Source of the DNA: Candidatus Poribacteria bacterium | GTDB lineage: Bacteria > Poribacteria > WGA-4E > JAJDTR01 | NCBI GenBank assembly: GCA_965222225.1 | Contig: CBDCTK010000002.1 | Span: forward strand, 2,304,001 to 2,368,000 | Length of the DNA stretch: 64,000 nt | Direction: 5' to 3' | In this document: piece by piece, positions 1-64,000 of the stretch | Position numbering within the stretch: position 1 is the first letter of the stretch | Layout: the number at the start of each line of letters is the position of its first letter | Translations under genes and position numbers: made by a program | The notes under the pieces: model-generated | What the model saw: the letters and a program-made list of their open reading frames with translations, nothing else | Databases searched by the model: none | Told to the model about the DNA's origin: nothing

Positions 1-38
1 TCCAAATATAGAGAAATGGTATAAGTAGGGGATAACAA

Positions 39-75
39 GGGATTTTTATCGAGATCCTTATTCAATCGCTCGATC
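39..75 (-). repeat. 37-nt GATC...ATCCC repeat unit (diverged copy)
   Basis: Reverse complement GATCGAGCGATTGAATAAGGATCTCGATAAAAATCCC aligns without gaps to the 37-nt consensus. Confidence 0.75.
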
Positions 76-92
76 GCTGCTAGCGCTTTCGG

Positions 93-118
93 AGGCTGGT
101 GCGCGGTGCGCACCCTAC
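93..118 (-). repeat. GTAG-type REP hairpin (empty form)
   Basis: Reverse complement GTAGGGTGCGCACCGCGCACCAGCCT, identical to 23899..23924. Confidence 0.8.
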
Positions 119-173
119 AGGGTGTTACATCTGTAACCAAAATGTGTAGATCCCAATTAGGTAGGAGGAATGA

Positions 174-1343
174 GTGATAACCAAATTCGACTATTTTTAC
201 GGAGGCCATGTGGAAATGGAAAACCTGGGCTTTCAAGGCCTCCCCGTTGACGACAGGGTGGAGTCGGACGCCCACCTCAATACGGTCATCGACGAATCTC
301 GGTCTATCGCCGAGTTGATGGACGGATTGAACTTTGACACGCTCTGGCTCGCAGAGCACCACTTCCAGCGAGAGGGCTACGGCTGCGTCCCAAACATACC
401 GATGTTAAGCCTATATCTCGCACAAACCACCAAGAACCTGAAGTTCGGCGGCTTTTTTAATACCATTCCTGCGTGGCATCCACTTCGGTTGGCGGAAGAT
501 TTCGCCACGGCAGACATCATGACGGGTGGCAGGGTTAAGTTCGGGCTTGGTCGCGGCTACATCAATCGCGAGGTAGAAACGCTGGGCTCACCGCTTGATG
601 ATGACCAAGAGAACCGTGAGAAGTTTGAAGAACAGGTCGAGATTATCTTCAAGGCTTGGAATGAGCAGTCCTTCTCGCATCACGGCAAATTTTATGATTT
701 GCCGCCGAAGGTTATCTACCGTGAGCAGGAATTGGACGAGATTACGCTCGTACCGCGTCCCGTGAATCGACCTGTCGCGTGTTGGCAGCCCATATTCAGC
801 GCCAGTCCGCGCGGCATAGACTTCATGGTGAAGCACGGGATTAAGGGCGTCGTACCGTCGGGCGGACGCGCTCACAAGATTGCAACGCAGTGGAGAGAAT
901 CGCTATCCCGCGCCGGGCGCGACACACAGCTTGGAGAGGAACTCGCGCTCGTCCTACAGATACACATTGCCGATACCCAAGAGAAAGCGATTCGGGAAGC
1001 CACGGTTTGGTTTGAAGAGCAACTCAAGGTACTGGCGCCGTTAGGACGGATGCCGCAACTCTCCAGAGATCAGATTTTGGCGACGTACGATCCGGAAACA
1101 GCGGGGAGCGCCGGACTACCAACTGTGTACGATTTGGTTCGTGACCGCGCATGGATCTGTGGACCGCCGGAGCACGTGTACGAAAAACTCTGCGAGATTC
1201 AGGAGGAGTTCCCCGGTCTGGAGCGCGTGTGCATCGGTGCCGGCGCGCTAGCGATTCCGCCCAGCGCAATTAGGAAAGACATTGAGTGGTTCGGCAGGGA
1301 AGTCTTGCCGAAGTTTCAAAGCACAACTAACCTCACGGCTTAA
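174..1343 (+). CDS. LLM-class (luciferase-like) flavin-dependent oxidoreductase
   Basis: WLAEHHF, HPLRLAEDFATAD and GRVKFGLGRGY motifs; AGGAGG RBS before GTG start. Confidence 0.9.
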   Translation: MITKFDYFYGGHVEMENLGFQGLPVDDRVESDAHLNTVIDESRSIAELMDGLNFDTLWLAEHHFQREGYGCVPNIPMLSLYLAQTTKNLKFGGFFNTIPAWHPLRLAEDFATADIMTGGRVKFGLGRGYINREVETLGSPLDDDQENREKFEEQVEIIFKAWNEQSFSHHGKFYDLPPKVIYREQELDEITLVPRPVNRPVACWQPIFSASPRGIDFMVKHGIKGVVPSGGRAHKIATQWRESLSRAGRDTQLGEELALVLQIHIADTQEKAIREATVWFEEQLKVLAPLGRMPQLSRDQILATYDPETAGSAGLPTVYDLVRDRAWICGPPEHVYEKLCEIQEEFPGLERVCIGAGALAIPPSAIRKDIEWFGREVLPKFQSTTNLTA

Positions 1344-1372
1344 ACCAAAATTCGTACGCAAAAAGGAGCTAA

Positions 1373-2173
1373 ATGATAACTCAATACAGAGCGAATCACA
1401 CCAAAGCTGCCCTGCTTAGGGGTGAGACCATCACTGTCCCGGAAATTATCCGCGTATGTGACCCTATCGTCGTTGAATTAATTGCTGAAGCAGGGTTCAC
1501 CTGCGTTTGGATAGATATGGAGCACTCACACCTCAATTTGGACAGGCTATCGAACATGATTTTGGCGGCGCGAACTGTCGACCTTGATGTGATTGTACGC
1601 ATTCCCCATGGGCCATACAATCAGGTGATGAAACCCTTGGAATTGGGTGCTAGTGGTCTGATTTGGCCACACTGCAAGAGCGCGGATGAGGCAAGGCAGT
1701 TCGTCCGTATGGCGAAGTTTCGACCGCTCGGTTTGCGCGGTATGGGTGGCGGCAGAGATTCCCGATTCGGGAAGATGGTGCGTAAAGATTTTTTCGATCA
1801 AGCCAATGAACACACGCTACTCGGCGTAATGATTGAAGACGAGGAAGCGGTAGATGATGTGGAGGCTATAGCTGCCGTTGAGGGAATTGACCTTTTATTC
1901 ATAGGACCGGGAGATCTTCGGCACAGCTACGGAGTAGAACGTGAAGGAGGGGACCAGATTGACCACCCCAGGATTCTTGAGGCATTCGACAAAGTCGGCG
2001 AAGCCTGCCGCGCTCACGGAAAGGCGATGGGTACAGCCGTGGGGCCCGGCGAACCTATGCGCGCCGTTTTTGAGAGGGGAACTCGCTGGTTTAACTGTTG
2101 TCACGATGTCACGGCGTTGACGGACGGCTATGGGCAGGCATTGCGTGCCACGAATGACATCGTGAAGCCTTAA
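1373..2173 (+). CDS. HpcH/HpaI aldolase family protein
   Basis: WIDMEHS, VMIED and LFIGPGDL motifs. Confidence 0.9.
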   Translation: MITQYRANHTKAALLRGETITVPEIIRVCDPIVVELIAEAGFTCVWIDMEHSHLNLDRLSNMILAARTVDLDVIVRIPHGPYNQVMKPLELGASGLIWPHCKSADEARQFVRMAKFRPLGLRGMGGGRDSRFGKMVRKDFFDQANEHTLLGVMIEDEEAVDDVEAIAAVEGIDLLFIGPGDLRHSYGVEREGGDQIDHPRILEAFDKVGEACRAHGKAMGTAVGPGEPMRAVFERGTRWFNCCHDVTALTDGYGQALRATNDIVKP

Positions 2174-2296
2174 GACGATTTTAATATCTACAATCCATCC
2201 GATTCGACGACGGAATCCGGTTTACATGCGGGTAAAATGCAAGGAACCCCTCTCATGAATCCCCCACAGCGCGCACCCTACAAGAAACCGAATTCA

Positions 2297-4612
2297 ATGA
2301 CGACTTTACAGAAACTAATTATTTCTTTGACGGTGGTCATCACAATGGAGACCTTATACGCCAACTCATCAGCGTTCGGAGAACACAAACTCAAAATCCT
2401 GCATAACGGCGCGGGATCGCTCACGGTGAAGATTGATGACCGATGGGGACGCAATCATCAACCGTACGACGGTCGTGGGACGATGATAGCAAACGGAGAA
2501 AAGGGAGATGCCGGAATTTGCGTTGTCGGCGTCAACCCGCTCGACCGACAGAAGGATTGGACGACATCCTGTGCCTTCTCGGCTGCGCCCAATGTTGACC
2601 GCTCGTTCAACGCCATGCTCACCATTGGGCGATCGATTGAGGCAACCTTTGATGCCGAAACTTTCCACTATATCGGCTTGCACTGTTACTTGGATAAGGA
2701 CGGTTATCCACAAGGCTGGATACATACACAGGAATCCACGGAACCCGTGCCGACCATGAGCTTTGAGCCGGGTGTCAAGGCTGCGTACAACGGGAAGGAT
2801 AGGTTCACCTTTCAATTCTTCGCGGCAAAGCGAAATCCCGTCAGCCCCCAAATCCTCACCGTTATCTTTAGTAACGGCAGCGCCGAATCACGTTGCGTGC
2901 TTGATGCCAAAACCATCCGCCCCGCCCCGTACCGTCCATGGTTTGTCGCTTACGGGACTCCCAATCTTTTCTACTGCGGTCCGCCGCAATGGACAATCCA
3001 TTCTGTCGATTATGACGCGGATCCCTACGTCCCCGAGCCGACCATTCTCGCGGATGCCCCCGCCATTGTCCCGGCGCCCAAGGAAATTCGCTGGTCAGAG
3101 CCGAAATCGTGGTTCACGCTTAATCAGGAGGTAGCGGTCGATGCGGGCAAACAGGTTGAAAGCCCTGCTGTCGACTCTATACGCCGTCAGATTATGGAGC
3201 GTTGCGGGGTTGCATTAAAGGGGCAGGGAAATCGTACCATCGCGGTTGGGGAACGAGGAGAGGGTAATGCGCGTCTTGATCGGTTTTGTCTTGAAGAAGG
3301 CATCTCTCCACCAGCCAATCACGAAGGCTACACGCTGGTCGTGCAACCCGATTTTGTAGCCGTCGTGGGATCTTCTACCGCTGGGACGTACTACGGCGTA
3401 CAAACGCTGGTACAAATGGCAATGGAAGATGTGGACACAGGCTGGCGGATACCGTGCGGCATCGTGACGGATTGGCCCGATTTTCCGTTCCGAGGCGTCT
3501 ATATTCAACATTCCGATATGGGGGAGGTGCGCGCCTTCTCGGAGAAGAAAATCAACGCCGTTGTGTTTGAAGGTTTTCTCAACTTTTTCGATCCCGATTC
3601 CCTCGATTCCGCCCGCCAACTCTTTGACGAATGTCGGCAGTACGGCATTGAGCCTATTCCCATGATACAAGGGTTCGGACACGGCGATGGAGTTATCAGG
3701 CACGACCCGAACTGGGCGGAGGGAATCTATGTCCAAAATGAGAGACTTGTATTTGCCAAGGGGATGAATCCGCCATCTGTCCCGCTTACACAACCAAATG
3801 TTATGCGCACGGAGCACACCGATATCCTCATCACCGACGAACGCGGAAACAGATACGAGGAGGGAACTGATTACGTTGTTATCCCGGGGGATATCGATCC
3901 GTACCAGCCTCCGGGTAAGCCGTTTGCCGTTGAACGCTTAGCGAACGGCAAAATTCCCGACGACGGAACGGTCTTCGCGTCATACGATTACGCGCCGCTG
4001 CGGGCAAAGAGTCGCTACGACCTCAGTTTCTGTCCAAGTGAACCGGCAACCTACGAGTGGCTCCGTGAGTTGGTAGAAAGCGCCGTTCGCGAGCTGAAGC
4101 CCCGTTATGTGATGATTGGCAGAGATGAACCCATGCGGATGAACACCGACTCACGCTGCCTTACAAGTGGAAAAACCAATGCCGAACTCTTCGCGTGGGA
4201 CGTGCAGCGTATGGTACAATTTGCGACAGTCGCGGATCCGACCGTTGAAGTATTGATGTGGGCGGATGCGGTCAATCCTTACCGGAACGCCTTTAGCCAC
4301 ACGACCAACCCAACCGGACCGGCTATCGACCTGTTGCCTCGACAGGTGATTGTGATGCCTTGGTTTTACGGCAACTTTGAAAGACACACCATGGCAAACT
4401 CGGTTGAGTTCTTTCATCGACACGGTTTTCGTACCGTAGGCGGTGCGTCAAGACATGTTATAAACCCCGCACACTGGGCGGAGGTGGCTTGGGAATTTCG
4501 CGGGCAAGAACAGGGGATGCAAGGACTGCTGCTGACGCCGTGGGAGAATCCGGAAGGAGATTTTTCGCTGTTTGCGAGCCACGCGTGGACACACATCACA
4601 TCTCAGCGATGA
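2297..4612 (+). CDS. Secreted glycoside hydrolase, GH20-like (zincin-like domain 2 plus TIM barrel)
   Basis: IVPAPKE, EGYTLVV, YGVQTLVQ and DWPDFPFRG motifs; catalytic-type GRDE; signal-like N-terminus. Start uncertain (2237 or 2297). Confidence 0.75.
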   Translation: MTTLQKLIISLTVVITMETLYANSSAFGEHKLKILHNGAGSLTVKIDDRWGRNHQPYDGRGTMIANGEKGDAGICVVGVNPLDRQKDWTTSCAFSAAPNVDRSFNAMLTIGRSIEATFDAETFHYIGLHCYLDKDGYPQGWIHTQESTEPVPTMSFEPGVKAAYNGKDRFTFQFFAAKRNPVSPQILTVIFSNGSAESRCVLDAKTIRPAPYRPWFVAYGTPNLFYCGPPQWTIHSVDYDADPYVPEPTILADAPAIVPAPKEIRWSEPKSWFTLNQEVAVDAGKQVESPAVDSIRRQIMERCGVALKGQGNRTIAVGERGEGNARLDRFCLEEGISPPANHEGYTLVVQPDFVAVVGSSTAGTYYGVQTLVQMAMEDVDTGWRIPCGIVTDWPDFPFRGVYIQHSDMGEVRAFSEKKINAVVFEGFLNFFDPDSLDSARQLFDECRQYGIEPIPMIQGFGHGDGVIRHDPNWAEGIYVQNERLVFAKGMNPPSVPLTQPNVMRTEHTDILITDERGNRYEEGTDYVVIPGDIDPYQPPGKPFAVERLANGKIPDDGTVFASYDYAPLRAKSRYDLSFCPSEPATYEWLRELVESAVRELKPRYVMIGRDEPMRMNTDSRCLTSGKTNAELFAWDVQRMVQFATVADPTVEVLMWADAVNPYRNAFSHTTNPTGPAIDLLPRQVIVMPWFYGNFERHTMANSVEFFHRHGFRTVGGASRHVINPAHWAEVAWEFRGQEQGMQGLLLTPWENPEGDFSLFASHAWTHITSQR

Positions 4613-4782
4613 TAGGGGTTCGCGTCCTCCTGTTTGTAGTAGCACAGTTCATTGTGCGTTCCGAGGGAATAACGATCGTTATTCCCTTCTAGATACCTGC
4701 AATCCATCGCACAACTACGACGAAGTTATGTAAGTCCTAGCAGAGTTACACAATCCACTACATCAACACTGGAGCAATCAAC

Positions 4783-5189
4783 ATGCCCGTAATCAGAACC
4801 AGCGAAAAGAAGATGGGACAGGACAATCGGCCGGAATGGTGCGGTGTAACCAATGCCGGCGTTTTCCAGGTGCCGACTGAGAATGGCCGTGCTGACGCCC
4901 ATTACCACGATTGCAACGAATACTGGTTGATTTTCCGTGGCAAAGCCACAATCATGACCGAAGGCGAGACCTTCAAGGCGAGACCTTCTATGTGAAACCC
5001 GGCGACATTGTCTGTACCAAAGCGGGAGACGAGCATGATATACTTGAGGTCTACGAATCTTTGGAGGCGTTCTACTTTGAAGATGCGACGCCCGAAGACG
5101 GCCGCGTCGGCCATCTGCATCGTGACGCGGAGAAAGCCAAAGGTCATCCGGTTCCGAATCTCCCAATACCCGAGGATTTTCCACAATGA
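4783..5189 (+). pseudogene. Cupin-domain protein, frameshifted by a 14-bp tandem duplication
   Basis: HYHDCNEYW in the 5' frame and VKPGDIVCTKAGDEH in the 3' frame; AAGGCGAGACCTTC repeated at 4961-4988. Confidence 0.85.
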
Positions 5190-6250
5190 ACAAACCCCTT
5201 GAATGTATTCAAATCGGCGTAGGTGGACAGGGACGGCACTGGTGTGAGGCGGTAGTGCCTCGTCTTATGGATCTGGGCTTAGCAGTGCCCATTGCCGCTG
5301 TCGACATCAATGCGGACATTCTCCCCAACGCCAAGACGTATTTGGGGCTTAGCGACGATCAGCTTTACACCAGCGCGGAGCAAGCGCTCGCGGAGCACAA
5401 GCCCGATTTCATCAACATTGTCGTTCCTCCCGCCCATCACGAGGAGATGGCAAATCTCGCAGTGGAACACGGATGCCACATTTTATCCGAAAAGCCGATA
5501 GCCGACACGATGGCGGCGAGCTGCCGTATCTACCACAGGGTCGAGAAGGCGGGACTGAAAATGGCTGTTACCATGACCCACCGGTTCGACCAAGACAAGC
5601 AGACCTTGGAGCGCGAAATCAAGAGCGGAAAGTACGGCAAACTCAGCAGCCTGATTGGGCGCAATTCTTGGGATTGCCGCAAGTACGGTAGCTGGGGACA
5701 CTTCCGTCACGACATTCCCGACACCCTTCTGATAGAGGGTACCGTTCATCATTTCGATATTATCCGTGCACTCAGCGGCGCAGATGCCAAGACGGTGTAC
5801 GCCGTTACGTGGAACCCACCCTGGGGAGAATTCGCGGGTGATTCTAACGGCTTAATCATCATAACCATGGCAAACGGCGTTCAAGTGTTTTACGAAGGAA
5901 ACAAGACGAGCGCGACCGCCACTAACAACTGGAGGCGCGAATATTTCCGGGCGGAATGCGATCTTGCTACACTGGAACTCGACAACCGCGAGTTGCGGGT
6001 CATGAGCGACCTCAGCGGTGAACGTGTTGTAGACAATAAACCGCTCTTGGAGCAATCGGCATGGTGCAATCCGTGGCTCGGAGAAACGTTCGTACACTGG
6101 CTCAACGGTGGCGATGCGCCGCCAAACTCGCTGGATGACAACATTCAGTGTTGCGCTCTGCTGTTTGCTGCCATCGAATCTTCTCATACCGGAAATGTCA
6201 TTGACGTGCAGGACTTCCTCCAAACAAACTTGAAGGCCGTTGCGGACTGA
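5186..6250 (+). CDS. Gfo/Idh/MocA family oxidoreductase
   Basis: GVGGQG Rossmann motif, SEKPIA, HHFD. Confidence 0.9.
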   Translation: MNKPLECIQIGVGGQGRHWCEAVVPRLMDLGLAVPIAAVDINADILPNAKTYLGLSDDQLYTSAEQALAEHKPDFINIVVPPAHHEEMANLAVEHGCHILSEKPIADTMAASCRIYHRVEKAGLKMAVTMTHRFDQDKQTLEREIKSGKYGKLSSLIGRNSWDCRKYGSWGHFRHDIPDTLLIEGTVHHFDIIRALSGADAKTVYAVTWNPPWGEFAGDSNGLIIITMANGVQVFYEGNKTSATATNNWRREYFRAECDLATLELDNRELRVMSDLSGERVVDNKPLLEQSAWCNPWLGETFVHWLNGGDAPPNSLDDNIQCCALLFAAIESSHTGNVIDVQDFLQTNLKAVAD

Positions 6251-6308
6251 GATTTGAACGTTTAGCACTAGATAAACGCGAGATTCTATGTGAAAATCTT
6301 AAAAAACA

Positions 6309-7428
6309 ATGTCAGAAGACTCTGAGATTCGCAATCTTTTCGACGCGCAGATAGAACACTTTCCAGATAAGAGTGCCCGATGGTTGTTCGAAGACAGAGA
6401 GAATGTCCGTGGATTATTGGAAATTGTCGCAGGCGAACTAGTTGAGTTAATCGACTTTAGCCAAATTGTGCAGGTTAATCGAAGCTTCATTCCGGACAAT
6501 CTGCGGGAACAAGAGTCTGATATGGTGTTTAGCGTGCCGTTTCAGAGCGAATCTAAAACGGACGAACTGCTGATTTATATCCTCATTGAACACCAATCCA
6601 CCGTTGACCCGATAATGGGGTTCCGAGTGCTCTTTTATTATGACACAGATTTGGGATTCTCAGCGACGGGAGTGGGAATCACAATCTGTTCCCAAAGGGA
6701 AGTGGCGTTTCCGTCCGATTCTCCCAATCGTGTTTTACACGGGTGAGCAGAGATGGACCGCCCCGCTGACCCTTGATGCGAAAATGGACATCCCCGATGT
6801 GCTCTCTCGATTTGTTCCTAAATTCGACACCCTGTTTCTAGGCGTCAAGGAAACAGACGAATCGGAATTAACGAAAGCCGACCATCCGCTTGGATGGTTG
6901 CTCACCGTGCTTCAGAAGGAACATGCAACTGTCGAAGCACTCAGCGACGCATTGATTGAAGCGTTATCGCATATCAACACCCTTGATGAAGCGAGCGCAC
7001 AGCAGAGGCGACGGGCAATTTCCTATTTGCTGCTCTTAATCCTGCACCGCCGACCATTTGAAGAACAAACAGAATTGACCCATCTTCTTGGGCAACACGT
7101 CCGACAACCGTCAGATAGAGAGGAGGTAGAACTCATGGCACAGACAATGGCTGAGCATCTCATCGAACAAGGCAAAGTTCAAGGTATTGAGCAGGGAATC
7201 GAGCGAGGAATTGAACAGGGAAAAGCTCAAGGCATTGAACAAGGGAAAATTCAGGAGAAACAGGCTGATGTTCTAAAAATCCTGCGACTCCGATTTCAAG
7301 CTGTTCCCGAATCCCTTGCCGGCGAGATTAACTTGATACGGAGCCTGTCACGTCTTGATACGCTCCTTGAGCAAGCGGTAACCGCAAAGACACCAGACGA
7401 AATTGACTTACACAATCACCACAGCTAA
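6309..7428 (+). pseudogene. Rpn/YhgA-like PD-(D/E)XK recombination-promoting nuclease (putative transposase), frameshifted
   Basis: ESDMVF, LIEHQS and PILPIVFYTGE motifs, C-terminal IEQG repeats; one extra base at ~6638-6639 splits ORFs 6309..6746 and 6640..7428. Confidence 0.85.
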
Positions 7429-7559
7429 AATCTTTCTCAACTAATCCATCCCGTTTTCGGGAAAAGCCACTTTGGGAAATTTCTTTGCAATATCGGATGC
7501 AGTTTATCTAAATTGACCAAGAAAGTCCTTATTACATACCCTTTGAAAGGAGACATCGG

Positions 7560-8609
7560 ATGAGGTGGACCTTACCAACCATTGCTCTGATGGTAGGCAT
7601 GGTTGATGCTACCTATAGCGAAATCAAAGATATTCAATGGAAAATTGGCCCCAACATCCCCGAGTTTAGAAAAGGGGGCTGTGCGACTGCTTTAGGAGGT
7701 AAGATTATCAGCGTATTCGGAATGCGGCAGCCTTGGGGAGAGATGGAAACTATGTACATCTATGACCCGGCGCAGGATTGGTGGCTCAGAGGGCCGAACG
7801 CCCCTATCGGACAAACCTATGTCCAAGGCACAATGTGCGAAGGTGCCTTCTTCGCCATCGGCGGTCGTATGCGTGGGGTACGTCCACACTGCTACAGTCT
7901 TGAGGACAAAGGAAACGGGGAGTACCTCTGGACACAGATGCCCGATTTGAACGAATCGCGGGGCTGGGCGCCCAGTGTTGCAATCGGATCAAAGATTTAT
8001 GTCTGCGGAGGTTCAAAGGGAAACCACGGCCCGACGATGAATTCGGTCGAGATGTTGGACACCGCCGAACCAAACCCGCAGTGGAAGATTGTTACTTCAA
8101 TACCGGGAAGGTCGCGCGGGTGGTTAGGCGCTGCCGCCGTGAAGGGACAAATCTACGTCATTGGCGGATCTCATGCTTTTGATCCCAAGCCCGAACGAGG
8201 CGATCTCAGAACACGTCTCGCAGAAGTTCTCGTCTATGATCCACAGACGGGAGCGTGGGATACCAAGAGACCACTTCCCTACCCGCTCTCCGGCATGGAT
8301 TGCTGCGTATATAAGGATCGATACATCATTGTGGCGGGCGGTGCCGGGCTTGTCGCCAGTTATAACGAGGAGATGATGAGAGCCTACACGGAAGTCCGGG
8401 AACACAAGTCTTACTTCACCCCCTTTATTCTGGTGTATGACACGGAATCCGACGAGTGGAGCCGCCTGCCGAGTTTGCTTCCGGTGCCGACAAACGATAT
8501 CCGAATCGTGTTACTTGGCAACAAACTTTACGCATTAGGCGGCGAAAACATTGAACCGGCGACGAGCAACACGACACCCTGGTTCCGCATCGGTGAAATT
8601 GTCGAATAA
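7560..8609 (+). CDS. Secreted kelch-repeat beta-propeller protein
   Basis: Repeated (I/L)YxxGG...YDP...W units; signal peptide; GGAG RBS. Confidence 0.85.
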   Translation: MRWTLPTIALMVGMVDATYSEIKDIQWKIGPNIPEFRKGGCATALGGKIISVFGMRQPWGEMETMYIYDPAQDWWLRGPNAPIGQTYVQGTMCEGAFFAIGGRMRGVRPHCYSLEDKGNGEYLWTQMPDLNESRGWAPSVAIGSKIYVCGGSKGNHGPTMNSVEMLDTAEPNPQWKIVTSIPGRSRGWLGAAAVKGQIYVIGGSHAFDPKPERGDLRTRLAEVLVYDPQTGAWDTKRPLPYPLSGMDCCVYKDRYIIVAGGAGLVASYNEEMMRAYTEVREHKSYFTPFILVYDTESDEWSRLPSLLPVPTNDIRIVLLGNKLYALGGENIEPATSNTTPWFRIGEIVE

Positions 8610-8664
8610 CCTCAGCCCATCTATACAATGCCCTAGGCAAAACCGCCCATAGGAGACAATCGGA

Positions 8665-9627
8665 ATGATTCGCGTTATCAAGCCAGAGGGGTTTGGCAAC
8701 ATCCAGTTGGAAGAGGTGCCGATTCCGGAGATTGAGAGCCGCCAAGTATTGGTACGAACCCACACCACGTTAATCAGCCGCGGTTCCGAGCTATTCCGTC
8801 GGTACATTCGAGAGGAAGCGGTTTCCCCTGCGATCATGGGATACTCCCTTACCGGCAATGTCGAAAAAATCGGTCGCGATGTCACGGAGTACCAAGTCGG
8901 GCAACGAGTGATGGTCGCAGCTCCGCACGCCCAGTATGTTGTCGGCGATGCCGATTCGACGAGAGGCCACCTTTTTCCCCTTCCCGACGATGTGTCCTTT
9001 GAGGAAGGGACATTCCTATTGCTCTCCACGGAGGCAACAGCTTGGGCGGCATCGTCCGGCATCAAGAAGGCGGACACGGTTGTCATTCTCGGACAGGGAG
9101 TGGTCGGAAGTTTGATGATGCAGATAATGAGAGGATACGAGCCTGCCAGAATCATCACCGTAGACGCGCTTCCGTTGAGGTGCGAAATCTCCAAAGAATT
9201 GGGAACTGATATCGTTATCAATGCTTCGGATGAAAATCCGGTCGAGTCCGTTCGTCACCTAACCAATGGGAAGGGGGCGGATCTCGTAGTCGATTGCGTA
9301 GGCGGGTACGCAGGGATCGAATCGTTTGAGCAAGCACAGGAAATGGTACGCGCAAGAGGCACAATCCAACTCATCGCGGTCTATCAACAGGCGCCGCTCC
9401 CGCTACACGCCGCCAAAATCATGCACAAGCGCCTTGTGGCTGGCAACTTGTCGGATGAGCCGCTAACGCAAAGGGCTTTCCAGGCGCTAGAAAAGATTCG
9501 CACCGGCGAGATACAGGCCGCCAAAATGATTACCCATCGCTTCCCCTTCAGGCAGGCGAAAGAAGCGTTTGATTTCTTGTGGAGTTCGCCGGGTGAAGCG
9601 CTCGGTGTACTGCTAACTTGGAGATGA
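8665..9627 (+). CDS. MDR-family (zinc-binding dehydrogenase-like) oxidoreductase
   Basis: ISRGSE, GYSLTG, GQGVVG, GADLVVDCVG and MITHRF motifs. Confidence 0.85.
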   Translation: MIRVIKPEGFGNIQLEEVPIPEIESRQVLVRTHTTLISRGSELFRRYIREEAVSPAIMGYSLTGNVEKIGRDVTEYQVGQRVMVAAPHAQYVVGDADSTRGHLFPLPDDVSFEEGTFLLLSTEATAWAASSGIKKADTVVILGQGVVGSLMMQIMRGYEPARIITVDALPLRCEISKELGTDIVINASDENPVESVRHLTNGKGADLVVDCVGGYAGIESFEQAQEMVRARGTIQLIAVYQQAPLPLHAAKIMHKRLVAGNLSDEPLTQRAFQALEKIRTGEIQAAKMITHRFPFRQAKEAFDFLWSSPGEALGVLLTWR

Positions 9628-9676
9628 TTCACGCTACCGAGAAACTCCTTCCGATACACACAAGATTGGAGAGAAA

Positions 9677-10816
9677 GTGAAGATTACAAATATCGAAACT
9701 TATCCTATCTGGAATAGGAGCTGGAACTTTGTTTTCGTGGTCGTGGATACCGACGAGGGCATTTATGGCGTTGGCGAAGCCGGTAGTCCGGGGCGAGAAC
9801 AAGCGCTAATGGGTCTCATTGAACACTTTAAACCTATGCTTATCGGGCAGGATCCCGGTCGAATCGAGCATATTTGGCAAAGCCTCTTTCGAGGCCTTTT
9901 CTTTCCCGCCCAGCGCCTTGAGAGCGCGGCAATCTCCGCCATCGATATGGCGCTTTGGGATATAAAGGGGAAAGCGCTTGGCGTACCCGTCTATGACCTG
10001 CTTGGCGGCAGAGTGCGTGACAAAGTGGTTTGTTATCCCCATAACGTCGGGCATCAGATGGAGATCGCACCCTTGGTGGAATCCTGCCTCGAAACGAAGA
10101 CGGCGGGCTGGAAGTTTGTACGCTTCGGGTTGCCTAACGATGGAGAGACGCTTGAACCGAGGCCAGTTATTCTCACGTCCATCAAGCAGTTTCAGGCGGT
10201 CCGCGAAGCTATCGGTGATGAAATCGAGATCTGTTTCGACGTTCACACTCGGCTCGACCTGCCTGATGCGCTTTGGCTGTGTAAAGAGGTTGAGCAGTTC
10301 CACCCGTTCTTCATTGAAGATCCGTTACGCGCGGAGAACCCCGACTCGTTTAAGACGCTGCGCCCCCGCACGACCGTGCCTCTTGCCGCCGGGGAGCAGT
10401 TTTGCTCCAAGTGGGAGTTCCGTCAGCTTATTGAAGAGGAATGGATAGACTACGCGCGCATTGACCTTTGCCACGCCGGCGGCTTGACCGAAGCCAAGAA
10501 GATTGCCGGATGGTGCGAGACGCATTACATAAAGCTGGCGGTGCACAATCCGATGGGGCCCATCTCAACAGCCGCGTGTTTACACCTGAACCTTGCCTGC
10601 CCCAATTTCGGCGTACAGGAGCAAGCTACTCCTCCCGGAACCATTCTCACTGATTTGATTCCAGGGCAACCCGTGTGGGAGGACGGATACCTGCTACCCC
10701 CAACTGCCCCCGGTCTTGGGATTGAATTTAACCGAGAAGCCGCGCCGAAAGAGGCATCACATATGAGTGAGATGCCTCGACTTTGGCGGCTTGATGGCTC
10801 GGTCACAAATTGGTAA
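9677..10816 (+). CDS. Mandelate racemase/muconate lactonizing enzyme family dehydratase (DgoD/RspA-like)
   Basis: DMALWDIKGK, DVH, FIEDP, GEQ and HNP motifs. Confidence 0.9.
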   Translation: MKITNIETYPIWNRSWNFVFVVVDTDEGIYGVGEAGSPGREQALMGLIEHFKPMLIGQDPGRIEHIWQSLFRGLFFPAQRLESAAISAIDMALWDIKGKALGVPVYDLLGGRVRDKVVCYPHNVGHQMEIAPLVESCLETKTAGWKFVRFGLPNDGETLEPRPVILTSIKQFQAVREAIGDEIEICFDVHTRLDLPDALWLCKEVEQFHPFFIEDPLRAENPDSFKTLRPRTTVPLAAGEQFCSKWEFRQLIEEEWIDYARIDLCHAGGLTEAKKIAGWCETHYIKLAVHNPMGPISTAACLHLNLACPNFGVQEQATPPGTILTDLIPGQPVWEDGYLLPPTAPGLGIEFNREAAPKEASHMSEMPRLWRLDGSVTNW

Positions 10817-10825
10817 GAATTGAGT

Positions 10826-10940
10826 GATCAAGCGAACGATCAGCTGAGCGGATAGCGAAGGCGATAGAGATCCCCTTGCCCCGCATTGGAGAGATTTGAT
10901 TGACGCCAATAATGCACTGTGAATTTTGGGAAATGGCATA
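10826..10940 (+). repeat. Stuttered 37-nt unit (10838..10874) followed by a conserved ~65-bp tail
   Basis: GATCAAGCGAAC + GATCAGCTGAGCGGATAGCGAAGGCGATAGAGATCCC + CTTGCCCCGCATTGG...GAAATGGCATAA; tail recurs at 52704 and 63907. Confidence 0.85.
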
Positions 10941-10976
10941 ACCACTCCTGTCTCGGTAAATAGCCAAGGTGAATGA

Positions 10977-12827
10977 ATGGTCAACGAGAGACGAATTATT
11001 TCCTGTCGTGCCGAACCTGCAGATCCCTTTGTTTGCGGCGATCTAGTAACCTGCGCCCTCGTCATCCGTGTCGCGGAAGACATCCTTCCGGACGGCAACA
11101 TCCGCTTCTACTTCACCGAATCGCCCTACTATCAAAGTCCGCCGAACTACGGACTGCCGGCAAAAGGATTCGTCTTTTTCGCGCGTCTACACTTTCAGAC
11201 GGACAATCCCCAAGGAATGGGATACATTACCGCAGAAACCAAGTCAGGGCAATCCGTCACAATCGAGTTGGCTCCGGGGCGTTGTTTCTTCACGATAGTC
11301 TGTGAGAAGGGGTTGACCGCCGGGGAGGCACTTGTTGTTACAATCGGCGATAAGCGCGCGGGTGGCCCCGGGATTGAAGTCGCACATCACCCAACCTATG
11401 GTGACTGGCAATTGGTCTGCGATCTGGATCGCGAGGGTATTGGCAACTTTGTACGACAGGACTTGATGCCCCACATGCGTGTCATCACTGCCCCTCCCAG
11501 CCACGTGTTGGCTCGGGCGAAGTCAAAAACACAGCCGGAGACGCCCGCCGATTTACAGATTACGGTGACCGACCGATTTGGAAACCACGTGGAAGATTTT
11601 CGAGGAACCTTTCGCCCCTTGGAGAATGAAGCGAACCACACGGCGAGAAACGAGTTTAGCTTAGAACCCAAAGATATCGGCTCAAAGTGTTGGCAGAATG
11701 CCGCCGTCTTTCACGAAGAAGGAATACACCGTGTCAAAGTCGAGTCGGTTGGCTTGCCGGGGGACGCACCACTGCGCGGTGTAAGCCCTCCCGTGGTTTG
11801 TGATTCGCGGGAGGACGATTACCAGCTTCTTTGGGGCGACATCCACGGTCACTCCTACTGTTCCGACGGCACCCACTCTCCCGAACATTACTACGGCTAC
11901 GGTCGAGATGTCGGCTATCTCGATTTCTGCGCGCTAACCGATCACGACACCTTCAGCCATGGGTTATGGCAGGGCCTGATGGATTCGGCCGAGAATGCAA
12001 ATGAACCCGGCAGATTCACAACCTTTCTGGGATATGAGTGGTTCGGGGAGTGGCCCCAGTCGATTTGTGTCCTTTTCAAGAACGCCGTTGGCGGATATTA
12101 TCCGGGCAATCTGAAAACCAGCCGCCATCCACAAGACCTGATTGGTCTGATTAAGGACGAAGATGCGATGATCGTCCGCCACGACATGCCGCCGCCGGGA
12201 AACCGCTGGGAACAACTGGATTCTTCCGGTCTATTGGAACGTCTGGTTGAAATCTATTCGCCGTTTCATTCCAGTGAGACCGCGCACAGCCCCGGCGCCC
12301 GAGGCGCGTTGGACGATGGAAATAGCATTCAAGCTGCCCTTGGTGACGGGTTGCACTTCGGCTTTGTGGGCTGCTCCGACACACACATTTCAATGCCGGG
12401 ACGTCGGCAAGGAGTATCCAAAGGCATGCCGGGCTATCGGGCGGGCATCTACGGACTGACGGCGGTGTATGCCGCAGAGAACACGCGGGAAGCGGTTTTC
12501 GATGCTCTTCTAACCCGACGCTGTTACGCGGCAACCGATCGCATCTACCTCGACTTTCAGGTCAACAATCAGCCGATGGGATCGGAGCTGCATCTCCGCG
12601 AACCGCGAGTCATCATGGCGCGCGCCGCCGGCACCTTTCCCTTCGCCCAAGTTCAGCTTATCAAGAATAACACTGTCATTCACAGCACAGCCCAAGGCGC
12701 CTTAGAAACTGAGTTCGAGTATGTTGATAAAACGGAAATCTGTCCAAACGACTATTACTATCTTCGGATAACCCAAAAAGACGGCAGCATGGCATGGTCA
12801 AGCCCCGTGTGGGTCAATCCGTTGTAG
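10977..12827 (+). CDS. PHP-domain metallohydrolase (CehA/McbA or DUF3604-like)
   Basis: WGDIHGHS, ALTDHD, GYEW, SDTH and AWSSPVWV motifs. Confidence 0.8.
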   Translation: MVNERRIISCRAEPADPFVCGDLVTCALVIRVAEDILPDGNIRFYFTESPYYQSPPNYGLPAKGFVFFARLHFQTDNPQGMGYITAETKSGQSVTIELAPGRCFFTIVCEKGLTAGEALVVTIGDKRAGGPGIEVAHHPTYGDWQLVCDLDREGIGNFVRQDLMPHMRVITAPPSHVLARAKSKTQPETPADLQITVTDRFGNHVEDFRGTFRPLENEANHTARNEFSLEPKDIGSKCWQNAAVFHEEGIHRVKVESVGLPGDAPLRGVSPPVVCDSREDDYQLLWGDIHGHSYCSDGTHSPEHYYGYGRDVGYLDFCALTDHDTFSHGLWQGLMDSAENANEPGRFTTFLGYEWFGEWPQSICVLFKNAVGGYYPGNLKTSRHPQDLIGLIKDEDAMIVRHDMPPPGNRWEQLDSSGLLERLVEIYSPFHSSETAHSPGARGALDDGNSIQAALGDGLHFGFVGCSDTHISMPGRRQGVSKGMPGYRAGIYGLTAVYAAENTREAVFDALLTRRCYAATDRIYLDFQVNNQPMGSELHLREPRVIMARAAGTFPFAQVQLIKNNTVIHSTAQGALETEFEYVDKTEICPNDYYYLRITQKDGSMAWSSPVWVNPL

Positions 12828-12849
12828 GCACTGCGGCGCGAGACAACGG

Positions 12850-13650
12850 ATGCCGATTGTATCTCAAGCGGACAATACCTACGGAGTCAAAGTGGCAAGC
12901 AATTTGGAAGGGCGAGTGGCTCTAGTTACCGGTGGAGGCGCGGGAATCGGCAGAGCCGCGGCGTTGGCGCTGATTCGAGAAGGCGCAAAGGTCGCTATCG
13001 CCGATCTCAATCGGAAAGCCGGCGAGAGAGCATTAAGAATGATAAAATCTGCCGGTGGCGAAGGCATCTTTATTGAAGCCGACGTGTCCGATGCAGCCGA
13101 GGTCAAGAAGATGGTAAGGGCAACCGCTAATACCTATGGACGCTTGGATTGTGCCGTCAATAACGCCGGCATTTTTCGGGGAATCAACTCATCAACGCAC
13201 AGGTGTACCGAGAAGATATGGGATGCGGTCATGCACGTCAATCTTAAGGCGGTATGGTTGTGCATGAAGTACGAACTCCCGCAGATGCTCAAACAGGGCA
13301 ATGGGGTAATCGTCAATATGTCGTCGATTGCCGGCTTGGTCGGCTTAGAGGAGATGTCCGCATATGCAGCCAGCAAGCACGGCGTCGTTGGACTGACCAA
13401 ATCTGCCGCCCTGGAATACGCCCGGCAGGGCATACGAATTAACGCGGTGTGTCCCGGTAGCATCAATAGACCCACAGTCCGCGGGGACAAGGTCTGGACA
13501 GTGGAGAAACCGGACAACGGGCTCCATCCGATGGGCAGATTCTGCACCTCGGAGGAAGTTGCGGAGGCCGTCGTATGGCTATGCTCGGATGCCGCTTCGT
13601 TTGTCACCGGGCACACGCTGGTTGTGGATGGCGGTCGAATTGCTCAATAG
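12850..13650 (+). CDS. Short-chain dehydrogenase/reductase
   Basis: TGGGAGIG, NNAG and YAASK motifs. Confidence 0.92.
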   Translation: MPIVSQADNTYGVKVASNLEGRVALVTGGGAGIGRAAALALIREGAKVAIADLNRKAGERALRMIKSAGGEGIFIEADVSDAAEVKKMVRATANTYGRLDCAVNNAGIFRGINSSTHRCTEKIWDAVMHVNLKAVWLCMKYELPQMLKQGNGVIVNMSSIAGLVGLEEMSAYAASKHGVVGLTKSAALEYARQGIRINAVCPGSINRPTVRGDKVWTVEKPDNGLHPMGRFCTSEEVAEAVVWLCSDAASFVTGHTLVVDGGRIAQ

Positions 13651-13753
13651 CGAAACTTGAGTTCCTAGGCCGTAACCTCACGGGTATAAGTCGCCCCTGC
13701 CTGCTCAATGCAACATAGTTTACGGTCAGACTTTCAGTTGACGAGGTCTTAGG

Positions 13754-14484
13754 GTGGTCGGACAATTCAAGAACAATGTGGCTCTCGTGACCGGAGGAAG
13801 TTCAGGAATTGGTAGGGCTTCGGCGCTCGCATTCGCCAAAGAAGGCGCAACGGTCGCCATTGCGGACTTAGCTGTTGAGGGAGGCAAAGAAACAGAATCC
13901 ATCATCAGAGAATCCGGCGGTACCGCTATTTTCACAGAAGTGGATGTGTCCAAGGCGAGTGAAGTTGAAGCGATGATCGACACGGTTGTCGGAACCTATG
14001 GCAGATTGGACTACGCCCACAATAACGCCGGAATCTTGGGAAAGTTGGCGCCTACTGCCGAGTGCACGGAAGAAAACTGGGAAAACGTCATCAACACGAA
14101 CCTCAAAGGGGTTTGGTTGTGTATGAAATACGAAATTGCCAAGATGCGCGGGCGCGCCATTGTCAACACCTCATCGGTTTTCGGATTAAAAGGGGTCTGA
14201 ACTTGCCCGCCTACATTGCGAGCAAACATGGGGTCATCGGAGCAACAAAAGCCGCTGCAGCCGAATATGTACATCGGGGTATTCGGATTAATGCGGTGTG
14301 TCCGGATGCCATTCGCACACCGATGCAGGAACGCCTAATGGGGGTGCCCTTTGGACGTCCGCCCGAGGAGGTCGCACAAGCCGTGGTGTGGCTGTGTTCG
14401 GATGCCAGCTCCGCTACAACGGGCGAAACGCTGACATATCGACAATGGACGCGGCGGATTGCCGAGAGTCAACAGAAAATCTAA
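13754..14484 (+). pseudogene. SDR paralog, frameshifted
   Basis: TGGSSGIG and NNAG in the 5' frame, YIASK in the 3' frame; adding one base in the AAAAGGGG run at ~14188-14195 joins them. Confidence 0.85.
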
Positions 14485-14980
14485 CGTCTCGTGCGCCCGC
14501 CTCTGTGGAAGTCCTTTACCAAAACGTAATGATAGCGGCCATATGTTTCGAGGTTGACTGGACGCTGAATCGCATATGCCAATGCCTGTCGCCGGCTGGC
14601 CCGTTGTGAAGCTTGAGCGAGACAGCCAGCCGATACTTACTCCCGATGTACCGGTACTTGTTGAACCGGGCGGACGAATTGGGGTAAACTATCACCTACC
14701 TCAGCTGCAGGCGGGAGCGCGCTGTCAGTCCATCCTATTCTGTGACCACTCAGCGGCTCACTACTGTCAACTTAACCCCTACTGGGAGGGCGAGATTAAA
14801 GGAACGTGGCAGGTCATTGAAGAATCTACGCACCTTGATTCGTAACGTAGCAATTCATTGCGCATATAGACGGGGCTTTATTCCCTACCAAAGCCACGCA
14901 GCACGAAATAGTTGGAAAAACTCTCGGCTTAACTTCTTGCGTAAGCCCTATTCAAACTAACACCGTACAGGGGACAAGCG

Positions 14981-15667
14981 ATGAGACTGATATTGATAGG
15001 CTCCGAATACGCGGGCAAAACAACACTGGCTAACGAAATCACCGCGTGGCTTAAACAGACAACGGGCGGTGGTCGAACCTTCCACGATCACTTCACCATT
15101 CCTCCATCCGAACTGCCGGAAGCCGAGCAGGAAGAATTCCTGGAAATGTCGCCCGAACTTCAAGCAATGTTCCAACGCTATTCGCGCGAATACCATCTTC
15201 TCCCGTCGTTTTACGCCGACCCCGACCACATGTTAGTCGGCTTCCACATCGAAGAGGCGGTTTATGCGCCTCTGTATTACAGCTACGGTGGTTCAGACGA
15301 CTTCTCGGCGGCGGCGCGGGCAATGGAGCAGCGAATCTTGGAACAGGCTCCCGACACCGTACTCATCTTGCTCAAGGCTTCGCCGGAAGTGATTGCAAAA
15401 CGGATGTGGGAAACCCCACACCAACACACCGTCCTCCAAGAACAAGACATTGAGCATGTTCTTCAGCGGTTCGAGGAGCAATACCAACAATCGCTGTTGA
15501 GCGGGAAGTTTGTGCTTGATACGACTTCGGTGACGGTGGACGAAACGCTCGCGGAATTCGCTGCCCGGATAGATCCGTTTCTCTCACAGACCGATCGCCT
15601 GAGAATGATGACCCACCAAGCCTTACAACAGAACAAAGAATTTTTTAAGCTACCCACTGATTCGTAA
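14981..15667 (+). CDS. P-loop NMP-kinase-like protein
   Basis: N-terminal LIGSEYAGKTT Walker A; paralog of 16876..17655. Confidence 0.75.
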   Translation: MRLILIGSEYAGKTTLANEITAWLKQTTGGGRTFHDHFTIPPSELPEAEQEEFLEMSPELQAMFQRYSREYHLLPSFYADPDHMLVGFHIEEAVYAPLYYSYGGSDDFSAAARAMEQRILEQAPDTVLILLKASPEVIAKRMWETPHQHTVLQEQDIEHVLQRFEEQYQQSLLSGKFVLDTTSVTVDETLAEFAARIDPFLSQTDRLRMMTHQALQQNKEFFKLPTDS

Positions 15668-15833
15668 CCGGATTCGCCTTATTCTGCACCACGGACATGT
15701 AAAGACAGTGACCCGTGTCAGCGGCCAGTTGCCAGTAAACCCAACAATCTTACTGACCACAGGCCTCTGGATACTGTTTCGCATGTCGTCGTGTACACAC
15801 TTCAGACAAAAATATCCTACAGGAGCAAACATC

Positions 15834-16673
15834 ATGCACACGCCACGCATTGATGACCGTGATTGGTCCGCATTGAGCCTCGGCGAGCGTATCCGCCAAA
15901 TTGAGGTCGAAGGCTACCTACTATTGCCGGATCTCCTAACACCCGAACATGTCGCCCGGTTAAAGACAGAAACCGCGAAACTGAAAACACGTCCTGTCGA
16001 TTACAGCGTCCACCAGCAGGGCTGCCCCGACATTCAATTCATCGGTGGCGCAATTACTGAGTTGGCTGCGCATCCTCCCACCCTCGCCTTTTTGCGAGAG
16101 CTTTTCGGCGATGAGGTCATTGTAATGTCGTATGGATACGCGCGTTCCGAGCCGGGACACCCGGGAATCAGTCTCCATACCGACGGACAGCCCTACGGCT
16201 CTGCGATATTCGGCTATGGGGGCAGTGTTCCCGCCATGGTTCGGGTGCTGTACTACTTGGACGATCTTACCACGGAAGTCTCGCCATTCCGGGTCGTGCC
16301 CCGATCTCACCTCTCCCTACACGCGGACGGCAACCCGTACAAGCGTTACGAGTCCCATCCCGAAGAGGTAATGGTTCCCGCGAAGGCTGGCTCCGCGGTG
16401 CTAATCAATCACAAGGTCTTCCACGGCAATTTCCCCAACATCGGCGACAGGGCGCGTAGGATGTTGGCGATAGCCTATCGCCCGGCGTGGGCAGGCCCCA
16501 TCAAAGAGGTATCCACTTGGGATGAGTCGGAGGTGGCGCAATTGCCCGACAACTTACGCCCCTTGTATGGAGATTGTAACACTCGACATGCGGATTTCCA
16601 CGGCGGAAATAAACCACCCAACATGGCGCGTGAAGCGCTAGGCTTGAATCCGAGCCGCTGGGAACGCATGTAA
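15834..16673 (+). CDS. Phytanoyl-CoA dioxygenase (PhyH) family protein
   Basis: HTD, VVPRSH and FHG facial-triad motifs; AGGAG RBS before ATG 15834. Confidence 0.88.
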   Translation: MHTPRIDDRDWSALSLGERIRQIEVEGYLLLPDLLTPEHVARLKTETAKLKTRPVDYSVHQQGCPDIQFIGGAITELAAHPPTLAFLRELFGDEVIVMSYGYARSEPGHPGISLHTDGQPYGSAIFGYGGSVPAMVRVLYYLDDLTTEVSPFRVVPRSHLSLHADGNPYKRYESHPEEVMVPAKAGSAVLINHKVFHGNFPNIGDRARRMLAIAYRPAWAGPIKEVSTWDESEVAQLPDNLRPLYGDCNTRHADFHGGNKPPNMAREALGLNPSRWERM

Positions 16674-16757
16674 AGCCCAAATACGACTTTCGCAAATACG
16701 TTGAAACAAGATAAAATCATGCACTCATTTCAAGAGGAAGTGCGAAGGTGATGCCTC

Positions 16758-16793
16758 GAAACCGAGATTTTTCTTCAAAACTCGGTTTCTTTT
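16758..16793 (+). terminator. Hairpin with T-tract (possible intrinsic terminator)
   Basis: GAAACCGAG...CTCGGTTTC-TTTT; the same arms recur at 43819..43916. Confidence 0.5.
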
Positions 16794-16875
16794 GCAGGCT
16801 GTCTTGGTCTCAAGAACCCAAAATGCGTAAGTCTTACCAAATTCACATTGACGCCAGAATATTGAGGAGCACAAC

Positions 16876-17655
16876 ATGAAACTTATTCTCGTAGGCTGCG
16901 AGTATTCCGGAAAGACGACGTTGCAACTGTTGATTTCCGCATGGCTGCAGCGCATCACCGGTTCGCATCGTCCATTTTTCCATGATCACTTTGGTCTGCC
17001 TTCGGGCGAACGTCCGCCGATTAACTCTCAATACCCCGTGGTGATTCAAGAAGAGGTGATGGCGCTGAGTCCCAAACTCAAGGAGATGTTCCAGCGCTAC
17101 GTGATTGAATATCACCTTGGCTCCTCCTTTTATGAATATCCCGACCACGGCTTGGTAGGCTTCCACATTGAGGAAGCGGTGTACGCACCGTTATACTATG
17201 GTTACGGTGGCCCCGGCGAGTATGCCGATCGGCGCGTGCTCGCCCGATGGATTGAGGCAGACATCATGGAAAAGGCGCCCGAGACCGTGCTCGTACTGCT
17301 TAAAGCGTCGGCAGAGGTCATTGCGAAACGAATGCGCGAAAACCCGCACCCGAAAGGACTTCTGCAAGAACAAGATATCGAACACGTCCTCCGCCGATTT
17401 GAGGAGGAATACAACAGTTCGCTCATTCGGAAGCGGTTCGTTCTAGATACCAGCGAGGCGACGATAGACGATACATTCTCTGAATTCGTGACCACCATAC
17501 AACTGCATCTGACAGACGACGATCGGTTGCGAATCTTGGGTGGGGCGACTCCCACCCGGCGCGCCGCGGTAGATGCGGACATCCGGTACTTTCGGCGTGA
17601 GGATTTGCGTCGCATTCTATCGATTGGCTCCCCTTCAAAACAAGGGGACGGATAA
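16876..17655 (+). CDS. P-loop NMP-kinase-like protein (paralog)
   Basis: LVGCEYSGKTT; shares FHDHF and VGFHIEEAVYAPLYY with 14981..15667. Confidence 0.75.
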   Translation: MKLILVGCEYSGKTTLQLLISAWLQRITGSHRPFFHDHFGLPSGERPPINSQYPVVIQEEVMALSPKLKEMFQRYVIEYHLGSSFYEYPDHGLVGFHIEEAVYAPLYYGYGGPGEYADRRVLARWIEADIMEKAPETVLVLLKASAEVIAKRMRENPHPKGLLQEQDIEHVLRRFEEEYNSSLIRKRFVLDTSEATIDDTFSEFVTTIQLHLTDDDRLRILGGATPTRRAAVDADIRYFRREDLRRILSIGSPSKQGDG

Positions 17656-17749
17656 CGTGGGTTCGAAAATTGAAGAACGGCACTATTTCAGAATAGCTGG
17701 TTAACGAACACTCTGAACTACGCCAACTGAATGTTGGGACACCGCGAAC

Positions 17750-19309
17750 ATGACAGAACAAACGAAAGACGAGGATAAATCCCAAGCGCAACTCATCAAT
17801 GAATTGCAACTCATCCGCTGGCGCGTGGGGAAATTTGAACAAGACGAACTCCGGTACAAGCAGTTCTTGGAGGAATACGAGGAGACGGTGACGGAGCATT
17901 TCGACATCTATTACCATTCCCACGACATGGTTGTTTCTGTCGATATGCAGACGGAAAAAGTCCTCCAGTGTAACAAGGCTGTGATTGAAACATTGGGCTA
18001 CGGCAGAGCGGAGATTGTTGGACATCCCGTTTTTCAGTTGTATCATCAAGACTATGTCGAAGATGCGAAGGAACTGTTTCGTGTTATCACGGAGACCGGT
18101 GAAATACGCGACGCCGAACAGACGTTGTGGAAAAGGGATGGGGGCAAAATCAGCGTGAGTTTGAATGCCACAAGCATCCGCAATGAAAACGAGAATCCAA
18201 CTTCGATGCTATTTGATTGGCGCAACATCACCCGGCGTGCGGTGGAAATCGGCGATTTACGCTCCGAAAATCGCCAACTCAAGGAGCATCTGCGTTCCAA
18301 CAGACCCGAACATCCCGAAGTGTTTTCCGACATTGTTACCCAAGATCCGGCGATGTACTCAATTTTTCACCAAGTGGAATCCATCGCAGTCACCGGACAG
18401 CCTGTATTGATAACGGGGGAAACGGGGGTTGGCAAGGAGAAGATTGCGGAGGCTATCCACCAACTGAGCGGGAGATTAGGGGAATTTGTCCCGGTCAATA
18501 TCGCCGGACTTGATGACCTGATGTTTTCGGACACCTTTTTTGGTCACAGAAGGGGTGCATTCACCGGCGCCGATTCGGCGCGCCACGGCTTGATTGAACA
18601 AGCGTCGGGCGGCACGCTATTCCTTGATGAGATTGGTGACCTCGGTATGGAATCACAAACGAAGCTCCTACGCTTTTTACAGGATGGAGAATACCGTCAT
18701 CTGGGTGAAGACGCCCCAATTGGAAGCAACGTTAGGATCGTTGCGGCAACCAATCAAACAATTGAATCGCTCACGGGAAGTGGGAACTTTCGCAGCAACC
18801 TCTACTATCGCCTCGAAACCCATCATATTCATCTGCCTCCGCTGCGTGAGCGCAAGGGGGACATTCCTTTGCTCGTATCCCATTTCCTCAAACGAGCCGC
18901 CGAAAGGCTCGGAAAGAAAATACCCGTCCCACCACCGGAACTCTTTACGTTGCTTTCGACCTACCACTTCCCCGGAAACATCAGGGAGCTTGAGGGGATG
19001 GTGAATGATGCCGTTAGCGGGCACGAAGGCGGCGTACTCTCCACCGAACCCTTCCGCCGGAAAATTGACGAGCACACTTCTGTTTCCCCCAGAGATGGGG
19101 CGCTTAAAGTTGGCGCGGTTACGTTCTCGGATACCCTGTCTTTGCTGCAGGAGCTCCCGGCGCTGAAAGAAATTCAAGACCTGGTGATTGCCGAAGCTCT
19201 CCAGCGCGCAGACGGCAATCAAACGATTGCGGCTCGACTCTTGGGCATGTCAAAACAGGCGTTGAACAATCGTTTAAACCGTGCGCGAAATTCAACGAAC
19301 GGAGGCTGA
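17750..19309 (+). CDS. Sigma54-dependent enhancer-binding protein (PAS, AAA+, Fis HTH)
   Basis: [29 protein letters not shown] and [11 protein letters not shown] motifs; N-terminal PAS-like region. Confidence 0.93.
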
Positions 19310-19388
19310 AACGGTGTTTGCTTTTCCAAGCCACTCTTTTCTCTTTGATTCTTCTGTCTTTGCCTCGCAACTGCCGCGCCCAAAAGAG

Positions 19389-19502
19389 GTCAACATTTGT
19401 GAATTTGTCCACTTTTGTTTACATTTGCCCAAGCCCTTAGATGGTAAGGGTTCAAACGCCTCTTGAGCCGAGTTTTCCCGAATTACGTCAACAAACGTTG
19501 AC
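19389..19502. promoter_or_regulatory. Three candidate upstream activator sites, GTCAAC-N4-GTTGAC-like
   Basis: GTCAAC-attt-GTGAAT (19389), GTCCAC-tttt-GTTTAC (19407) and perfect GTCAAC-aaac-GTTGAC (19487). Confidence 0.6.
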
Positions 19503-19617
19503 TGCCTTTGTACTTCGCTCATCTACTTCTCCTCTCCAGCGCGAAAAGCCCCTGAACCCCCACTGTACCTAGGCGCAGCGCCTTCACCAACGCCAAATTG
19601 ATGCCCGTTTTCGCTTT

Positions 19618-19633
19618 TGGCATAGGGCTTGCT
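19618..19633 (+). promoter_or_regulatory. Sigma54 -24/-12 promoter
   Basis: TGGCATAGGGCTTGCT has exact GG-N10-GC spacing and lies downstream of a bEBP gene. Confidence 0.85.
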
Positions 19634-19767
19634 GTAATACATCAACGAAACGTGAGTCGATAGCCGTTCCACGATAAGCGAACGGTTATCGCAAGCGAGA
19701 GGAGCATTCGGTTTCCTCCGCGATTCAACCTATAACCAGTATCATTGAGACGAAAGGATAGGGAAAC

Positions 19768-20535
19768 ATGTCTTCCGTCAAGAAACGCCGGTTATGCATC
19801 ATCGCTTTGGTTGCTGCGGTTTGCGTTTCTCTAGGCACAGTCCTGATGATTCGGGCAAGCGCACCTGTTGAATCCAAGACAGTTTACCTCTTGCCGGAGC
19901 CTAATCCGGCGCGCGCCGAAATTCTCAAGCGTGCTTTGCAACCGCCAAAACGCGCTTACACATCGAAGGCGTCTAATAAAGCGGTAACGACGGAGGACAC
20001 AACTGACGAGAACCTTGAAGTCGACAGCGGCGAGTCATCAAGCCAAGAAAGCGATTTTGAGGATGAAGACCTCGAATCCATGCTCGCGGCACTCGACGAG
20101 GAAACCGTCGAACGGAACAGCGATTTCCCGCCGGTTCCCGACGATTTTCCGTTTACGCCGGTCTGGCTACGCCGCCCTGGATATAAAAAAGGGGACATGC
20201 CTAACCACGAGCTAATATACCGTGTGTTGATAAAACTCTGGAATCAGGGAGATCGTGGGTTTCAAGACGGTATTTTCAGTAACGCCGATGCTAAGGTCTA
20301 TCCTATTTATCCAGATGTGCTGTATGTCCAATGGGACGATACAGAGGTTACTGACGAATGGGGAAATTCCCGGAATGTCAGGTATATCGTAACCTCCACT
20401 GGTACTCACAAGCGAGATTTTGAGCTAGAGGATTTCATCACTGGCGCATGGAGAACCAAGTATCCTGACACTAAAATTGTCGCGTACGATGATGCCGGAT
20501 ATGACCCCTACACGTTTCTCACTGAAGACGATTAA
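19768..20535 (+). CDS. Hypothetical membrane-anchored protein with acidic linker
   Basis: N-terminal hydrophobic helix and D/E/S-rich region; no family recognised. Confidence 0.75.
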   Translation: MSSVKKRRLCIIALVAAVCVSLGTVLMIRASAPVESKTVYLLPEPNPARAEILKRALQPPKRAYTSKASNKAVTTEDTTDENLEVDSGESSSQESDFEDEDLESMLAALDEETVERNSDFPPVPDDFPFTPVWLRRPGYKKGDMPNHELIYRVLIKLWNQGDRGFQDGIFSNADAKVYPIYPDVLYVQWDDTEVTDEWGNSRNVRYIVTSTGTHKRDFELEDFITGAWRTKYPDTKIVAYDDAGYDPYTFLTEDD

Positions 20536-20561
20536 CATCTTTTAACAGAAGGAGAAATATC

Positions 20562-20930
20562 ATGAAAAAAATCACGCTGTTCGCTATTCCAGCCATATTG
20601 CTGACCTTCACAATCGTGAAAATCGCATATTCATGGAGCATTTACCAAGGAGCAGGATTCACAAATAGCGGTAGTGCGCCTAGGACGTATGCAGACGCTT
20701 ATTCCTCTACTTACGGCCTTACTGATGGTGCGTGGGAGGTGTATGCAAAAGTAAATCACCAGGGGCCCAAGCGTAGTGGAAGTTTTGCTCAGGGTGGCGC
20801 CGTCTTTACTGCCCATAAACATGTGGACAATGCTGACCTACCTGCTTTTGCCTATTCTAAGGTGGAGGGATGGCCCACCAACGGCGGCGATTATGTAGAT
20901 ATCGACGATGATGCACATTATAATCCCTAA
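20562..20930 (+). CDS. Small secreted hypothetical protein
   Basis: AAGGAG RBS; MKKITLFAIPAILL signal peptide. Confidence 0.75.
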   Translation: MKKITLFAIPAILLTFTIVKIAYSWSIYQGAGFTNSGSAPRTYADAYSSTYGLTDGAWEVYAKVNHQGPKRSGSFAQGGAVFTAHKHVDNADLPAFAYSKVEGWPTNGGDYVDIDDDAHYNP

Positions 20931-20944
20931 GGATTGCCTTTGTT

Positions 20945-20984
20945 CTCTATTAAACGCCTTGGCGTATCGAGGCGTTTAATAGAG
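20945..20984. terminator. Long intergenic hairpin
   Basis: CTCTATTAAACGCCT...AGGCGTTTAATAGAG, 15-bp perfect stem. Confidence 0.6.
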
Positions 20985-21008
20985 GGTATTAGACCTTGGA
21001 GACAACAA

Positions 21009-21995
21009 ATGTTTACGCTTACAACTCCTCGCTATTTTACGCTAGTTGCTGGCTTTGCTGTTATCCTATTGTCTTTAGGATGCAGTGACGAACCGGTCGA
21101 CAACATCAGAGACCCATCCCCCCCGGGAAGTACCGACGCCCCCTCCACGATTTACTTCCCCATGTCTACCGGTAACCGCTGGGTTTACCGAAATCCCGAC
21201 GGCTCCGAATGGGCGCGCGAGGTCGCCCAGTCGGAAATTATTGAGCACGATTCCTACTATTCTTTCACCTATAATCCGCCACTAGCAGGGGAGCATCCCG
21301 ATTTTATCAAATCGCCTACCTATGTCGTTGCACCAGACGGCATTTTCCTCCTAAACAAGAAAAACGACATAAACGACGCTGTTTGGCAAACTGTTCTGCT
21401 TAGCCAAGGCGATTTCTCGGGCTGGTCCAGAGGGCACAAATTCAGTAACGGCGTTTGGAGCATACGAAGACAGCATGACGACATTTTAGTCTACCTTTTT
21501 TATTCCCAAATACGCGTCACAGAGCACAGTGATTTTACTCTGCTGCATTTCCCGCCCGATGACCCCCAGCGGAGAAAAGTAATTCATATGACGATAACTG
21601 GAAACGAAAACCTTAACCCTGAAGCTTACGTCCACGGTTTTGAAGCCAAAGTGTGTATATGGGGAAATACGTCTTTCGAGCCCGTGGTAACGACGTCCAT
21701 AGGCGGATTCGAGAACTGCCTGAAAATTGAATGCGACGTCGAGACAACGCCTGTCAAAACGCTGGTGTACAAACCAGGTGAGTTACGGGCCAACAAAACT
21801 GCAGAAGCAAACAACGCGTTCCTAGAGCTTTTAGAAGATGAGCTTAACAGCGAACTAACAAAGCTTCTCCCGAGTCTAATGCAAACCCTGAATTTGCAAA
21901 CGATGTGGCTCGCCCCAGGTGTCGGTCCCGTCAAAATCGAAACTCCTAACGGCATCGCCGAATTGATTGACTACGACATCAAGCCAGCACAGTAA
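21009..21995 (+). CDS. Hypothetical lipoprotein
   Basis: SLGC lipobox; YFPMSTGNRWVY and WLAPGVGPVK motifs. Confidence 0.8.
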   Translation: MFTLTTPRYFTLVAGFAVILLSLGCSDEPVDNIRDPSPPGSTDAPSTIYFPMSTGNRWVYRNPDGSEWAREVAQSEIIEHDSYYSFTYNPPLAGEHPDFIKSPTYVVAPDGIFLLNKKNDINDAVWQTVLLSQGDFSGWSRGHKFSNGVWSIRRQHDDILVYLFYSQIRVTEHSDFTLLHFPPDDPQRRKVIHMTITGNENLNPEAYVHGFEAKVCIWGNTSFEPVVTTSIGGFENCLKIECDVETTPVKTLVYKPGELRANKTAEANNAFLELLEDELNSELTKLLPSLMQTLNLQTMWLAPGVGPVKIETPNGIAELIDYDIKPAQ

Positions 21996-22039
21996 GCTAC
22001 TTTACCAGTAGAAACCATAGAAGTCTTCCCTACCCCCTT

Positions 22040-22255
22040 TCACTTGCCATATTTGAACCGCCCAATAGCATTTGTTCTGCGAGTTCGGCACGGGTATAAC
22101 GTACAAGTATCTTAGGGTCACGCCACCGCCCGGCAGTTTGCATATCAACAAGCGTAGCCCCAGTTTGCGCAACAACATCGCCGAACCAACCCGCAGGGAG
22201 TGTCCCGAGATAAACCCACCAATACCCGATGCCATACCTGTTCGCGCCCACGTTC
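22040..22255 (-). pseudogene. Cre-like recombinase C-terminal remnant (degenerate)
   Basis: FISGHSLRVGSA, AQTGATLVDMQTAGRWRDPK and RFKYGK* in shifting frames; homologous to 30179..31135. Confidence 0.85.
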
Positions 22256-22445
22256 CATTCTTTTGTACTTCATATAACGTCTCGGACGCTCGTCCATCAT
22301 TTGACCAAACAGCATGAATCAAGCAGTTACAGTGAGATTTCTGTTGATTAACGAGTGCAAAACAGATAAAATGGCTTTCGTCTATCTCCAAAATGAGCAT
22401 CATACCTCGAAGCGATAATGTACCAGATTCACGATAAACCCAACC

Positions 22446-23876
22446 ATGGCAGCAAAACCGCCAAACATCCTGTGGATATGCACCGATCAGCAACGCCATG
22501 ACACTATCGGTGCCTTAGGAAATCCTCACATCCGTACACCGGCGCTTGATAGCCTCGTCGCCGAGGGCGTCGCCTTTACTTCAGCCTACTGCCAGACACC
22601 GATCTGTACGCCCAGCCGCGCCTCTTTCCTGACCGGTCGATACCCCAGCCGCCTGGGCGTCAATAGCAACAGCAATGCCCGATTTCCCGATGACGCACGG
22701 TTAGTCACCCGCACGTTGGCGGATGCCGGTTACGACTGCGGCATGGCGGGCAAACTTCACCTATCCACAGTTACGCGCCGTGTAGAACCACGCCCCGACG
22801 ATGGCTATCGCGTCTTTAGGTGGTCGCATCACCCCCGCCCGGAAACCTACTGGGAAGTTCAACACCACGCCTATCACCAGTGGCTTGAGGAGCAGGGCGT
22901 GGACTGGTTCGATTACTATCCGACTCGACCTTGGGCGGAAAAGGCACATGCGTCGGTTGGCGCCGGCATTGAGACCCAATACCACCAGACAACCTGGTGC
23001 GCAAACGAAGCTATAGCCTTCATGTCCGAACCGCGCGAAGGTCCCTGGCTGATGAGTGTCAACCCGTTCGACCCGCATCCGCAGGGAGCGTTCTTCAGCG
23101 CGCCGCAAGAATATCTCGACAAGTATAACCCTTCCTTGCTGCCCGGTCCCCACTTTCGAGAGAGCGACTTGGCAAACCAAGCCCGGCTGCGGGACGTCGA
23201 CTTCCAATCCACCGCAACGCGGCCGGAAGAATACCCGACGCGCGAGATGCAGGCGGCGTATTACGCCTCGATCGAGCTGATAGACGCGCAAGTAGGGCGG
23301 ATGCTTGAAGCGCTAGAGCGCAGTGGACAACGCGAGAACACCGTCGTCATCTTCATGAGCGATCATGGGGAGATGTTGGGCGACCACGGGTTGACGCGCA
23401 AGGGTTGCCGTTTCTATGAAGGGTTGGTGCATGTTCCGCTCATCATTTCGTCTCCAAGCCGGTTCCGGCAGGGCGTCCGAAGCGGCGCGCTGGTGGAGTT
23501 GATTGATATCGTGCCTACCTTGCTCCAACTCGCGGGACTTGACGTGCCGGTCGACGTACAGGGGTGGTCGTTATTGCCAATTTTGACAGGGGAATCCGCC
23601 GCGGATAGTCACCGCGATGTCGTGCGTTGCGAATACCGCGACGCCCTTGACATGCCCGGCAAGAGCCATGCCGACATGATCTTCGACGGGCGCCACAAGC
23701 TGGTCGTTTACCACGGCACCGGGCTGGGCGAACTTTACGATCTGAAGGAAGACCCGCACGAGTTTGACAACCTGTGGGACAGCGTGGAAGCGGCAAAAAT
23801 CAAACAGGAATTGCTTATCCGCTTATTTGATGACGTGGTGTTGGCGGCTAATGAAGGCCAACCCCGAATCGCATAA
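22446..23876 (+). CDS. Sulfatase (formylglycine-dependent, Cys-type)
   Basis: PNILWICTDQ, CTPSRAS, GKLH, SDHG and ELYDLKEDP motifs. Confidence 0.93.
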   Translation: MAAKPPNILWICTDQQRHDTIGALGNPHIRTPALDSLVAEGVAFTSAYCQTPICTPSRASFLTGRYPSRLGVNSNSNARFPDDARLVTRTLADAGYDCGMAGKLHLSTVTRRVEPRPDDGYRVFRWSHHPRPETYWEVQHHAYHQWLEEQGVDWFDYYPTRPWAEKAHASVGAGIETQYHQTTWCANEAIAFMSEPREGPWLMSVNPFDPHPQGAFFSAPQEYLDKYNPSLLPGPHFRESDLANQARLRDVDFQSTATRPEEYPTREMQAAYYASIELIDAQVGRMLEALERSGQRENTVVIFMSDHGEMLGDHGLTRKGCRFYEGLVHVPLIISSPSRFRQGVRSGALVELIDIVPTLLQLAGLDVPVDVQGWSLLPILTGESAADSHRDVVRCEYRDALDMPGKSHADMIFDGRHKLVVYHGTGLGELYDLKEDPHEFDNLWDSVEAAKIKQELLIRLFDDVVLAANEGQPRIA

Positions 23877-23898
23877 TCTTTACTCTACTCGTACATAT

Positions 23899-23924
23899 GT
23901 AGGGTGCGCACCGCGCACCAGCCT
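23899..23924 (+). repeat. GTAG-type REP hairpin (empty form)
   Basis: GTAGGGTGCGCACCGCGCACCAGCCT. Confidence 0.8.
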
Positions 23925-23949
23925 TTGAAAACGCCCGTCAGCAGGTTTG

Positions 23950-24032
23950 GATCAAGCGACCGATTAGGGAGTTGAATCTTCTATCGCCCTCTTTATTCAG
24001 TCGATTGATCGATAGAGATCCCCTTGCCCCGC
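23950..24032. repeat. Cluster of 37-nt units in both orientations
   Basis: + partial at 23950, - full at 23974..24010, + 3' piece GATAGAGATCCCC-TTGCCCCGC. Confidence 0.75.
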
Positions 24033-24155
24033 TGACGTTGCGCGGAGACAAGGCTTCTAACTCCGCTCCACACAAGATTCTTTACCCTGTCCACGTAATC
24101 ATTGTCATTGCACCTGAATTTTAGAGACGTGGTATAACAACAATGGAGAAACAGC

Positions 24156-25019
24156 ATGACCCAACCCCTGCGTATTGTATCAATCGGCGCGCATCCGGCT
24201 GATATATTCGATCAATCCGGCGGCACTATGGCTCACCATACGAGTCGAGGCGATTATGTCGCCTGCGTCGTATTGACTCATGGCGCTCGCGTGCACGACG
24301 CCGTCATTAGCGACGCCATGTTTCATCGTGAGGAGATTCCGGATCAAGCCGAATTGATGAAGTTAATGGAAGATCGATCGGATGTCAAGGCAGAGGAAGT
24401 GCGCGCCGCATGCAATATCGTGGGAGTCAAGGACATCTACTTCTTTGGAGCGGACGATGCGGTACTCCTTGTCACGGAGGACATGGTCAGACGCTTGGCG
24501 AGACTGTTACGCGAGTTGCGCCCCGATGTCGTTTTGACCCATTTCCCCAAAGAAAACGACGCGCTCACCAACGCGCACGCCATCGCAGGGCAAATCGTCA
24601 TGCACGCCATTTCCCTCGCTGGCAGCGTGGATCCCGGCGATCGGCATCCCCCCCACCGCGTGGCGGCAGTCTTTTTCTTTGGCTCGGGCGCGGCTGCAGT
24701 ACCCGCCAACGTATGGCGATCGGAGGGCGGGTTTTACAACGATGTATTCATTGACATCACGGATGTTGTGGACAAGAAACTCGCGGCATTGGACTGCTTG
24801 GTGAGTCAGGGTTATAGCGGAGCTTACGCCCGCAAGCGGATTGAAACCAGTGACGGCGCGTTCGGCGTAGCGGGCGGATGCGCTTACGCGGAAGGTTTCA
24901 TCTCCATGAAGGCTGAGACCCACTACTATCTGCCGGTTACGGAACATGCGCTTGAAACAGCTCGTTCATCCGACCACGAGCTGATAAAGCAACGATCCTA
25001 TCGAATCCCGGTTGATTGA
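24156..25019 (+). CDS. PIG-L family deacetylase-like protein
   Basis: GAHPAD, RELRPDVVLTH, IDITDVVDKK and YAEGF motifs. Confidence 0.85.
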   Translation: MTQPLRIVSIGAHPADIFDQSGGTMAHHTSRGDYVACVVLTHGARVHDAVISDAMFHREEIPDQAELMKLMEDRSDVKAEEVRAACNIVGVKDIYFFGADDAVLLVTEDMVRRLARLLRELRPDVVLTHFPKENDALTNAHAIAGQIVMHAISLAGSVDPGDRHPPHRVAAVFFFGSGAAAVPANVWRSEGGFYNDVFIDITDVVDKKLAALDCLVSQGYSGAYARKRIETSDGAFGVAGGCAYAEGFISMKAETHYYLPVTEHALETARSSDHELIKQRSYRIPVD

Positions 25020-25116
25020 AGATTCTTTGATATAGTAATTAGCATTCATATTCGCACATATATGAATTGTAAGAAACTTCCAAGAATAAACTTACACTTC
25101 TATTTAGATCTGACCC

Positions 25117-25186
25117 GCTCCTGCCGGATTAACAAATCCAGCAAATCTTTATCTAGCTATTCAGCTTCCATTCTTTCGCTCTGGAG
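25117..25186. repeat. ~70-bp repeat with hairpin, copy 1
   Basis: Closely similar to 49143..49212. Confidence 0.75.
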
Positions 25187-25211
25187 GAGTTCAAAGGAAT
25201 GAATATTGACC

Positions 25212-25380
25212 GATCAACTGAGTGGATAACGAAGGCGATAGTAAATCTTGATAGCGAATCCCGATAGAGATCCCCGCCGCTTTCACTTCCCATAGAAGAA
25301 CCGCGCCTTATTTTTTGAGTTAAGATCCGGAGCGATCCCACGAACTAGCAACTGAGCGATTAGCGAAGGCGGTAGAAGAT
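25212..25380 (+). repeat. 37-nt unit with triple 3' stutter plus a partial copy
   Basis: GATCAACTGAGTGGATAACGAAGGC-GATAGTAAATCTT-GATAGCGAATCCC-GATAGAGATCCCC; partial copy at 25349. Confidence 0.8.
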
Positions 25381-25454
25381 ACCGCACTATGAGCAGATCC
25401 GCAAATCGCAAAAATCTAAACTTTTGTGTTTTTTCCCTTCAAGGAGATTTATTG

Positions 25455-25622
25455 ATGACAGTACGCACTTTGTTTTGGGTTATTCTCGAAATCGGTGTTG
25501 ACATTCTTCTTTTGTACATCGTGCTTTCCAACAGCACCGCGTGGTTCCGAAAAGTCGTCAAATGGATTATAGCAGGAATCATCGTTTTGGACATCCTCGG
25601 CATCATCGACTACACTGTCTGA
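25455..25622 (+). CDS. Small two-helix membrane protein (55 aa)
   Basis: AAGGAG RBS; two hydrophobic segments. Confidence 0.6.
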   Translation: MTVRTLFWVILEIGVDILLLYIVLSNSTAWFRKVVKWIIAGIIVLDILGIIDYTV

Positions 25623-25865
25623 AGATTCCTCAAGGGGCTTATAGGATGATTCCATGGACTCGGGCCTTACCAGAGAGAAACAGAGTGAGTCGCGCGAGTG
25701 CTGCCGACAGGTGAAAGTTCCGTCGGTCTATTTCCCGCCACATTTGCAATTCCATTGCCATGGCCGGGGCGTCTCCGCGAACTTCAATGGGAGAGCGCAG
25801 TTCAGCTGTGTCGTCATGGCAAGCCGCCGGGAGAGTTCGTCAACCTGACCGTCATCACTGGCTGC

Positions 25866-26707
25866 CTAGTCATCAGTATCACGCTGGTGTCTTTCCGCAT
25901 CACGCTCAACTTGCTCCCGATTTCGATAATCTCCAGGAAAGTATGTCCATACAGGGAGCGCTGGCAACCGCAGAGAGATAGAAGTCCAATCAGAATAAGA
26001 ATAACGCGCAAAAAACGAGATATCAACAAGCCGCTTATCCGGCGGGGCGGGGTCAAAGGACATCACATATCCTATCGGACGACATGCAATCTCACAAAGG
26101 CCGCGACTTTTCTCGAAAGTAGCATTTGCGATGCTTGTCATATCCTCCAACGTACTGCAATCTATTTCATCTGGATTCATCTTCAACATTCCCGCTCCAG
26201 CTATGTAGCGGCTACGCACACCCCATTAAAAAAAGCATAGATCCGAAGATCCGGATTTAAGTACCGTTCATTTTTGTAAAGCACGAACTTGACCAAATCT
26301 GGATGGTTATACGAAAACTGTGTGTCATTAATAGAAAAAAACATACACACGATTTGCTTAATCACCCGCAGAGGAAAGATATGAAAAGTGTAGTACAGCG
26401 ATGGTGCGCCTTGTGCGTTCTCAAGCATTTCCATTCCTTGACGCGCCCAAACGGCAAAAGCATCCCCATACCACTTCCCTGTATCATTATTGCATGGTTC
26501 GCAGAGACTATGTGCGCCAACCCCATTCTGCGACATAGTCCATTTTGGTTCTAAGTAGCGGTCGGGGTCTTCGCCGATTAGTTTAAATACTTCTTTGTAT
26601 ACCGTCCGGCAGTTGTTAAACGCCGCCGCAGGGGGCACATGATCAAACGATAATTTTGTACAATCGCGACAAATGCGACACGTGCCAAAGACTGGCTTGC
26701 GAGCCAT
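25866..26707 (-). pseudogene. HNH-like/zinc-binding protein, frameshifted
   Basis: CRIC...DHVPP...LCEPCNN motifs; AGGAGG RBS; one added G in the run at ~26221-26224 joins ORF 25866..26219. Confidence 0.7.
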
Positions 26708-26850
26708 TCAACCTCCTAGACTTCATGAATCCAACGAGGAAGTTAAGGTGCGCCGGGGGATATTTGTAAAACCGTAGACTTGCCATTCAACTACAGCTTT
26801 CTTTATTCTATCCCACATTCCTCGTTCCACCGTCATTCATTTACTATAAA

Positions 26851-26972
26851 AGCACCCCGCTCCGCCAGTTCCGCCGGCGCATAATGCGCCGGCATCTTCG
26901 GATCTGCCCACCTGCCCGCTGTCTGCATATCCACAACTGACGCCCCGGCACGTGCCAGCGACACTGCTGACC
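26851..26972 (-). pseudogene. Cre-like recombinase C-terminal remnant
   Basis: Translates SAVSLARAGASVVDMQTAGRWADPKMPAHYAPAELAERGA in a frame not listed in the ORF track. Confidence 0.88.
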
Positions 26973-27146
26973 GGGCCACCCATAATCGGCTACAACACCC
27001 GTATCGCTTTCGACAAGGGCAAGGGGGTCTACGGTTGCCAATCCCTCCAGCAGCCCTTATCGCACGTTAGACCGGTGAATAAAGCGGTAAAGCGAGTCCC
27101 ATATTTTACAACCGCATCATCGGGAACTATACCGCGACACCACGCT

Positions 27147-27788
27147 TCACCTATCTTCCGCTTTCAGGTGGCGGCCGTATTCCTCTTTCCATCGCTTCCA
27201 CGGCCCATGATCGTAAATTGCACCATTATCATCGACCCGCCACCAGTACACCTTCCCGTTGGCGTCCGCAAAAATTGCAACAGTCTGATAGCGTGATTGA
27301 GGAAGATTCGGAGGACGTACTGCTCGCTGATACGCTTCAAGTTCGACGATGTCGCGGATTGCCGACAACACGCCACTTCGGGTTTGCGGAGCACGCTTGA
27401 TTTCATATTCACCAAAGGGGCGTGGAGACACAATCCATCTGTCGCTTTCCCTCTCCCGGGGGAATAGCAAGTCTGGGTGAGGCAGTGTAGCCGGCGACGG
27501 CGGTCGTGAATGATACGTCTTAGCCCAGACGTAAACTGTGCCGCCGTTGCCGTCGGACACGGCGCGCGTATGTGCTCCACTCTCTTTGATGACTTCCGAA
27601 ATATGACAATCAATCCATAAATTCATAATACTCCAAGGCGCGGGCGGCGGGTGGATACCGGCGGTCGTTTCAGCCGGTTGAAATACGATTGCTGAAGGTG
27701 ATTGAACCTCCCCATAATAAGGTGTACAGCCCAATGATACACACACGGAAATGAACGCTACTATTAACGTCAATTTTATTCCAATCAT
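27147..27788 (-). CDS. Hypothetical lipoprotein
   Basis: AAGGAG RBS; hydrophobic stretch ending in SLGC. Confidence 0.7.
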   Translation of the reverse strand: MIGIKLTLIVAFISVCVSLGCTPYYGEVQSPSAIVFQPAETTAGIHPPPAPWSIMNLWIDCHISEVIKESGAHTRAVSDGNGGTVYVWAKTYHSRPPSPATLPHPDLLFPRERESDRWIVSPRPFGEYEIKRAPQTRSGVLSAIRDIVELEAYQRAVRPPNLPQSRYQTVAIFADANGKVYWWRVDDNGAIYDHGPWKRWKEEYGRHLKAEDR

Positions 27789-27972
27789 CCCAATGTTCTC
27801 CTTATTCCTAACAGTAGACATCTTTCCAAAATAATCTCGGAGCCCGATGGCATCCACCTCTGCCCTAATTGGCTTGGGAATGACATCAATCGTCGGAACA
27901 CCGATGCCACCCGACTTCTGTCCACCACATGGATTAATTAGGAAAGATGTCCAGTGTTGTCTTCAACATCGC

Positions 27973-28343
27973 TTACTTGCCATCTTTGAACCAAGCGATA
28001 GCGCCCCGTTCCGCCAGCTCCGCCCGTGCATAATGCGCCGGCATCTTCGGATCTGACCACCTACCCGCCGTTTGCATATCCACCACCGACGCCCCCGCCT
28101 GAGCCAGTGACACCGCAGACCCCACACGAAGCGAGTGTCCAGAGATGAATCCCTCCACGCCCGCCTCGGCAGCCCAGCGCTTAATCGCGTTCCGCGCTCC
28201 GTTCACCGAAAGCCTATCTGGTGTGATATGCTTCTGCCAGCCCACTCTCCGGAACAGAGCCCCCTCCTCTATGCCCCCAGCCTTACAATATCTCCGGATA
28301 GCCTTGTGAGTGGGCGCTCCGACATACAGCGTAGCCCCCTCAC
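27973..28343 (-). pseudogene. Cre-like recombinase C-terminal remnant (~120 codons)
   Basis: EGATLYVG...GALFRRV...SGHSLRVGSAVSLAQAG...RWSDPKMPAHY...FKDGK*; N-terminal part absent. Confidence 0.92.
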
Positions 28344-28410
28344 TTCAGCACGATACTTGTTCCTTTCCCAAGTGTTAACCACGCCATTCCCATATCCATT
28401 CACGCTTCCT
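28344..28410 (-). pseudogene. 3' remnant of the recombinase-associated small protein
   Basis: SVNGYGNGVVNTWERNKYR matches SVNEYGNGAVRTWDKNRYR of 29829..30158. Confidence 0.75.
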
Positions 28411-28449
28411 CATTTTCGTCCAAGCTGTGATTTCTACTATCGCCATTTG

Positions 28450-29052
28450 TTAGTCTTCGCTCCGTATAAACTTTGATGTGAGAAAACACACATCCTCCTC
28501 TGTCAGCTTTGGAAATTCCCTGCGAATTTCTTCTTTACTGATATCTCGGAATGACGGCTGACGTTCGCGTAGTCTTCGTATACAGTATCTGTCCTCCTCA
28601 AGTCGTGGTCTGACGAGCTCCAGCACACGTTCGTAACTTTTCACCTCCGTATAATACCATTTAGGCTTAATCCGCTTCTTTTCCATGTAATACAAAGAAA
28701 AGTAGCAAGCGACGCCTTCTTCCAAATTGGTAGCGTCTTCAATGCGTACCGGTGCCAGCAAATGAACCGTTTCATGTGCCATTTGAAAACATGCCTTCGA
28801 CATCTTCTGCGCAGCCGATGAGCTAAGCCTAATTATGATTTTCTTGCCTTCAAACCCCTCCGGATACCTGATTTCGGGATCATCGCCCGCGAATTCAATG
28901 CCAAGAATTGTGTACGAACAGTCCCGCCGTTCGAACAGGTTCTCTGCCATTTCAAGCATGAGGCCCAGTCGCCGTCGCAACTTTTGTGCATATTTACCAT
29001 TGGTTCCAGCAGGGTGTGCAACAAACAGTTCCTCAATGTTTAACTTTGGCAT
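28450..29052 (-). CDS. HEXXH zinc-metallopeptidase-like protein (ImmA/IrrE-like)
   Basis: FQMAHETVHLL followed by LEEGVA; GAGG RBS before ATG 29052. Confidence 0.65.
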   Translation of the reverse strand: MPKLNIEELFVAHPAGTNGKYAQKLRRRLGLMLEMAENLFERRDCSYTILGIEFAGDDPEIRYPEGFEGKKIIIRLSSSAAQKMSKACFQMAHETVHLLAPVRIEDATNLEEGVACYFSLYYMEKKRIKPKWYYTEVKSYERVLELVRPRLEEDRYCIRRLRERQPSFRDISKEEIRREFPKLTEEDVCFLTSKFIRSED

Positions 29053-29479
29053 AGATTCGTTTCCTCTTCCAGTGTTTTGAGTTTCGTGGGCATGTGAGTC
29101 CACGGGACACTTATTGCGCATAACTGTAATTAACACGCCTTTCAAATCAAAGGAAATTAACGATGAATATCAACTTGTTGTTAAGCCACAGGGTCAAGTG
29201 TTTATTTTTCGTTGTGCCAATGCTCCTGTCCATTGGTGTTTTCGGCGTTTTTTCGAGGCGTTCTGGTGGTCTTACCCTCAAGCAACCTCAAACTCTTGAA
29301 TTTCAGCCCATTGCTTTCGCTTTCATGTGAAATTATGCTATCATCATCGGGTGCTTTTGTCCGTTTAAGGCAATCAAACGCCAATCTACACCAAAACACG
29401 CTTTACTGTTGCAAATCACTTTCACGCGCACTGCGGCAATCCTATCCCTTGCCGTCGATGTCTGAACTGTTACAGAAGA

Positions 29480-29662
29480 ATGTTTATGTCCGCTCAAATC
29501 ATATTTTCGGCAGATGATCCAGCCGCGTTGATCAAACTCAACTCCGAGGGCTGGAGTTTACGGCGACTCGCCGCGCGTTTCGGCGTATCGCACATGACGA
29601 TTCAACGACTTCTCCGTCGCCGGTTCCCGTACTTCAATCTTTATCGCGGCGATATCGTCTAA
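29480..29662 (+). CDS. Small helix-turn-helix protein
   Basis: GWSLRRLAARFGVSHMTIQRLL is a typical HTH. Confidence 0.65.
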   Translation: MFMSAQIIFSADDPAALIKLNSEGWSLRRLAARFGVSHMTIQRLLRRRFPYFNLYRGDIV

Positions 29663-29832
29663 ATCGCCGACCTTGCGAACAAAAGCGCACTGGTGGTAAT
29701 CGACCGCATTCCCGGACGATGCCTTGATGTACCCCTGGACGCCCTCACCGTATCGAAGAACAACGACGCCACGAGTATCAATACCAGATGAATCGCCACG
29801 CTCAACAGAAAAGTATTCATGCGATTTCTCAT
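29659..29832 (-). CDS. 57-aa ORF with a TonB-like SxxxH signal anchor (probably truncated)
   Basis: GGAG RBS; ATGA overlap with the upstream stop; begins MRNRMNTFLLSVAIHLVLILVASLFF. Confidence 0.5.
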   Translation of the reverse strand: MRNRMNTFLLSVAIHLVLILVASLFFDTVRASRGTSRHRPGMRSITTSALLFARSAI

Positions 29833-30158
29833 TTGATTCTCCCTTCACCTAGAGTTGCCAACCGATACCTGTTCTTGTCCCAGGTGCGTACCGCGCCGTT
29901 CCCGTATTCATTCACGCTCATTTCCGCCCCTGGTTCGCCATCTTTGCCTTTCACGCTAACCAACCCGCCCATTGTGCCGGGGAATATCCACACCGCACCA
30001 TCCGGATTCTCCACGACTAACTCTGTGCAGGTTATCTTCCCAAAGCTAACATCCGATTGGCTTTGCGCTCCCACTGGCGAGAACGAACCCACCACCATCG
30101 TTAGAATTGCCCCGACAACACCACCAATCACCGCCGCATAGATCAATTCTCGTTTCAT
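29829..30158 (-). CDS. Small exported Gly/Val-rich protein (paralog of 31142..31696)
   Basis: AGGAGG RBS; AVIGGVVG...FSPVGAQSQSD..FGKITC. Confidence 0.8.
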   Translation of the reverse strand: MKRELIYAAVIGGVVGAILTMVVGSFSPVGAQSQSDVSFGKITCTELVVENPDGAVWIFPGTMGGLVSVKGKDGEPGAEMSVNEYGNGAVRTWDKNRYRLATLGEGRIK

Positions 30159-30178
30159 CTGTTTTCCTCCTTTTTTGC

Positions 30179-31135
30179 CTACTTCCCATCTTTGAACCGG
30201 GCGATTGCGCCCCGTTCCGCCAGTTCTGCCTTTGCATAATGCGCCGGCATACTCGGTGATTTCCAACGCCCCGCCGTCTGCATGTCCACGACTGACGCCC
30301 CGGCTTGCGCCAGCGACACCGCCGAACCGACCCGGAGTGAGTGTCCGCTGATGAATCCTTCCACGCCCGCTTCGGCAGCCCAACGTTTTATCGCCTCGCG
30401 TACCCCCTTCGTTGACAGTCTGCCTTTGCCCAGATGTTGACGGAATCTCACTCTCCGGAACAGAGCTCCGCGCTCAATCCCCGACTTCCGCAGGTAACGT
30501 TTAATCACACGCCTTGTGGATTCGCAGATATACAACGCCTCGCCCTTGCCTTCCTGATCCGTCTTACTGGCTTTCAAGGGTAGCACACTCCCTTTGATGT
30601 CCCCGACATTGACCGACACAACCTCCGAGATACGCAACAGACAATCGCTCATGAGGCTGATCATGGCAGAATCCCTCAACCCCGCAAGCGTCCGGCTCGC
30701 TTCGGCGAATGAGCAGACCCGATCCACTTCCTTCCATGTCAACCCGTCAACTTGACCGCGTCCCCTGTCCTTGCCCTCGCGTCGAATCCCCGCCAGTGTT
30801 CGCTCCGTGATTGCGCCAACCACCTCTTTTTGATTCCGGTTCTTTGCGCTCCACTTGATCGCGGCAACCGCTTGACTGATTGTGGCGGGCGATTTGCCCT
30901 GCCGGTGCAACTGCGTGATATAGTCCGCCAGTACCGCGTCATTCAATCCGTGATTGCCGTTGCCGGCGCTGTCGATACGAAACCCGTTCTCGGCAACCGA
31001 CAGCCACGCCTCAAGTTCTTTGAGCGCCCTTCGGTACGCCTTGTGCGTGTTCTCCGCGACGCCGGCTCTAATCAACTCCTCCGTTTCAATACTGATAGCC
31101 AGTGCGCTATCCTGTCTCACTGCCAACTCATTCAT
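30179..31135 (-). CDS. Tyrosine recombinase, Cre-like
   Basis: Catalytic set R (LLRISE), K (SKTDQ), HxxR (GHSLR), W (GRW), Y (AHY); N-terminal core-binding domain. Confidence 0.92.
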   Translation of the reverse strand: MNELAVRQDSALAISIETEELIRAGVAENTHKAYRRALKELEAWLSVAENGFRIDSAGNGNHGLNDAVLADYITQLHRQGKSPATISQAVAAIKWSAKNRNQKEVVGAITERTLAGIRREGKDRGRGQVDGLTWKEVDRVCSFAEASRTLAGLRDSAMISLMSDCLLRISEVVSVNVGDIKGSVLPLKASKTDQEGKGEALYICESTRRVIKRYLRKSGIERGALFRRVRFRQHLGKGRLSTKGVREAIKRWAAEAGVEGFISGHSLRVGSAVSLAQAGASVVDMQTAGRWKSPSMPAHYAKAELAERGAIARFKDGK

Positions 31136-31141
31136 GATTCA

Positions 31142-31696
31142 TCACCTAAGGCGTGTCGTTACTCCGTTCTTGTCCCTCGCGCCAACCATTCCACCGTATT
31201 TAGTAATCAACATTAACGCGGATGATTCCCCATCTCCGCCAAACACGCCGACAGCCCCACCGTGTGGATTCGTTTCCATAACCGCACTTCCTCCGTCCTT
31301 GCCACGCACGATAACGCGCCCGCCATGTTCGTCGGTCGTCAAATACACGTTCAACCGCACTACCCCAATGTCGTTGTCGTCGGTTCTACCTACGCCGATA
31401 GAATTACTACCTATAACCGAGACGGATCCTTCGCTACCGTGTATGTCCACCCCGGCTGCTGTCATTTCTGTGCGGAGACTGCCACCTCCTACTATGACGC
31501 CCGTCGAATCTATCACTGTCGTGAGACTAGGCACTCCGTAGCCTCCGACCAGTCGCAAGCGGCGGCAGGTTATCTCGCCGAAGTTACCATCCGATTGGCT
31601 CTGTGCTCCCAGTGGAGAGAACGAGCACACCACCAGCGTTAGAACTGTCCCGACAACACCGCCTATCACTGCATACAACGCCTCTTTCCTTCGCAT
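31142..31696 (-). CDS. Exported Gly/Val-rich beta-strand-repeat protein
   Basis: AGGAG RBS; AVIGGVVG...FSPLGAQSQSDGNFGEITC; repeats of (H/Y)GGxVxVxGKDG. Confidence 0.8.
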   Translation of the reverse strand: MRRKEALYAVIGGVVGTVLTLVVCSFSPLGAQSQSDGNFGEITCRRLRLVGGYGVPSLTTVIDSTGVIVGGGSLRTEMTAAGVDIHGSEGSVSVIGSNSIGVGRTDDNDIGVVRLNVYLTTDEHGGRVIVRGKDGGSAVMETNPHGGAVGVFGGDGESSALMLITKYGGMVGARDKNGVTTRLR

Positions 31697-31876
31697 CGTA
31701 AATCTCCTTTTGAGTTCGCTTCTGAAGCCAACGATTAACTTACTGTCGATAAAATTGGTATTATACACAATGACATAGTGTTATATGAAACTTTCCCTCG
31801 ATAGTATTTCCATTGATAAACCAGCATATTCCCATTATAATACATCATTCCTAATTGTCTAGGGAGGTCATACACC

Positions 31877-32100
31877 ATGCAAAAAACGTCTCAGAAGCAA
31901 ACTTCTCAGCGTCTACCTTCCCGAACCCCTTATCCGAGAATTATCCGAAGTCGGTGAGGCACTCGACCGTGCCATGTCCAATGTCGCGGCAGAGATGATT
32001 ATGTCTGACTTTCCACGATTCAAGGATCGCCACAGGAAGGCAATTCGCGAGGGAAGAAATTCGCTCAATTCCCACGTAGCCAGTAATCAACCGATGAAAG
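31877..32100 (+). pseudogene. Ribbon-helix-helix (CopG/Arc-like) regulator, out of frame with its start
   Basis: GGGAGG RBS and ATG at 31877; removing one A from A6 (31881-31886) gives MQKRLRSKLLSVYLPEPLIRELSEVGEALDRAMSNVAAEMI; 3' end uncertain. Confidence 0.55.
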
Positions 32101-32201
32101 GACTTTTGAGCGCGATTGCTACCCACACTGTCGCAATTCTCGTCGGCTTCTCAATCGCTTGCGCGAATGTTTGTCTTACACGCACCATTCCTCCGATGGC
32201 A

Positions 32202-33104
32202 TCAAAGTTCCCATGCCTCAAAATCGCGCCAATCGAATTTTGGCTCCCAGCCAAGCATTGCCTTGGCTTTACGGATATCGAAGATAGCGGCATACGGATC
32301 CGCCTCAAAGTATGCCATATCCTTGACCGGCGGACACTCCCCATAGATGGATTCTAGGATATCCAGCGTTGGAATGGAGTAGAAGGTGTGCCCCGCGGCA
32401 AGAAAAAACGCCTCAAAGGGCACTTCGGCATCGGATTCAAATTCAAAGGTGGCGGCTGCGGCACAGGCGCGCGCCACGTCGCGGATGGCGATGTGAGCGC
32501 CGAACCAGAGTTTGCCTTTCATCTCATCAAGACTCATGCCCGCTCGAGCACGGACTACAATGTTTCTTATGGATTCCTCGGTGCGCTTCATCCAGACCCA
32601 CATGTATCGCAGAGAGACGACCTCCAAGCCAAACGCTTTGGCATAGTTGGCGCCAATTCGCTCGCCGAAATGCTTAGACAGACTGTAGGTCTCATGGGGC
32701 CACAACGGGTGTTCCTCGTCAATGGGAACATACTGAGGCACTAACTCCACGCTGTGGATGCCGAAACCGGTACTTGACTCGCTGCAACCGTATATCACGC
32801 GATTAACACCTTTGAGGCGGGCAGCCTCGAAAACGTTAAAAGATATGGTGGTGTTCACGCCGATTACCGTCTCCGGCGGATCGCCGCCGTAAGGGTCGGG
32901 GATTGCCGCCAAGTGCACGACTTGGTCGAAGCTGTCGACTGCGCGGCAGGTATCTGTGAGATTCGTGAGGTCCACTTCGCGGAATGCCACGTCAACTTTA
33001 GGCGGAGCAAGGTCAAGGCTTGTGACGTTGTGACCGGCTGCAGCGAGTTCGTCACACACGTAAGTGCCGATAGCACCGCTGCCGCCAGTGACCGCAATAT
33101 TCAT
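32202..33104 (-). CDS. NAD-dependent epimerase/dehydratase
   Basis: VTGGSGAIG, HLAA and YSLSK motifs. Confidence 0.9.
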   Translation of the reverse strand: MNIAVTGGSGAIGTYVCDELAAAGHNVTSLDLAPPKVDVAFREVDLTNLTDTCRAVDSFDQVVHLAAIPDPYGGDPPETVIGVNTTISFNVFEAARLKGVNRVIYGCSESSTGFGIHSVELVPQYVPIDEEHPLWPHETYSLSKHFGERIGANYAKAFGLEVVSLRYMWVWMKRTEESIRNIVVRARAGMSLDEMKGKLWFGAHIAIRDVARACAAAATFEFESDAEVPFEAFFLAAGHTFYSIPTLDILESIYGECPPVKDMAYFEADPYAAIFDIRKAKAMLGWEPKFDWRDFEAWEL

Positions 33105-33258
33105 AGCATAATCCTCCTCTCAACTTTCGAGTGATATTCTATCACTTACCCACTCGGAGCGCAAATCTGGTATAATAGACAGGTGATGGTCGTAATAGAT
33201 AATTACGCCAACGTCGGATTAGCAGTTCCACGTTGCGTTGAAGCAAATGAGGTTGTTC

Positions 33259-34080
33259 ATGATACGACACGATGAAGAAAATAGAACCTTTGATTGTGAA
33301 CCCACGCTGACAGATACCCAAGTTCTGAAGTTCTGCAGAGAAGGTTTTCTCATGCTGGAAGGTATCGTGCCGGACGAGATAAATCGGCGCACTTTCGCTT
33401 ATCTCGACGAGCACCCATCCAAGGGACCGAGCACCATCATCCTGGCGGACTGGTTCCGTGATAACGTGCTCCTTGAACCGCAAGTAGCGGGTGCGGTGAG
33501 ATCCATACTCGGCAGAGATGTCGGGCTGCCGGTACTCATGAGCAACCACCGCGTGCAGTGCCCTGCACCGCTGGGGGATTGGCATCACGACGCGGATTCG
33601 CCTTTTGGCCCCGAGGTCAACTATCTCCAGGTATTCTACTATCCGCAGGATGCTCCCGTGGAGATGGGGCCAACCGAGGTGCTGCCGGGCTCGCATTTGC
33701 AGGAAACACCGCGCGACGCAGAACACCACGGAGGCGTGTTAACGACCGCACCTGCGGGCTCGGTCTTCATCACGATTTACTCACTCTTGCACCGTAGAAC
33801 CAAATCTACCGCAGCCGAGATGCGTAATCTGTTGAAATGGAGCTATTGGCGAACCGTTCCACCAAATCGGGATTGGATTAATGAGCCCGACTTTGACTTC
33901 CACACCGCGAACTACGGTGGACACGGCGTATGCAATTACATCGCCCACATGTTCTACTGGCTCTGCGGGAAAGCGAGCGAGTTCCGCACATTAGGCGGCC
34001 AGTCTTGGCCCTGCAGCTTTCCGCCGGGCAGCCAAATCGGCAAGTCCTACGGCTTCCCATCCGGACCGCCGAAATGGTAG
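33259..34080 (+). CDS. PhyH family dioxygenase
   Basis: WHHD, GPTEVLPGSH and LLHR motifs. Confidence 0.85.
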   Translation: MIRHDEENRTFDCEPTLTDTQVLKFCREGFLMLEGIVPDEINRRTFAYLDEHPSKGPSTIILADWFRDNVLLEPQVAGAVRSILGRDVGLPVLMSNHRVQCPAPLGDWHHDADSPFGPEVNYLQVFYYPQDAPVEMGPTEVLPGSHLQETPRDAEHHGGVLTTAPAGSVFITIYSLLHRRTKSTAAEMRNLLKWSYWRTVPPNRDWINEPDFDFHTANYGGHGVCNYIAHMFYWLCGKASEFRTLGGQSWPCSFPPGSQIGKSYGFPSGPPKW

Positions 34081-34210
34081 ATCAAGCGACTGAACAAGGA
34101 GATGAAGGGAGTGAATAACGACCGATCAACTGAATGGACAGTGAAGGCGATAGAAAGTCTAGATAGAGTTCCCATAGAGATCCCTCAAGCGAGCAAACAA
34201 CTGAACGAAT
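34080..34210 (+). repeat. Cluster of stuttered 37-nt units
   Basis: Partial unit at 34080; unit at 34124 with three GATAG...CCC-type ends. Confidence 0.8.
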
Positions 34211-34529
34211 ATGGAATTATTGGCGAACCGTTCCATCAAAACGCGAAACGCCAGTTTCCAGCAATAATCCAGTTGGAACTTACTCCGAGAGACTAGCAGG
34301 TTGGGTCTATGCAACAGTCACGCATGGACAACTCCCATCTAAAGCTGAAATTTTCTTGACTGTGGGGCGGGGGTATGATATACACTATGTTAATCATGAA
34401 GGTGGCGAATAGTCACCATTATGCGTGCAGTAGAATCGACCTCTTGAGAGCTGAAGTCCGGCAATATTGATGCTTGGATTTCACAGGACTTCCAAAACTT
34501 GAACCTAACACTTGAAAAGGAGTTCTACC

Positions 34530-35489
34530 ATGAAGAAGAAACTTGCGGCTATCACACTAAGTTGCGTGCTACTGTTCAGCGTCGCCGTGCTAGGTATAAA
34601 CGCACAGGCCCCGACAGAACCAAAGATTGTCTTCATGACCGATCGGGATGGGAACTTTGAAGTCTACATTATGAACAAGGACGGGAGCAATCCGCAAAAC
34701 CTGACCAACAATCCCGCTGACGACTTTGCCGCAAGGTGGTCTCCTGACGGCACAACTATAGCTTTTGTCAGCGGCAGAGATCACATGGGTTGGGAAGGGG
34801 ACGTTTACCTTATGGACCCCGATGGTAGCAATCAACGCAGTCTAGGAAACACTCCGGAGGGTGAACAGGATTTAGGGTGGTCTCCTGACGGCAAACAGAT
34901 TGTCATGGAGGTGAATATTGAACCGCGCCAAATCTTCGTTATGGACGCCGATGGTGAAAATCGCCTTCAACTAACGGACGAGACGATGGCAGACAACCAG
35001 CAGCCATCCTTCTGTCCTGACGGTCGTATCGCCTTCACCTCCGGTCGGGATGGGAACGGTGAAGTCTACCTTATGGACGCTGATGGGGGTAATCAGACCA
35101 GAATAACGAACCATGCCGCAACTGACCGGGAGCCAACCTGTTCTCCGGACAATACACAAATCGCTTTCTGGTCCGATCGGGCTGGGGATCTGGAAGTCTT
35201 CGTTACGGGTATCGATGGCGGCGATGCACGCAACATAACGAGAACTCCCGGGCATCACTGGCCTTCGCACTGGTCTGCTGACGGTTCGGAGATACTCTTC
35301 ACCTCCGAGCGTGATGGGAACGGCGAAATCTACATCATGAATTCCGATGGCAGCAATCAAGTCAACTTAACAAACCATGGCGGCTATGACGACCGTCCGG
35401 ACTTGTTTGAGCCTGGTGCCGGGACGGCTGTGTCTAGTCTTGGCCGGTTCAAAGCAACATGGGGCTGGATTAAGCAGAAGACCAAATAA
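34530..35489 (+). CDS. Secreted TolB-like (PD40) beta-propeller A
   Basis: WSPDG/IAF/RDGN repeats; signal peptide; C-terminal AVSSLGRFKATWGWIKQ. Confidence 0.9.
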   Translation: MKKKLAAITLSCVLLFSVAVLGINAQAPTEPKIVFMTDRDGNFEVYIMNKDGSNPQNLTNNPADDFAARWSPDGTTIAFVSGRDHMGWEGDVYLMDPDGSNQRSLGNTPEGEQDLGWSPDGKQIVMEVNIEPRQIFVMDADGENRLQLTDETMADNQQPSFCPDGRIAFTSGRDGNGEVYLMDADGGNQTRITNHAATDREPTCSPDNTQIAFWSDRAGDLEVFVTGIDGGDARNITRTPGHHWPSHWSADGSEILFTSERDGNGEIYIMNSDGSNQVNLTNHGGYDDRPDLFEPGAGTAVSSLGRFKATWGWIKQKTK

Positions 35490-35701
35490 GATTGGATACT
35501 CTTTAAGGTTACGTTTACCCTCGTGTTCTTGGTGGTGTAACCTCCGCAAACTCTACACAACTGGTAGCCCAACTTTCTAAATTGACAATTTCGCGAGCAA
35601 CCCGTCAAAACCAAGATAGAATCTTGGGCTACGAGTTGATTTGCCAAAGTCAAGCTAAATGAAGGCGGTAAATAGTTGGCAAAGTTTTAGGGAGGCTTAC
35701 G

Positions 35702-36685
35702 ATGGGATTTAAAGAGAGATCTGCATACATCTCGTTAAGTTGCGTGTTATTCTTGAACGGCGCTGTGCTGTACGCATACGCAAAAGCGCCCGAAGGAACA
35801 AGGATCGCCTTCGAGTCCGGCCGACGTTTACATGGCGGGCTCACCGAAATCTTCATTATGGATGCGGATGGGAAGAATGAACACCCCCTATTCGTCGTCC
35901 CGCCTCATAACGACCAATATCCAGCCTGGTCGCCTGACGGTAGAAAAATGGCTTTCACCTCCCAGCGGGATGGCGGTCAGGGAATCTGGCTTGTGACTCT
36001 TAACAGTGACCGTCCACTGGGCGCCGAGGCCGGCAAACCGTTCCAACTGACGAGTAATCCCGGTTTGGACCAATATCCAGCCTGGTCGCCTGACGGTAAA
36101 AAAATCGCCTTCCAATCCAATCGGGATAAGAACTGGGAAATCTACGTTATAGATGCCGATGGGACAAGAAAGCGCAGACTGACCAACCATCGCGCGTCTG
36201 ACACTACTCCAGCTTGGTCTCCTGACGGTAGGGAAATCGCCTTCGTCTCCGCACGGGATGGTAACCTTGAAGTCTACGTTATGGATCGCTCTGGGAACAA
36301 TCAACACAACATAACGAACCATGCCTTCACTGACACGAATCCAAGCTGGGCTCCCAGCGGTAACAAGATTACCTTTAGCTCCTATCGGGATGATAGCGAG
36401 GAAATCTATGTTATGGATGCCAATGGAAAGAATCAACGTAACATAACGAACCACCCCTCGCTTGACAGCAATCCATCCTGGTCCCCTAGCGGCAGCACTA
36501 TCGCCTTCCAATCCAATCGAGACGGTAACCTGGAAATCTACGTTATGGATACCAATGGGAACAATCAACGTAGGCTAACAAGAAAAGCCGAGTTTGACAA
36601 AAATCCCGCTTGGTTTGATCCTCGTGGCCTTTCTGTCTCCCCTGCCGGCAAACTCAAAACATTGTGGGGCTGGATTAAGAAGTAG
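35702..36685 (+). CDS. Secreted TolB-like beta-propeller B
   Basis: PAWSPDG repeats; C-terminal SVSPAGKLKTLWGWIKK. Confidence 0.9.
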   Translation: MGFKERSAYISLSCVLFLNGAVLYAYAKAPEGTRIAFESGRRLHGGLTEIFIMDADGKNEHPLFVVPPHNDQYPAWSPDGRKMAFTSQRDGGQGIWLVTLNSDRPLGAEAGKPFQLTSNPGLDQYPAWSPDGKKIAFQSNRDKNWEIYVIDADGTRKRRLTNHRASDTTPAWSPDGREIAFVSARDGNLEVYVMDRSGNNQHNITNHAFTDTNPSWAPSGNKITFSSYRDDSEEIYVMDANGKNQRNITNHPSLDSNPSWSPSGSTIAFQSNRDGNLEIYVMDTNGNNQRRLTRKAEFDKNPAWFDPRGLSVSPAGKLKTLWGWIKK

Positions 36686-36861
36686 ACCGAATAAGATTTG
36701 AAAGTCTTTAAGGTCATATTGGTCCTTGTGTTCTTGACGGAGCGAATCCTCCGCTAGCTCTACACAACTCGACTTTGGCTAAAGTCACATCCTGGCAAAT
36801 GGCCAAAGTCGAGTATAAATGAGGGTGGTAAATAGTTGCCAAAGCTTTAGGGAGGCATACG

Positions 36862-37866
36862 ATGGGATTCAAACAGAAACTTGCGTATATCTCGTTAAGT
36901 TGCGTGATACTGTTGAGTGGCATTGCGCCATTTACAAACGCGCAAGCGCCCAAGGAAACAAGGATTGCCTTCGAGTCCGGCCGACGTCTCGACGGGCTCA
37001 GCGAAATCTACATAATGGACACGAACGGAAATAATGAACACCCCCTGATGAAAGAAGCACCTGGCAACGAGCAATATCCCGCCTGGTCTCCTGACGGGAA
37101 AACAATTGCCTTCACCTCCAATCGGGATGGTGGTGGTGGGTCGGCGCTGGTGGATATCTACCTTGTGGATCTCGAGGGTGACAGAGAACTGGGTCTCAAG
37201 GATGGCAATCCACGCAACATAACGAACAATCCCGCATTGGACCACTATCCCGCCTGGTCTCCTGATGGGAAAAGTATCGCCTTCCAATCCAATCGGGATA
37301 AGAACTGGGAAATCTATGTTGTAAATGCCGATGGAGAAAATCCACGCAGACTGACGAGCAATCGAGCGGCTGACAGTACTCCAGCCTGGTCTCCTGACGG
37401 TAGGGAAATCGCCTTTGTCTCTGCGCGGGACGGTAACCTCGAAGTCTACCTTATGGATCGCACTGGGAACAATCAACACAACATAACGACCCATGCCTTC
37501 ACTGACACGAATCCAAGCTGGGCTCCCAGCGGTAACAAGATTACCTTTAGCTCCTATCGGGATGATAGCGAGGAAATCTATGTTATGGATGCCGATGGGA
37601 AGAATCAACGCAACATAACGAACCACCCCTCGCTTGACAGTAATCCCGCCTGGTCTCCTGACGGGAAAAGTATCGCCTTCCAATCCAATCGGGACGGTAA
37701 CCTCGAAATCTACGTAATGGATACAGATGGAAACAATCAACGCAGGCTAACGAGAAAAGCCGAGTCTGACAAGAATCCCGCTTGGTTTGATCCTGCTGGG
37801 TTTTCCGTCTCGCCTGGCGGCAAGTTCAAAACATTATGGGGCGGGCTTAAGCAGAAGATTGAATAG
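36862..37866 (+). CDS. Secreted TolB-like beta-propeller C (close paralog of B)
   Basis: PAWSPDG repeats; C-terminal SVSPGGKFKTLWGGLKQ. Confidence 0.9.
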   Translation: MGFKQKLAYISLSCVILLSGIAPFTNAQAPKETRIAFESGRRLDGLSEIYIMDTNGNNEHPLMKEAPGNEQYPAWSPDGKTIAFTSNRDGGGGSALVDIYLVDLEGDRELGLKDGNPRNITNNPALDHYPAWSPDGKSIAFQSNRDKNWEIYVVNADGENPRRLTSNRAADSTPAWSPDGREIAFVSARDGNLEVYLMDRTGNNQHNITTHAFTDTNPSWAPSGNKITFSSYRDDSEEIYVMDADGKNQRNITNHPSLDSNPAWSPDGKSIAFQSNRDGNLEIYVMDTDGNNQRRLTRKAESDKNPAWFDPAGFSVSPGGKFKTLWGGLKQKIE

Positions 37867-38140
37867 TGTCGTTCTTGACGGATTCGGTCGCTTGCAGTAC
37901 GCTTAATTCTTTCCCTTGTGCCACTTAATTGTCCGTGGGTTGTCGCGTCTGCCTTCTTTCGATCAAGCCCTACTCAGGTTTCGCTACTCTTGAACGCGAT
38001 CTTAACAACCCTGATTGTCCCAACTGTTAGCACGCTGTCTCCCGCTGAGCCAGGAGCAGCAACTCCGCTCCTGAATCGCGAAAATCTCCTCGCGATTCAT
38101 ACCTTTGCAAGGCCTCCAACACGTGAACGGGAGTGTTGCG

Positions 38141-39097
38141 ATGAAGAAGACACCGGTATCTATCACACTAAGTTTCGCTCTACTGTTCAGCGTCGCTGTG
38201 CCATGTATAGACGCACAAGCACCGACAGAGGCAAAGATTGTCTTCATGACCGATCGGAATGGGAAATGGGAAATTTACAGTATGAATAAGGACGGGAGCA
38301 GGCTACAAAACCTAACCAAAAATCCCGGTGACGACTTTGCCCCAAGGTGGTCTCCTGATGGCACAACCATAGCCTTCTGCAGCGGCAGGGATCACGAGGG
38401 TTGGGAGGCGGACGTTTACCTTATGGATCCCGATGGCAGCAATCAACGCAGTCTGGGGAATACTGCGGAGGCTGAGCAGGATTCAGGGTGGTCACCTGAC
38501 GGCACACAGATTGTCATGGAGGTGAATCTTGGTCGGCGGCAAATCTTCGTCATGGATGCCGATGGTGAAAATCGCGTTCAACTGACGGATGTGGCGCAGG
38601 GAGAAAACCAGCAGCCATCCTGGTGTCCTGACGGTAGTATCGCCTTCACATCTGATCGGGATGGGAACGGTGAAATCTACCTTATGGACCCCGATGGCGG
38701 CAATCCGCGCAGGATAACAAACCATGCCGCCACCGACCGGGAGCCTACCTGCTCTCCCGACGGTAAAAAAATCGCTTTCTGGTCCGATCGCGCCGGGGAT
38801 TTGGAAGTCTTCGTTATGGATATCGATGGGGGCAATCCACGCAACATTACGAGAACTCCCGGGGATCAATGGCCCTCCGAATGGTCTTCTGACGGTAAAG
38901 AGATACTCTTCACCTCCGAGCGGGATGGGAACGGTGAAATCTACATTATGAATTCCGACGGTAGCAATCAAACCAACCTAACAAACCATCGCGGCTATGA
39001 TGACCGTCCGCACCTGTTTGATCCTCGTGGGTTTTCTGTCTCGCCTGGCGGCAAGTTCAAAGCAACATGGGGCTGGCTAAAGCAGAACATTGAGTAG
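38141..39097 (+). CDS. Secreted TolB-like beta-propeller D (close paralog of A)
   Basis: AQAPTEAKIVFMTDR; C-terminal SVSPGGKFKATWGWLKQ. Confidence 0.9.
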   Translation: MKKTPVSITLSFALLFSVAVPCIDAQAPTEAKIVFMTDRNGKWEIYSMNKDGSRLQNLTKNPGDDFAPRWSPDGTTIAFCSGRDHEGWEADVYLMDPDGSNQRSLGNTAEAEQDSGWSPDGTQIVMEVNLGRRQIFVMDADGENRVQLTDVAQGENQQPSWCPDGSIAFTSDRDGNGEIYLMDPDGGNPRRITNHAATDREPTCSPDGKKIAFWSDRAGDLEVFVMDIDGGNPRNITRTPGDQWPSEWSSDGKEILFTSERDGNGEIYIMNSDGSNQTNLTNHRGYDDRPHLFDPRGFSVSPGGKFKATWGWLKQNIE

Positions 39098-39545
39098 TGC
39101 TGTTCTTGTCCTTGTGCCGCCTAATTGTCGGTGGGCTGTCACCTCTACCTTGCTTTGTTCTCTCAGAGATTAAATCCTGCTCCATTTCAGCGAATAAGGA
39201 AAGCAGAATACTCATCACTTTCGTTTGAAGGTTCGCGAGAGCAGATAAATCAATATCTGTCTTGATAGCGACAAGCCTGCCTGTTTTTGAATCAACCCCT
39301 CACCGAGGGAAATAACCTGTCCAAGACTTCGCCCCGCCCGAGATTCGACCTATGCTAGGTCTCGGAAGCATTCAATGACTTTCTTTCTATTTTAACTTAA
39401 GCGCTATCGCATCTTATCTTCATTGACGGGACAAGTGGAAAACGGGTAAGATAATTCCCGAAAAACTGTTGGTTCCTTACTGGTTACCTGCCCATACCGC
39501 TAACGTCAGCACAATACGTCACTAGAAATGTAAGGAAATACAATA

Positions 39546-40652
39546 ATGACAACTGCGTATGTTTTGTCCGTTTGTTTTCTCATCGGACTATGGATTACGG
39601 GCGACGCGCTAGCTCAGAGGGATAAGGGAACAATCGTCTGGTCCTCTAATAGAAACACGAGAGACCCAGGTGAGCCTCCAGGTAAAAACCATGATCTCTG
39701 GGTTATGGAGGCCAGAGACGGCAAAAACCGAATAAGAGTCACAGATCTTCCAAAGAATGAGATGGAACCCACATGGTCTCCCGATGGCTCGCAGATCGTC
39801 TTTGCAAGTAACAGGGATGGAAAGAACGACATCTTCACTATCGATGTAGATTGGGACGAGCTTGGTAGGGTGATTTCTGCGCCGCATAAACACGGTTGGA
39901 GAGTTGCTGCTACGATGAACAACAATGTGCGAAATCTGACAAACGATCCCGGCAACACTGATGAGTCGCCAACATGGTCGGGAAACGGTGAGACAATTGC
40001 CTATGTGTCCAGGAGAGACGGGAACCGTGAAATCTACCTTATGCGTTCCGACGGGAGCGGTCAACGCAATCTGACAAATCATCCCGCAGAGGACCGCGAG
40101 CCGGCGTTCTCTCATGACGGCACAATGATTGCCTTCAGAAGCAATCGGGACGGGTCCGAAAACATCTTCATGATGAACGCCGATGGAAGTGGCGTAGAAA
40201 GAATAACCGACCACCCCGGCAGCGAATCGCAACCAACGTGGTCGCGTAGTGCCAAAAAAATCGCCTTCTCAACGAATAGGGACGGGAATGGTGAGGTCTA
40301 CACGATAGATATTGAAACGAAGAAGGAACGCAACATTACCGACAATCCGCGTTGGGGAGAAAGCTCTCCAATGCTGCCTGCTAACGGTAGAGACATTATC
40401 TTCTCCGCCGTGGTTGGAGCTGACAGCTTCCAAGCCGACCTCCTTGTTATTGAAGATTTCGAGAAGTGTGGAGCAAGGTGCAAGCCCGTGAACCTACTTG
40501 AAGATATGGACCCCTGGGGTAGGGGCCGCGGTACTAGGGATATTGACCCTGACTGGTTTGATCCGGCGTTTCCACGGGCTGTCTCCCCCGACGGGCAGAA
40601 ACTGACTACGATGTGGGGAAAGATAAAACTCATGGGCGCCGGCCGAAAATAG
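39546..40652 (+). CDS. Secreted TolB-like beta-propeller E (divergent)
   Basis: PTWSPDG repeats; C-terminal AVSPDGQKLTTMWGKIK. Confidence 0.88.
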   Translation: MTTAYVLSVCFLIGLWITGDALAQRDKGTIVWSSNRNTRDPGEPPGKNHDLWVMEARDGKNRIRVTDLPKNEMEPTWSPDGSQIVFASNRDGKNDIFTIDVDWDELGRVISAPHKHGWRVAATMNNNVRNLTNDPGNTDESPTWSGNGETIAYVSRRDGNREIYLMRSDGSGQRNLTNHPAEDREPAFSHDGTMIAFRSNRDGSENIFMMNADGSGVERITDHPGSESQPTWSRSAKKIAFSTNRDGNGEVYTIDIETKKERNITDNPRWGESSPMLPANGRDIIFSAVVGADSFQADLLVIEDFEKCGARCKPVNLLEDMDPWGRGRGTRDIDPDWFDPAFPRAVSPDGQKLTTMWGKIKLMGAGRK

Positions 40653-40699
40653 ATGGCTCACTATTTATCTCCGATTCCGTTCCTGTATCGAGAAATTTG

Positions 40700-40742
40700 A
40701 AAACCCTCGAATCTTCTTAATGAAAAGAGGCCCGAGGGTTTT
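40700..40742 (+). terminator. Probable terminator hairpin after the propeller array
   Basis: AAAACCCTCG...CGAGGGTTTT. Confidence 0.55.
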
Positions 40743-40777
40743 CTGTTTCTGCGCGGCACATTTTTGCAAAAATTGCC

Positions 40778-40985
40778 GTAGGAGATCAAGTGAGCGAATA
40801 TATTAAGCGAGTACATTTGTAGGGTGGGCACTGCCCACCATGCCTTTTAGAATGCGATTGTAGATTCATCAAATCCCCAATTCCCCTCGTAACTCGACTT
40901 AGAACAAAAATACAACGGTTGCGTTGTGGGGAAATCCGTACAACGCCGAACCCGTAGGCGGGGATCGACTGGAGCCCGATAGCGG
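40778..40985 (+). repeat. REP cluster with partial 37-nt units
   Basis: GTAGGA+GATCAAGTGAGCGAATA (40778); intact GTAGGGTGGGCACTGCCCACCA (40819); AACCCGTAGGCGGGGATC (40949), identical to 63856. Confidence 0.7.
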
Positions 40986-41019
40986 TTTATCCTTTCTGAG
41001 CGACTAGGGAGATGAGCGA

Positions 41020-42612
41020 ATGTTGAAATCAGCAATATCGAGCCTATATTCCCTTCTTGGACGTTGGAGGGAGACAGCCACTTCAGTACAAAAGAAAAGA
41101 ATTCTCATCTTGTTGCTGATTGTACTGTATATCTCGCCGCTATGGATATTCAAATACTTCCAATCCCAGGATGGGGCAGCCCACGTCTATAATGCGTATG
41201 CGTTGAGAGTATTCCATGATGAAGGATCAACTCTTCTGAGGGAATATTTCAAGCTCAATCTCACACTTTTCCCCAACTGGCTCGCGCATGTCTGCATGTC
41301 ATTGCTGATGTATATTTTCCCTCCTTTAATAGCGGAAAAAATTCTTCTGAGCGCCATCATCGGTTTGTTTCCATTGTCATTTTTCTATTTTCTTGACTCG
41401 GCGCATAAGGGAAAGAGTCTATACGGTTTTCTGGGATTTCTGTTCGCGGACAGCTACCTGCTGCACATGGGGTTCTATAGTTTTGCCCTCTCTGTGCCAT
41501 TGTTTTTCTTTGCATTGGGCTATTTCATAAAGCACAAAGAGGATATGAGAGTCAATAGAATAGCAATCCTCTATCTCTTTTGCATACTGATTTTCTTCTG
41601 CCACATTCTCTCATACGCTCTTCTCATACTTTCCCTAACTCTCCTGTCCATTACATCTTTTTATCGCAGACCAAAACAGATCGTGCAGCTTCTGCTCTGC
41701 ATGTTGCCGTTGTACTTTATCATGGCAAATTACCTACTCTCAACCGAAGTTGGACAGGCAAGCGACCGAATGAACATAAGATGGGAGCGTCTCGGCGAAT
41801 GGAAAGCTTGGGATTATTTGCTTAGCGCCAAGATGTTGATGTTCTTTACCAGTGCTCACCTGATTCCAACGCGTCTCATGTCGGTTCTGGTGGGGCTGTT
41901 GTTCGTAGCTACTTTATATAAAAGAATCCGCCAGAGAAAGATTATGAGCCAAGACAACCAGTTTCTCCTGCTGTGCGGTGTTTTCACATTTTTCTATTTC
42001 ATTATGCCTTGGGGAATGGGGACTGGCTCCTTTATCACTGCCAGGGTTCCTCTCTTCATTATTCCGGTGTTGTTACCGTTTCTTAGCGAAGATTTCCACA
42101 AATACGTCAGAAACGGGATTGTTTCGGTCATAGTCATCCTTTCCATTGCCCATCTTGCCATAAGCTACAGCTACTATTATCCTCTGGACAAAGGTATGAA
42201 GGAGTACACATCCGGTGTTCATCTCATCGAGAAAAACAAGACTGTCTTAGGCCTCAGTTCCAATTTTCGTCCGGGCGTCAAAGAGGTGCCGCCGGTCACC
42301 CACCAGCCTTATTTCCATATCAAACCGTTTTGCACCGCGATAGACTATTATTGCTTGAGTAACAACGGTGTTAGTTTGACCAATTACGAAGCCAAGTTTG
42401 ATTACTTTCCGCTGAATTGGAGAACCAAACATTCAGGAACGATTGATTACATAGTGGCATGGAAACTGGACATGTCGAATGTGATGTGGGGTGAAAGCGA
42501 TCCTATCCACGGCCTGGATTACAAGGGGATAGCAGATAGTCTGGAAACGGATTACGAATTGATTCATTCCACAGAAAACCTGCAAGTCTATCGTCACCGA
42601 TCAAGCGACTGA
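41020..42612 (+). CDS. Polytopic membrane protein, possibly a GT-C-fold glycosyltransferase
   Basis: About 10 or more hydrophobic helices; QDGAAH in the first loop; AT-rich; last codons supplied by the repeat. Confidence 0.6.
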   Translation: MLKSAISSLYSLLGRWRETATSVQKKRILILLLIVLYISPLWIFKYFQSQDGAAHVYNAYALRVFHDEGSTLLREYFKLNLTLFPNWLAHVCMSLLMYIFPPLIAEKILLSAIIGLFPLSFFYFLDSAHKGKSLYGFLGFLFADSYLLHMGFYSFALSVPLFFFALGYFIKHKEDMRVNRIAILYLFCILIFFCHILSYALLILSLTLLSITSFYRRPKQIVQLLLCMLPLYFIMANYLLSTEVGQASDRMNIRWERLGEWKAWDYLLSAKMLMFFTSAHLIPTRLMSVLVGLLFVATLYKRIRQRKIMSQDNQFLLLCGVFTFFYFIMPWGMGTGSFITARVPLFIIPVLLPFLSEDFHKYVRNGIVSVIVILSIAHLAISYSYYYPLDKGMKEYTSGVHLIEKNKTVLGLSSNFRPGVKEVPPVTHQPYFHIKPFCTAIDYYCLSNNGVSLTNYEAKFDYFPLNWRTKHSGTIDYIVAWKLDMSNVMWGESDPIHGLDYKGIADSLETDYELIHSTENLQVYRHRSSD

Positions 42613-42877
42613 ACAAGGAGTGCGATAGTGAATTCCACGCGATAGCAAATCCCTCAATCGAGTGGACAGCGAGCGATCAACTGCACGGATAGTGAAGGAG
42701 CAACTGACCGATAGAGATCCCAACCCGAAAGAAATCGTGCACAGAAAAAAGACTTCCGAGATTTCATTCAGTCCGAAAACGTAAGAGATTCAGGTGAAAC
42801 CCAACGATCAACCGAACGATCAACTGAGCGGATAGCGAAGGCGATAGAGATCCCCTAGTGAGTGCGATAGGGATTCC
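42599..42877 (+). repeat. Large cluster of 37-nt units flanking a truncated long REP-like element
   Basis: Units at 42599, 42675, 42806 and 42818 (consensus); 42722..42805 matches the interior and right end of 54300..54402. Confidence 0.85.
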
Positions 42878-43270
42878 ACAGGCATATAGTAGCCAACAAT
42901 GTACGCATGAAGAAACTTTCTACATATCACCAATAATGGCTATACCACCGATTATTCAAAAAGGCTCTAACTTAGCGATTTCGCTGTTGGGAATAACAAT
43001 CGTCATTCCCGACTCCGCAGTATGAGATTATTGCCAATATGACCAATTCTTGCTTTCTGCGTAGGCTGGGCATCTTGCTCCACTCTACACAATTTTCTTT
43101 ACTTGACCCACGCAATCAATGCACTTGGATTTCCGACTCGCTATGTAGCAAGAACCAACCGGTCGAATCAAAAATGAACACATTACCGGCTTCGACTATC
43201 GTGATTCTCACGAATTATACAAACAACTTTGCCATATTCCAAATATAGTGTATAATCACATTGGTCGTTT

Positions 43271-43291
43271 GTAGGATGGGCATCGCCCACC
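43271..43291 (+). repeat. GTAG-type REP hairpin
   Basis: GTAGGATGGGCATCGCCCACC. Confidence 0.65.
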
Positions 43292-43962
43292 ACACCATCT
43301 CCAAAGATATTGCCCTACACCGCTCAACCGACTCAAACTCCACTGGGATTCCCTTGTAGACCCCTGCAAAGCCAATTGGTGTGCGTGCCAACTTGTTGAA
43401 CTTGAAAGGAATCGGCATGGAGAAGTTTGAAGCCCCCATTCAGGAATCATTGCTCTAGGAGTTAATCGAACTCTGGGAAACGATTCCGGAACTTCACACC
43501 AACGAAGATTGGCGGCGTGAATTACTCGGCATTCAGCCGTCGTCCAACCGGATACTCATCTATTTTGTGCGCGATTTGCCGCTTTGGGGTTCCGAGAAGT
43601 AGGGGACGCCCCCGGTTTTGTGTTCGACTGCCTACAATTGAACCGGAGCAAGGAAATCGAGCCTATATCAGTGCCCGCCGTGAAGATGGAACTACAGGTG
43701 TAATCGTCAACGCACGGGCTAACTAATGGAAATGTTCACTTGGCGTTTCCAAGCCAAGGCTGTTTTATCAAAGTGCATTATCACAACCCAAGTTGCCACT
43801 TTGATTCGAAATGGGCAAAGAAACCGAGTTTTTTCCGACGGGGAAACACCAGTTTGACGAGAATTTGGCAAACTTGCCTATAATTTAGGAAACGTGAACC
43901 AAAAACTCGGTTTCTCTGATATAGGTAGCAACTTACACTTTCATACCAAAAGAGAGGATTAT

Positions 43963-44832
43963 ATGAAGCGAATTAACCGAATAATTGAACTGCTTGAAGA
44001 AGGGCAACCCGTTTATTGGGCTGGCGGCGTTGGTCTGAGCTATGAAGGCGGCGTGAAGTCCGCCCAGACAACGGCGGATTGGTTGGTTATCGGAATCGAA
44101 CACCTACCCTACGACATCACCGCGCTAGCGGAATTTATGCGAGGCTTGGTGGATGGCGGTCCAACACCTACGGGTCATCGGACGCCGCCGGTGTTAGTCA
44201 CCTTGCCGTTTGACGGCACCGATGAAACGGTTATCCGCACTAACGCTTGGATGATCAAACAGGTACTCGCCACGGGCATCCACGGCATCCTGCTGTGCCA
44301 TGCGGAAAATCCGGAAGCCGTCAAAGCATTAGTCGAATGGGTGCGCTTCCCGTTTCAGACCATTGGCGTTGGAGAAGGACTCGATCAGGGAAGACGCGGC
44401 TCCGGAGGCCAAGATCTTGCCGCGCCAATCTGGGGTGTGTCCGTTCAGGAATATTTGCGCAAGGCAGACGTTTGGCCTTTGAACCCGGATGGTGAAATCC
44501 TGCTCGGCGTCAAAATTGAGAACAAGCGCGCGCTCGCAAACGTTGAAGCTAGCACAAAGGTTCCGGGCATCGGATTCGCCGAGTGGGGGCCATCCGACAT
44601 GAGAATGACCTTCGGTTATGACACCGTAAGAACGCGAGAAAATACGGAAGAGGGTGAACTGAAAGCCGCCCGAGATCGCGTTTTTGCCGCGTGCCAAGCC
44701 GCGAACATCGGTTTCTTGGACGGAGTCCATCCGGACGACGTGGTTGAAAAGATTAAGGAAGGCGTCACCTTCCCCGCTGGCGGCGAGGAAGCGGCTGCGG
44801 TGGGTCGGAAGTTTACGAACCGTAAAATGTAG
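43963..44832 (+). CDS. HpcH/HpaI aldolase-like protein
   Basis: IEH, KIEN and EWGPSDM motifs; GAGG RBS. Confidence 0.8.
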   Translation: MKRINRIIELLEEGQPVYWAGGVGLSYEGGVKSAQTTADWLVIGIEHLPYDITALAEFMRGLVDGGPTPTGHRTPPVLVTLPFDGTDETVIRTNAWMIKQVLATGIHGILLCHAENPEAVKALVEWVRFPFQTIGVGEGLDQGRRGSGGQDLAAPIWGVSVQEYLRKADVWPLNPDGEILLGVKIENKRALANVEASTKVPGIGFAEWGPSDMRMTFGYDTVRTRENTEEGELKAARDRVFAACQAANIGFLDGVHPDDVVEKIKEGVTFPAGGEEAAAVGRKFTNRKM

Positions 44833-45094
44833 CCAGATTGCAAGCAAGCCATTTTTTGTAATGGTCTGGTAACTGATAGTGGATTATCGATTCCGCTCGG
44901 CTTGGATTTCCAGGTCTTGGTTGATGACGCCGCTAATCTGCGGGAGCAATACGGCGCACAACCATCTCGTTGACTATGGCGTGTTGACATTTGACAAATT
45001 GAAGCCTTCTCTGATCCGAGATTTTTCGCCCTGATCCACGTCGAGACGATTCGGAACAATCGCAAATAATCAGCGTGTTACGTGACCTAATTTC

Positions 45095-45288
45095 GTAGGG
45101 GCGAGGTTACCTCGCCCCCATAGGGATCAAGTTAGGGGATTTCGTCTAGCATTGGAGAGGTAGACGGTCACAAAACCCTTAGCTAAGTCCGCATTGGGCG
45201 GGAAGGAAATCTCTATCGCACCCCATGCGGTAGGTGCGATCAACTGAGTGGATAGCGAAGGCGATAGAGATCCCTTTCCAACCGCACC
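45095..45288 (+). repeat. REP hairpins, one split by a full 37-nt unit
   Basis: GTAGGGGCGAGGTTACCTCGCCCC (45095); GTAGGTGC[unit 45238..45274]TTTCCAACCGCACC. Confidence 0.85.
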
Positions 45289-45459
45289 GAACCCTGTCCC
45301 TATGGAAACGAGCGCCATGAGTCATCTTCTGTGGAGGACTCATCAACAAATGGATGGTATTCCCTCGCCCTACAATTAGGAATCTGTCGGCGAATTTCAG
45401 ACACGCCTCAGACAAATGTCAACAGAACTCAATATGCAGATTTAAGGAGATGATACCCT

Positions 45460-46539
45460 ATGGGATTGCCCACTCGCTTTCAAGCGAATCATTTGCACGC
45501 CATCGCACACCGCCTGTTCATGGCTGCCGGCACACCTCATCCCATCGCCGATTTTGTCGCGGAGATTCTCGTCAACGCCAATCTCGCCGGACACGACTCG
45601 CACGGCGTACAGTTCCTACCGATGTATTTGGACCGCATTGAAAACGGAGGGATTACTCCCGCGGTCGAACCCGCCATCGCCAAAGAAACCGCGACAACGC
45701 TACTGGTCGATGGAAAGGGCGGTTTCGGGCACTACACGACACGTCAGGCTCTCTATTGGGCAATTGAAAAAGCTAAGGAGAGCAACGTCTGTTGCGTGAA
45801 CTTTACTGGCCTCACGCACATCGGACGACTCGGCGAATATGCGGAGTTGGCGGTAGCCGCCAATTGCATGGTAATTCTCACTAGTGGCGGCGGATCCAAA
45901 AACAGCGGTAACGTGACACCATTCGGCGGCGCCCAGCCGGCTCTGAGCACCAATCCCATCGCGGTCGGCGTACCGACGGGCGATGACGCGCCGTTCATTC
46001 TGGACTTCGCCACCAGCATTGTCGCGGGAGCAAAAGTGCGCGTCGCCCTTAACAAAGGTGTTGACGTACCCGAAGGCTGGATTGTGGACAAGCACGGCAA
46101 ACCGACCACCAATCCCGCCGACTTTGACGATGGCGGCTATCTGTTGCCGTTTGGCGGACACAAAGGATACGCGCTCGCGCTGCTTGTCTGCCTTTTGGGC
46201 GGCTTGTCCGGCAAGTTCGACCCCGCACGCGCATCCATGGGTGGTGCGTTCCTTCAAGTCATCAATATCGACTCCTTCACCCCCTTGGAGAACTATAAGC
46301 GTGGGGTGCGGGCATTCTTGGACGGTTTGAGATCAATGCCGCCTGCCCCGGGCTTCGACTCCGTCCAGGTTCCCGGGGATTTCGAGCGTCGTTCGCGTCG
46401 TGAGCGTCTTGCCCAAGGCATCGAAGTTCCGGACCCCGTCTGCAAACAGATCGAAGATTGGGCAGACAAATTGGACGTGTCCTTGTCTGAGGCAGAACGC
46501 GAAGCCGGGAGCATCGATCGCTATCAAGCAACATCCTAA
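45460..46539 (+). CDS. Ldh_2 family (malate/L-lactate dehydrogenase type 2) oxidoreductase
   Basis: GHDSHG, HIGRLG, TNPIA, LDFATS and GGHKGY motifs. Confidence 0.92.
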   Translation: MGLPTRFQANHLHAIAHRLFMAAGTPHPIADFVAEILVNANLAGHDSHGVQFLPMYLDRIENGGITPAVEPAIAKETATTLLVDGKGGFGHYTTRQALYWAIEKAKESNVCCVNFTGLTHIGRLGEYAELAVAANCMVILTSGGGSKNSGNVTPFGGAQPALSTNPIAVGVPTGDDAPFILDFATSIVAGAKVRVALNKGVDVPEGWIVDKHGKPTTNPADFDDGGYLLPFGGHKGYALALLVCLLGGLSGKFDPARASMGGAFLQVINIDSFTPLENYKRGVRAFLDGLRSMPPAPGFDSVQVPGDFERRSRRERLAQGIEVPDPVCKQIEDWADKLDVSLSEAEREAGSIDRYQATS

Positions 46540-46621
46540 TTACGCGCTGATGGAAGCCATAATCTTAATTTGAGAATCTCCGTAAACAGTGGATATCTAA
46601 ATTCAGGAGGACAACAGTGGC

Positions 46622-48142
46622 ATGGAAATGCATCCAGGGAAACAGATGTTTATTGATGACTATTTCATTGAATCAATGGCTGGAGCGCGTCGTGTGCTCA
46701 ATCATCCGGAGAAGATTACCGTTGACGCACCGCTACACACGATAACGCCTGATCGACCGTGGGAGAGCGCAACTGTCAGCGGCTCAGTCCAGTACGATGA
46801 AAAAAACCGGATATTTCGGATGTACTACTCGGGCGTCGATTCTCTAGTTTGCGTTCTTGAGTCCACCGATGGTATTCACTGGGAACGCCCAAATCTGGGG
46901 CTTGTTGAATTTGAGGGTTCAAGAGACAATAACATCGTCAACTGGCCAAACGACTGCCCTGCCATCGGAAGCCTCCTGTGGGACCCGCATGAGACCGACG
47001 AAACCTACCGCTGGAAACGGATGCACCACTTCCCTTACAAGGGGGTATGGCAGGCGCTCTACTCCGAAGACGGATACAACTGGCATCACCAACCCCCGGG
47101 ACCCCACAACAATCAAAAACAGTTCTTCGGTTTTGGTTCACCCGCAGAGAGTTTCGGGGGATCGATGGATCCCGATACACCTTATGTCACCTATTGCCAG
47201 CGAGGTTCAAGCCGAAGGACACGCGTACTTGGGCGGCGAGAGAGCCAAGGCTTTGTCAACTGGTCAGGCATGCGGACGGTCATCGATCAGGATTTGGACG
47301 ACCCACCCGGAACAGAGTTCTACGCCGCAGGTCATGACATGGCGAACCGTACCGACGGCGGACTGCATATCATCATATTGGACGCGTATTCCACCGACCT
47401 GACAGAGCCATACGCCATTGAGGGAGCCGAGAATTACTGGGGAGGCGCGGGTGGTCCCTCTGTGATTCCCGCGCGGATTGACGGGATGGTCGAACCGCAG
47501 CTTACGGTGAGCCGCGACACCATATCTTGGAAACGCTATCGCGAACCGTTCTTCCATCGCGGCGAACCCGGATCGTGGGATTGGGGCAGCATCTACTGCT
47601 CCGGGCCCATCCTGCATAAGGACCAACTCCTGTTTTACTACAACGGCGTCAATTTGACGCACAATAGACGTAACCCGCAGTTGATTTACCAAGAAAAATC
47701 TACATCGGCGAAAGGGCTAGCCGTGCTTCGTCCCGACGGTTATGTCAGCGTGGAAGCGGAATCGTATGCCCCGGGGATCTTGACAACCCACCGTTTCCGT
47801 CAAGAATCCGGCGGCACTGTGACGGTCAATGCCGATGCCTCCGCCGGTGAACTTCGCTATGAGGTGCTGGAGGACACGGGCGCCCCCATTCCCGGTTTTA
47901 CCGCCGCCGAATGTGACCCCATACGCATCGATACCTTTGACGCGCCGCTGACGTGGCGTGGAGGCCCCGGCTGGCCCGGATTGAGCGAAGAACGACAGGG
48001 AACCTACCCGAACCTTCAGAAGGAGGAATTCTACATTAAATTACGATTCTACATCTCCCCCGGCACCAAGTTGTACTCTTTGACGCTAGACCCACCCGAA
48101 GTGACGATGTGGCACGTGAAGGTCAAGGGGCGAATCGACTAA
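46622..48142 (+). CDS. Glycoside-hydrolase-like five-bladed beta-propeller protein
   Basis: QMFIDD, Asp-box-like ESTDGIHWERP and SRDTISW, GLAVLRPDGYVS. Confidence 0.7.
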   Translation: MEMHPGKQMFIDDYFIESMAGARRVLNHPEKITVDAPLHTITPDRPWESATVSGSVQYDEKNRIFRMYYSGVDSLVCVLESTDGIHWERPNLGLVEFEGSRDNNIVNWPNDCPAIGSLLWDPHETDETYRWKRMHHFPYKGVWQALYSEDGYNWHHQPPGPHNNQKQFFGFGSPAESFGGSMDPDTPYVTYCQRGSSRRTRVLGRRESQGFVNWSGMRTVIDQDLDDPPGTEFYAAGHDMANRTDGGLHIIILDAYSTDLTEPYAIEGAENYWGGAGGPSVIPARIDGMVEPQLTVSRDTISWKRYREPFFHRGEPGSWDWGSIYCSGPILHKDQLLFYYNGVNLTHNRRNPQLIYQEKSTSAKGLAVLRPDGYVSVEAESYAPGILTTHRFRQESGGTVTVNADASAGELRYEVLEDTGAPIPGFTAAECDPIRIDTFDAPLTWRGGPGWPGLSEERQGTYPNLQKEEFYIKLRFYISPGTKLYSLTLDPPEVTMWHVKVKGRID

Positions 48143-48161
48143 CCTTGGAAAGGAAGCTAAA

Positions 48162-49076
48162 ATGGCAAGTAGACCGATTCAAATCCTAATCGTAGCCACT
48201 CACCCGGCGGATTCGTTCGACATGGCGGGCGGCACATTGTCGCACCACGCCGCCCAAGGCGACAAGGTAACTGCTGTAATCGCCACCACAGGCGTGCGGT
48301 CGCATCACTGGGAGTTGGCGGAAAAGAAACGCATCGAAGGTGCGAGCCTTGATGTCGAGAAGTTCGTGGAGCAGGCAGCCGCGGAAAAGCTGGAGGAAGT
48401 ACGCAACGCCTGTCGAATCATGGGGTACGACGACGTACGCGATTTGGGGTTTGAAGATGACGACATTCTTGTGACCCAAGACAAGATTGAAGCCATCGCC
48501 GAAGTCATTCGCGAGGTACGGCCGGATATTTTAATCTCTCATCACCCCTACGAGAGCGGCGGGTTGAAAATGCACGGAACTATCGGACAAGCAACGATAT
48601 ACGCCTGGCAGGTTGCCGCCGGTACCGGACGGGGGCGGCAACTTCGCCACGCCGTGCCCTGCATCTACTTCATGAATCCGATGGCGTACATGGGCAACAA
48701 CAGCTTGGAATACGCCTCGACGGCACGCGCCGATCTTTATGTCGATATCACTGATGTCATTGACAAGAAGGTGAAGGCGCTCGACTACATCTCCAGCCAG
48801 TTTTACGGCGGACCCTATTCGCGCAAGCGTTCCGAGGCCGATGACGGCGCCCACGGACAAAAGGTGAATGTGGCATACGCCGAGCAATTCCAACGGTTCT
48901 TTCCACTGAGAAGTTACACCCTGCCGATCACCGACGCCGAGTTGGAACAGATTGACCAATCCCCCGAAGTCGGGATGGGGCGGCGCAGCGAGATAGTCGG
49001 CGCCTTTTCACCCCTACCGCCAAATATGGAGTTTTCGTCCAAATATCGCACGCCGAAAGAGAAGTACAACCTTTGA
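48162..49076 (+). CDS. PIG-L family deacetylase-like protein (paralog of 24156..25019)
   Basis: ATHPADSFD, REVRPDILISH, VDITDVIDKK and YAEQF motifs. Confidence 0.85.
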   Translation: MASRPIQILIVATHPADSFDMAGGTLSHHAAQGDKVTAVIATTGVRSHHWELAEKKRIEGASLDVEKFVEQAAAEKLEEVRNACRIMGYDDVRDLGFEDDDILVTQDKIEAIAEVIREVRPDILISHHPYESGGLKMHGTIGQATIYAWQVAAGTGRGRQLRHAVPCIYFMNPMAYMGNNSLEYASTARADLYVDITDVIDKKVKALDYISSQFYGGPYSRKRSEADDGAHGQKVNVAYAEQFQRFFPLRSYTLPITDAELEQIDQSPEVGMGRRSEIVGAFSPLPPNMEFSSKYRTPKEKYNL

Positions 49077-49142
49077 CATACCTACAAGAATAGTTGAGCA
49101 ACTTTCAATAATGAATTTTGCATTTTGACAATGGCCCCGGCT

Positions 49143-49212
49143 GCTCCTGCTGGATTGACAAATCCAGCAGATCTTTATCTAGCCACTTAGCTTCCATTCT
49201 TTTGCTTCGGAG
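49143..49212. repeat. ~70-bp repeat with hairpin, copy 2
   Basis: CTGCTGGATTGACAAATCCAGCAG hairpin; matches 25117..25186. Confidence 0.75.
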
Positions 49213-49316
49213 AGCATCTTCGATCGTTAAATCGAAAATGGGAATTGGTATATCTATAGTGCAGCGATGGGGTCAATATTCTGCTCCAGCAGATTAATGA
49301 TGAAAAGGGCATTACA

Positions 49317-51122
49317 ATGGAATTGCAAATCTCATTGGTAGCGGCTTTTGCGGCAATTCTGGTTTTCGGCTGCGTAGACGTCGCGCAGGGCAAGGGAGAG
49401 AACATATTTCCCAACCCGGGATTCGATGAGTTTGAAGGCGAGCTGCCCACCGGCTGGACGGTTGATATATGGAACAGGCCATTGTCAAGGGTGAAGATTA
49501 ACAGGCTAAAACCGGGGCGCGATGGCACCGGCCACTGCCTGGAGATAGTTCCAAGCACGCCGATGGCTAGTGTAACGCTGACGACCTAAGTAGTTCCCGT
49601 ATCAGCCAGCCAAGACTACCTTTTCAAGGGTTACTACGCGTCAGCCTGCGTGGGTGTAACCACGGACAAGAAGTGGATGGACGCAGACGGAGTCACGCTC
49701 ACCGGCAACTGGTTGGATGCCGATGAGAAAACTGTTTCATCATTCACCATCGTGCTCCCGGACACTCAGGATCGCTGGGTTGAGTGTTTCCAAGATGTAC
49801 ACTCCCCTGAGGGTGCAGCGGCGCTCCAGATAGTTATCAATCGGCGATGGGTGGGCGGACGTTTGCGTTTCGATGATTTCTCGCTCCGAGAGGGAAACAT
49901 CAGAGACTACGAGGAGGAGTTCTCTGTCCGGCAAGTGCCCGATGAAGACTTCTTTCCGATTTTCGGCTGGTTGACGCCCGGAACCCCTGCGCCGCACTTC
50001 TTGGGTGATAACGGTCCAAATACCGCGTTGGACTACTACCAGGCCGAATTCGCATTGGCGAATTTTACTATCAATCTCGAACTCAATGAATACAACGGTT
50101 TTGGGATGAAACACCGCCCCCTCGGACAACGGGAAGACGCAGAACTCATCGCGTTTGACAAAGATCCGAACGTGTGGTGGTTCGGCGGAGCCGACGAACC
50201 GAGCGAGAAGGAGTTCCCGCATCTGGCAGAGCAAAATGAACGGATTCAACGATTGGCGCCATCCAAGGACTTTTGGACGAATCTCTTTCCGAGCTACGCC
50301 GACGACTTTCGCGGCAAGCTGGAGAATTACGACCACCATGTCTCGGCGTACATAGATGTCGTAAAGCCAAAGATACTCACCTTCGATCACTACTGCATGG
50401 TCGGCAACGACCCGCGCGTCCATGCCGATAGCTGGTATAGCCCCAACCGTGAAGGGGATTACTTCCCCAACTTGGAGATCGTGCGGAAGCGCACGCTTGA
50501 AGCCGATGTCGAGTTCGGGGTCATCGTGTCGGTGGGCACATTCGGCCCCGTGCGGGGCGTCAGCGAAGCCGAACTGCGATTTCAAGCCTACACCTGCCTC
50601 GCATACGGCGCGCGCTCCCTCGGATGGTTCTGTTACTTGACCGAGATTGAGTACGGAAATTGGCAGAACTGGGAGGATATGGTCATCAACCGCGACGGCA
50701 CCCGGACGCGCCACTACTCCATGTTAAAGTATCTTAACGGCGAAGTGCTCGCCCTTGCCCCGACGCTGCTCCGACTCAAATCAACGGGGGCCTATCACAC
50801 CGACCCGTTACCGCCGATAGCCTACCCGCTCAAAGAATCGGAGCTGGTGGAATCCATCAGCGGCGGGATGGCATTGGTCGGTGAATTCAAGTCCGAGACG
50901 GATGGACGAATCTACATCATGGTGGTAAACCGAGACTTCATTGACCCCGCGACGTTGCAATTGAAGTTCCGCCGTCCCCCTCTAAACCTGTTGGAGGTGT
51001 CCAAACAGAACGGAAACAAGCAACCTGTGACGGGTTATTCTCCGGAGACAGGTGAGATGAAACTCGACCTTGCTGGTGGAGATGGCAGACTCTTCTACCT
51101 TGACGATCAACTGAGCGAATAG
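49317..51122 (+). pseudogene. Secreted CBM-like plus GH-like protein with an internal in-frame TAA
   Basis: ORFs 49317 and 49650 are in the same frame with a single TAA at 49587; signal peptide, NPGFDE, ADEP, FDHY. Confidence 0.75.
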
Positions 51123-51188
51123 CGACCGATCAAGTGACCGGATAGGGAACGCGATAGAATTCCCATTGCGAGGACGATAGAGTGCCCT
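51105..51188 (+). repeat. Stuttered 37-nt units overlapping the gene end
   Basis: Partial unit at 51105 encodes DQLSE*; full unit at 51128..51164. Confidence 0.8.
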
Positions 51189-51367
51189 CGCTGTTCGCTA
51201 CGGGGTCAGTCGAAACCGAAAATACTAGACCCGCGCGCTTGAAATTGGGATTCATGCGCTCAACCCAACTTGCAGGCTGGACCTTTGCAAAAATCGACCT
51301 TGATCGCCAAATCAAGATGGAATCCCTGTTTTCAAGAAAAAGCACTATTCCTTTAGATGAAAAACAT

Positions 51368-52495
51368 ATGAAAATAACCGATGTAAAAACCACGTTACTG
51401 CATATCCCGTCTCTCGGCGGAATCATGGATGCCACAATCCGCTATCCCGCAAAGGGAGCAACGGCGTGCTTTGTGCACATCGTGACCGACACCGGTCTTG
51501 AAGGTTTGAGTCCGGCTGGCGGCGGACGCGCCGCCCAAACCCTCCTTGAAGGATCCTTCAAGGAACTGCTAGTGGGCGAAAACCCGTTGCACATTGAGAA
51601 GCTATGGGACGATCTCTTCTGGTGTATCCGGGGCGTTGGCAGAAAAGGGCTGGCGTTTTGCGCGTTGTCCGCCGTAGATATTGCCCTGTGGGATCTGAAG
51701 GCGAAGCATTTCAACGTGCCGCTCTATCAGTTACTGGGTCCGTACACCGAGTCCGTACCCGTCTACGGCAGCGGTGGCTGGACGCACTTTGACCTTGACG
51801 AATTGGTAACCGAACAGACTCGTTATGTCGAGCGAGGCTTTAAAGCCGTGAAGATGAAAGTCGGCAAAGATTTCGGCAAAAGTGAGCGCGAAGACATTGA
51901 GCGACTGGCTGCCGTTCGGGACGCTGTCGGAGACGATATCGAAATCTACGTTGATGCCAACAACGGCTACTACGCGAAGCAGGCAATCTACATGGGGAAA
52001 GCCTTCGAGGAGTATCGCGTTGGCTGGTTCGAGGAACCTGTTTTAGCCGACGACATTGACGGGCTGGCTGCGGTGGCAAAGGCAATTGATATCCCCGTTG
52101 CGACTGGGGAGCACGAGTACACCAAATACGGCTTTAAGGACCTCATCGCTCGAGGGGGCGCGGACATTGTTCAACCCGACGTGGGGCGCGTGGGCGGCGT
52201 CACCGAATGGCTGAAGGTCGCCCATCTCGCGCACGCCTTCAATCTCCCCGTGGCGCCGCACGCCTATCAACTCATCCATCTGCACCTCGCCTGCGCCACG
52301 CCGAACCTCAAGGTGGTGGAGTACCTCGGAGTCTCCGAGGAAGCGGACAGGATTTACTATCAAGAATTTCCCGAACCCGATAACGGCATGTGGTCCCCTG
52401 ATCCCGACAAACCCGGATTGGGCTTGGAATTGGATCCGGTCGCTATAGAACAGTATGCGGTCGGCGCCGACGTTCCACGCGCGCAGTTGGGGTAA
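51368..52495 (+). CDS. Mandelate racemase/muconate lactonizing enzyme family protein
   Basis: DIALWDLKAK, KMKVG, DAN, EEP and GEHE motifs. Confidence 0.92.
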   Translation: MKITDVKTTLLHIPSLGGIMDATIRYPAKGATACFVHIVTDTGLEGLSPAGGGRAAQTLLEGSFKELLVGENPLHIEKLWDDLFWCIRGVGRKGLAFCALSAVDIALWDLKAKHFNVPLYQLLGPYTESVPVYGSGGWTHFDLDELVTEQTRYVERGFKAVKMKVGKDFGKSEREDIERLAAVRDAVGDDIEIYVDANNGYYAKQAIYMGKAFEEYRVGWFEEPVLADDIDGLAAVAKAIDIPVATGEHEYTKYGFKDLIARGGADIVQPDVGRVGGVTEWLKVAHLAHAFNLPVAPHAYQLIHLHLACATPNLKVVEYLGVSEEADRIYYQEFPEPDNGMWSPDPDKPGLGLELDPVAIEQYAVGADVPRAQLG

Positions 52496-52658
52496 GCAGT
52501 AACCTCTCCGCCGTATCCTCAGAGACTGACCAAATAACTCCCTTTACACTAGCTAGTCCACGCCTTGCTGGTACATTTATAGTCATTGCTACTGAGAATG
52601 ATACATATAGGAGTTATGCCCTACGGCTTGTAATAGCACAATCAATTGTGCGTCTTCT

Positions 52659-52760
52659 GTAGGAGCGATCAAACGACCGAATAGTGAGTGCGATAGCGAT
52701 TACTTGCCCCGCATTGGTAAAATTTGATTGACGCGATTAATGCACTGCAAATATAGAGAA
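52659..52760 (+). repeat. REP start + 37-nt unit + conserved tail
   Basis: GTAGGAGC[GATCAAACGACCGAATAGTGAGTGCGATAGCGATTAC]TTGCCCCGC...; compare the empty form at 54412. Confidence 0.8.
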
Positions 52761-52761
52761 T

Positions 52762-53136
52762 TTGATTGTTTACAGCTTAAAAAACACGGGTGATAGGCGA
52801 GCAATTCAAACCCTTATCGAACTCATAACACGCCCTGCTGATTTCAAAAAGAATTGGGCTTCCATGCAAGAGATGGCTGCACAAGTTCTATCGCGTTTTG
52901 CAATTCATAAGCACTATTCTAGTACCCTTTATTGCCGACGCAACACTGCGGAAGGAATCGCTATCCCTCCCGTAGAGCATCATCAAGTCAACCAGGGTGA
53001 TATAGAACAAATAATTGCAGCCGTGCGAAACGCCGGATACGACATTGATAAGCTAGAAAACTCTCTCACGGACTTGGAATTGTATAATTCCACTAACCCG
53101 GGGGAATTAAACACACAATACGGAAAAACCGAGTAA
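52762..53136 (+). other. Possible 5'-truncated gene fragment (HEAT-like start)
   Basis: Open for 124 codons, no RBS seen, begins at the repeat boundary; SLKNTGDRRAIQTLIEL. Confidence 0.35.
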
Positions 53137-53225
53137 GAGCCGAGATGTGTTCCCTAAATTCATGCTATCGGTAGCATTCTAATTATGCTAGTTATGCTTT
53201 GGGGAGAATCCTCGGTATTCTAACT

Positions 53226-54125
53226 CTAACTCGGCGGATAAATCAGATACCCCTTTCTCCCCGGCCGGGTGCGGAAAAGACAGCCGCCCGCCGTGACGTA
53301 AAGCGTCTGCAAATCCGGACCGCCGAACGTGCAGTTCGTCGGCTGGTCCGTCGGTACAGGGTGTGTTTCGAGAACGCGACCGCTAGGTGTGAAAACGTAT
53401 AGCATCGGTCCGGGCCCGCTCTCCTCCCAACCCGCGGTAGCGATGATATTCCCGTCACGGTCCCAGCACATGCCGTCAATCCCGCGATGCGGGTAGAAGT
53501 TGTGCAACACCTCGTATGCCCCCACCGATCCGTCGTCGTTGATAGGATACCGCCTCAATTCACGCGGATTGTTGTCGCCGTAAGCACTCTGCGCGACATA
53601 GAGCCACTTGCCATCCCGCGAAAACAGGAGGCCGTTCGGACTTGTCGTGTCATACGTAACACGGGTGATGTCCCATGAGTCGTCCGCGCGCGGATCCAAT
53701 CGGAACACCGATCGGTGGTCAAGCTCTAAATCGTCCGTTTCATCGCCATACCGCGGATCGGTGAACCACAACCTGCCCTGCGCATCGAAGGCGAGGTCAT
53801 TCGGACTGTTGAGACGCTTGCCTTCAAATTCTTCCGCGACGACTGTTGTCGTGCCGTCCGCATTGTAGCGTGAAATTCGTCGTCCGCCCTTTCCGTCGCT
53901 GAACAGTTTACTGCCTTCGCAGGCGTAGAGATTCCCATCCTTATCAAAAATCAACCCGTTCGCCTCGTTTGTGCCGGACCGAAACGCGGCGCATTCGCCG
54001 CTTGCCGGATCATAGCGCATCACGCGGCTGGTCGAAATATCCGTAAACAGCACGGCTTCCCCATCCCATGCCGGTCCTTCGGTGAAACCGTACGGTCCAG
54101 CGACCTGTTCAAACTCCCAACTCAT
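53226..54125 (-). CDS. SMP-30/gluconolactonase/LRE family protein
   Basis: TEGPAW, NSPNDL, FTDP, PNGL, DGM and PTNCTFGG motifs. Confidence 0.92.
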   Translation of the reverse strand: MSWEFEQVAGPYGFTEGPAWDGEAVLFTDISTSRVMRYDPASGECAAFRSGTNEANGLIFDKDGNLYACEGSKLFSDGKGGRRISRYNADGTTTVVAEEFEGKRLNSPNDLAFDAQGRLWFTDPRYGDETDDLELDHRSVFRLDPRADDSWDITRVTYDTTSPNGLLFSRDGKWLYVAQSAYGDNNPRELRRYPINDDGSVGAYEVLHNFYPHRGIDGMCWDRDGNIIATAGWEESGPGPMLYVFTPSGRVLETHPVPTDQPTNCTFGGPDLQTLYVTAGGCLFRTRPGRKGYLIYPPS

Positions 54126-54225
54126 AACTGTTACCTCCTACTCGCTTGTGGAATAATTCCAAATGTGATATAGTGCGTTGGCCATGAAATTGATACCCGA
54201 CGATAATATGGATTCAATTACTACA

Positions 54226-54483
54226 TTATACCATTTCGTTTGAATAAGTGTGCATAGGGTGAAATATTCACTTTGTTAGGACTTACGCTGATTGACTTCG
54301 TAGGTTGGGTTGAACGGAAATCCAAGAGAAATCGCGCACAGAGAGAAGACTTCCGATGTTTCATTCTGCCCGAAAGCGCAGGACATTCGAGTGAAACCCA
54401 ACACCTCATCTGTAGGAGCGATCTCCGAATCGCGACTTTAATTCACGCCATTGATGCACTTGCATTTTAGAGAAACGGTGTTA
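54226..54483. mobile_element. MITE-like composite: imperfect terminal inverted repeats enclosing two GTAG elements
   Basis: Left TTATACCATTTC...GTGCAT and right ATGCAC...GAAACGGTGTTA; internal GTAGGTTGGGTTGA...GTGAAACCCAAC (54300..54402) and GTAGGAGCGATCTCCGAATCGCGAC (54412). Confidence 0.55.
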
Positions 54484-54507
54484 CTACCATTCTAAAAGGA
54501 AAGGCGC

Positions 54508-55143
54508 ATGATTTTAGACCAGTTGGTTGTAAGTCCTTTTCAATCGAACTGCTGGATCTTCGGGTGCGACGAAACCCTTGAGGGTGTCGTGATTGATCCG
54601 GGCGATGAAGCCGAACGCATCCTGGAATCCGTCCAGAATTACGGCTTGACCATCAAATACCTCATTCATACGCATGGGCACCTCGACCATGTGGGCGCCA
54701 CCGCCGCCGTGCAACGCGAAACTGACGGCTTAACCCTCATACATGAAGCCGACCAAATCATGCTCGACAATCTGCCAGCTCAAGCAGCCCTGTTCGGAGG
54801 CGGCGACCCCGAAATCCCAGCCGTCGATCAGTACATCAAGGAAGGCGACCTCATCTCATTCGGGCGTTACGTCCTGTCCGTCATTGAAACCCCCGGTCAC
54901 AGCCCCGGAGGCATCTGCCTCAAGCTGGAAGGTAAGGAGCAAGGCGTTTTCGCCGGGGACACGCTCTTTAAGGGCAGTATCGGTCGAACGGATTTGTGGG
55001 GCGGCTCTTACGAGCAACTATTGGACTCAATCCGAGACCAACTCTTGCCGCTCGACGACGACACGCCAGTCTTCCCCGGTCACGGACCGCAGACAACAAT
55101 AGGCGCCGAAAAGCGAAATAACCCCTTCTTACATGGACTTTAA
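54508..55143 (+). CDS. MBL-fold metallo-hydrolase (glyoxalase II/YcbL-like)
   Basis: THGHLDH, TPGHSPG, GDTLF and PGHG motifs. Confidence 0.92.
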   Translation: MILDQLVVSPFQSNCWIFGCDETLEGVVIDPGDEAERILESVQNYGLTIKYLIHTHGHLDHVGATAAVQRETDGLTLIHEADQIMLDNLPAQAALFGGGDPEIPAVDQYIKEGDLISFGRYVLSVIETPGHSPGGICLKLEGKEQGVFAGDTLFKGSIGRTDLWGGSYEQLLDSIRDQLLPLDDDTPVFPGHGPQTTIGAEKRNNPFLHGL

Positions 55144-55201
55144 GCGCCCTTAGAGCATAATGTATACATTTTCAAAAGCGGTGTGTGGTCGAGAGGTCCC
55201 C

Positions 55202-55233
55202 AATCTTCCAACCTTCCGTCCTTCCAATCTTCC
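55202..55233. repeat. Four tandem octamers NNYCTTCC
   Basis: AATCTTCC AACCTTCC GTCCTTCC AATCTTCC between convergent genes. Confidence 0.6.
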
Positions 55234-55282
55234 TCAAAAGGTGTCTCCACGTTCAAACCGGGAGGGATGTAACACTCCGCGC

Positions 55283-56086
55283 TCATCGTGTCCCAGAGTG
55301 TTCCCTTATCTCCCATACCTCGCACCCTTGAAAACGCATGTGTACCTCCTCCACATACTTCGGTCGCGTGAGATAGCTATTCACACCCGGCACCGCCGCG
55401 CCGCGCAGCAGAAACGCACAAGAATTCGGTTGGCTGACGATGCGCGTGCTCGTCGGAATATACCGAATCGTCAAGCCGCCGCGCCGCTTGGATGACGTGT
55501 TCGCGTTCGATCCGTGTATGATGTTCGGGTGATGCACCGAGATATCTCCCGCCTTGAGCACAAAGTCGACAGCGCAGGATTCGTCGACCAGCTCCGGATC
55601 TATTCCCGAACTGAGTACATTGGGAATCTCGGTACGCGGTTTCATTTCATGCAGATCCAGTGTGTGCGTTCCCGGAATCACACGCATACACCCGTTTTCC
55701 GGCATCGAATCATCCACGGCGAGCCACAACGTCACAACCTCCATCGGCTCTAGGGGCCAATAACTGCCGTCTTGATGCCATAGTACCGGATGCCCATCGG
55801 ATGGCGGTTTGCAGATATAGTGCGAGGCAAATAGGGCGATATTCGGTCCGACGAAAATCTCCGCAATATCCAACAGTCGTTCGTCGCTGACGAGTCGCAC
55901 CCAAAACGGGTCGTCGACGACAAGCGGATGATGGTATTGCTCCGGTCGTAACTCCGGATTCTTCTCCTGCAGCCAGTCTAGGTGGCGGCTCGCCTCCTGG
56001 ACCAAGCCGGGGTCAAGCACATTCCGAAAAATTGCGTACCCATCCCGTTTGTATTTCTGAAGCACGTCGTCAGCACGATTCATCAT
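55283..56086 (-). CDS. PhyH family dioxygenase
   Basis: WHQD, ENGCMRVIPGTH and IIHGS motifs. Confidence 0.92.
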   Translation of the reverse strand: MMNRADDVLQKYKRDGYAIFRNVLDPGLVQEASRHLDWLQEKNPELRPEQYHHPLVVDDPFWVRLVSDERLLDIAEIFVGPNIALFASHYICKPPSDGHPVLWHQDGSYWPLEPMEVVTLWLAVDDSMPENGCMRVIPGTHTLDLHEMKPRTEIPNVLSSGIDPELVDESCAVDFVLKAGDISVHHPNIIHGSNANTSSKRRGGLTIRYIPTSTRIVSQPNSCAFLLRGAAVPGVNSYLTRPKYVEEVHMRFQGCEVWEIREHSGTR

Positions 56087-56150
56087 ATCTCCTACCAGAT
56101 AGCTCGATTGGAATCCTTTGAGAGGCATTCCTTGTCCATGGTAACCACTA

Positions 56151-58367
56151 TCACGGCAGCCACCAATACGTTATTTTCCCGATGATTGTCCAGTCGCGGA
56201 GATTGATGCCCTCCCCTTCAGTATCATAGGTCTGGTTGACGACCAAGTAGAAATCGCTCCCCGGACGATAGATATAGTTTATCAGGAGGTTGGCGGACAC
56301 AGCGTCTCCGTCACTGCTCCACTGCGCGAACAGCTTAGTAAAGAGCGTCGTCGAGAAGGAATAACTCACGCGTCCACCAAAAATGCTGGCATTGAACGCC
56401 TTCGATGGGAGACTAACGCGATTAAACTCAAGCAACGGCTGTATACTCAGCCGCGCATTCGGCTTGATGATTGCGTCCACGCCAATTCCGCGCCTCGTAC
56501 CGTGATAGAACTCCCCGAACTCTACGCGCAGTTCACCGAATACCTTACGACTGCTACTGCCGTAAATTGACCCTCGAAACCAAGTGAAGTTATAGTCTCC
56601 GCTTGGAATGACAGCGTCCTGAATTTGAAAAACTTCCGTCAGATGCTCCGTCGTATGCCTTGCTTGGAAACCTATCCAATCCCCGCTTTCAAGGTCGAAT
56701 TCGCTGTCAAGAACAAGCTCTCGTGTTTCCAGTTCATTGTCGCGATTCAACACAAGTTCAATCTCGGGACCGGTTTCAATCTGACGTATTCCGAATGCCT
56801 GCGGCCAAGGGGTATATTGCGCTTTACCACGAATATGGCGAACCCCTCTGCGCCGAACAAATCCAACTTCAGGATTGAACTCCCCTCCGATATCGGTATA
56901 TGAGCCATCCACTTGAAAACGATTGCTACGCCAGTCGCCCCCCAAATAAAAGGCGTCGTTCTGTTCGGATACCCCGTCATCAAGCGTGCGCGCCCAAAGT
57001 CCTCGGATATCTAGGTCTTTCCGCGGCCGATAGGAAAAATCAAACCCCGCCGTGCGATTGTAGGCATCGGCGCTTTGCTTATTGATGGCGATCACGCCGA
57101 TAGATGACCCGCTGAAGATGTCCCTCGTCAAGCGCAGCACGGAGTAATTTGTGCGGGGTTCCGCCACCTCTTCGTCCTGAAATTCATCCGTGAACACGTC
57201 AAGCACACCGACGCCGTAGGGGCCAACTTTTCCAGTTATCTTACCGCCCGCGACAATCGGGACCGCACGTTCTTGTGCCAGACCGATGCGACGGCTGTAG
57301 AAGAGAAGCAACGGCGGTGGCCTGTGGAAACTGGGGCGCGGAATACCGACATCAAAGATACCGGCGCCTTCTAGAAAGAAGGGGCGCTGCTCCGGGAAAA
57401 ACAGGTCGAAGCGAGTGAGATTGACCTGCTCTTCATCGGCTTCAACCTGCGCGAAGTCGGTGTTCAGCGTGAGGTCTGCCGTCAGATTTGACGTGATGCC
57501 GTACTTGAGGTCCAAACCTGCCTCAAACACCGCATTGGTCTGCGCCTCCTCTGCTTCGCGGCTGCTACCGGCTGAAACATAAGGGAGGATTTCCAGATTG
57601 CGTGAGGGGGAGATGCCCTCCAATCCCGTGAGACTGCCGAAGTAGGCGGTGCGATACTTTCCAAGGGGACCGTATGTCTTAGGCGCCGGATTCCATGCCC
57701 CTATCTCTTGGGTACGCGCAATCTCTCGACCGAAGTTTATCCCCCACGTCATCACATCGTTTTTCTCAAAGCGGAGTTGACTGAACGGTATGGCAATCTC
57801 CGTCGTCCAATTATCGGCATTGATTCTGCTGCGACACTCCCAAACGATATCCCAGTTGGTATTCCGGCTATCGCCGCTGTTCGACACCGCTGTGTCTTCC
57901 ATCCCACCCAATGGGTTGAAACGGAAGAAAACCGCATTGCGCCGATCGTTGTAGGTGTCCAATAGCAGAAAACCGTAGTCGTTGGACCGCAGTCCCTCGG
58001 AATCCCGGCGCATCTCGTTCGCAACTAGCTTCTCCATCTCCGCGTCGAAAAAGGTGAAACCGAAGTAAAGATTCTTCTCATCATAAAGAATCCGCACCTC
58101 GCTCGCCTGGGTCATAGGCACGCCTTGGTTCGGTTGTATCTGGAGCAACTCGCGAATCGGCTCTACATTTCGCCAAGCAGGCTCATCAAGATTCCCGTCG
58201 ACCTTGATGTTCTCAGAAATCCGGTGGGCAGAGAGGCGATGTTGCACCGGTTCCGCGGTCACAACGAGCGGAGCCAACGGCGTGCAAATCGATAGTATAA
58301 GCAGAAGATTTCCAACCCTCCAACTCAAGCGCGCCAGAGATTGGTTAGCAAGAAGAAAATGAGACAT
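56151..58367 (-). CDS. DUF5916-type protein (CBM9-like N-terminus plus probable outer-membrane barrel)
   Basis: VDGNLDEPAW, EIAIPFSQLRF, NTDFAQVEAD, FFPEQRPFFLEG and FYSRRIG motifs. Confidence 0.85.
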   Translation of the reverse strand: MSHFLLANQSLARLSWRVGNLLLILSICTPLAPLVVTAEPVQHRLSAHRISENIKVDGNLDEPAWRNVEPIRELLQIQPNQGVPMTQASEVRILYDEKNLYFGFTFFDAEMEKLVANEMRRDSEGLRSNDYGFLLLDTYNDRRNAVFFRFNPLGGMEDTAVSNSGDSRNTNWDIVWECRSRINADNWTTEIAIPFSQLRFEKNDVMTWGINFGREIARTQEIGAWNPAPKTYGPLGKYRTAYFGSLTGLEGISPSRNLEILPYVSAGSSREAEEAQTNAVFEAGLDLKYGITSNLTADLTLNTDFAQVEADEEQVNLTRFDLFFPEQRPFFLEGAGIFDVGIPRPSFHRPPPLLLFYSRRIGLAQERAVPIVAGGKITGKVGPYGVGVLDVFTDEFQDEEVAEPRTNYSVLRLTRDIFSGSSIGVIAINKQSADAYNRTAGFDFSYRPRKDLDIRGLWARTLDDGVSEQNDAFYLGGDWRSNRFQVDGSYTDIGGEFNPEVGFVRRRGVRHIRGKAQYTPWPQAFGIRQIETGPEIELVLNRDNELETRELVLDSEFDLESGDWIGFQARHTTEHLTEVFQIQDAVIPSGDYNFTWFRGSIYGSSSRKVFGELRVEFGEFYHGTRRGIGVDAIIKPNARLSIQPLLEFNRVSLPSKAFNASIFGGRVSYSFSTTLFTKLFAQWSSDGDAVSANLLINYIYRPGSDFYLVVNQTYDTEGEGINLRDWTIIGKITYWWLP

Positions 58368-58417
58368 GACGGAATCACTTTATTTTATTAGGACGGGGCA
58401 CCCTTGTGCAGATTACG

Positions 58418-58557
58418 GCATACGGAGTATGCCTACTACTGTTTTCCGATTCAGTTAAATTGGGGGTTGGGTTTCGCTAGGATCAAATGAGCGATTAGCG
58501 AATGCGATATAGATCTTAGGCGATAGAAAATGCCATTCGCTATCCGTTCGCTTGATC
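58418..58557. repeat. REP (- strand) and opposed 37-nt units
   Basis: GGCATACGGAGTATGCCTACTAC; GTTGGGTTTCGC; + unit at 58481..58517; - partial at 58533..58557. Confidence 0.75.
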
Positions 58558-58591
58558 AGCGCTAGTGCTTTCAAAGGCCACAGCGTCGAGC

Positions 58592-59431
58592 TTAGAACGA
58601 CAGACCGATCTCGCTCGCCACACCGGTTATATAACCCTTCGCCAAGTCATACTCTTCTTTCCCGGGCAGGTGCTCCATCATCAACGGCACATCCCCCGGC
58701 AGGCGATTCAACTCCGCGAGATAGGTGCGGTAGTCCAAGCTGCCCGTCCCCGGACGGCACTCCTGTATCTCCACCATGAAGGTCGGATACATCACGATAT
58801 CTTTGCCGTGGCAACTGACGATGGCGTCCCCAAGTTTCTCGAAACACTCCCGAATGACGCTAGTGTTGTTGAAAAATCGCCACGGCGAGGTGATGATGTT
58901 GACGGGATCCAGGTGCACCCGAAACGACGGACGATCAACCGCTTTGAGCAGAGCGACGTAGGAATCGGCGCTGTCCGGAAAAACCGAGGGCATCATCTCC
59001 AACAGAAAACTCGCACGCCTCGGTTTAGCCGTATCCAGAATCTGCCGGACAACCTCCACAATGAGATCGAAACACTCGTCCGTCAGATTCTTGGGGTGAG
59101 GAGCGGTTGACGAGGCTAGGTCGTATGTGCCGGAATAATTCACACAGCCCAGTGCACCGACTTCGTCCGCCACCGCAAGCCGTTCACAGACGGTGTCAAT
59201 CTGCGCACCCCGCTTTTCCAAATCGGGGGAAATCATATTTCCCCATGCGCCTCCGACTTCGGCAATCACGACTCCCTCTGCGCCAAAGGCGCGCTCAATC
59301 TCCCGCATGCGTGCCGGTTCTTGCGAGGTAACCCTCGGGCAATAGGCGGCGCGAAAACCTTCTGCCGTATGGGCTCTCGCTAACGCTGCCGGGTCATCGG
59401 TGTTAACGAAAACGGGTCCGCCAAGTCTCAT
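58592..59431 (-). CDS. Sugar phosphate isomerase/epimerase (xylose-isomerase-like TIM barrel)
   Basis: LEMM, HLDPVN, HGKD and MMEH motifs. Confidence 0.88.
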   Translation of the reverse strand: MRLGGPVFVNTDDPAALARAHTAEGFRAAYCPRVTSQEPARMREIERAFGAEGVVIAEVGGAWGNMISPDLEKRGAQIDTVCERLAVADEVGALGCVNYSGTYDLASSTAPHPKNLTDECFDLIVEVVRQILDTAKPRRASFLLEMMPSVFPDSADSYVALLKAVDRPSFRVHLDPVNIITSPWRFFNNTSVIRECFEKLGDAIVSCHGKDIVMYPTFMVEIQECRPGTGSLDYRTYLAELNRLPGDVPLMMEHLPGKEEYDLAKGYITGVASEIGLSF

Positions 59432-59738
59432 GATCCATCTCCCTTCAAGGTCGGGGCAAAATGATTGCAGTTCAGTGTAAAAAGATTGGATTTCTTCTGG
59501 ATCTTATCGTCATAATCTTGTATCCTTAATATGCCATTTTAGCACACACTCGACGAAACTGTAAACAGCCTTTTCCTAGCCTTGCTCGTTTGCATTTACC
59601 TAGTTCCGACGCTCGGTTTATCCCGTCAATCAAGGCATCACCGCACTGAAAAACGGTGCTTTCGTCTGTCGAGGCGTGCTTCCTTCAACCGAAACAGACC
59701 CGCTTCAGCACTGAAGCCCAAGGAACAACCCAAGTCCT

Positions 59739-61142
59739 ATGCGGACCGCGTCAACCGATACGCCCGAGTCAGAAATACAGAATAACGAGGAAAACAAACG
59801 CGAGCGCAATCGCAATTTTAGATTCGCCATGTTGCAAGGCACGTTCATGCGAATGAGTTTTACTTTGATTGATGCCGCGACAATCCTCCCCGCCTTTGTT
59901 TATACCCTCACTCAATCAAAGATTCTGGTCGGACTGACGGGATCGCTGCAGCCAGCCGGTTGGATGTGGCCTCAGCTCCTGATGTCGAATCTACTTGAGC
60001 ATCGTCCGCGGAAGATGAAATTCTACGCATTTGGAATGGCTGTCCGCATCACGATGTGGGTGGCTATCTGTCTCGCCGTAATCTTCATCGGCGCCCAACG
60101 ACCGGTGACGCTTGCCATCTGCTTCCTGATGTTCTATTTCATTGCCGCCTCGGCGATGGGCGTCTCGACAATTCCCTACATGGATATTATCTCAAAGGCG
60201 TTCGGCCCGCGGCTCAGAACACAATACTTCAGCCTTCGCCAACTCTACGGCGGTTTGTGCAGCGTCCTTCTCGGTTTCTTCATTCGAGCGGTGCTGGGCA
60301 AAGAATCGGAATTCATTGGCCCCTTTGGCGGCGTTACCCGGTTCTTTAAGTCACTCGTCAATTTCTTTGTTTTCTCGGTGTTGGGATTGAGCTCCGAGCT
60401 GTCGTTTCCTTACACCTATTGCACCCTGTTTGTCTGCGCAATCGTGACCTTCAGCTTGTCAGTGATGTTCTTTCTCAGAATCCGTGAACCTGTCGGACCC
60501 GTGCAAGCCTCGCGTCAGCCCATCAGGCAACACCTCAAACGCGGCCCCTATTTCCTGCGGATAGATGCGAATTATCGACGACTTCTGTTACTCCGGATCT
60601 GCCACCACTCCGCCGGAATGTCAGTTCCGTTCTATGTCCCGTTCGCCATGCAGAACCTTGGCATTTCAGAGGCAACAGTCGGCTCTTTCCTCATCACCAT
60701 GGCGCTCACCGGCGTGGTCTCAAACATCTGGTGAGCTCATGTCGCGAACCATTACGGCGTCAGATGGGTCTTGATAATGACCGCGGCAATCATGGCGCTG
60801 CCACCTCTGTTCGCGCTTCTGGTGCGATTCTTGCCGCTCGCTTGGCGGACGCCATGCTATTATCTGGTGTTCTCGGCAGAAGGGGCCTCCATAGGCGGCA
60901 TGTGGGTTGGTTTCATGGCATATCTGCTCAATATCGCTCCGCCATTGAGTCGCCCAACCTATCTCGGGTTTATGAATACCCTTCTGTTTCCGATGAGTTT
61001 CGCTCCTCTTCTTGGAGGTGTATTGGTAAACACTGTGAATTACGGCGGGTTGTTCCTCATGTCGATCGCCTGCGGCGTCCTGGCCCTTCTGGTCACAAGA
61101 CGACTGGACAACGACGTTTATGAGGATGAAGGCAGCATCTGA
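59739..61142 (+). pseudogene. MFS transporter with an internal in-frame TGA
   Basis: ORFs 59739 and 60771 are in the same frame with a single TGA at 60732; many TM helices; RPTYLG motif. Confidence 0.8.
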
Positions 61143-61276
61143 ACCAAGCCGCCCCTGCAGGAGAGGAACTTGGCTATCCTCGATTTTTTTCGATCTCACA
61201 ATTGAAGATAGAACCTTGAATCCCCAAATCTTATTAAATTAGTTCCTGCTGAGTGCGTACCGTCTACCATCTCCTT

Positions 61277-61490
61277 TGTAGGGTGGGCACTGCCCACCAT
61301 CGCCTTGTAAACGCCTTATTCCTATAGCCAAAATGTGACCATTTCTCGCACTCCAGCGGAAATCAAGCAAGTGAATAATGAACGATCGAGCGAACGAATA
61401 ACGAGTGATCAACTGACTGGATAAGGAAGGCGATAGCAATCCCATAGAGATCCCTCAAGCGAGGGAGTACCGAGTGCGATAGAGATTCTC
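61277..61490 (+). repeat. Intact REP followed by a chain of 37-nt units
   Basis: GTAGGGTGGGCACTGCCCACCA; units at ~61362, 61384 and 61407; CCCATAGAGATCCCTCAAGCGAG identical to 34171. Confidence 0.8.
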
Positions 61491-61957
61491 AATGTCTATA
61501 GCAAGAAATCACCTCTCTTTCCCGCTCCAGAGGAGCGGAATGTTATCATTTCCATGAAAGTTCAATATCATCTCAATAAGATGTGGAGAGCGGTAAACCC
61601 TTATCGGTAGGAAGTCAGCGCCTTGATGGTCACAGATTTTCTAGATTCAGGCGCAGTTGTCCCGTTCGGTAATTTGGTTTGACATGCCAATCGTCTTCAG
61701 GTATTCTTTTTCAAGGTAACGGGTGCGCAAACAAAGCAACGCGAAGGAGGCTATAAGTATGGGACAGCAGAAGCAAAAATCCCACGTCAGCTATTCCAAA
61801 GACGCCGTATTCAAGGATAGCCTTAACACGACCGCCAAGGATGGACAGCGTGCCGGGCCATGACGAATAACAGAGCAGGAAACCGTTCCAAATTTTGATA
61901 GGACGATTGACTGTCCGTTGACGGAATATCCCCGTTCTGTTTGAGGAGAAAACAACC

Positions 61958-62824
61958 ATGGCAAAGGAAGTCGTTGGTTTCATCGGTCTCGGCAATATGG
62001 GCAAGCCGATGGCGGACAATATTACCCGCGCCGGATACGAAATGGTGGTCTTCGACATCGCCGGGACAGCAGAACGCGCATCTGAAGGAGCGACGATTGC
62101 CGCGTCGGTGCACGACGTAGCAGAACAATCGACAACCGTCTTCCTAAGCCTCCCAACGCTTGTCGCCCATACCGAAGTCGCAACGGAGATTGCCGAAAGT
62201 AACGTACGCGAGGGGCTTGTTGTGGTTAATACATCAACGGTCGGAGCAAGAGTTGCCGCCGAAGCTCACCAACGGCTCAGTGAAAAAGGCGTCGGTTATG
62301 CTGACGCCCCCGTGTCCGGAGGCGCGTCCGGCGCACGGAAGGGCACCCTCACCGTCATCTTTTCCGGCGACGCAACGCTGTTCACGCGGTTACAGCCGTT
62401 ATTCGACATTATCGGCGCCAACAGTTTCAACGTTGGTAGCGAACCCGGTCAAGGGCAGCGGATGAAGATGGTGAACAATCACCTGGCAATCTCAGCCCTG
62501 CTTACCACGAGCGAAGCGTTGGCGTATGGAGAGACGGGCGGACTCGACATGAAAACCATGCTTGATATCCTAAACGTGTCTTCCGGACGGAGCTATACCA
62601 CCGAGCACATATTTCCGAACTTCGTCCTCACCGAAACTTACGACAGCGGCGGTCAGGCATCAATCATTCGGAAGGATATCGGGTTGTTTGTTCAAGAGTC
62701 AATAACAGATGGATGCCGCCATGGTCTGGCGAAAACGACGCTTGACCTCTTGGAGGCATTTGATGACGAGAACCCCGACAGCGACCAAACGGAGATTTAT
62801 CCCTATATTTGCCACAAAAAGTAG
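61958..62824 (+). CDS. NAD(P)-dependent oxidoreductase, 3-hydroxyisobutyrate dehydrogenase family
   Basis: GFIGLGNMG, DAPVSGG and KMVNN motifs. Confidence 0.92.
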   Translation: MAKEVVGFIGLGNMGKPMADNITRAGYEMVVFDIAGTAERASEGATIAASVHDVAEQSTTVFLSLPTLVAHTEVATEIAESNVREGLVVVNTSTVGARVAAEAHQRLSEKGVGYADAPVSGGASGARKGTLTVIFSGDATLFTRLQPLFDIIGANSFNVGSEPGQGQRMKMVNNHLAISALLTTSEALAYGETGGLDMKTMLDILNVSSGRSYTTEHIFPNFVLTETYDSGGQASIIRKDIGLFVQESITDGCRHGLAKTTLDLLEAFDDENPDSDQTEIYPYICHKK

Positions 62825-62826
62825 CT

Positions 62827-62965
62827 GTAGGGTGCGATCCACCGACTGATTAAGGAGGGCGATAGAAAGTCTTGATAGAGATCCTACCAGCCTCTAAAAG
62901 CCTAGGGTGGATCAAACGAGTGGATAACGATCAAGCGAACGAATAGTGAGTGCGATAGAAATCTC
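62827..62965 (+). repeat. REP filled with the unit, plus further units
   Basis: GTAGGGTGC[GATC...GAGATCCT]ACCAGCCT; more units at 62910 and 62929. Confidence 0.85.
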
Positions 62966-63053
62966 GCAGGCAATTGTTCCTCAAATGCAAAAATATGGCA
63001 TTGCCATCTATTTTTCAAACAAACTCTAAATAAACCTGATTCTCCAACCGAAA

Positions 63054-63842
63054 ATGAAACTAACGACAATGCAAACTAATTCATGGACGACCAAAGCCGT
63101 AATCGGTGTAGGTGTCCTCTCCATCTTCGTTGGCGGGGCACTAATCGTACGCCGTATCACCGCCTCCTCCGACGAATCGCCTCGCGTCGTTTATCAACTT
63201 CCCAAGACGAGGAACTCCGAACAGAGAAAGCAACTCCTCCAACGAATCACACGCGCACAGGTGAGGCGGGTGCCGAAAGCTGCCGCAACCCCTTCCGACG
63301 ATCGAAGTGAGAGCGAATTTAGCCAGAGCAATTCAGTCTCCGACCGGGATGAAACAGAGGAACGTTTTGACGCCATAGAATTCGAAGAATGGGCTGAAGA
63401 GGAACAGTACGAGGAGCTGACCGCTTATGACAAGATATACGACAATCTGTATAGCACCACCACGAGAATTCAATCGGTCATGAAGCAGATAGAACGCATT
63501 GATGAGGAAGTCGAACGAGTTTTCGGCGAGTGGAAACGCAACGTCCGTGATCCGAAAAATCTCACCGAGGAAGAGGAACGCACGATCGCGGAGGCAAAGG
63601 AGGAGATGGAGGCCATGTTTGAGGCACGTGAAGAATTAAACGAGAGCTTGGGCTCGTTCGTTGAAGATGTCGCGAGCGCTGTGCCGAGCGCGCTTCGCAC
63701 GCAATCCTATGGGGCCGAAAAACAGCGTCTAAGTTTCGATTACGGTCAGATTCGCTCGGCGCTTGGCGCCCCCCCGGAGCAACACAACACACAACTCTCC
63801 GAATTTTTCGCGTCATTCGAATATTGGAGCGTGTCAAAATAA
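63054..63842 (+). CDS. Membrane-anchored acidic coiled-coil hypothetical protein
   Basis: N-terminal TM helix, VVYQLP, E-rich helical C-terminus. Confidence 0.7.
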   Translation: MKLTTMQTNSWTTKAVIGVGVLSIFVGGALIVRRITASSDESPRVVYQLPKTRNSEQRKQLLQRITRAQVRRVPKAAATPSDDRSESEFSQSNSVSDRDETEERFDAIEFEEWAEEEQYEELTAYDKIYDNLYSTTTRIQSVMKQIERIDEEVERVFGEWKRNVRDPKNLTEEEERTIAEAKEEMEAMFEAREELNESLGSFVEDVASAVPSALRTQSYGAEKQRLSFDYGQIRSALGAPPEQHNTQLSEFFASFEYWSVSK

Positions 63843-63860
63843 CCCATGCACACCAAACCC

Positions 63861-63973
63861 GTAGGCGGGGATCAACCGAGCGGATAGCGAGGGCGATAGA
63901 GAGCCCCTTGCCCCGCATCTGATAGACTTGATTGACGCTATTTATACACTGCAAATATAGGGAAATGGTATAA
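63861..63973 (+). repeat. REP filled with a 37-nt unit + conserved tail
   Basis: GTAGGCGGG[unit 63870..63906]CTTGCCCCGC...GAAATGGTATAA. Confidence 0.85.
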
Positions 63974-64000
63974 ACAGCGAACAGGAATCGCCACTTCCCC

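Follow-up and report, generated by a model that had tools for sequence, protein, structure and literature searches.

The genome of this sponge symbiont, a Candidatus Poribacteria bacterium, holds hundreds of copies of a 37-nt, non-coding, hairpin-forming unit that looks like an extremely small mobile element without prior description and is probably a non-autonomous micro-element of single-stranded DNA directed at hairpin repeats. We followed it in a 64-kb stretch of DNA (hereafter the window) and genome-wide. The unit consists of GATCAA, a hairpin and GCGATAGAGATCCC (34 nt altogether in a second genus), and no 8-, 10- or 12-mers are commoner on the chromosome than words taken from it (GCGATAGA, 1137 occurrences; the 12-mer GCGATAGAGATC, 283). 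Genome-wide we counted 499 strict copies, 469 of them exactly 37 nt long, and 790 arrays with at least one hairpin core. The initial GATCAA is retained, position by position, in 455–469 of the 469 copies.

The hairpin comprises two variable 2-bp helices flanking a conserved tandem G.A/A.G mismatch, with a GRATA loop and a possible stem extension in which ATC (positions 2–4) pairs with GAT (positions 26–28). Standard pairing is kept at the four variable pairs in 452–463 of the 469 copies, with three to four pair types at each and 109 different paired stem combinations overall. In 69 units from five genomes, 97.1% of the cells were paired (76.8% when shuffled) and 130 cells had changed on both sides (39.5 when shuffled), neither value being attained in any of 500 shuffles; controls slid along the unit paired in 23–50%. 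Wobbles were G.T in 187 cases and A.C in 13, so the strand that folds is the one reading GATCAA, and the hairpin is both co-varying and strand-specific. It is thermodynamically marginal (z about 0 for the isolated unit, whether DNA or RNA) under nearest-neighbour models, which give the tandem G.A motif no credit; the minimum-free-energy fold with RNA parameters matched the covariation structure in two of three sense-strand units. A guide-like pairing of the variable stem bases with the flanks was rejected, the mutual information (at most 0.12 bit) being explained by composite copies.

An earlier note on this DNA had claimed that the unit is placed inside GTAG-tagged repetitive extragenic palindromes (REPs), and every site that it listed (23899, 118, 62827, 45230, 63861, 52659, 54412, 40778 and 40954) is present. 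The empty REP1 sequence GTAGGGTGCGCACCGCGCACCAGCCT lies at 23899–23924 (+), where it forms a 7-bp hairpin (−8.8 kcal/mol, z −3.1), and again at 93–118 (−), with 0 expected by chance in either case. At 62827–62835 (+) the 5′ half of a REP1-type palindrome, GTAGGGTGC, identical over 9 nt to both empty copies, leads into a 50-nt unit whose tail is duplicated (62836–62885, +; GATCCA, hairpin and GCGATAGAAAGTCTT plus GATAGAGATCCT, with stem pairs CC/GG and CT/AG around GA/GA) and then into the REP1 3′ remainder ACCAGCCT (62886–62893, +), nine REP bases (GCACCGCGC) having gone relative to the empty copy; the orthologous place in genome G002 holds a decayed empty REP. A second array at 62910–62965 (+), a half unit (positions 1–19) followed by a full one, comes after a ...AAAAGCCTAGGGTG piece downstream of REP1, a type of site that is common genome-wide, with ...CCCCAGNGNGG directly before GATC. 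The filled REP3 at 63861–63916 (+) is made up of GTAGGCGGG (63861–63869), a 37-nt unit (63870–63906) and CTTGCCCCGC (63907–63916), and the filled REP7 at 45230–45288 (+) of GTAGGTGC (45230–45237), a 37-nt unit (45238–45274) and TTTCCAACCGCACC (45275–45288); in alignment, the ortholog of this REP7 is empty in G003 (GTAGGTGCGGTTTCCAACCGCACC) and in G002.

Further sites in the window are mixed or partial. The fill at 52659–52712 (+) is chimeric, joining the REP2 5′ half GTAGGAGC, a unit (52667–52703) and a REP3-type 3′ half, (C)TTGCCCCGC; the chimera recurs in G009, and G003 has an empty REP3 at that place. An empty REP2, GTAGGAGCGATCTCCGAATCGCGAC, with 38 identical copies in the genome, lies at 54412–54436 (+). 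GTAGGA followed by a partial unit (GATCAAGTGAGCGAATA...) occupies 40778–40818 (+), directly 5′ of an empty REP4 at 40819–40840, and GTAGGCGGG followed by a degenerate GATC... remnant occupies 40954–40990 (+). Another empty REP4, GTAGGGTGGGCACTGCCCACCA, is found at 61278–61299 (+), and G002 carries an extra filled REP1 just upstream of its ortholog. The array at 10826–10884 (+), a 12-nt head fragment and a full unit, ends in the REP3 3′ half CTTGCCCCGC and has no intact GTAG on its 5′ side; at this place REP7 is empty in G001 and G009 and filled in G003 and G002. At 42806–42880 (+) lies a nested array of outer positions 1–12, a full inner unit and outer positions 15–37 (...CCCCTAGTGAGTGCGATAGGGATTCC). 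The pattern GTAG-N2-5-GATCNANNGA occurs six times in the window against 0.11 expected, a count that none of 100 shuffles attained, and five of the six matches are sites named in the earlier note.

The genome-wide count of GTAG-to-GATC distances that the note had proposed bore out the lodging in REPs. In 293 of the 729 arrays with a recognisable head, GTAG stands 4–16 nt upstream (252 arrays at 4–14 nt and another 41 at 16 nt), compared with 3.2% of control GATC sites (1025 of 32 355). The peaks lie at 9 nt (112 arrays), 8 nt (47), 16 nt (41) and 4 nt (32); the offset depends on the REP type (8–9, 16 or 4–6 nt), and there is therefore no single fixed distance. Downstream CTAC showed no peak around arrays genome-wide, so the orientation of the unit is fixed. 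We found units in 72 different contexts of GTAG plus arm and in seven or more REP families, whose arms are unrelated. The cognate 3′ arm (at least 5 nt) followed 78 times out of 239, where permuted partners gave about 28. The unit is a separate entity, placed, as the note had held, inside the GTAG hairpins of several REP types. The consensus sequences of REP1 to REP7 all have GTAG directly 5′ of a perfect or near-perfect stem of 6–9 bp with a short loop, as expected of GTAG REPs, and the unit itself carries neither GTAG nor CGTC as a foot tag, GTAG being its flank.

REPs are not the only targets, and in this respect the REP-targeting process envisaged in the note was drawn too narrowly: 416 of the 729 arrays (57%) lack a GTAG within 30 nt, and units also occur in a non-GTAG hairpin adjacent to REP1 and in copies of the unit itself. 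GTAG is dispensable for unit placement. The note's observation that no target duplication accompanies the unit was confirmed; instead, 1–4 REP bases are replaced. The left flank has G at −3 (60%) and C or G at −2 (88%), with no conserved tetranucleotide. Two simple cutting schemes were rejected. Cutting and ligating at GATC is at odds with empty REP1, REP3 and REP4, which contain no GATC, and with the REP2 junction; a single fixed cut at GTAG+10 fails to account for two of the three sites of self-insertion, for the hairpin that has no GTAG, and for REP6 and the second REP1 site (offset 16).

Six REP families have a short form and a form longer by 33–35 nt: lengths are 24 nt (85 copies) and 58–59 nt (31) for REP1, 25 nt (60) and 60 nt (4) for REP2, 23 nt (14, the empty form GTAGGCGGGGCATCTTGCCCCGC) and 56 nt (12, filled) for REP3, 22 nt (78) and 56 nt (7) for REP4, and 24 nt (8) and 59 nt (3) for REP5. 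Empty REP copies of six anchor-defined types number 264 and are intergenic and high-copy (143 copies of GTAGGAGCGATC and 129 of GTAGGGTGCGCA). Fills of REP2 carry 16 stem combinations in 19 cases and those of REP4 nine in nine, and are independent events. One stem combination is shared by 22 of the 37 copies of the REP1 plus unit composite, which therefore spread after filling, and the excess of same-combination pairs within a REP type (302, against 72 ± 11 expected) likewise indicates that composites spread as wholes. Such spreading would suit a different reading, in which the unit is a long-loop variant of one REP family, immobile alone, and is carried in REP composites or passed on by template switching or short-homology recombination at stalled hairpins. 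The chimeric REP2/REP3 flanks in the window and in G009 and the overlap of 1–3 nt with the target at both junctions are also in its favour, as are the REP loops of GTAG-14 in Bradyrhizobium, which can pair with themselves over as much as 27 bp (sections of PMC3733652). We nevertheless regard this reading as unlikely, since one unit occupies those seven or more families with unrelated arms, the 72 GTAG contexts and the 416 GTAG-less arrays, its ends are sharp (positions 1–4 and 35–37) wherever it has landed, the fills of REP2 and REP4 carry nearly all-different stem combinations, and homologous exchange would have little to work with in arms of 5–9 nt.

Units are also nested within one another. 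We recovered 162 triples composed of the 5′ part of an outer unit, a full inner unit and the outer 3′ part; once the inner unit is taken out, the outer halves join up to within 0–3 positions in 121 of the 162 (57 of 162 when shuffled), and they pair with each other in 110 of 123 cells (68% when permuted). Insertion of unit into unit has three preferred positions, and in 75% of the partial head/tail pairs the two pieces belong to a single older unit that a newer one has interrupted, so that most of the 'stutter' seen in the arrays results from nesting. A strict regular expression for loop-split units was uninformative, because its seven matches all came from one composite, and a Viterbi parse was used instead. 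The note had suggested that a new sequence is written into the REP. A 'writer' enzyme that, having nicked the REP, builds the unit on a fixed template, with stutter as reiterated copying, would agree with the sub-repeats of about 12 nt inside the unit, with the partial heads and tails in arrays and with the lack of target duplication, but the 109 stem combinations among 469 copies are incompatible with one template and the partial pairs are mostly old units that were split. We consider such an enzyme extremely improbable, and the copying of existing units fits better.

The empty alleles that the note had called for exist. Among sister species we count at least eight orthologous REPs that one genome has in the empty state and another in the filled state. 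The comparison is between separate species, with coding DNA about 85% identical, and is unrooted, so these differences read as insertion or loss, undirected. An automated census of 134 directed comparisons gave 4 filled-to-empty, 12 filled/filled and 26 empty/empty cases; the two states were aligned at base level at sites A and C, with more sites compared by eye. Twelve public runs contain the stretch, and Logan contigs of X9, X11, X1 and X2 were mapped onto 44001–64000. They terminate within repeats (e.g. 62930–63879) and their joints are repeat cross-matches, and strain-level polymorphism is unreadable in the public contigs because these break at repeats.

The strand of the unit follows local GC skew and not gene direction. 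Units on the + and − strands number 71 and 153 at positive skew and 170 and 69 at negative skew (Fisher p 1e-17), or 59 and 122 and 127 and 58 after declustering, and the bias persists in arrays with and without GTAG. The sense strand of the unit is mostly the C-rich strand, in an assembly whose skew profile is patchy. With genes taken as crude ORFs, 171 units were co-oriented with genes and 144 were not, giving no direction preference, and units showed no preference for convergent gene gaps. Strand bias in the IS200/IS605 family is tied to replication, and the top strands of IS608 lie on the lagging-strand template, the opposite of the placement of the unit's sense strand.

Both the unit and its lodging at GTAG also occur in a second genus, from another family, and are restricted to these two genera; none of 82 genomes of family f2 has the unit, and searches in most of the phylum detected no copy. 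Persistence in two genera, strong conservation of the positions outside the variable pairs, pairing of about 97% of cells over five species and the two GATC per unit, in a genome where GATC reaches only 43% of expectation, would be in keeping with a host-selected motif (a protein-binding DNA or RNA hairpin acting in nucleoid organisation, mRNA stability or REP silencing). We think this very unlikely. The presence, number and sequence of units at orthologous sites vary between species, the unit self-nests, it shows the indifference to gene direction and convergent gaps described above, family f2 lacks it, and REPs that carry a unit go on amplifying and lie beside RAYT genes. There was also no Rfam match, covariance models giving 0 hits at the gathering score over the whole window and, for 62700–64000, a lone chance-level snoRNA match (E 0.039).

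Five PF01797 matches were detected in the genome, and Y1 genes lie between inverted REPs, as RAYT genes do (L001 between REP1 pieces, L003 between REP2 copies and L004 between repeats of the GTAGGCACACGCCGTGTGCC type). The Y1 reading frame of L001 spans 1384–1857 (−) and that of L002 1123–1893 (−), and the L003 gene is a pseudogene. The REP1-linked RAYT is present without the unit in 7 of 7 genomes of genus g6 and 5 of 10 of g3, and was not found in two of four unit-bearing g4 genomes. The two Y1 proteins profiled, Y1a and Y1b, are not co-distributed with the unit, the second of them being sporadic, and every unit-bearing genome tested has at least two Y1_Tnp matches, as does a unit-less genome. 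In both G000 and G027, RAYT genes have unit-filled REPs at their sides. The note's proposal that filling disarms REPs is unsupported, because filled REPs still amplify, as the spread of the REP1 composites illustrates, and flank RAYT genes; both REP arms, moreover, are retained in many fills. A non-exhaustive search found no parent element with the ends of the unit. One candidate, a 1045-bp insertion sequence containing GGCGATAGA, was rejected as a chance match, as it is bounded by inverted repeats and 5-bp duplications of its own and is unrelated to the unit.

As a micro-element, existing units would be copied in fixed orientation into single-stranded, hairpin-forming DNA, namely the GTAG REPs of at least seven families, the other hairpin that adjoins REP1, and units already in place. 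Each new copy would be placed after a G, so that its own first one to three bases (G, GA or GAT) overlap the target, and would swap out 1–4 target bases without duplicating any. Filled REPs would then spread as composites, and units would recombine with each other, giving rise to the chimeric flanks. Movement may take place as single-stranded DNA at the replication fork by means of a trans-acting, hairpin-recognising nuclease, for which a Y1 HUH enzyme of the RAYT or IS200–IS605 kind would be the most obvious candidate; that a Y1/RAYT nuclease mobilises the unit is a guess. A more specific and rather doubtful reading, offered tentatively, would make the unit a hyperparasite of the REP/RAYT system, a 37-nt single-stranded hairpin that borrows a resident RAYT-type HUH nuclease and inserts after G in exposed hairpins (REPs and itself) on one replication strand. 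The junctions, between G and A and between C and N and inside the hairpin, are points against the micro-element reading, as are the loss of 1–4 target bases, the marginal folding energy of the hairpin, the distribution of the REP1-linked RAYT and the strand placement opposite to that of IS608.

Elhai et al. (2008, Genome Res 18:1484) reportedly described small dispersed repeats (SDRs) in heterocystous cyanobacteria, mobile repeats of about 21–27 nt found within other repeats and each other; the unit resembles them in tiny size and nesting and differs in sequence, host phylum and size. Compared with the GTAG REP, BIME and REPIN systems and their RAYTs, as outlined in parts of PMC3733652, PMC8266576 and PMC3116915, the host sites here are textbook GTAG REPs and the RAYT genes are REP-flanked. 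Like a REP, the unit measures tens of bases, forms a hairpin, is intergenic, has hundreds of copies and shows stem covariation and strand bias; unlike a REP, it has a GATCAA foot and an obligatory tandem G.A mismatch and sits within REPs and itself. RAYTs cut between C and T or between C and A outside the hairpin, according to passages of PMC8266576, whereas the junctions of the unit are neither of these, and the profiled Y1 proteins are not co-distributed with it.

Insertion into REP palindromes at a defined point is shared with REP-targeting insertion sequences such as IS1397, ISKpn1, IS621 and ISRm22 (five IS families), as reported by Tobes and Pareja (2006) in part of PMC1525189, and since these insert specifically there, REPs are landing pads for other mobile DNA. 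The elements covered in that part are about 1–1.5 kb, autonomous and transposase-encoding, in contrast to a unit of 37 nt that is non-coding and self-nesting and has no direct repeats. With IS200/IS605 elements, as presented in passages of PMC8266576, the unit shares the lack of target duplication, a fixed orientation with respect to a short target, and the recognition of a hairpin. A strand bias tied to replication is a further common trait, and the likeness is one of behaviour only. A miniature derivative of that family would have two subterminal hairpins and insert 3′ of a conserved tetra- or pentanucleotide that also abuts its left end; the unit has a single hairpin and a preceding G or GS, and 1–4 target bases are lost, which does not happen in classical IS200/IS605 insertion. 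The unit also lacks the marks of a MITE: its ends, GATCAA... and ...GATCCC, have GATC alone in common and not terminal inverted repeats, and target-site duplication was absent from every aligned junction examined. Long-loop REPs such as GTAG-14 in Bradyrhizobium and GTAG-3 in E. coli, in the sections of Di Nocera et al. (2013, PMC3733652) that treat them, combine short and long self-complementary loops, as here, but those loops are family-specific, whereas the present unit spans many REP families, occurs outside REPs and is self-nested. Literature on repetitive extragenic palindromic repeats in Poribacteria yielded no description of the unit, whose 12-mer GCGATAGAGATC was absent from the paper texts searched.

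How REPs and very small repeats spread is an open question: RAYTs cut and join REP DNA in vitro, and their integration in the cell has not been pinned down. A sharp-ended 37-nt unit with a recognition hairpin of a size fit for a protein and with hundreds of insertions, in REPs and in the unit itself, whose empty sites are reconstructable makes the junction rules testable with purified enzymes. If the hyperparasite reading were true, the unit would be among the smallest self-propagating DNA elements known, and its dated nested insertions would be a natural record of in vivo HUH integration; as a mere REP loop variant it would be a single-lineage curiosity. REPs evidently host another non-coding repeat and not just full insertion sequences, and a large part of the intergenic DNA that resists alignment from one Poribacteria species to another is explained by this.

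All sites named in the earlier note, which proposed that a process targeting GTAG-tagged palindromic repeats (REPs; families REP1-REP7) nicks or opens the hairpin and writes in a new sequence, were confirmed in the window, positions 2304001-2368000 of contig C2 in genome G000. The empty REP GTAGGGTGCGCACCGCGCACCAGCCT was matched at 93-118 (minus strand) and 23899-23924 (plus strand), while at 62827-62893 GTAGGGTGC is followed by a 50-nt form of the GATCAA-headed unit and then by ACCAGCCT. Other filled REPs lie at 45230, 52659 and 63861, an empty REP2 at 54412-54436 and partial unit copies at 40778 and 40954. The string GTAG-N2-5-GATCNANNGA occurs six times in the window (0.11 expected), a count that none of 100 shuffles reached. 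A REP6-type long hairpin at 54300-54411, GTAGGTTGGGTT...AACCCAAC, encloses around 100 nt that are not unit-like.

When six REP types were each set by 5' and 3' anchors and their lengths tallied across the genome (G000; 5.70 Mb in two contigs), a bimodal distribution of short (empty) and long (filled) forms emerged: REP1 (24 nt, 85 copies; 58-59 nt, 31 copies), REP2 (25 nt, 60; 60 nt, 4), REP3 (23 nt, 14; 56 nt, 12), REP4 (22 nt, 78; 56 nt, 7) and REP5 (24 nt, 8; 59 nt, 3), with a less clear pattern for REP6 (15 empty copies and six long forms bearing the unit). Across the six types, 264 copies are empty and 107 are long forms that carry unit signatures, upholding the view of the unit as a separate element that lands inside REPs. 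Since each 36-37-nt unit adds only 33-35 nt, 1-4 REP bases are replaced, as in REP3, where GTAGGCGGGG-CAT-CTTGCCCCGC becomes GTAGGCGGGG-ATCAA...ATCCC-CTTGCCCCGC without duplication, in agreement with the absence of target duplication remarked on in the earlier note. REP6 may also be used by a second insert family, as 43 of its 49 long forms genome-wide lack unit signatures.

Genome-wide, 790 arrays (runs of one or more whole or partial units) with at least one hairpin core span 45 kb, and a head can be recognised in 729. GTAG lies 4-14 nt upstream of 252 headed arrays and at 16 nt in 41 more, compared with 1025 of 32355 control GATC sites (at 4-14 nt), many of which are the GATC inside REP2 itself. 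The enrichment proposed as a check in the earlier note is therefore present, but the single fixed offset is not, because the entry site varies by REP type: usually it is 8-9 nt past the first G of GTAG, but for REP6, and for a further REP1 site within the 3' arm, it is 16 nt. Nor is GTAG a requirement, with 416 of the 729 headed arrays having none within 30 nt; bases preceding arrays without GTAG are still G (51%) at -3 and C or G (84%) at -2, and a frequent site of this kind falls in the 3' arm of another hairpin that comes after REP1, where the flank ...CCCCAGNGNGG runs directly into GATC. CTAC shows no downstream peak near arrays, so that array orientation relative to GTAG is fixed. Arrays are preceded by 72 different GTAG-plus-arm strings, and 78 of 239 are followed by the cognate 3' arm (at least 5 nt), where permuting the partners gives about 28.

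Empty alleles, which the earlier note had suggested seeking at orthologous sites, were found. The locus is present in nine genomes of the same genus, and among the syntenic 80-kb regions taken from five of them four are collinear with the window (gene identity of about 85%). At 45230 (site A) G000 is filled, GTAGGTGCG[ATCAAC...GATCCC]TTTCCAACCGCACC, whereas the relatives G003 and G002 carry GTAGGTGCGGTTTCCAACCGCACC and a close variant, i.e. empty REPs, between conserved flanks. Site C (window gap 10821) is empty in G001 and G009 and filled in G003 and G002 from the identical base onward. At 62827, the REP of G002 is empty and decayed and sits right behind the same stop codon, and G001, G004, G006 and G009 have differing arrays within the same GTAGxGTGG hairpin, that of G006 containing two units with both REP4 arms retained around them. 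Two further gaps were compared by eye, 55143 and 51106, the latter with an empty REP3 in G003 and a filled form with a REP2-type 5' half in G009. In an automated census, each site was anchored by a unique left flank, 40 nt or longer, that leads into GTAG, and 134 of the 140 directed comparisons were kept. Both sides were filled in 12 and empty in 26, four ran from filled to an empty REP and four from empty to filled; in the remainder the other side had no clear-cut REP or lacked GTAG. Of the four filled-to-empty pairs, three lie at sites beyond those read by eye, and one of these three sets GTAGGCGGG[37 nt]CTTGCCCCGC in G001 against GTAGGCGGGGCATCTTGCCCCGC in G003. The polarity of these differences is unrooted; insertion is the simpler reading, as the empty alleles are identical to the canonical high-copy consensus even at the bases displaced by a fill.

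The unit supplies the most frequent 8-, 10- and 12-mers of the chromosome. A regular expression that did not demand pairing retrieved 499 copies, 469 of exactly 37 nt, with the layout GATCAA-NN-GA-NN-G-RATA-NN-GA-NN-G-CGATAG-(A/N)3-ATCCC. Its variable positions 7:23, 8:22, 11:19 and 12:18 form standard pairs in 452, 454, 462 and 463 of these 469 copies respectively. Each pair takes three or four pair types, giving 109 distinct combinations in all, and the writing of the unit from one template is accordingly not borne out. G20A21 always stands opposite G9A10, mostly flanked by a 5' pyrimidine and a 3' purine, a context in which tandem G.A pairs of the sheared kind are favoured. In a set of 69 non-identical units drawn from five genomes, pairing holds in 97.1% of cells (76.8 +/- 1.2 when shuffled) and 130 cells are changed on both sides (39.5 when shuffled), values that none of 500 shuffles reached; slid controls pair in 23-50%. 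G.T wobbles far exceed A.C mismatches (187 vs 13), which identifies the GATCAA strand as the one that folds. The hairpin is marginal in energy models (z about 0), and a partner is probably needed for its stability. No Rfam family matched the unit in the whole window or in 62700-64000. GATC occurs genome-wide at 43% of expectation (19093 vs about 44500), with two sites in every unit, and HIP1 (GCGATCGC; 117 copies) is not enriched in the genome.

Most of the stutter in arrays consists of nested units. A Viterbi parse of the arrays onto the 37 positions of the unit gave 162 triples of an outer 5' part, a near-full inner unit and an outer 3' part. The outer parts are contiguous within 0-3 positions in 121 of the 162 (57 when shuffled), and in units split within the hairpin 110 of 123 cells pair between the outer halves (68% when permuted), which together argue for units within units. 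The favoured points of self-insertion follow position 24 (66 cases), positions 20-21 and positions 12-13, and at each of these the older unit's G, GA or GAT coincides with the first bases of the newer; some 11-nt tail duplications fall outside this account. REPs also land in units, e.g. GCGATAG followed by CTATATGTAGGGTGCGCAC..., as indicated by truncated unit tails in which REP1 with its usual CTATAT leader lies directly 3' of GCGATAG, a reciprocal nesting.

The unit moves both alone and together with its REP. Fills of REP2 and REP4 show 16 stem combinations in 19 copies and 9 in 9, respectively, and arrays directly after GTAG 19 in 23; a single combination is common to 22 of 37 REP1 fills and to 8 of 18 in the offset-16 REP1 class. 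Within REP types there are 302 pairs of fills with equal combinations (72 +/- 11 expected). Chimeric flanks, at 52659 in the window and in G009, fit recombination between units.

Where GC skew is positive, 71 units lie on the plus strand and 153 on the minus; under negative skew the counts are 170 and 69 (p 1e-17). Declustered, the two ratios are 59:122 and 127:58. This bias is equal in GTAG-adjacent arrays and those without GTAG, and empty REP1, REP4 and REP2 are biased in the same direction. According to crude ORF calls (4307 ORFs, 81% coding), 171 units are co-oriented and 144 anti-oriented with both neighbouring genes, and convergent gaps in G000 hold no excess. A skew-linked bias without preference for gene direction or convergent gaps points to a replication-tied DNA-strand process rather than transcription. 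The unit's sense strand lies on the C-rich strand of a patchy skew profile, and its reading as leading or lagging is limited by the many sign changes along the contig. GC skew of this 5.6-Mb contig has no two-replichore pattern; the flips could reflect rearrangements or assembly joins.

A strict 30-nt unit pattern was run over 121 genomes of the phylum, with the reversed pattern as a control that returned nothing in any of the 121. The unit occurs in all eight genomes of the host genus, g1 (317-845 copies each), and in all four of g4, a genus of another family (116-134 each). Single genomes of g2 and g12 hold two copies and one copy, one of 14 g6 genomes holds one, and none of 82 genomes of family f2 holds any. 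In g4 the unit is 34 nt long with the tail GCGATAGTCTT instead of GCGATAGAGATCCC (loci L016-L019, L054 and L055), and GTAG-N4-5-GATCAA occurs 7-24 times per genome, compared with 290 in G001. G000 also contains the form ...GCGATAGTCTTGTAG followed by GATCAA, a g4-type tail joined straight to GTAG and the next unit.

G000 encodes five Y1_Tnp (RAYT-type HUH nuclease) hits. L001, an intact 157-aa RAYT, has inverted unit-bearing REP1-composite pieces on both sides, L003 is flanked by REP2 and L004 by another GTAG REP. L005:1379-1750 (G000:C2:3560203-3560574) is a 73-aa C-terminal RAYT-like fragment lying exactly between two inverted units, the N-terminal part of the gene being lost. In genome G027 filled and empty REP3 flank a RAYT. 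With unit-bearing REP1 pieces and filled REP3 beside RAYT genes, the suggested disarming of REPs is not visible. The L001 protein also occurs in unit-free g6 (7/7) and g3 (5/10) genomes and was not found in two of the four g4 genomes, a 257-aa Y1 protein is sporadic, and some Y1_Tnp is present in all four g4 genomes and in one unit-free genome as well; these distributions mismatch that of the unit and tie no enzyme to it. An insertion sequence of 1044-1045 bp (G000:C2:697730-698773 and at least 23 more copies, 99.6-100% identical) contains GGCGATAGA by chance and was judged unrelated to the unit; its ends are inverted repeats of its own (TAGGAGTTACGCAGTTG...), it duplicates 5 bp of AT-rich target DNA, and it carries a single ORF of 339 aa.

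In size and nesting, the closest counterpart is the small dispersed repeats of cyanobacteria, reportedly described by Elhai in 2008. The unit is most likely a hitherto undescribed micro-element, non-autonomous and of the single-strand-DNA kind, whose targets are hairpin repeats and its own copies, a reading that retains from the earlier interpretation a separate element landing in REPs and drops the GTAG requirement, one-template writing and visible disarming. Among the papers searched, none links Poribacteria with REPs and none has the unit's 12-mer. RAYTs are described as cutting between C and T or C and A outside the REP, on its 5' or 3' side, guided by GTAG (PMC8266576), and the unit's junctions are unlike the cut sites described there. 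Long self-complementary loops are possible in REP families (PMC3733652), REPs are targeted by insertion sequences from five families (PMC1525189), and the REPIN has been proposed as their replicative unit (PMC3116915).

Elsewhere in the window, 132-nt tandem repeats with 66-73% matches lie within coding DNA at 36262-36572 (2.4 copies) and 37206-37744 (4.1 copies). The gap at 23876-24134 is about 600 nt longer in G009, G001 and G003 (loci L034-L045), where it holds two small ORFs absent from G000, by eye a putative HicB/HicA-type antitoxin-toxin pair.
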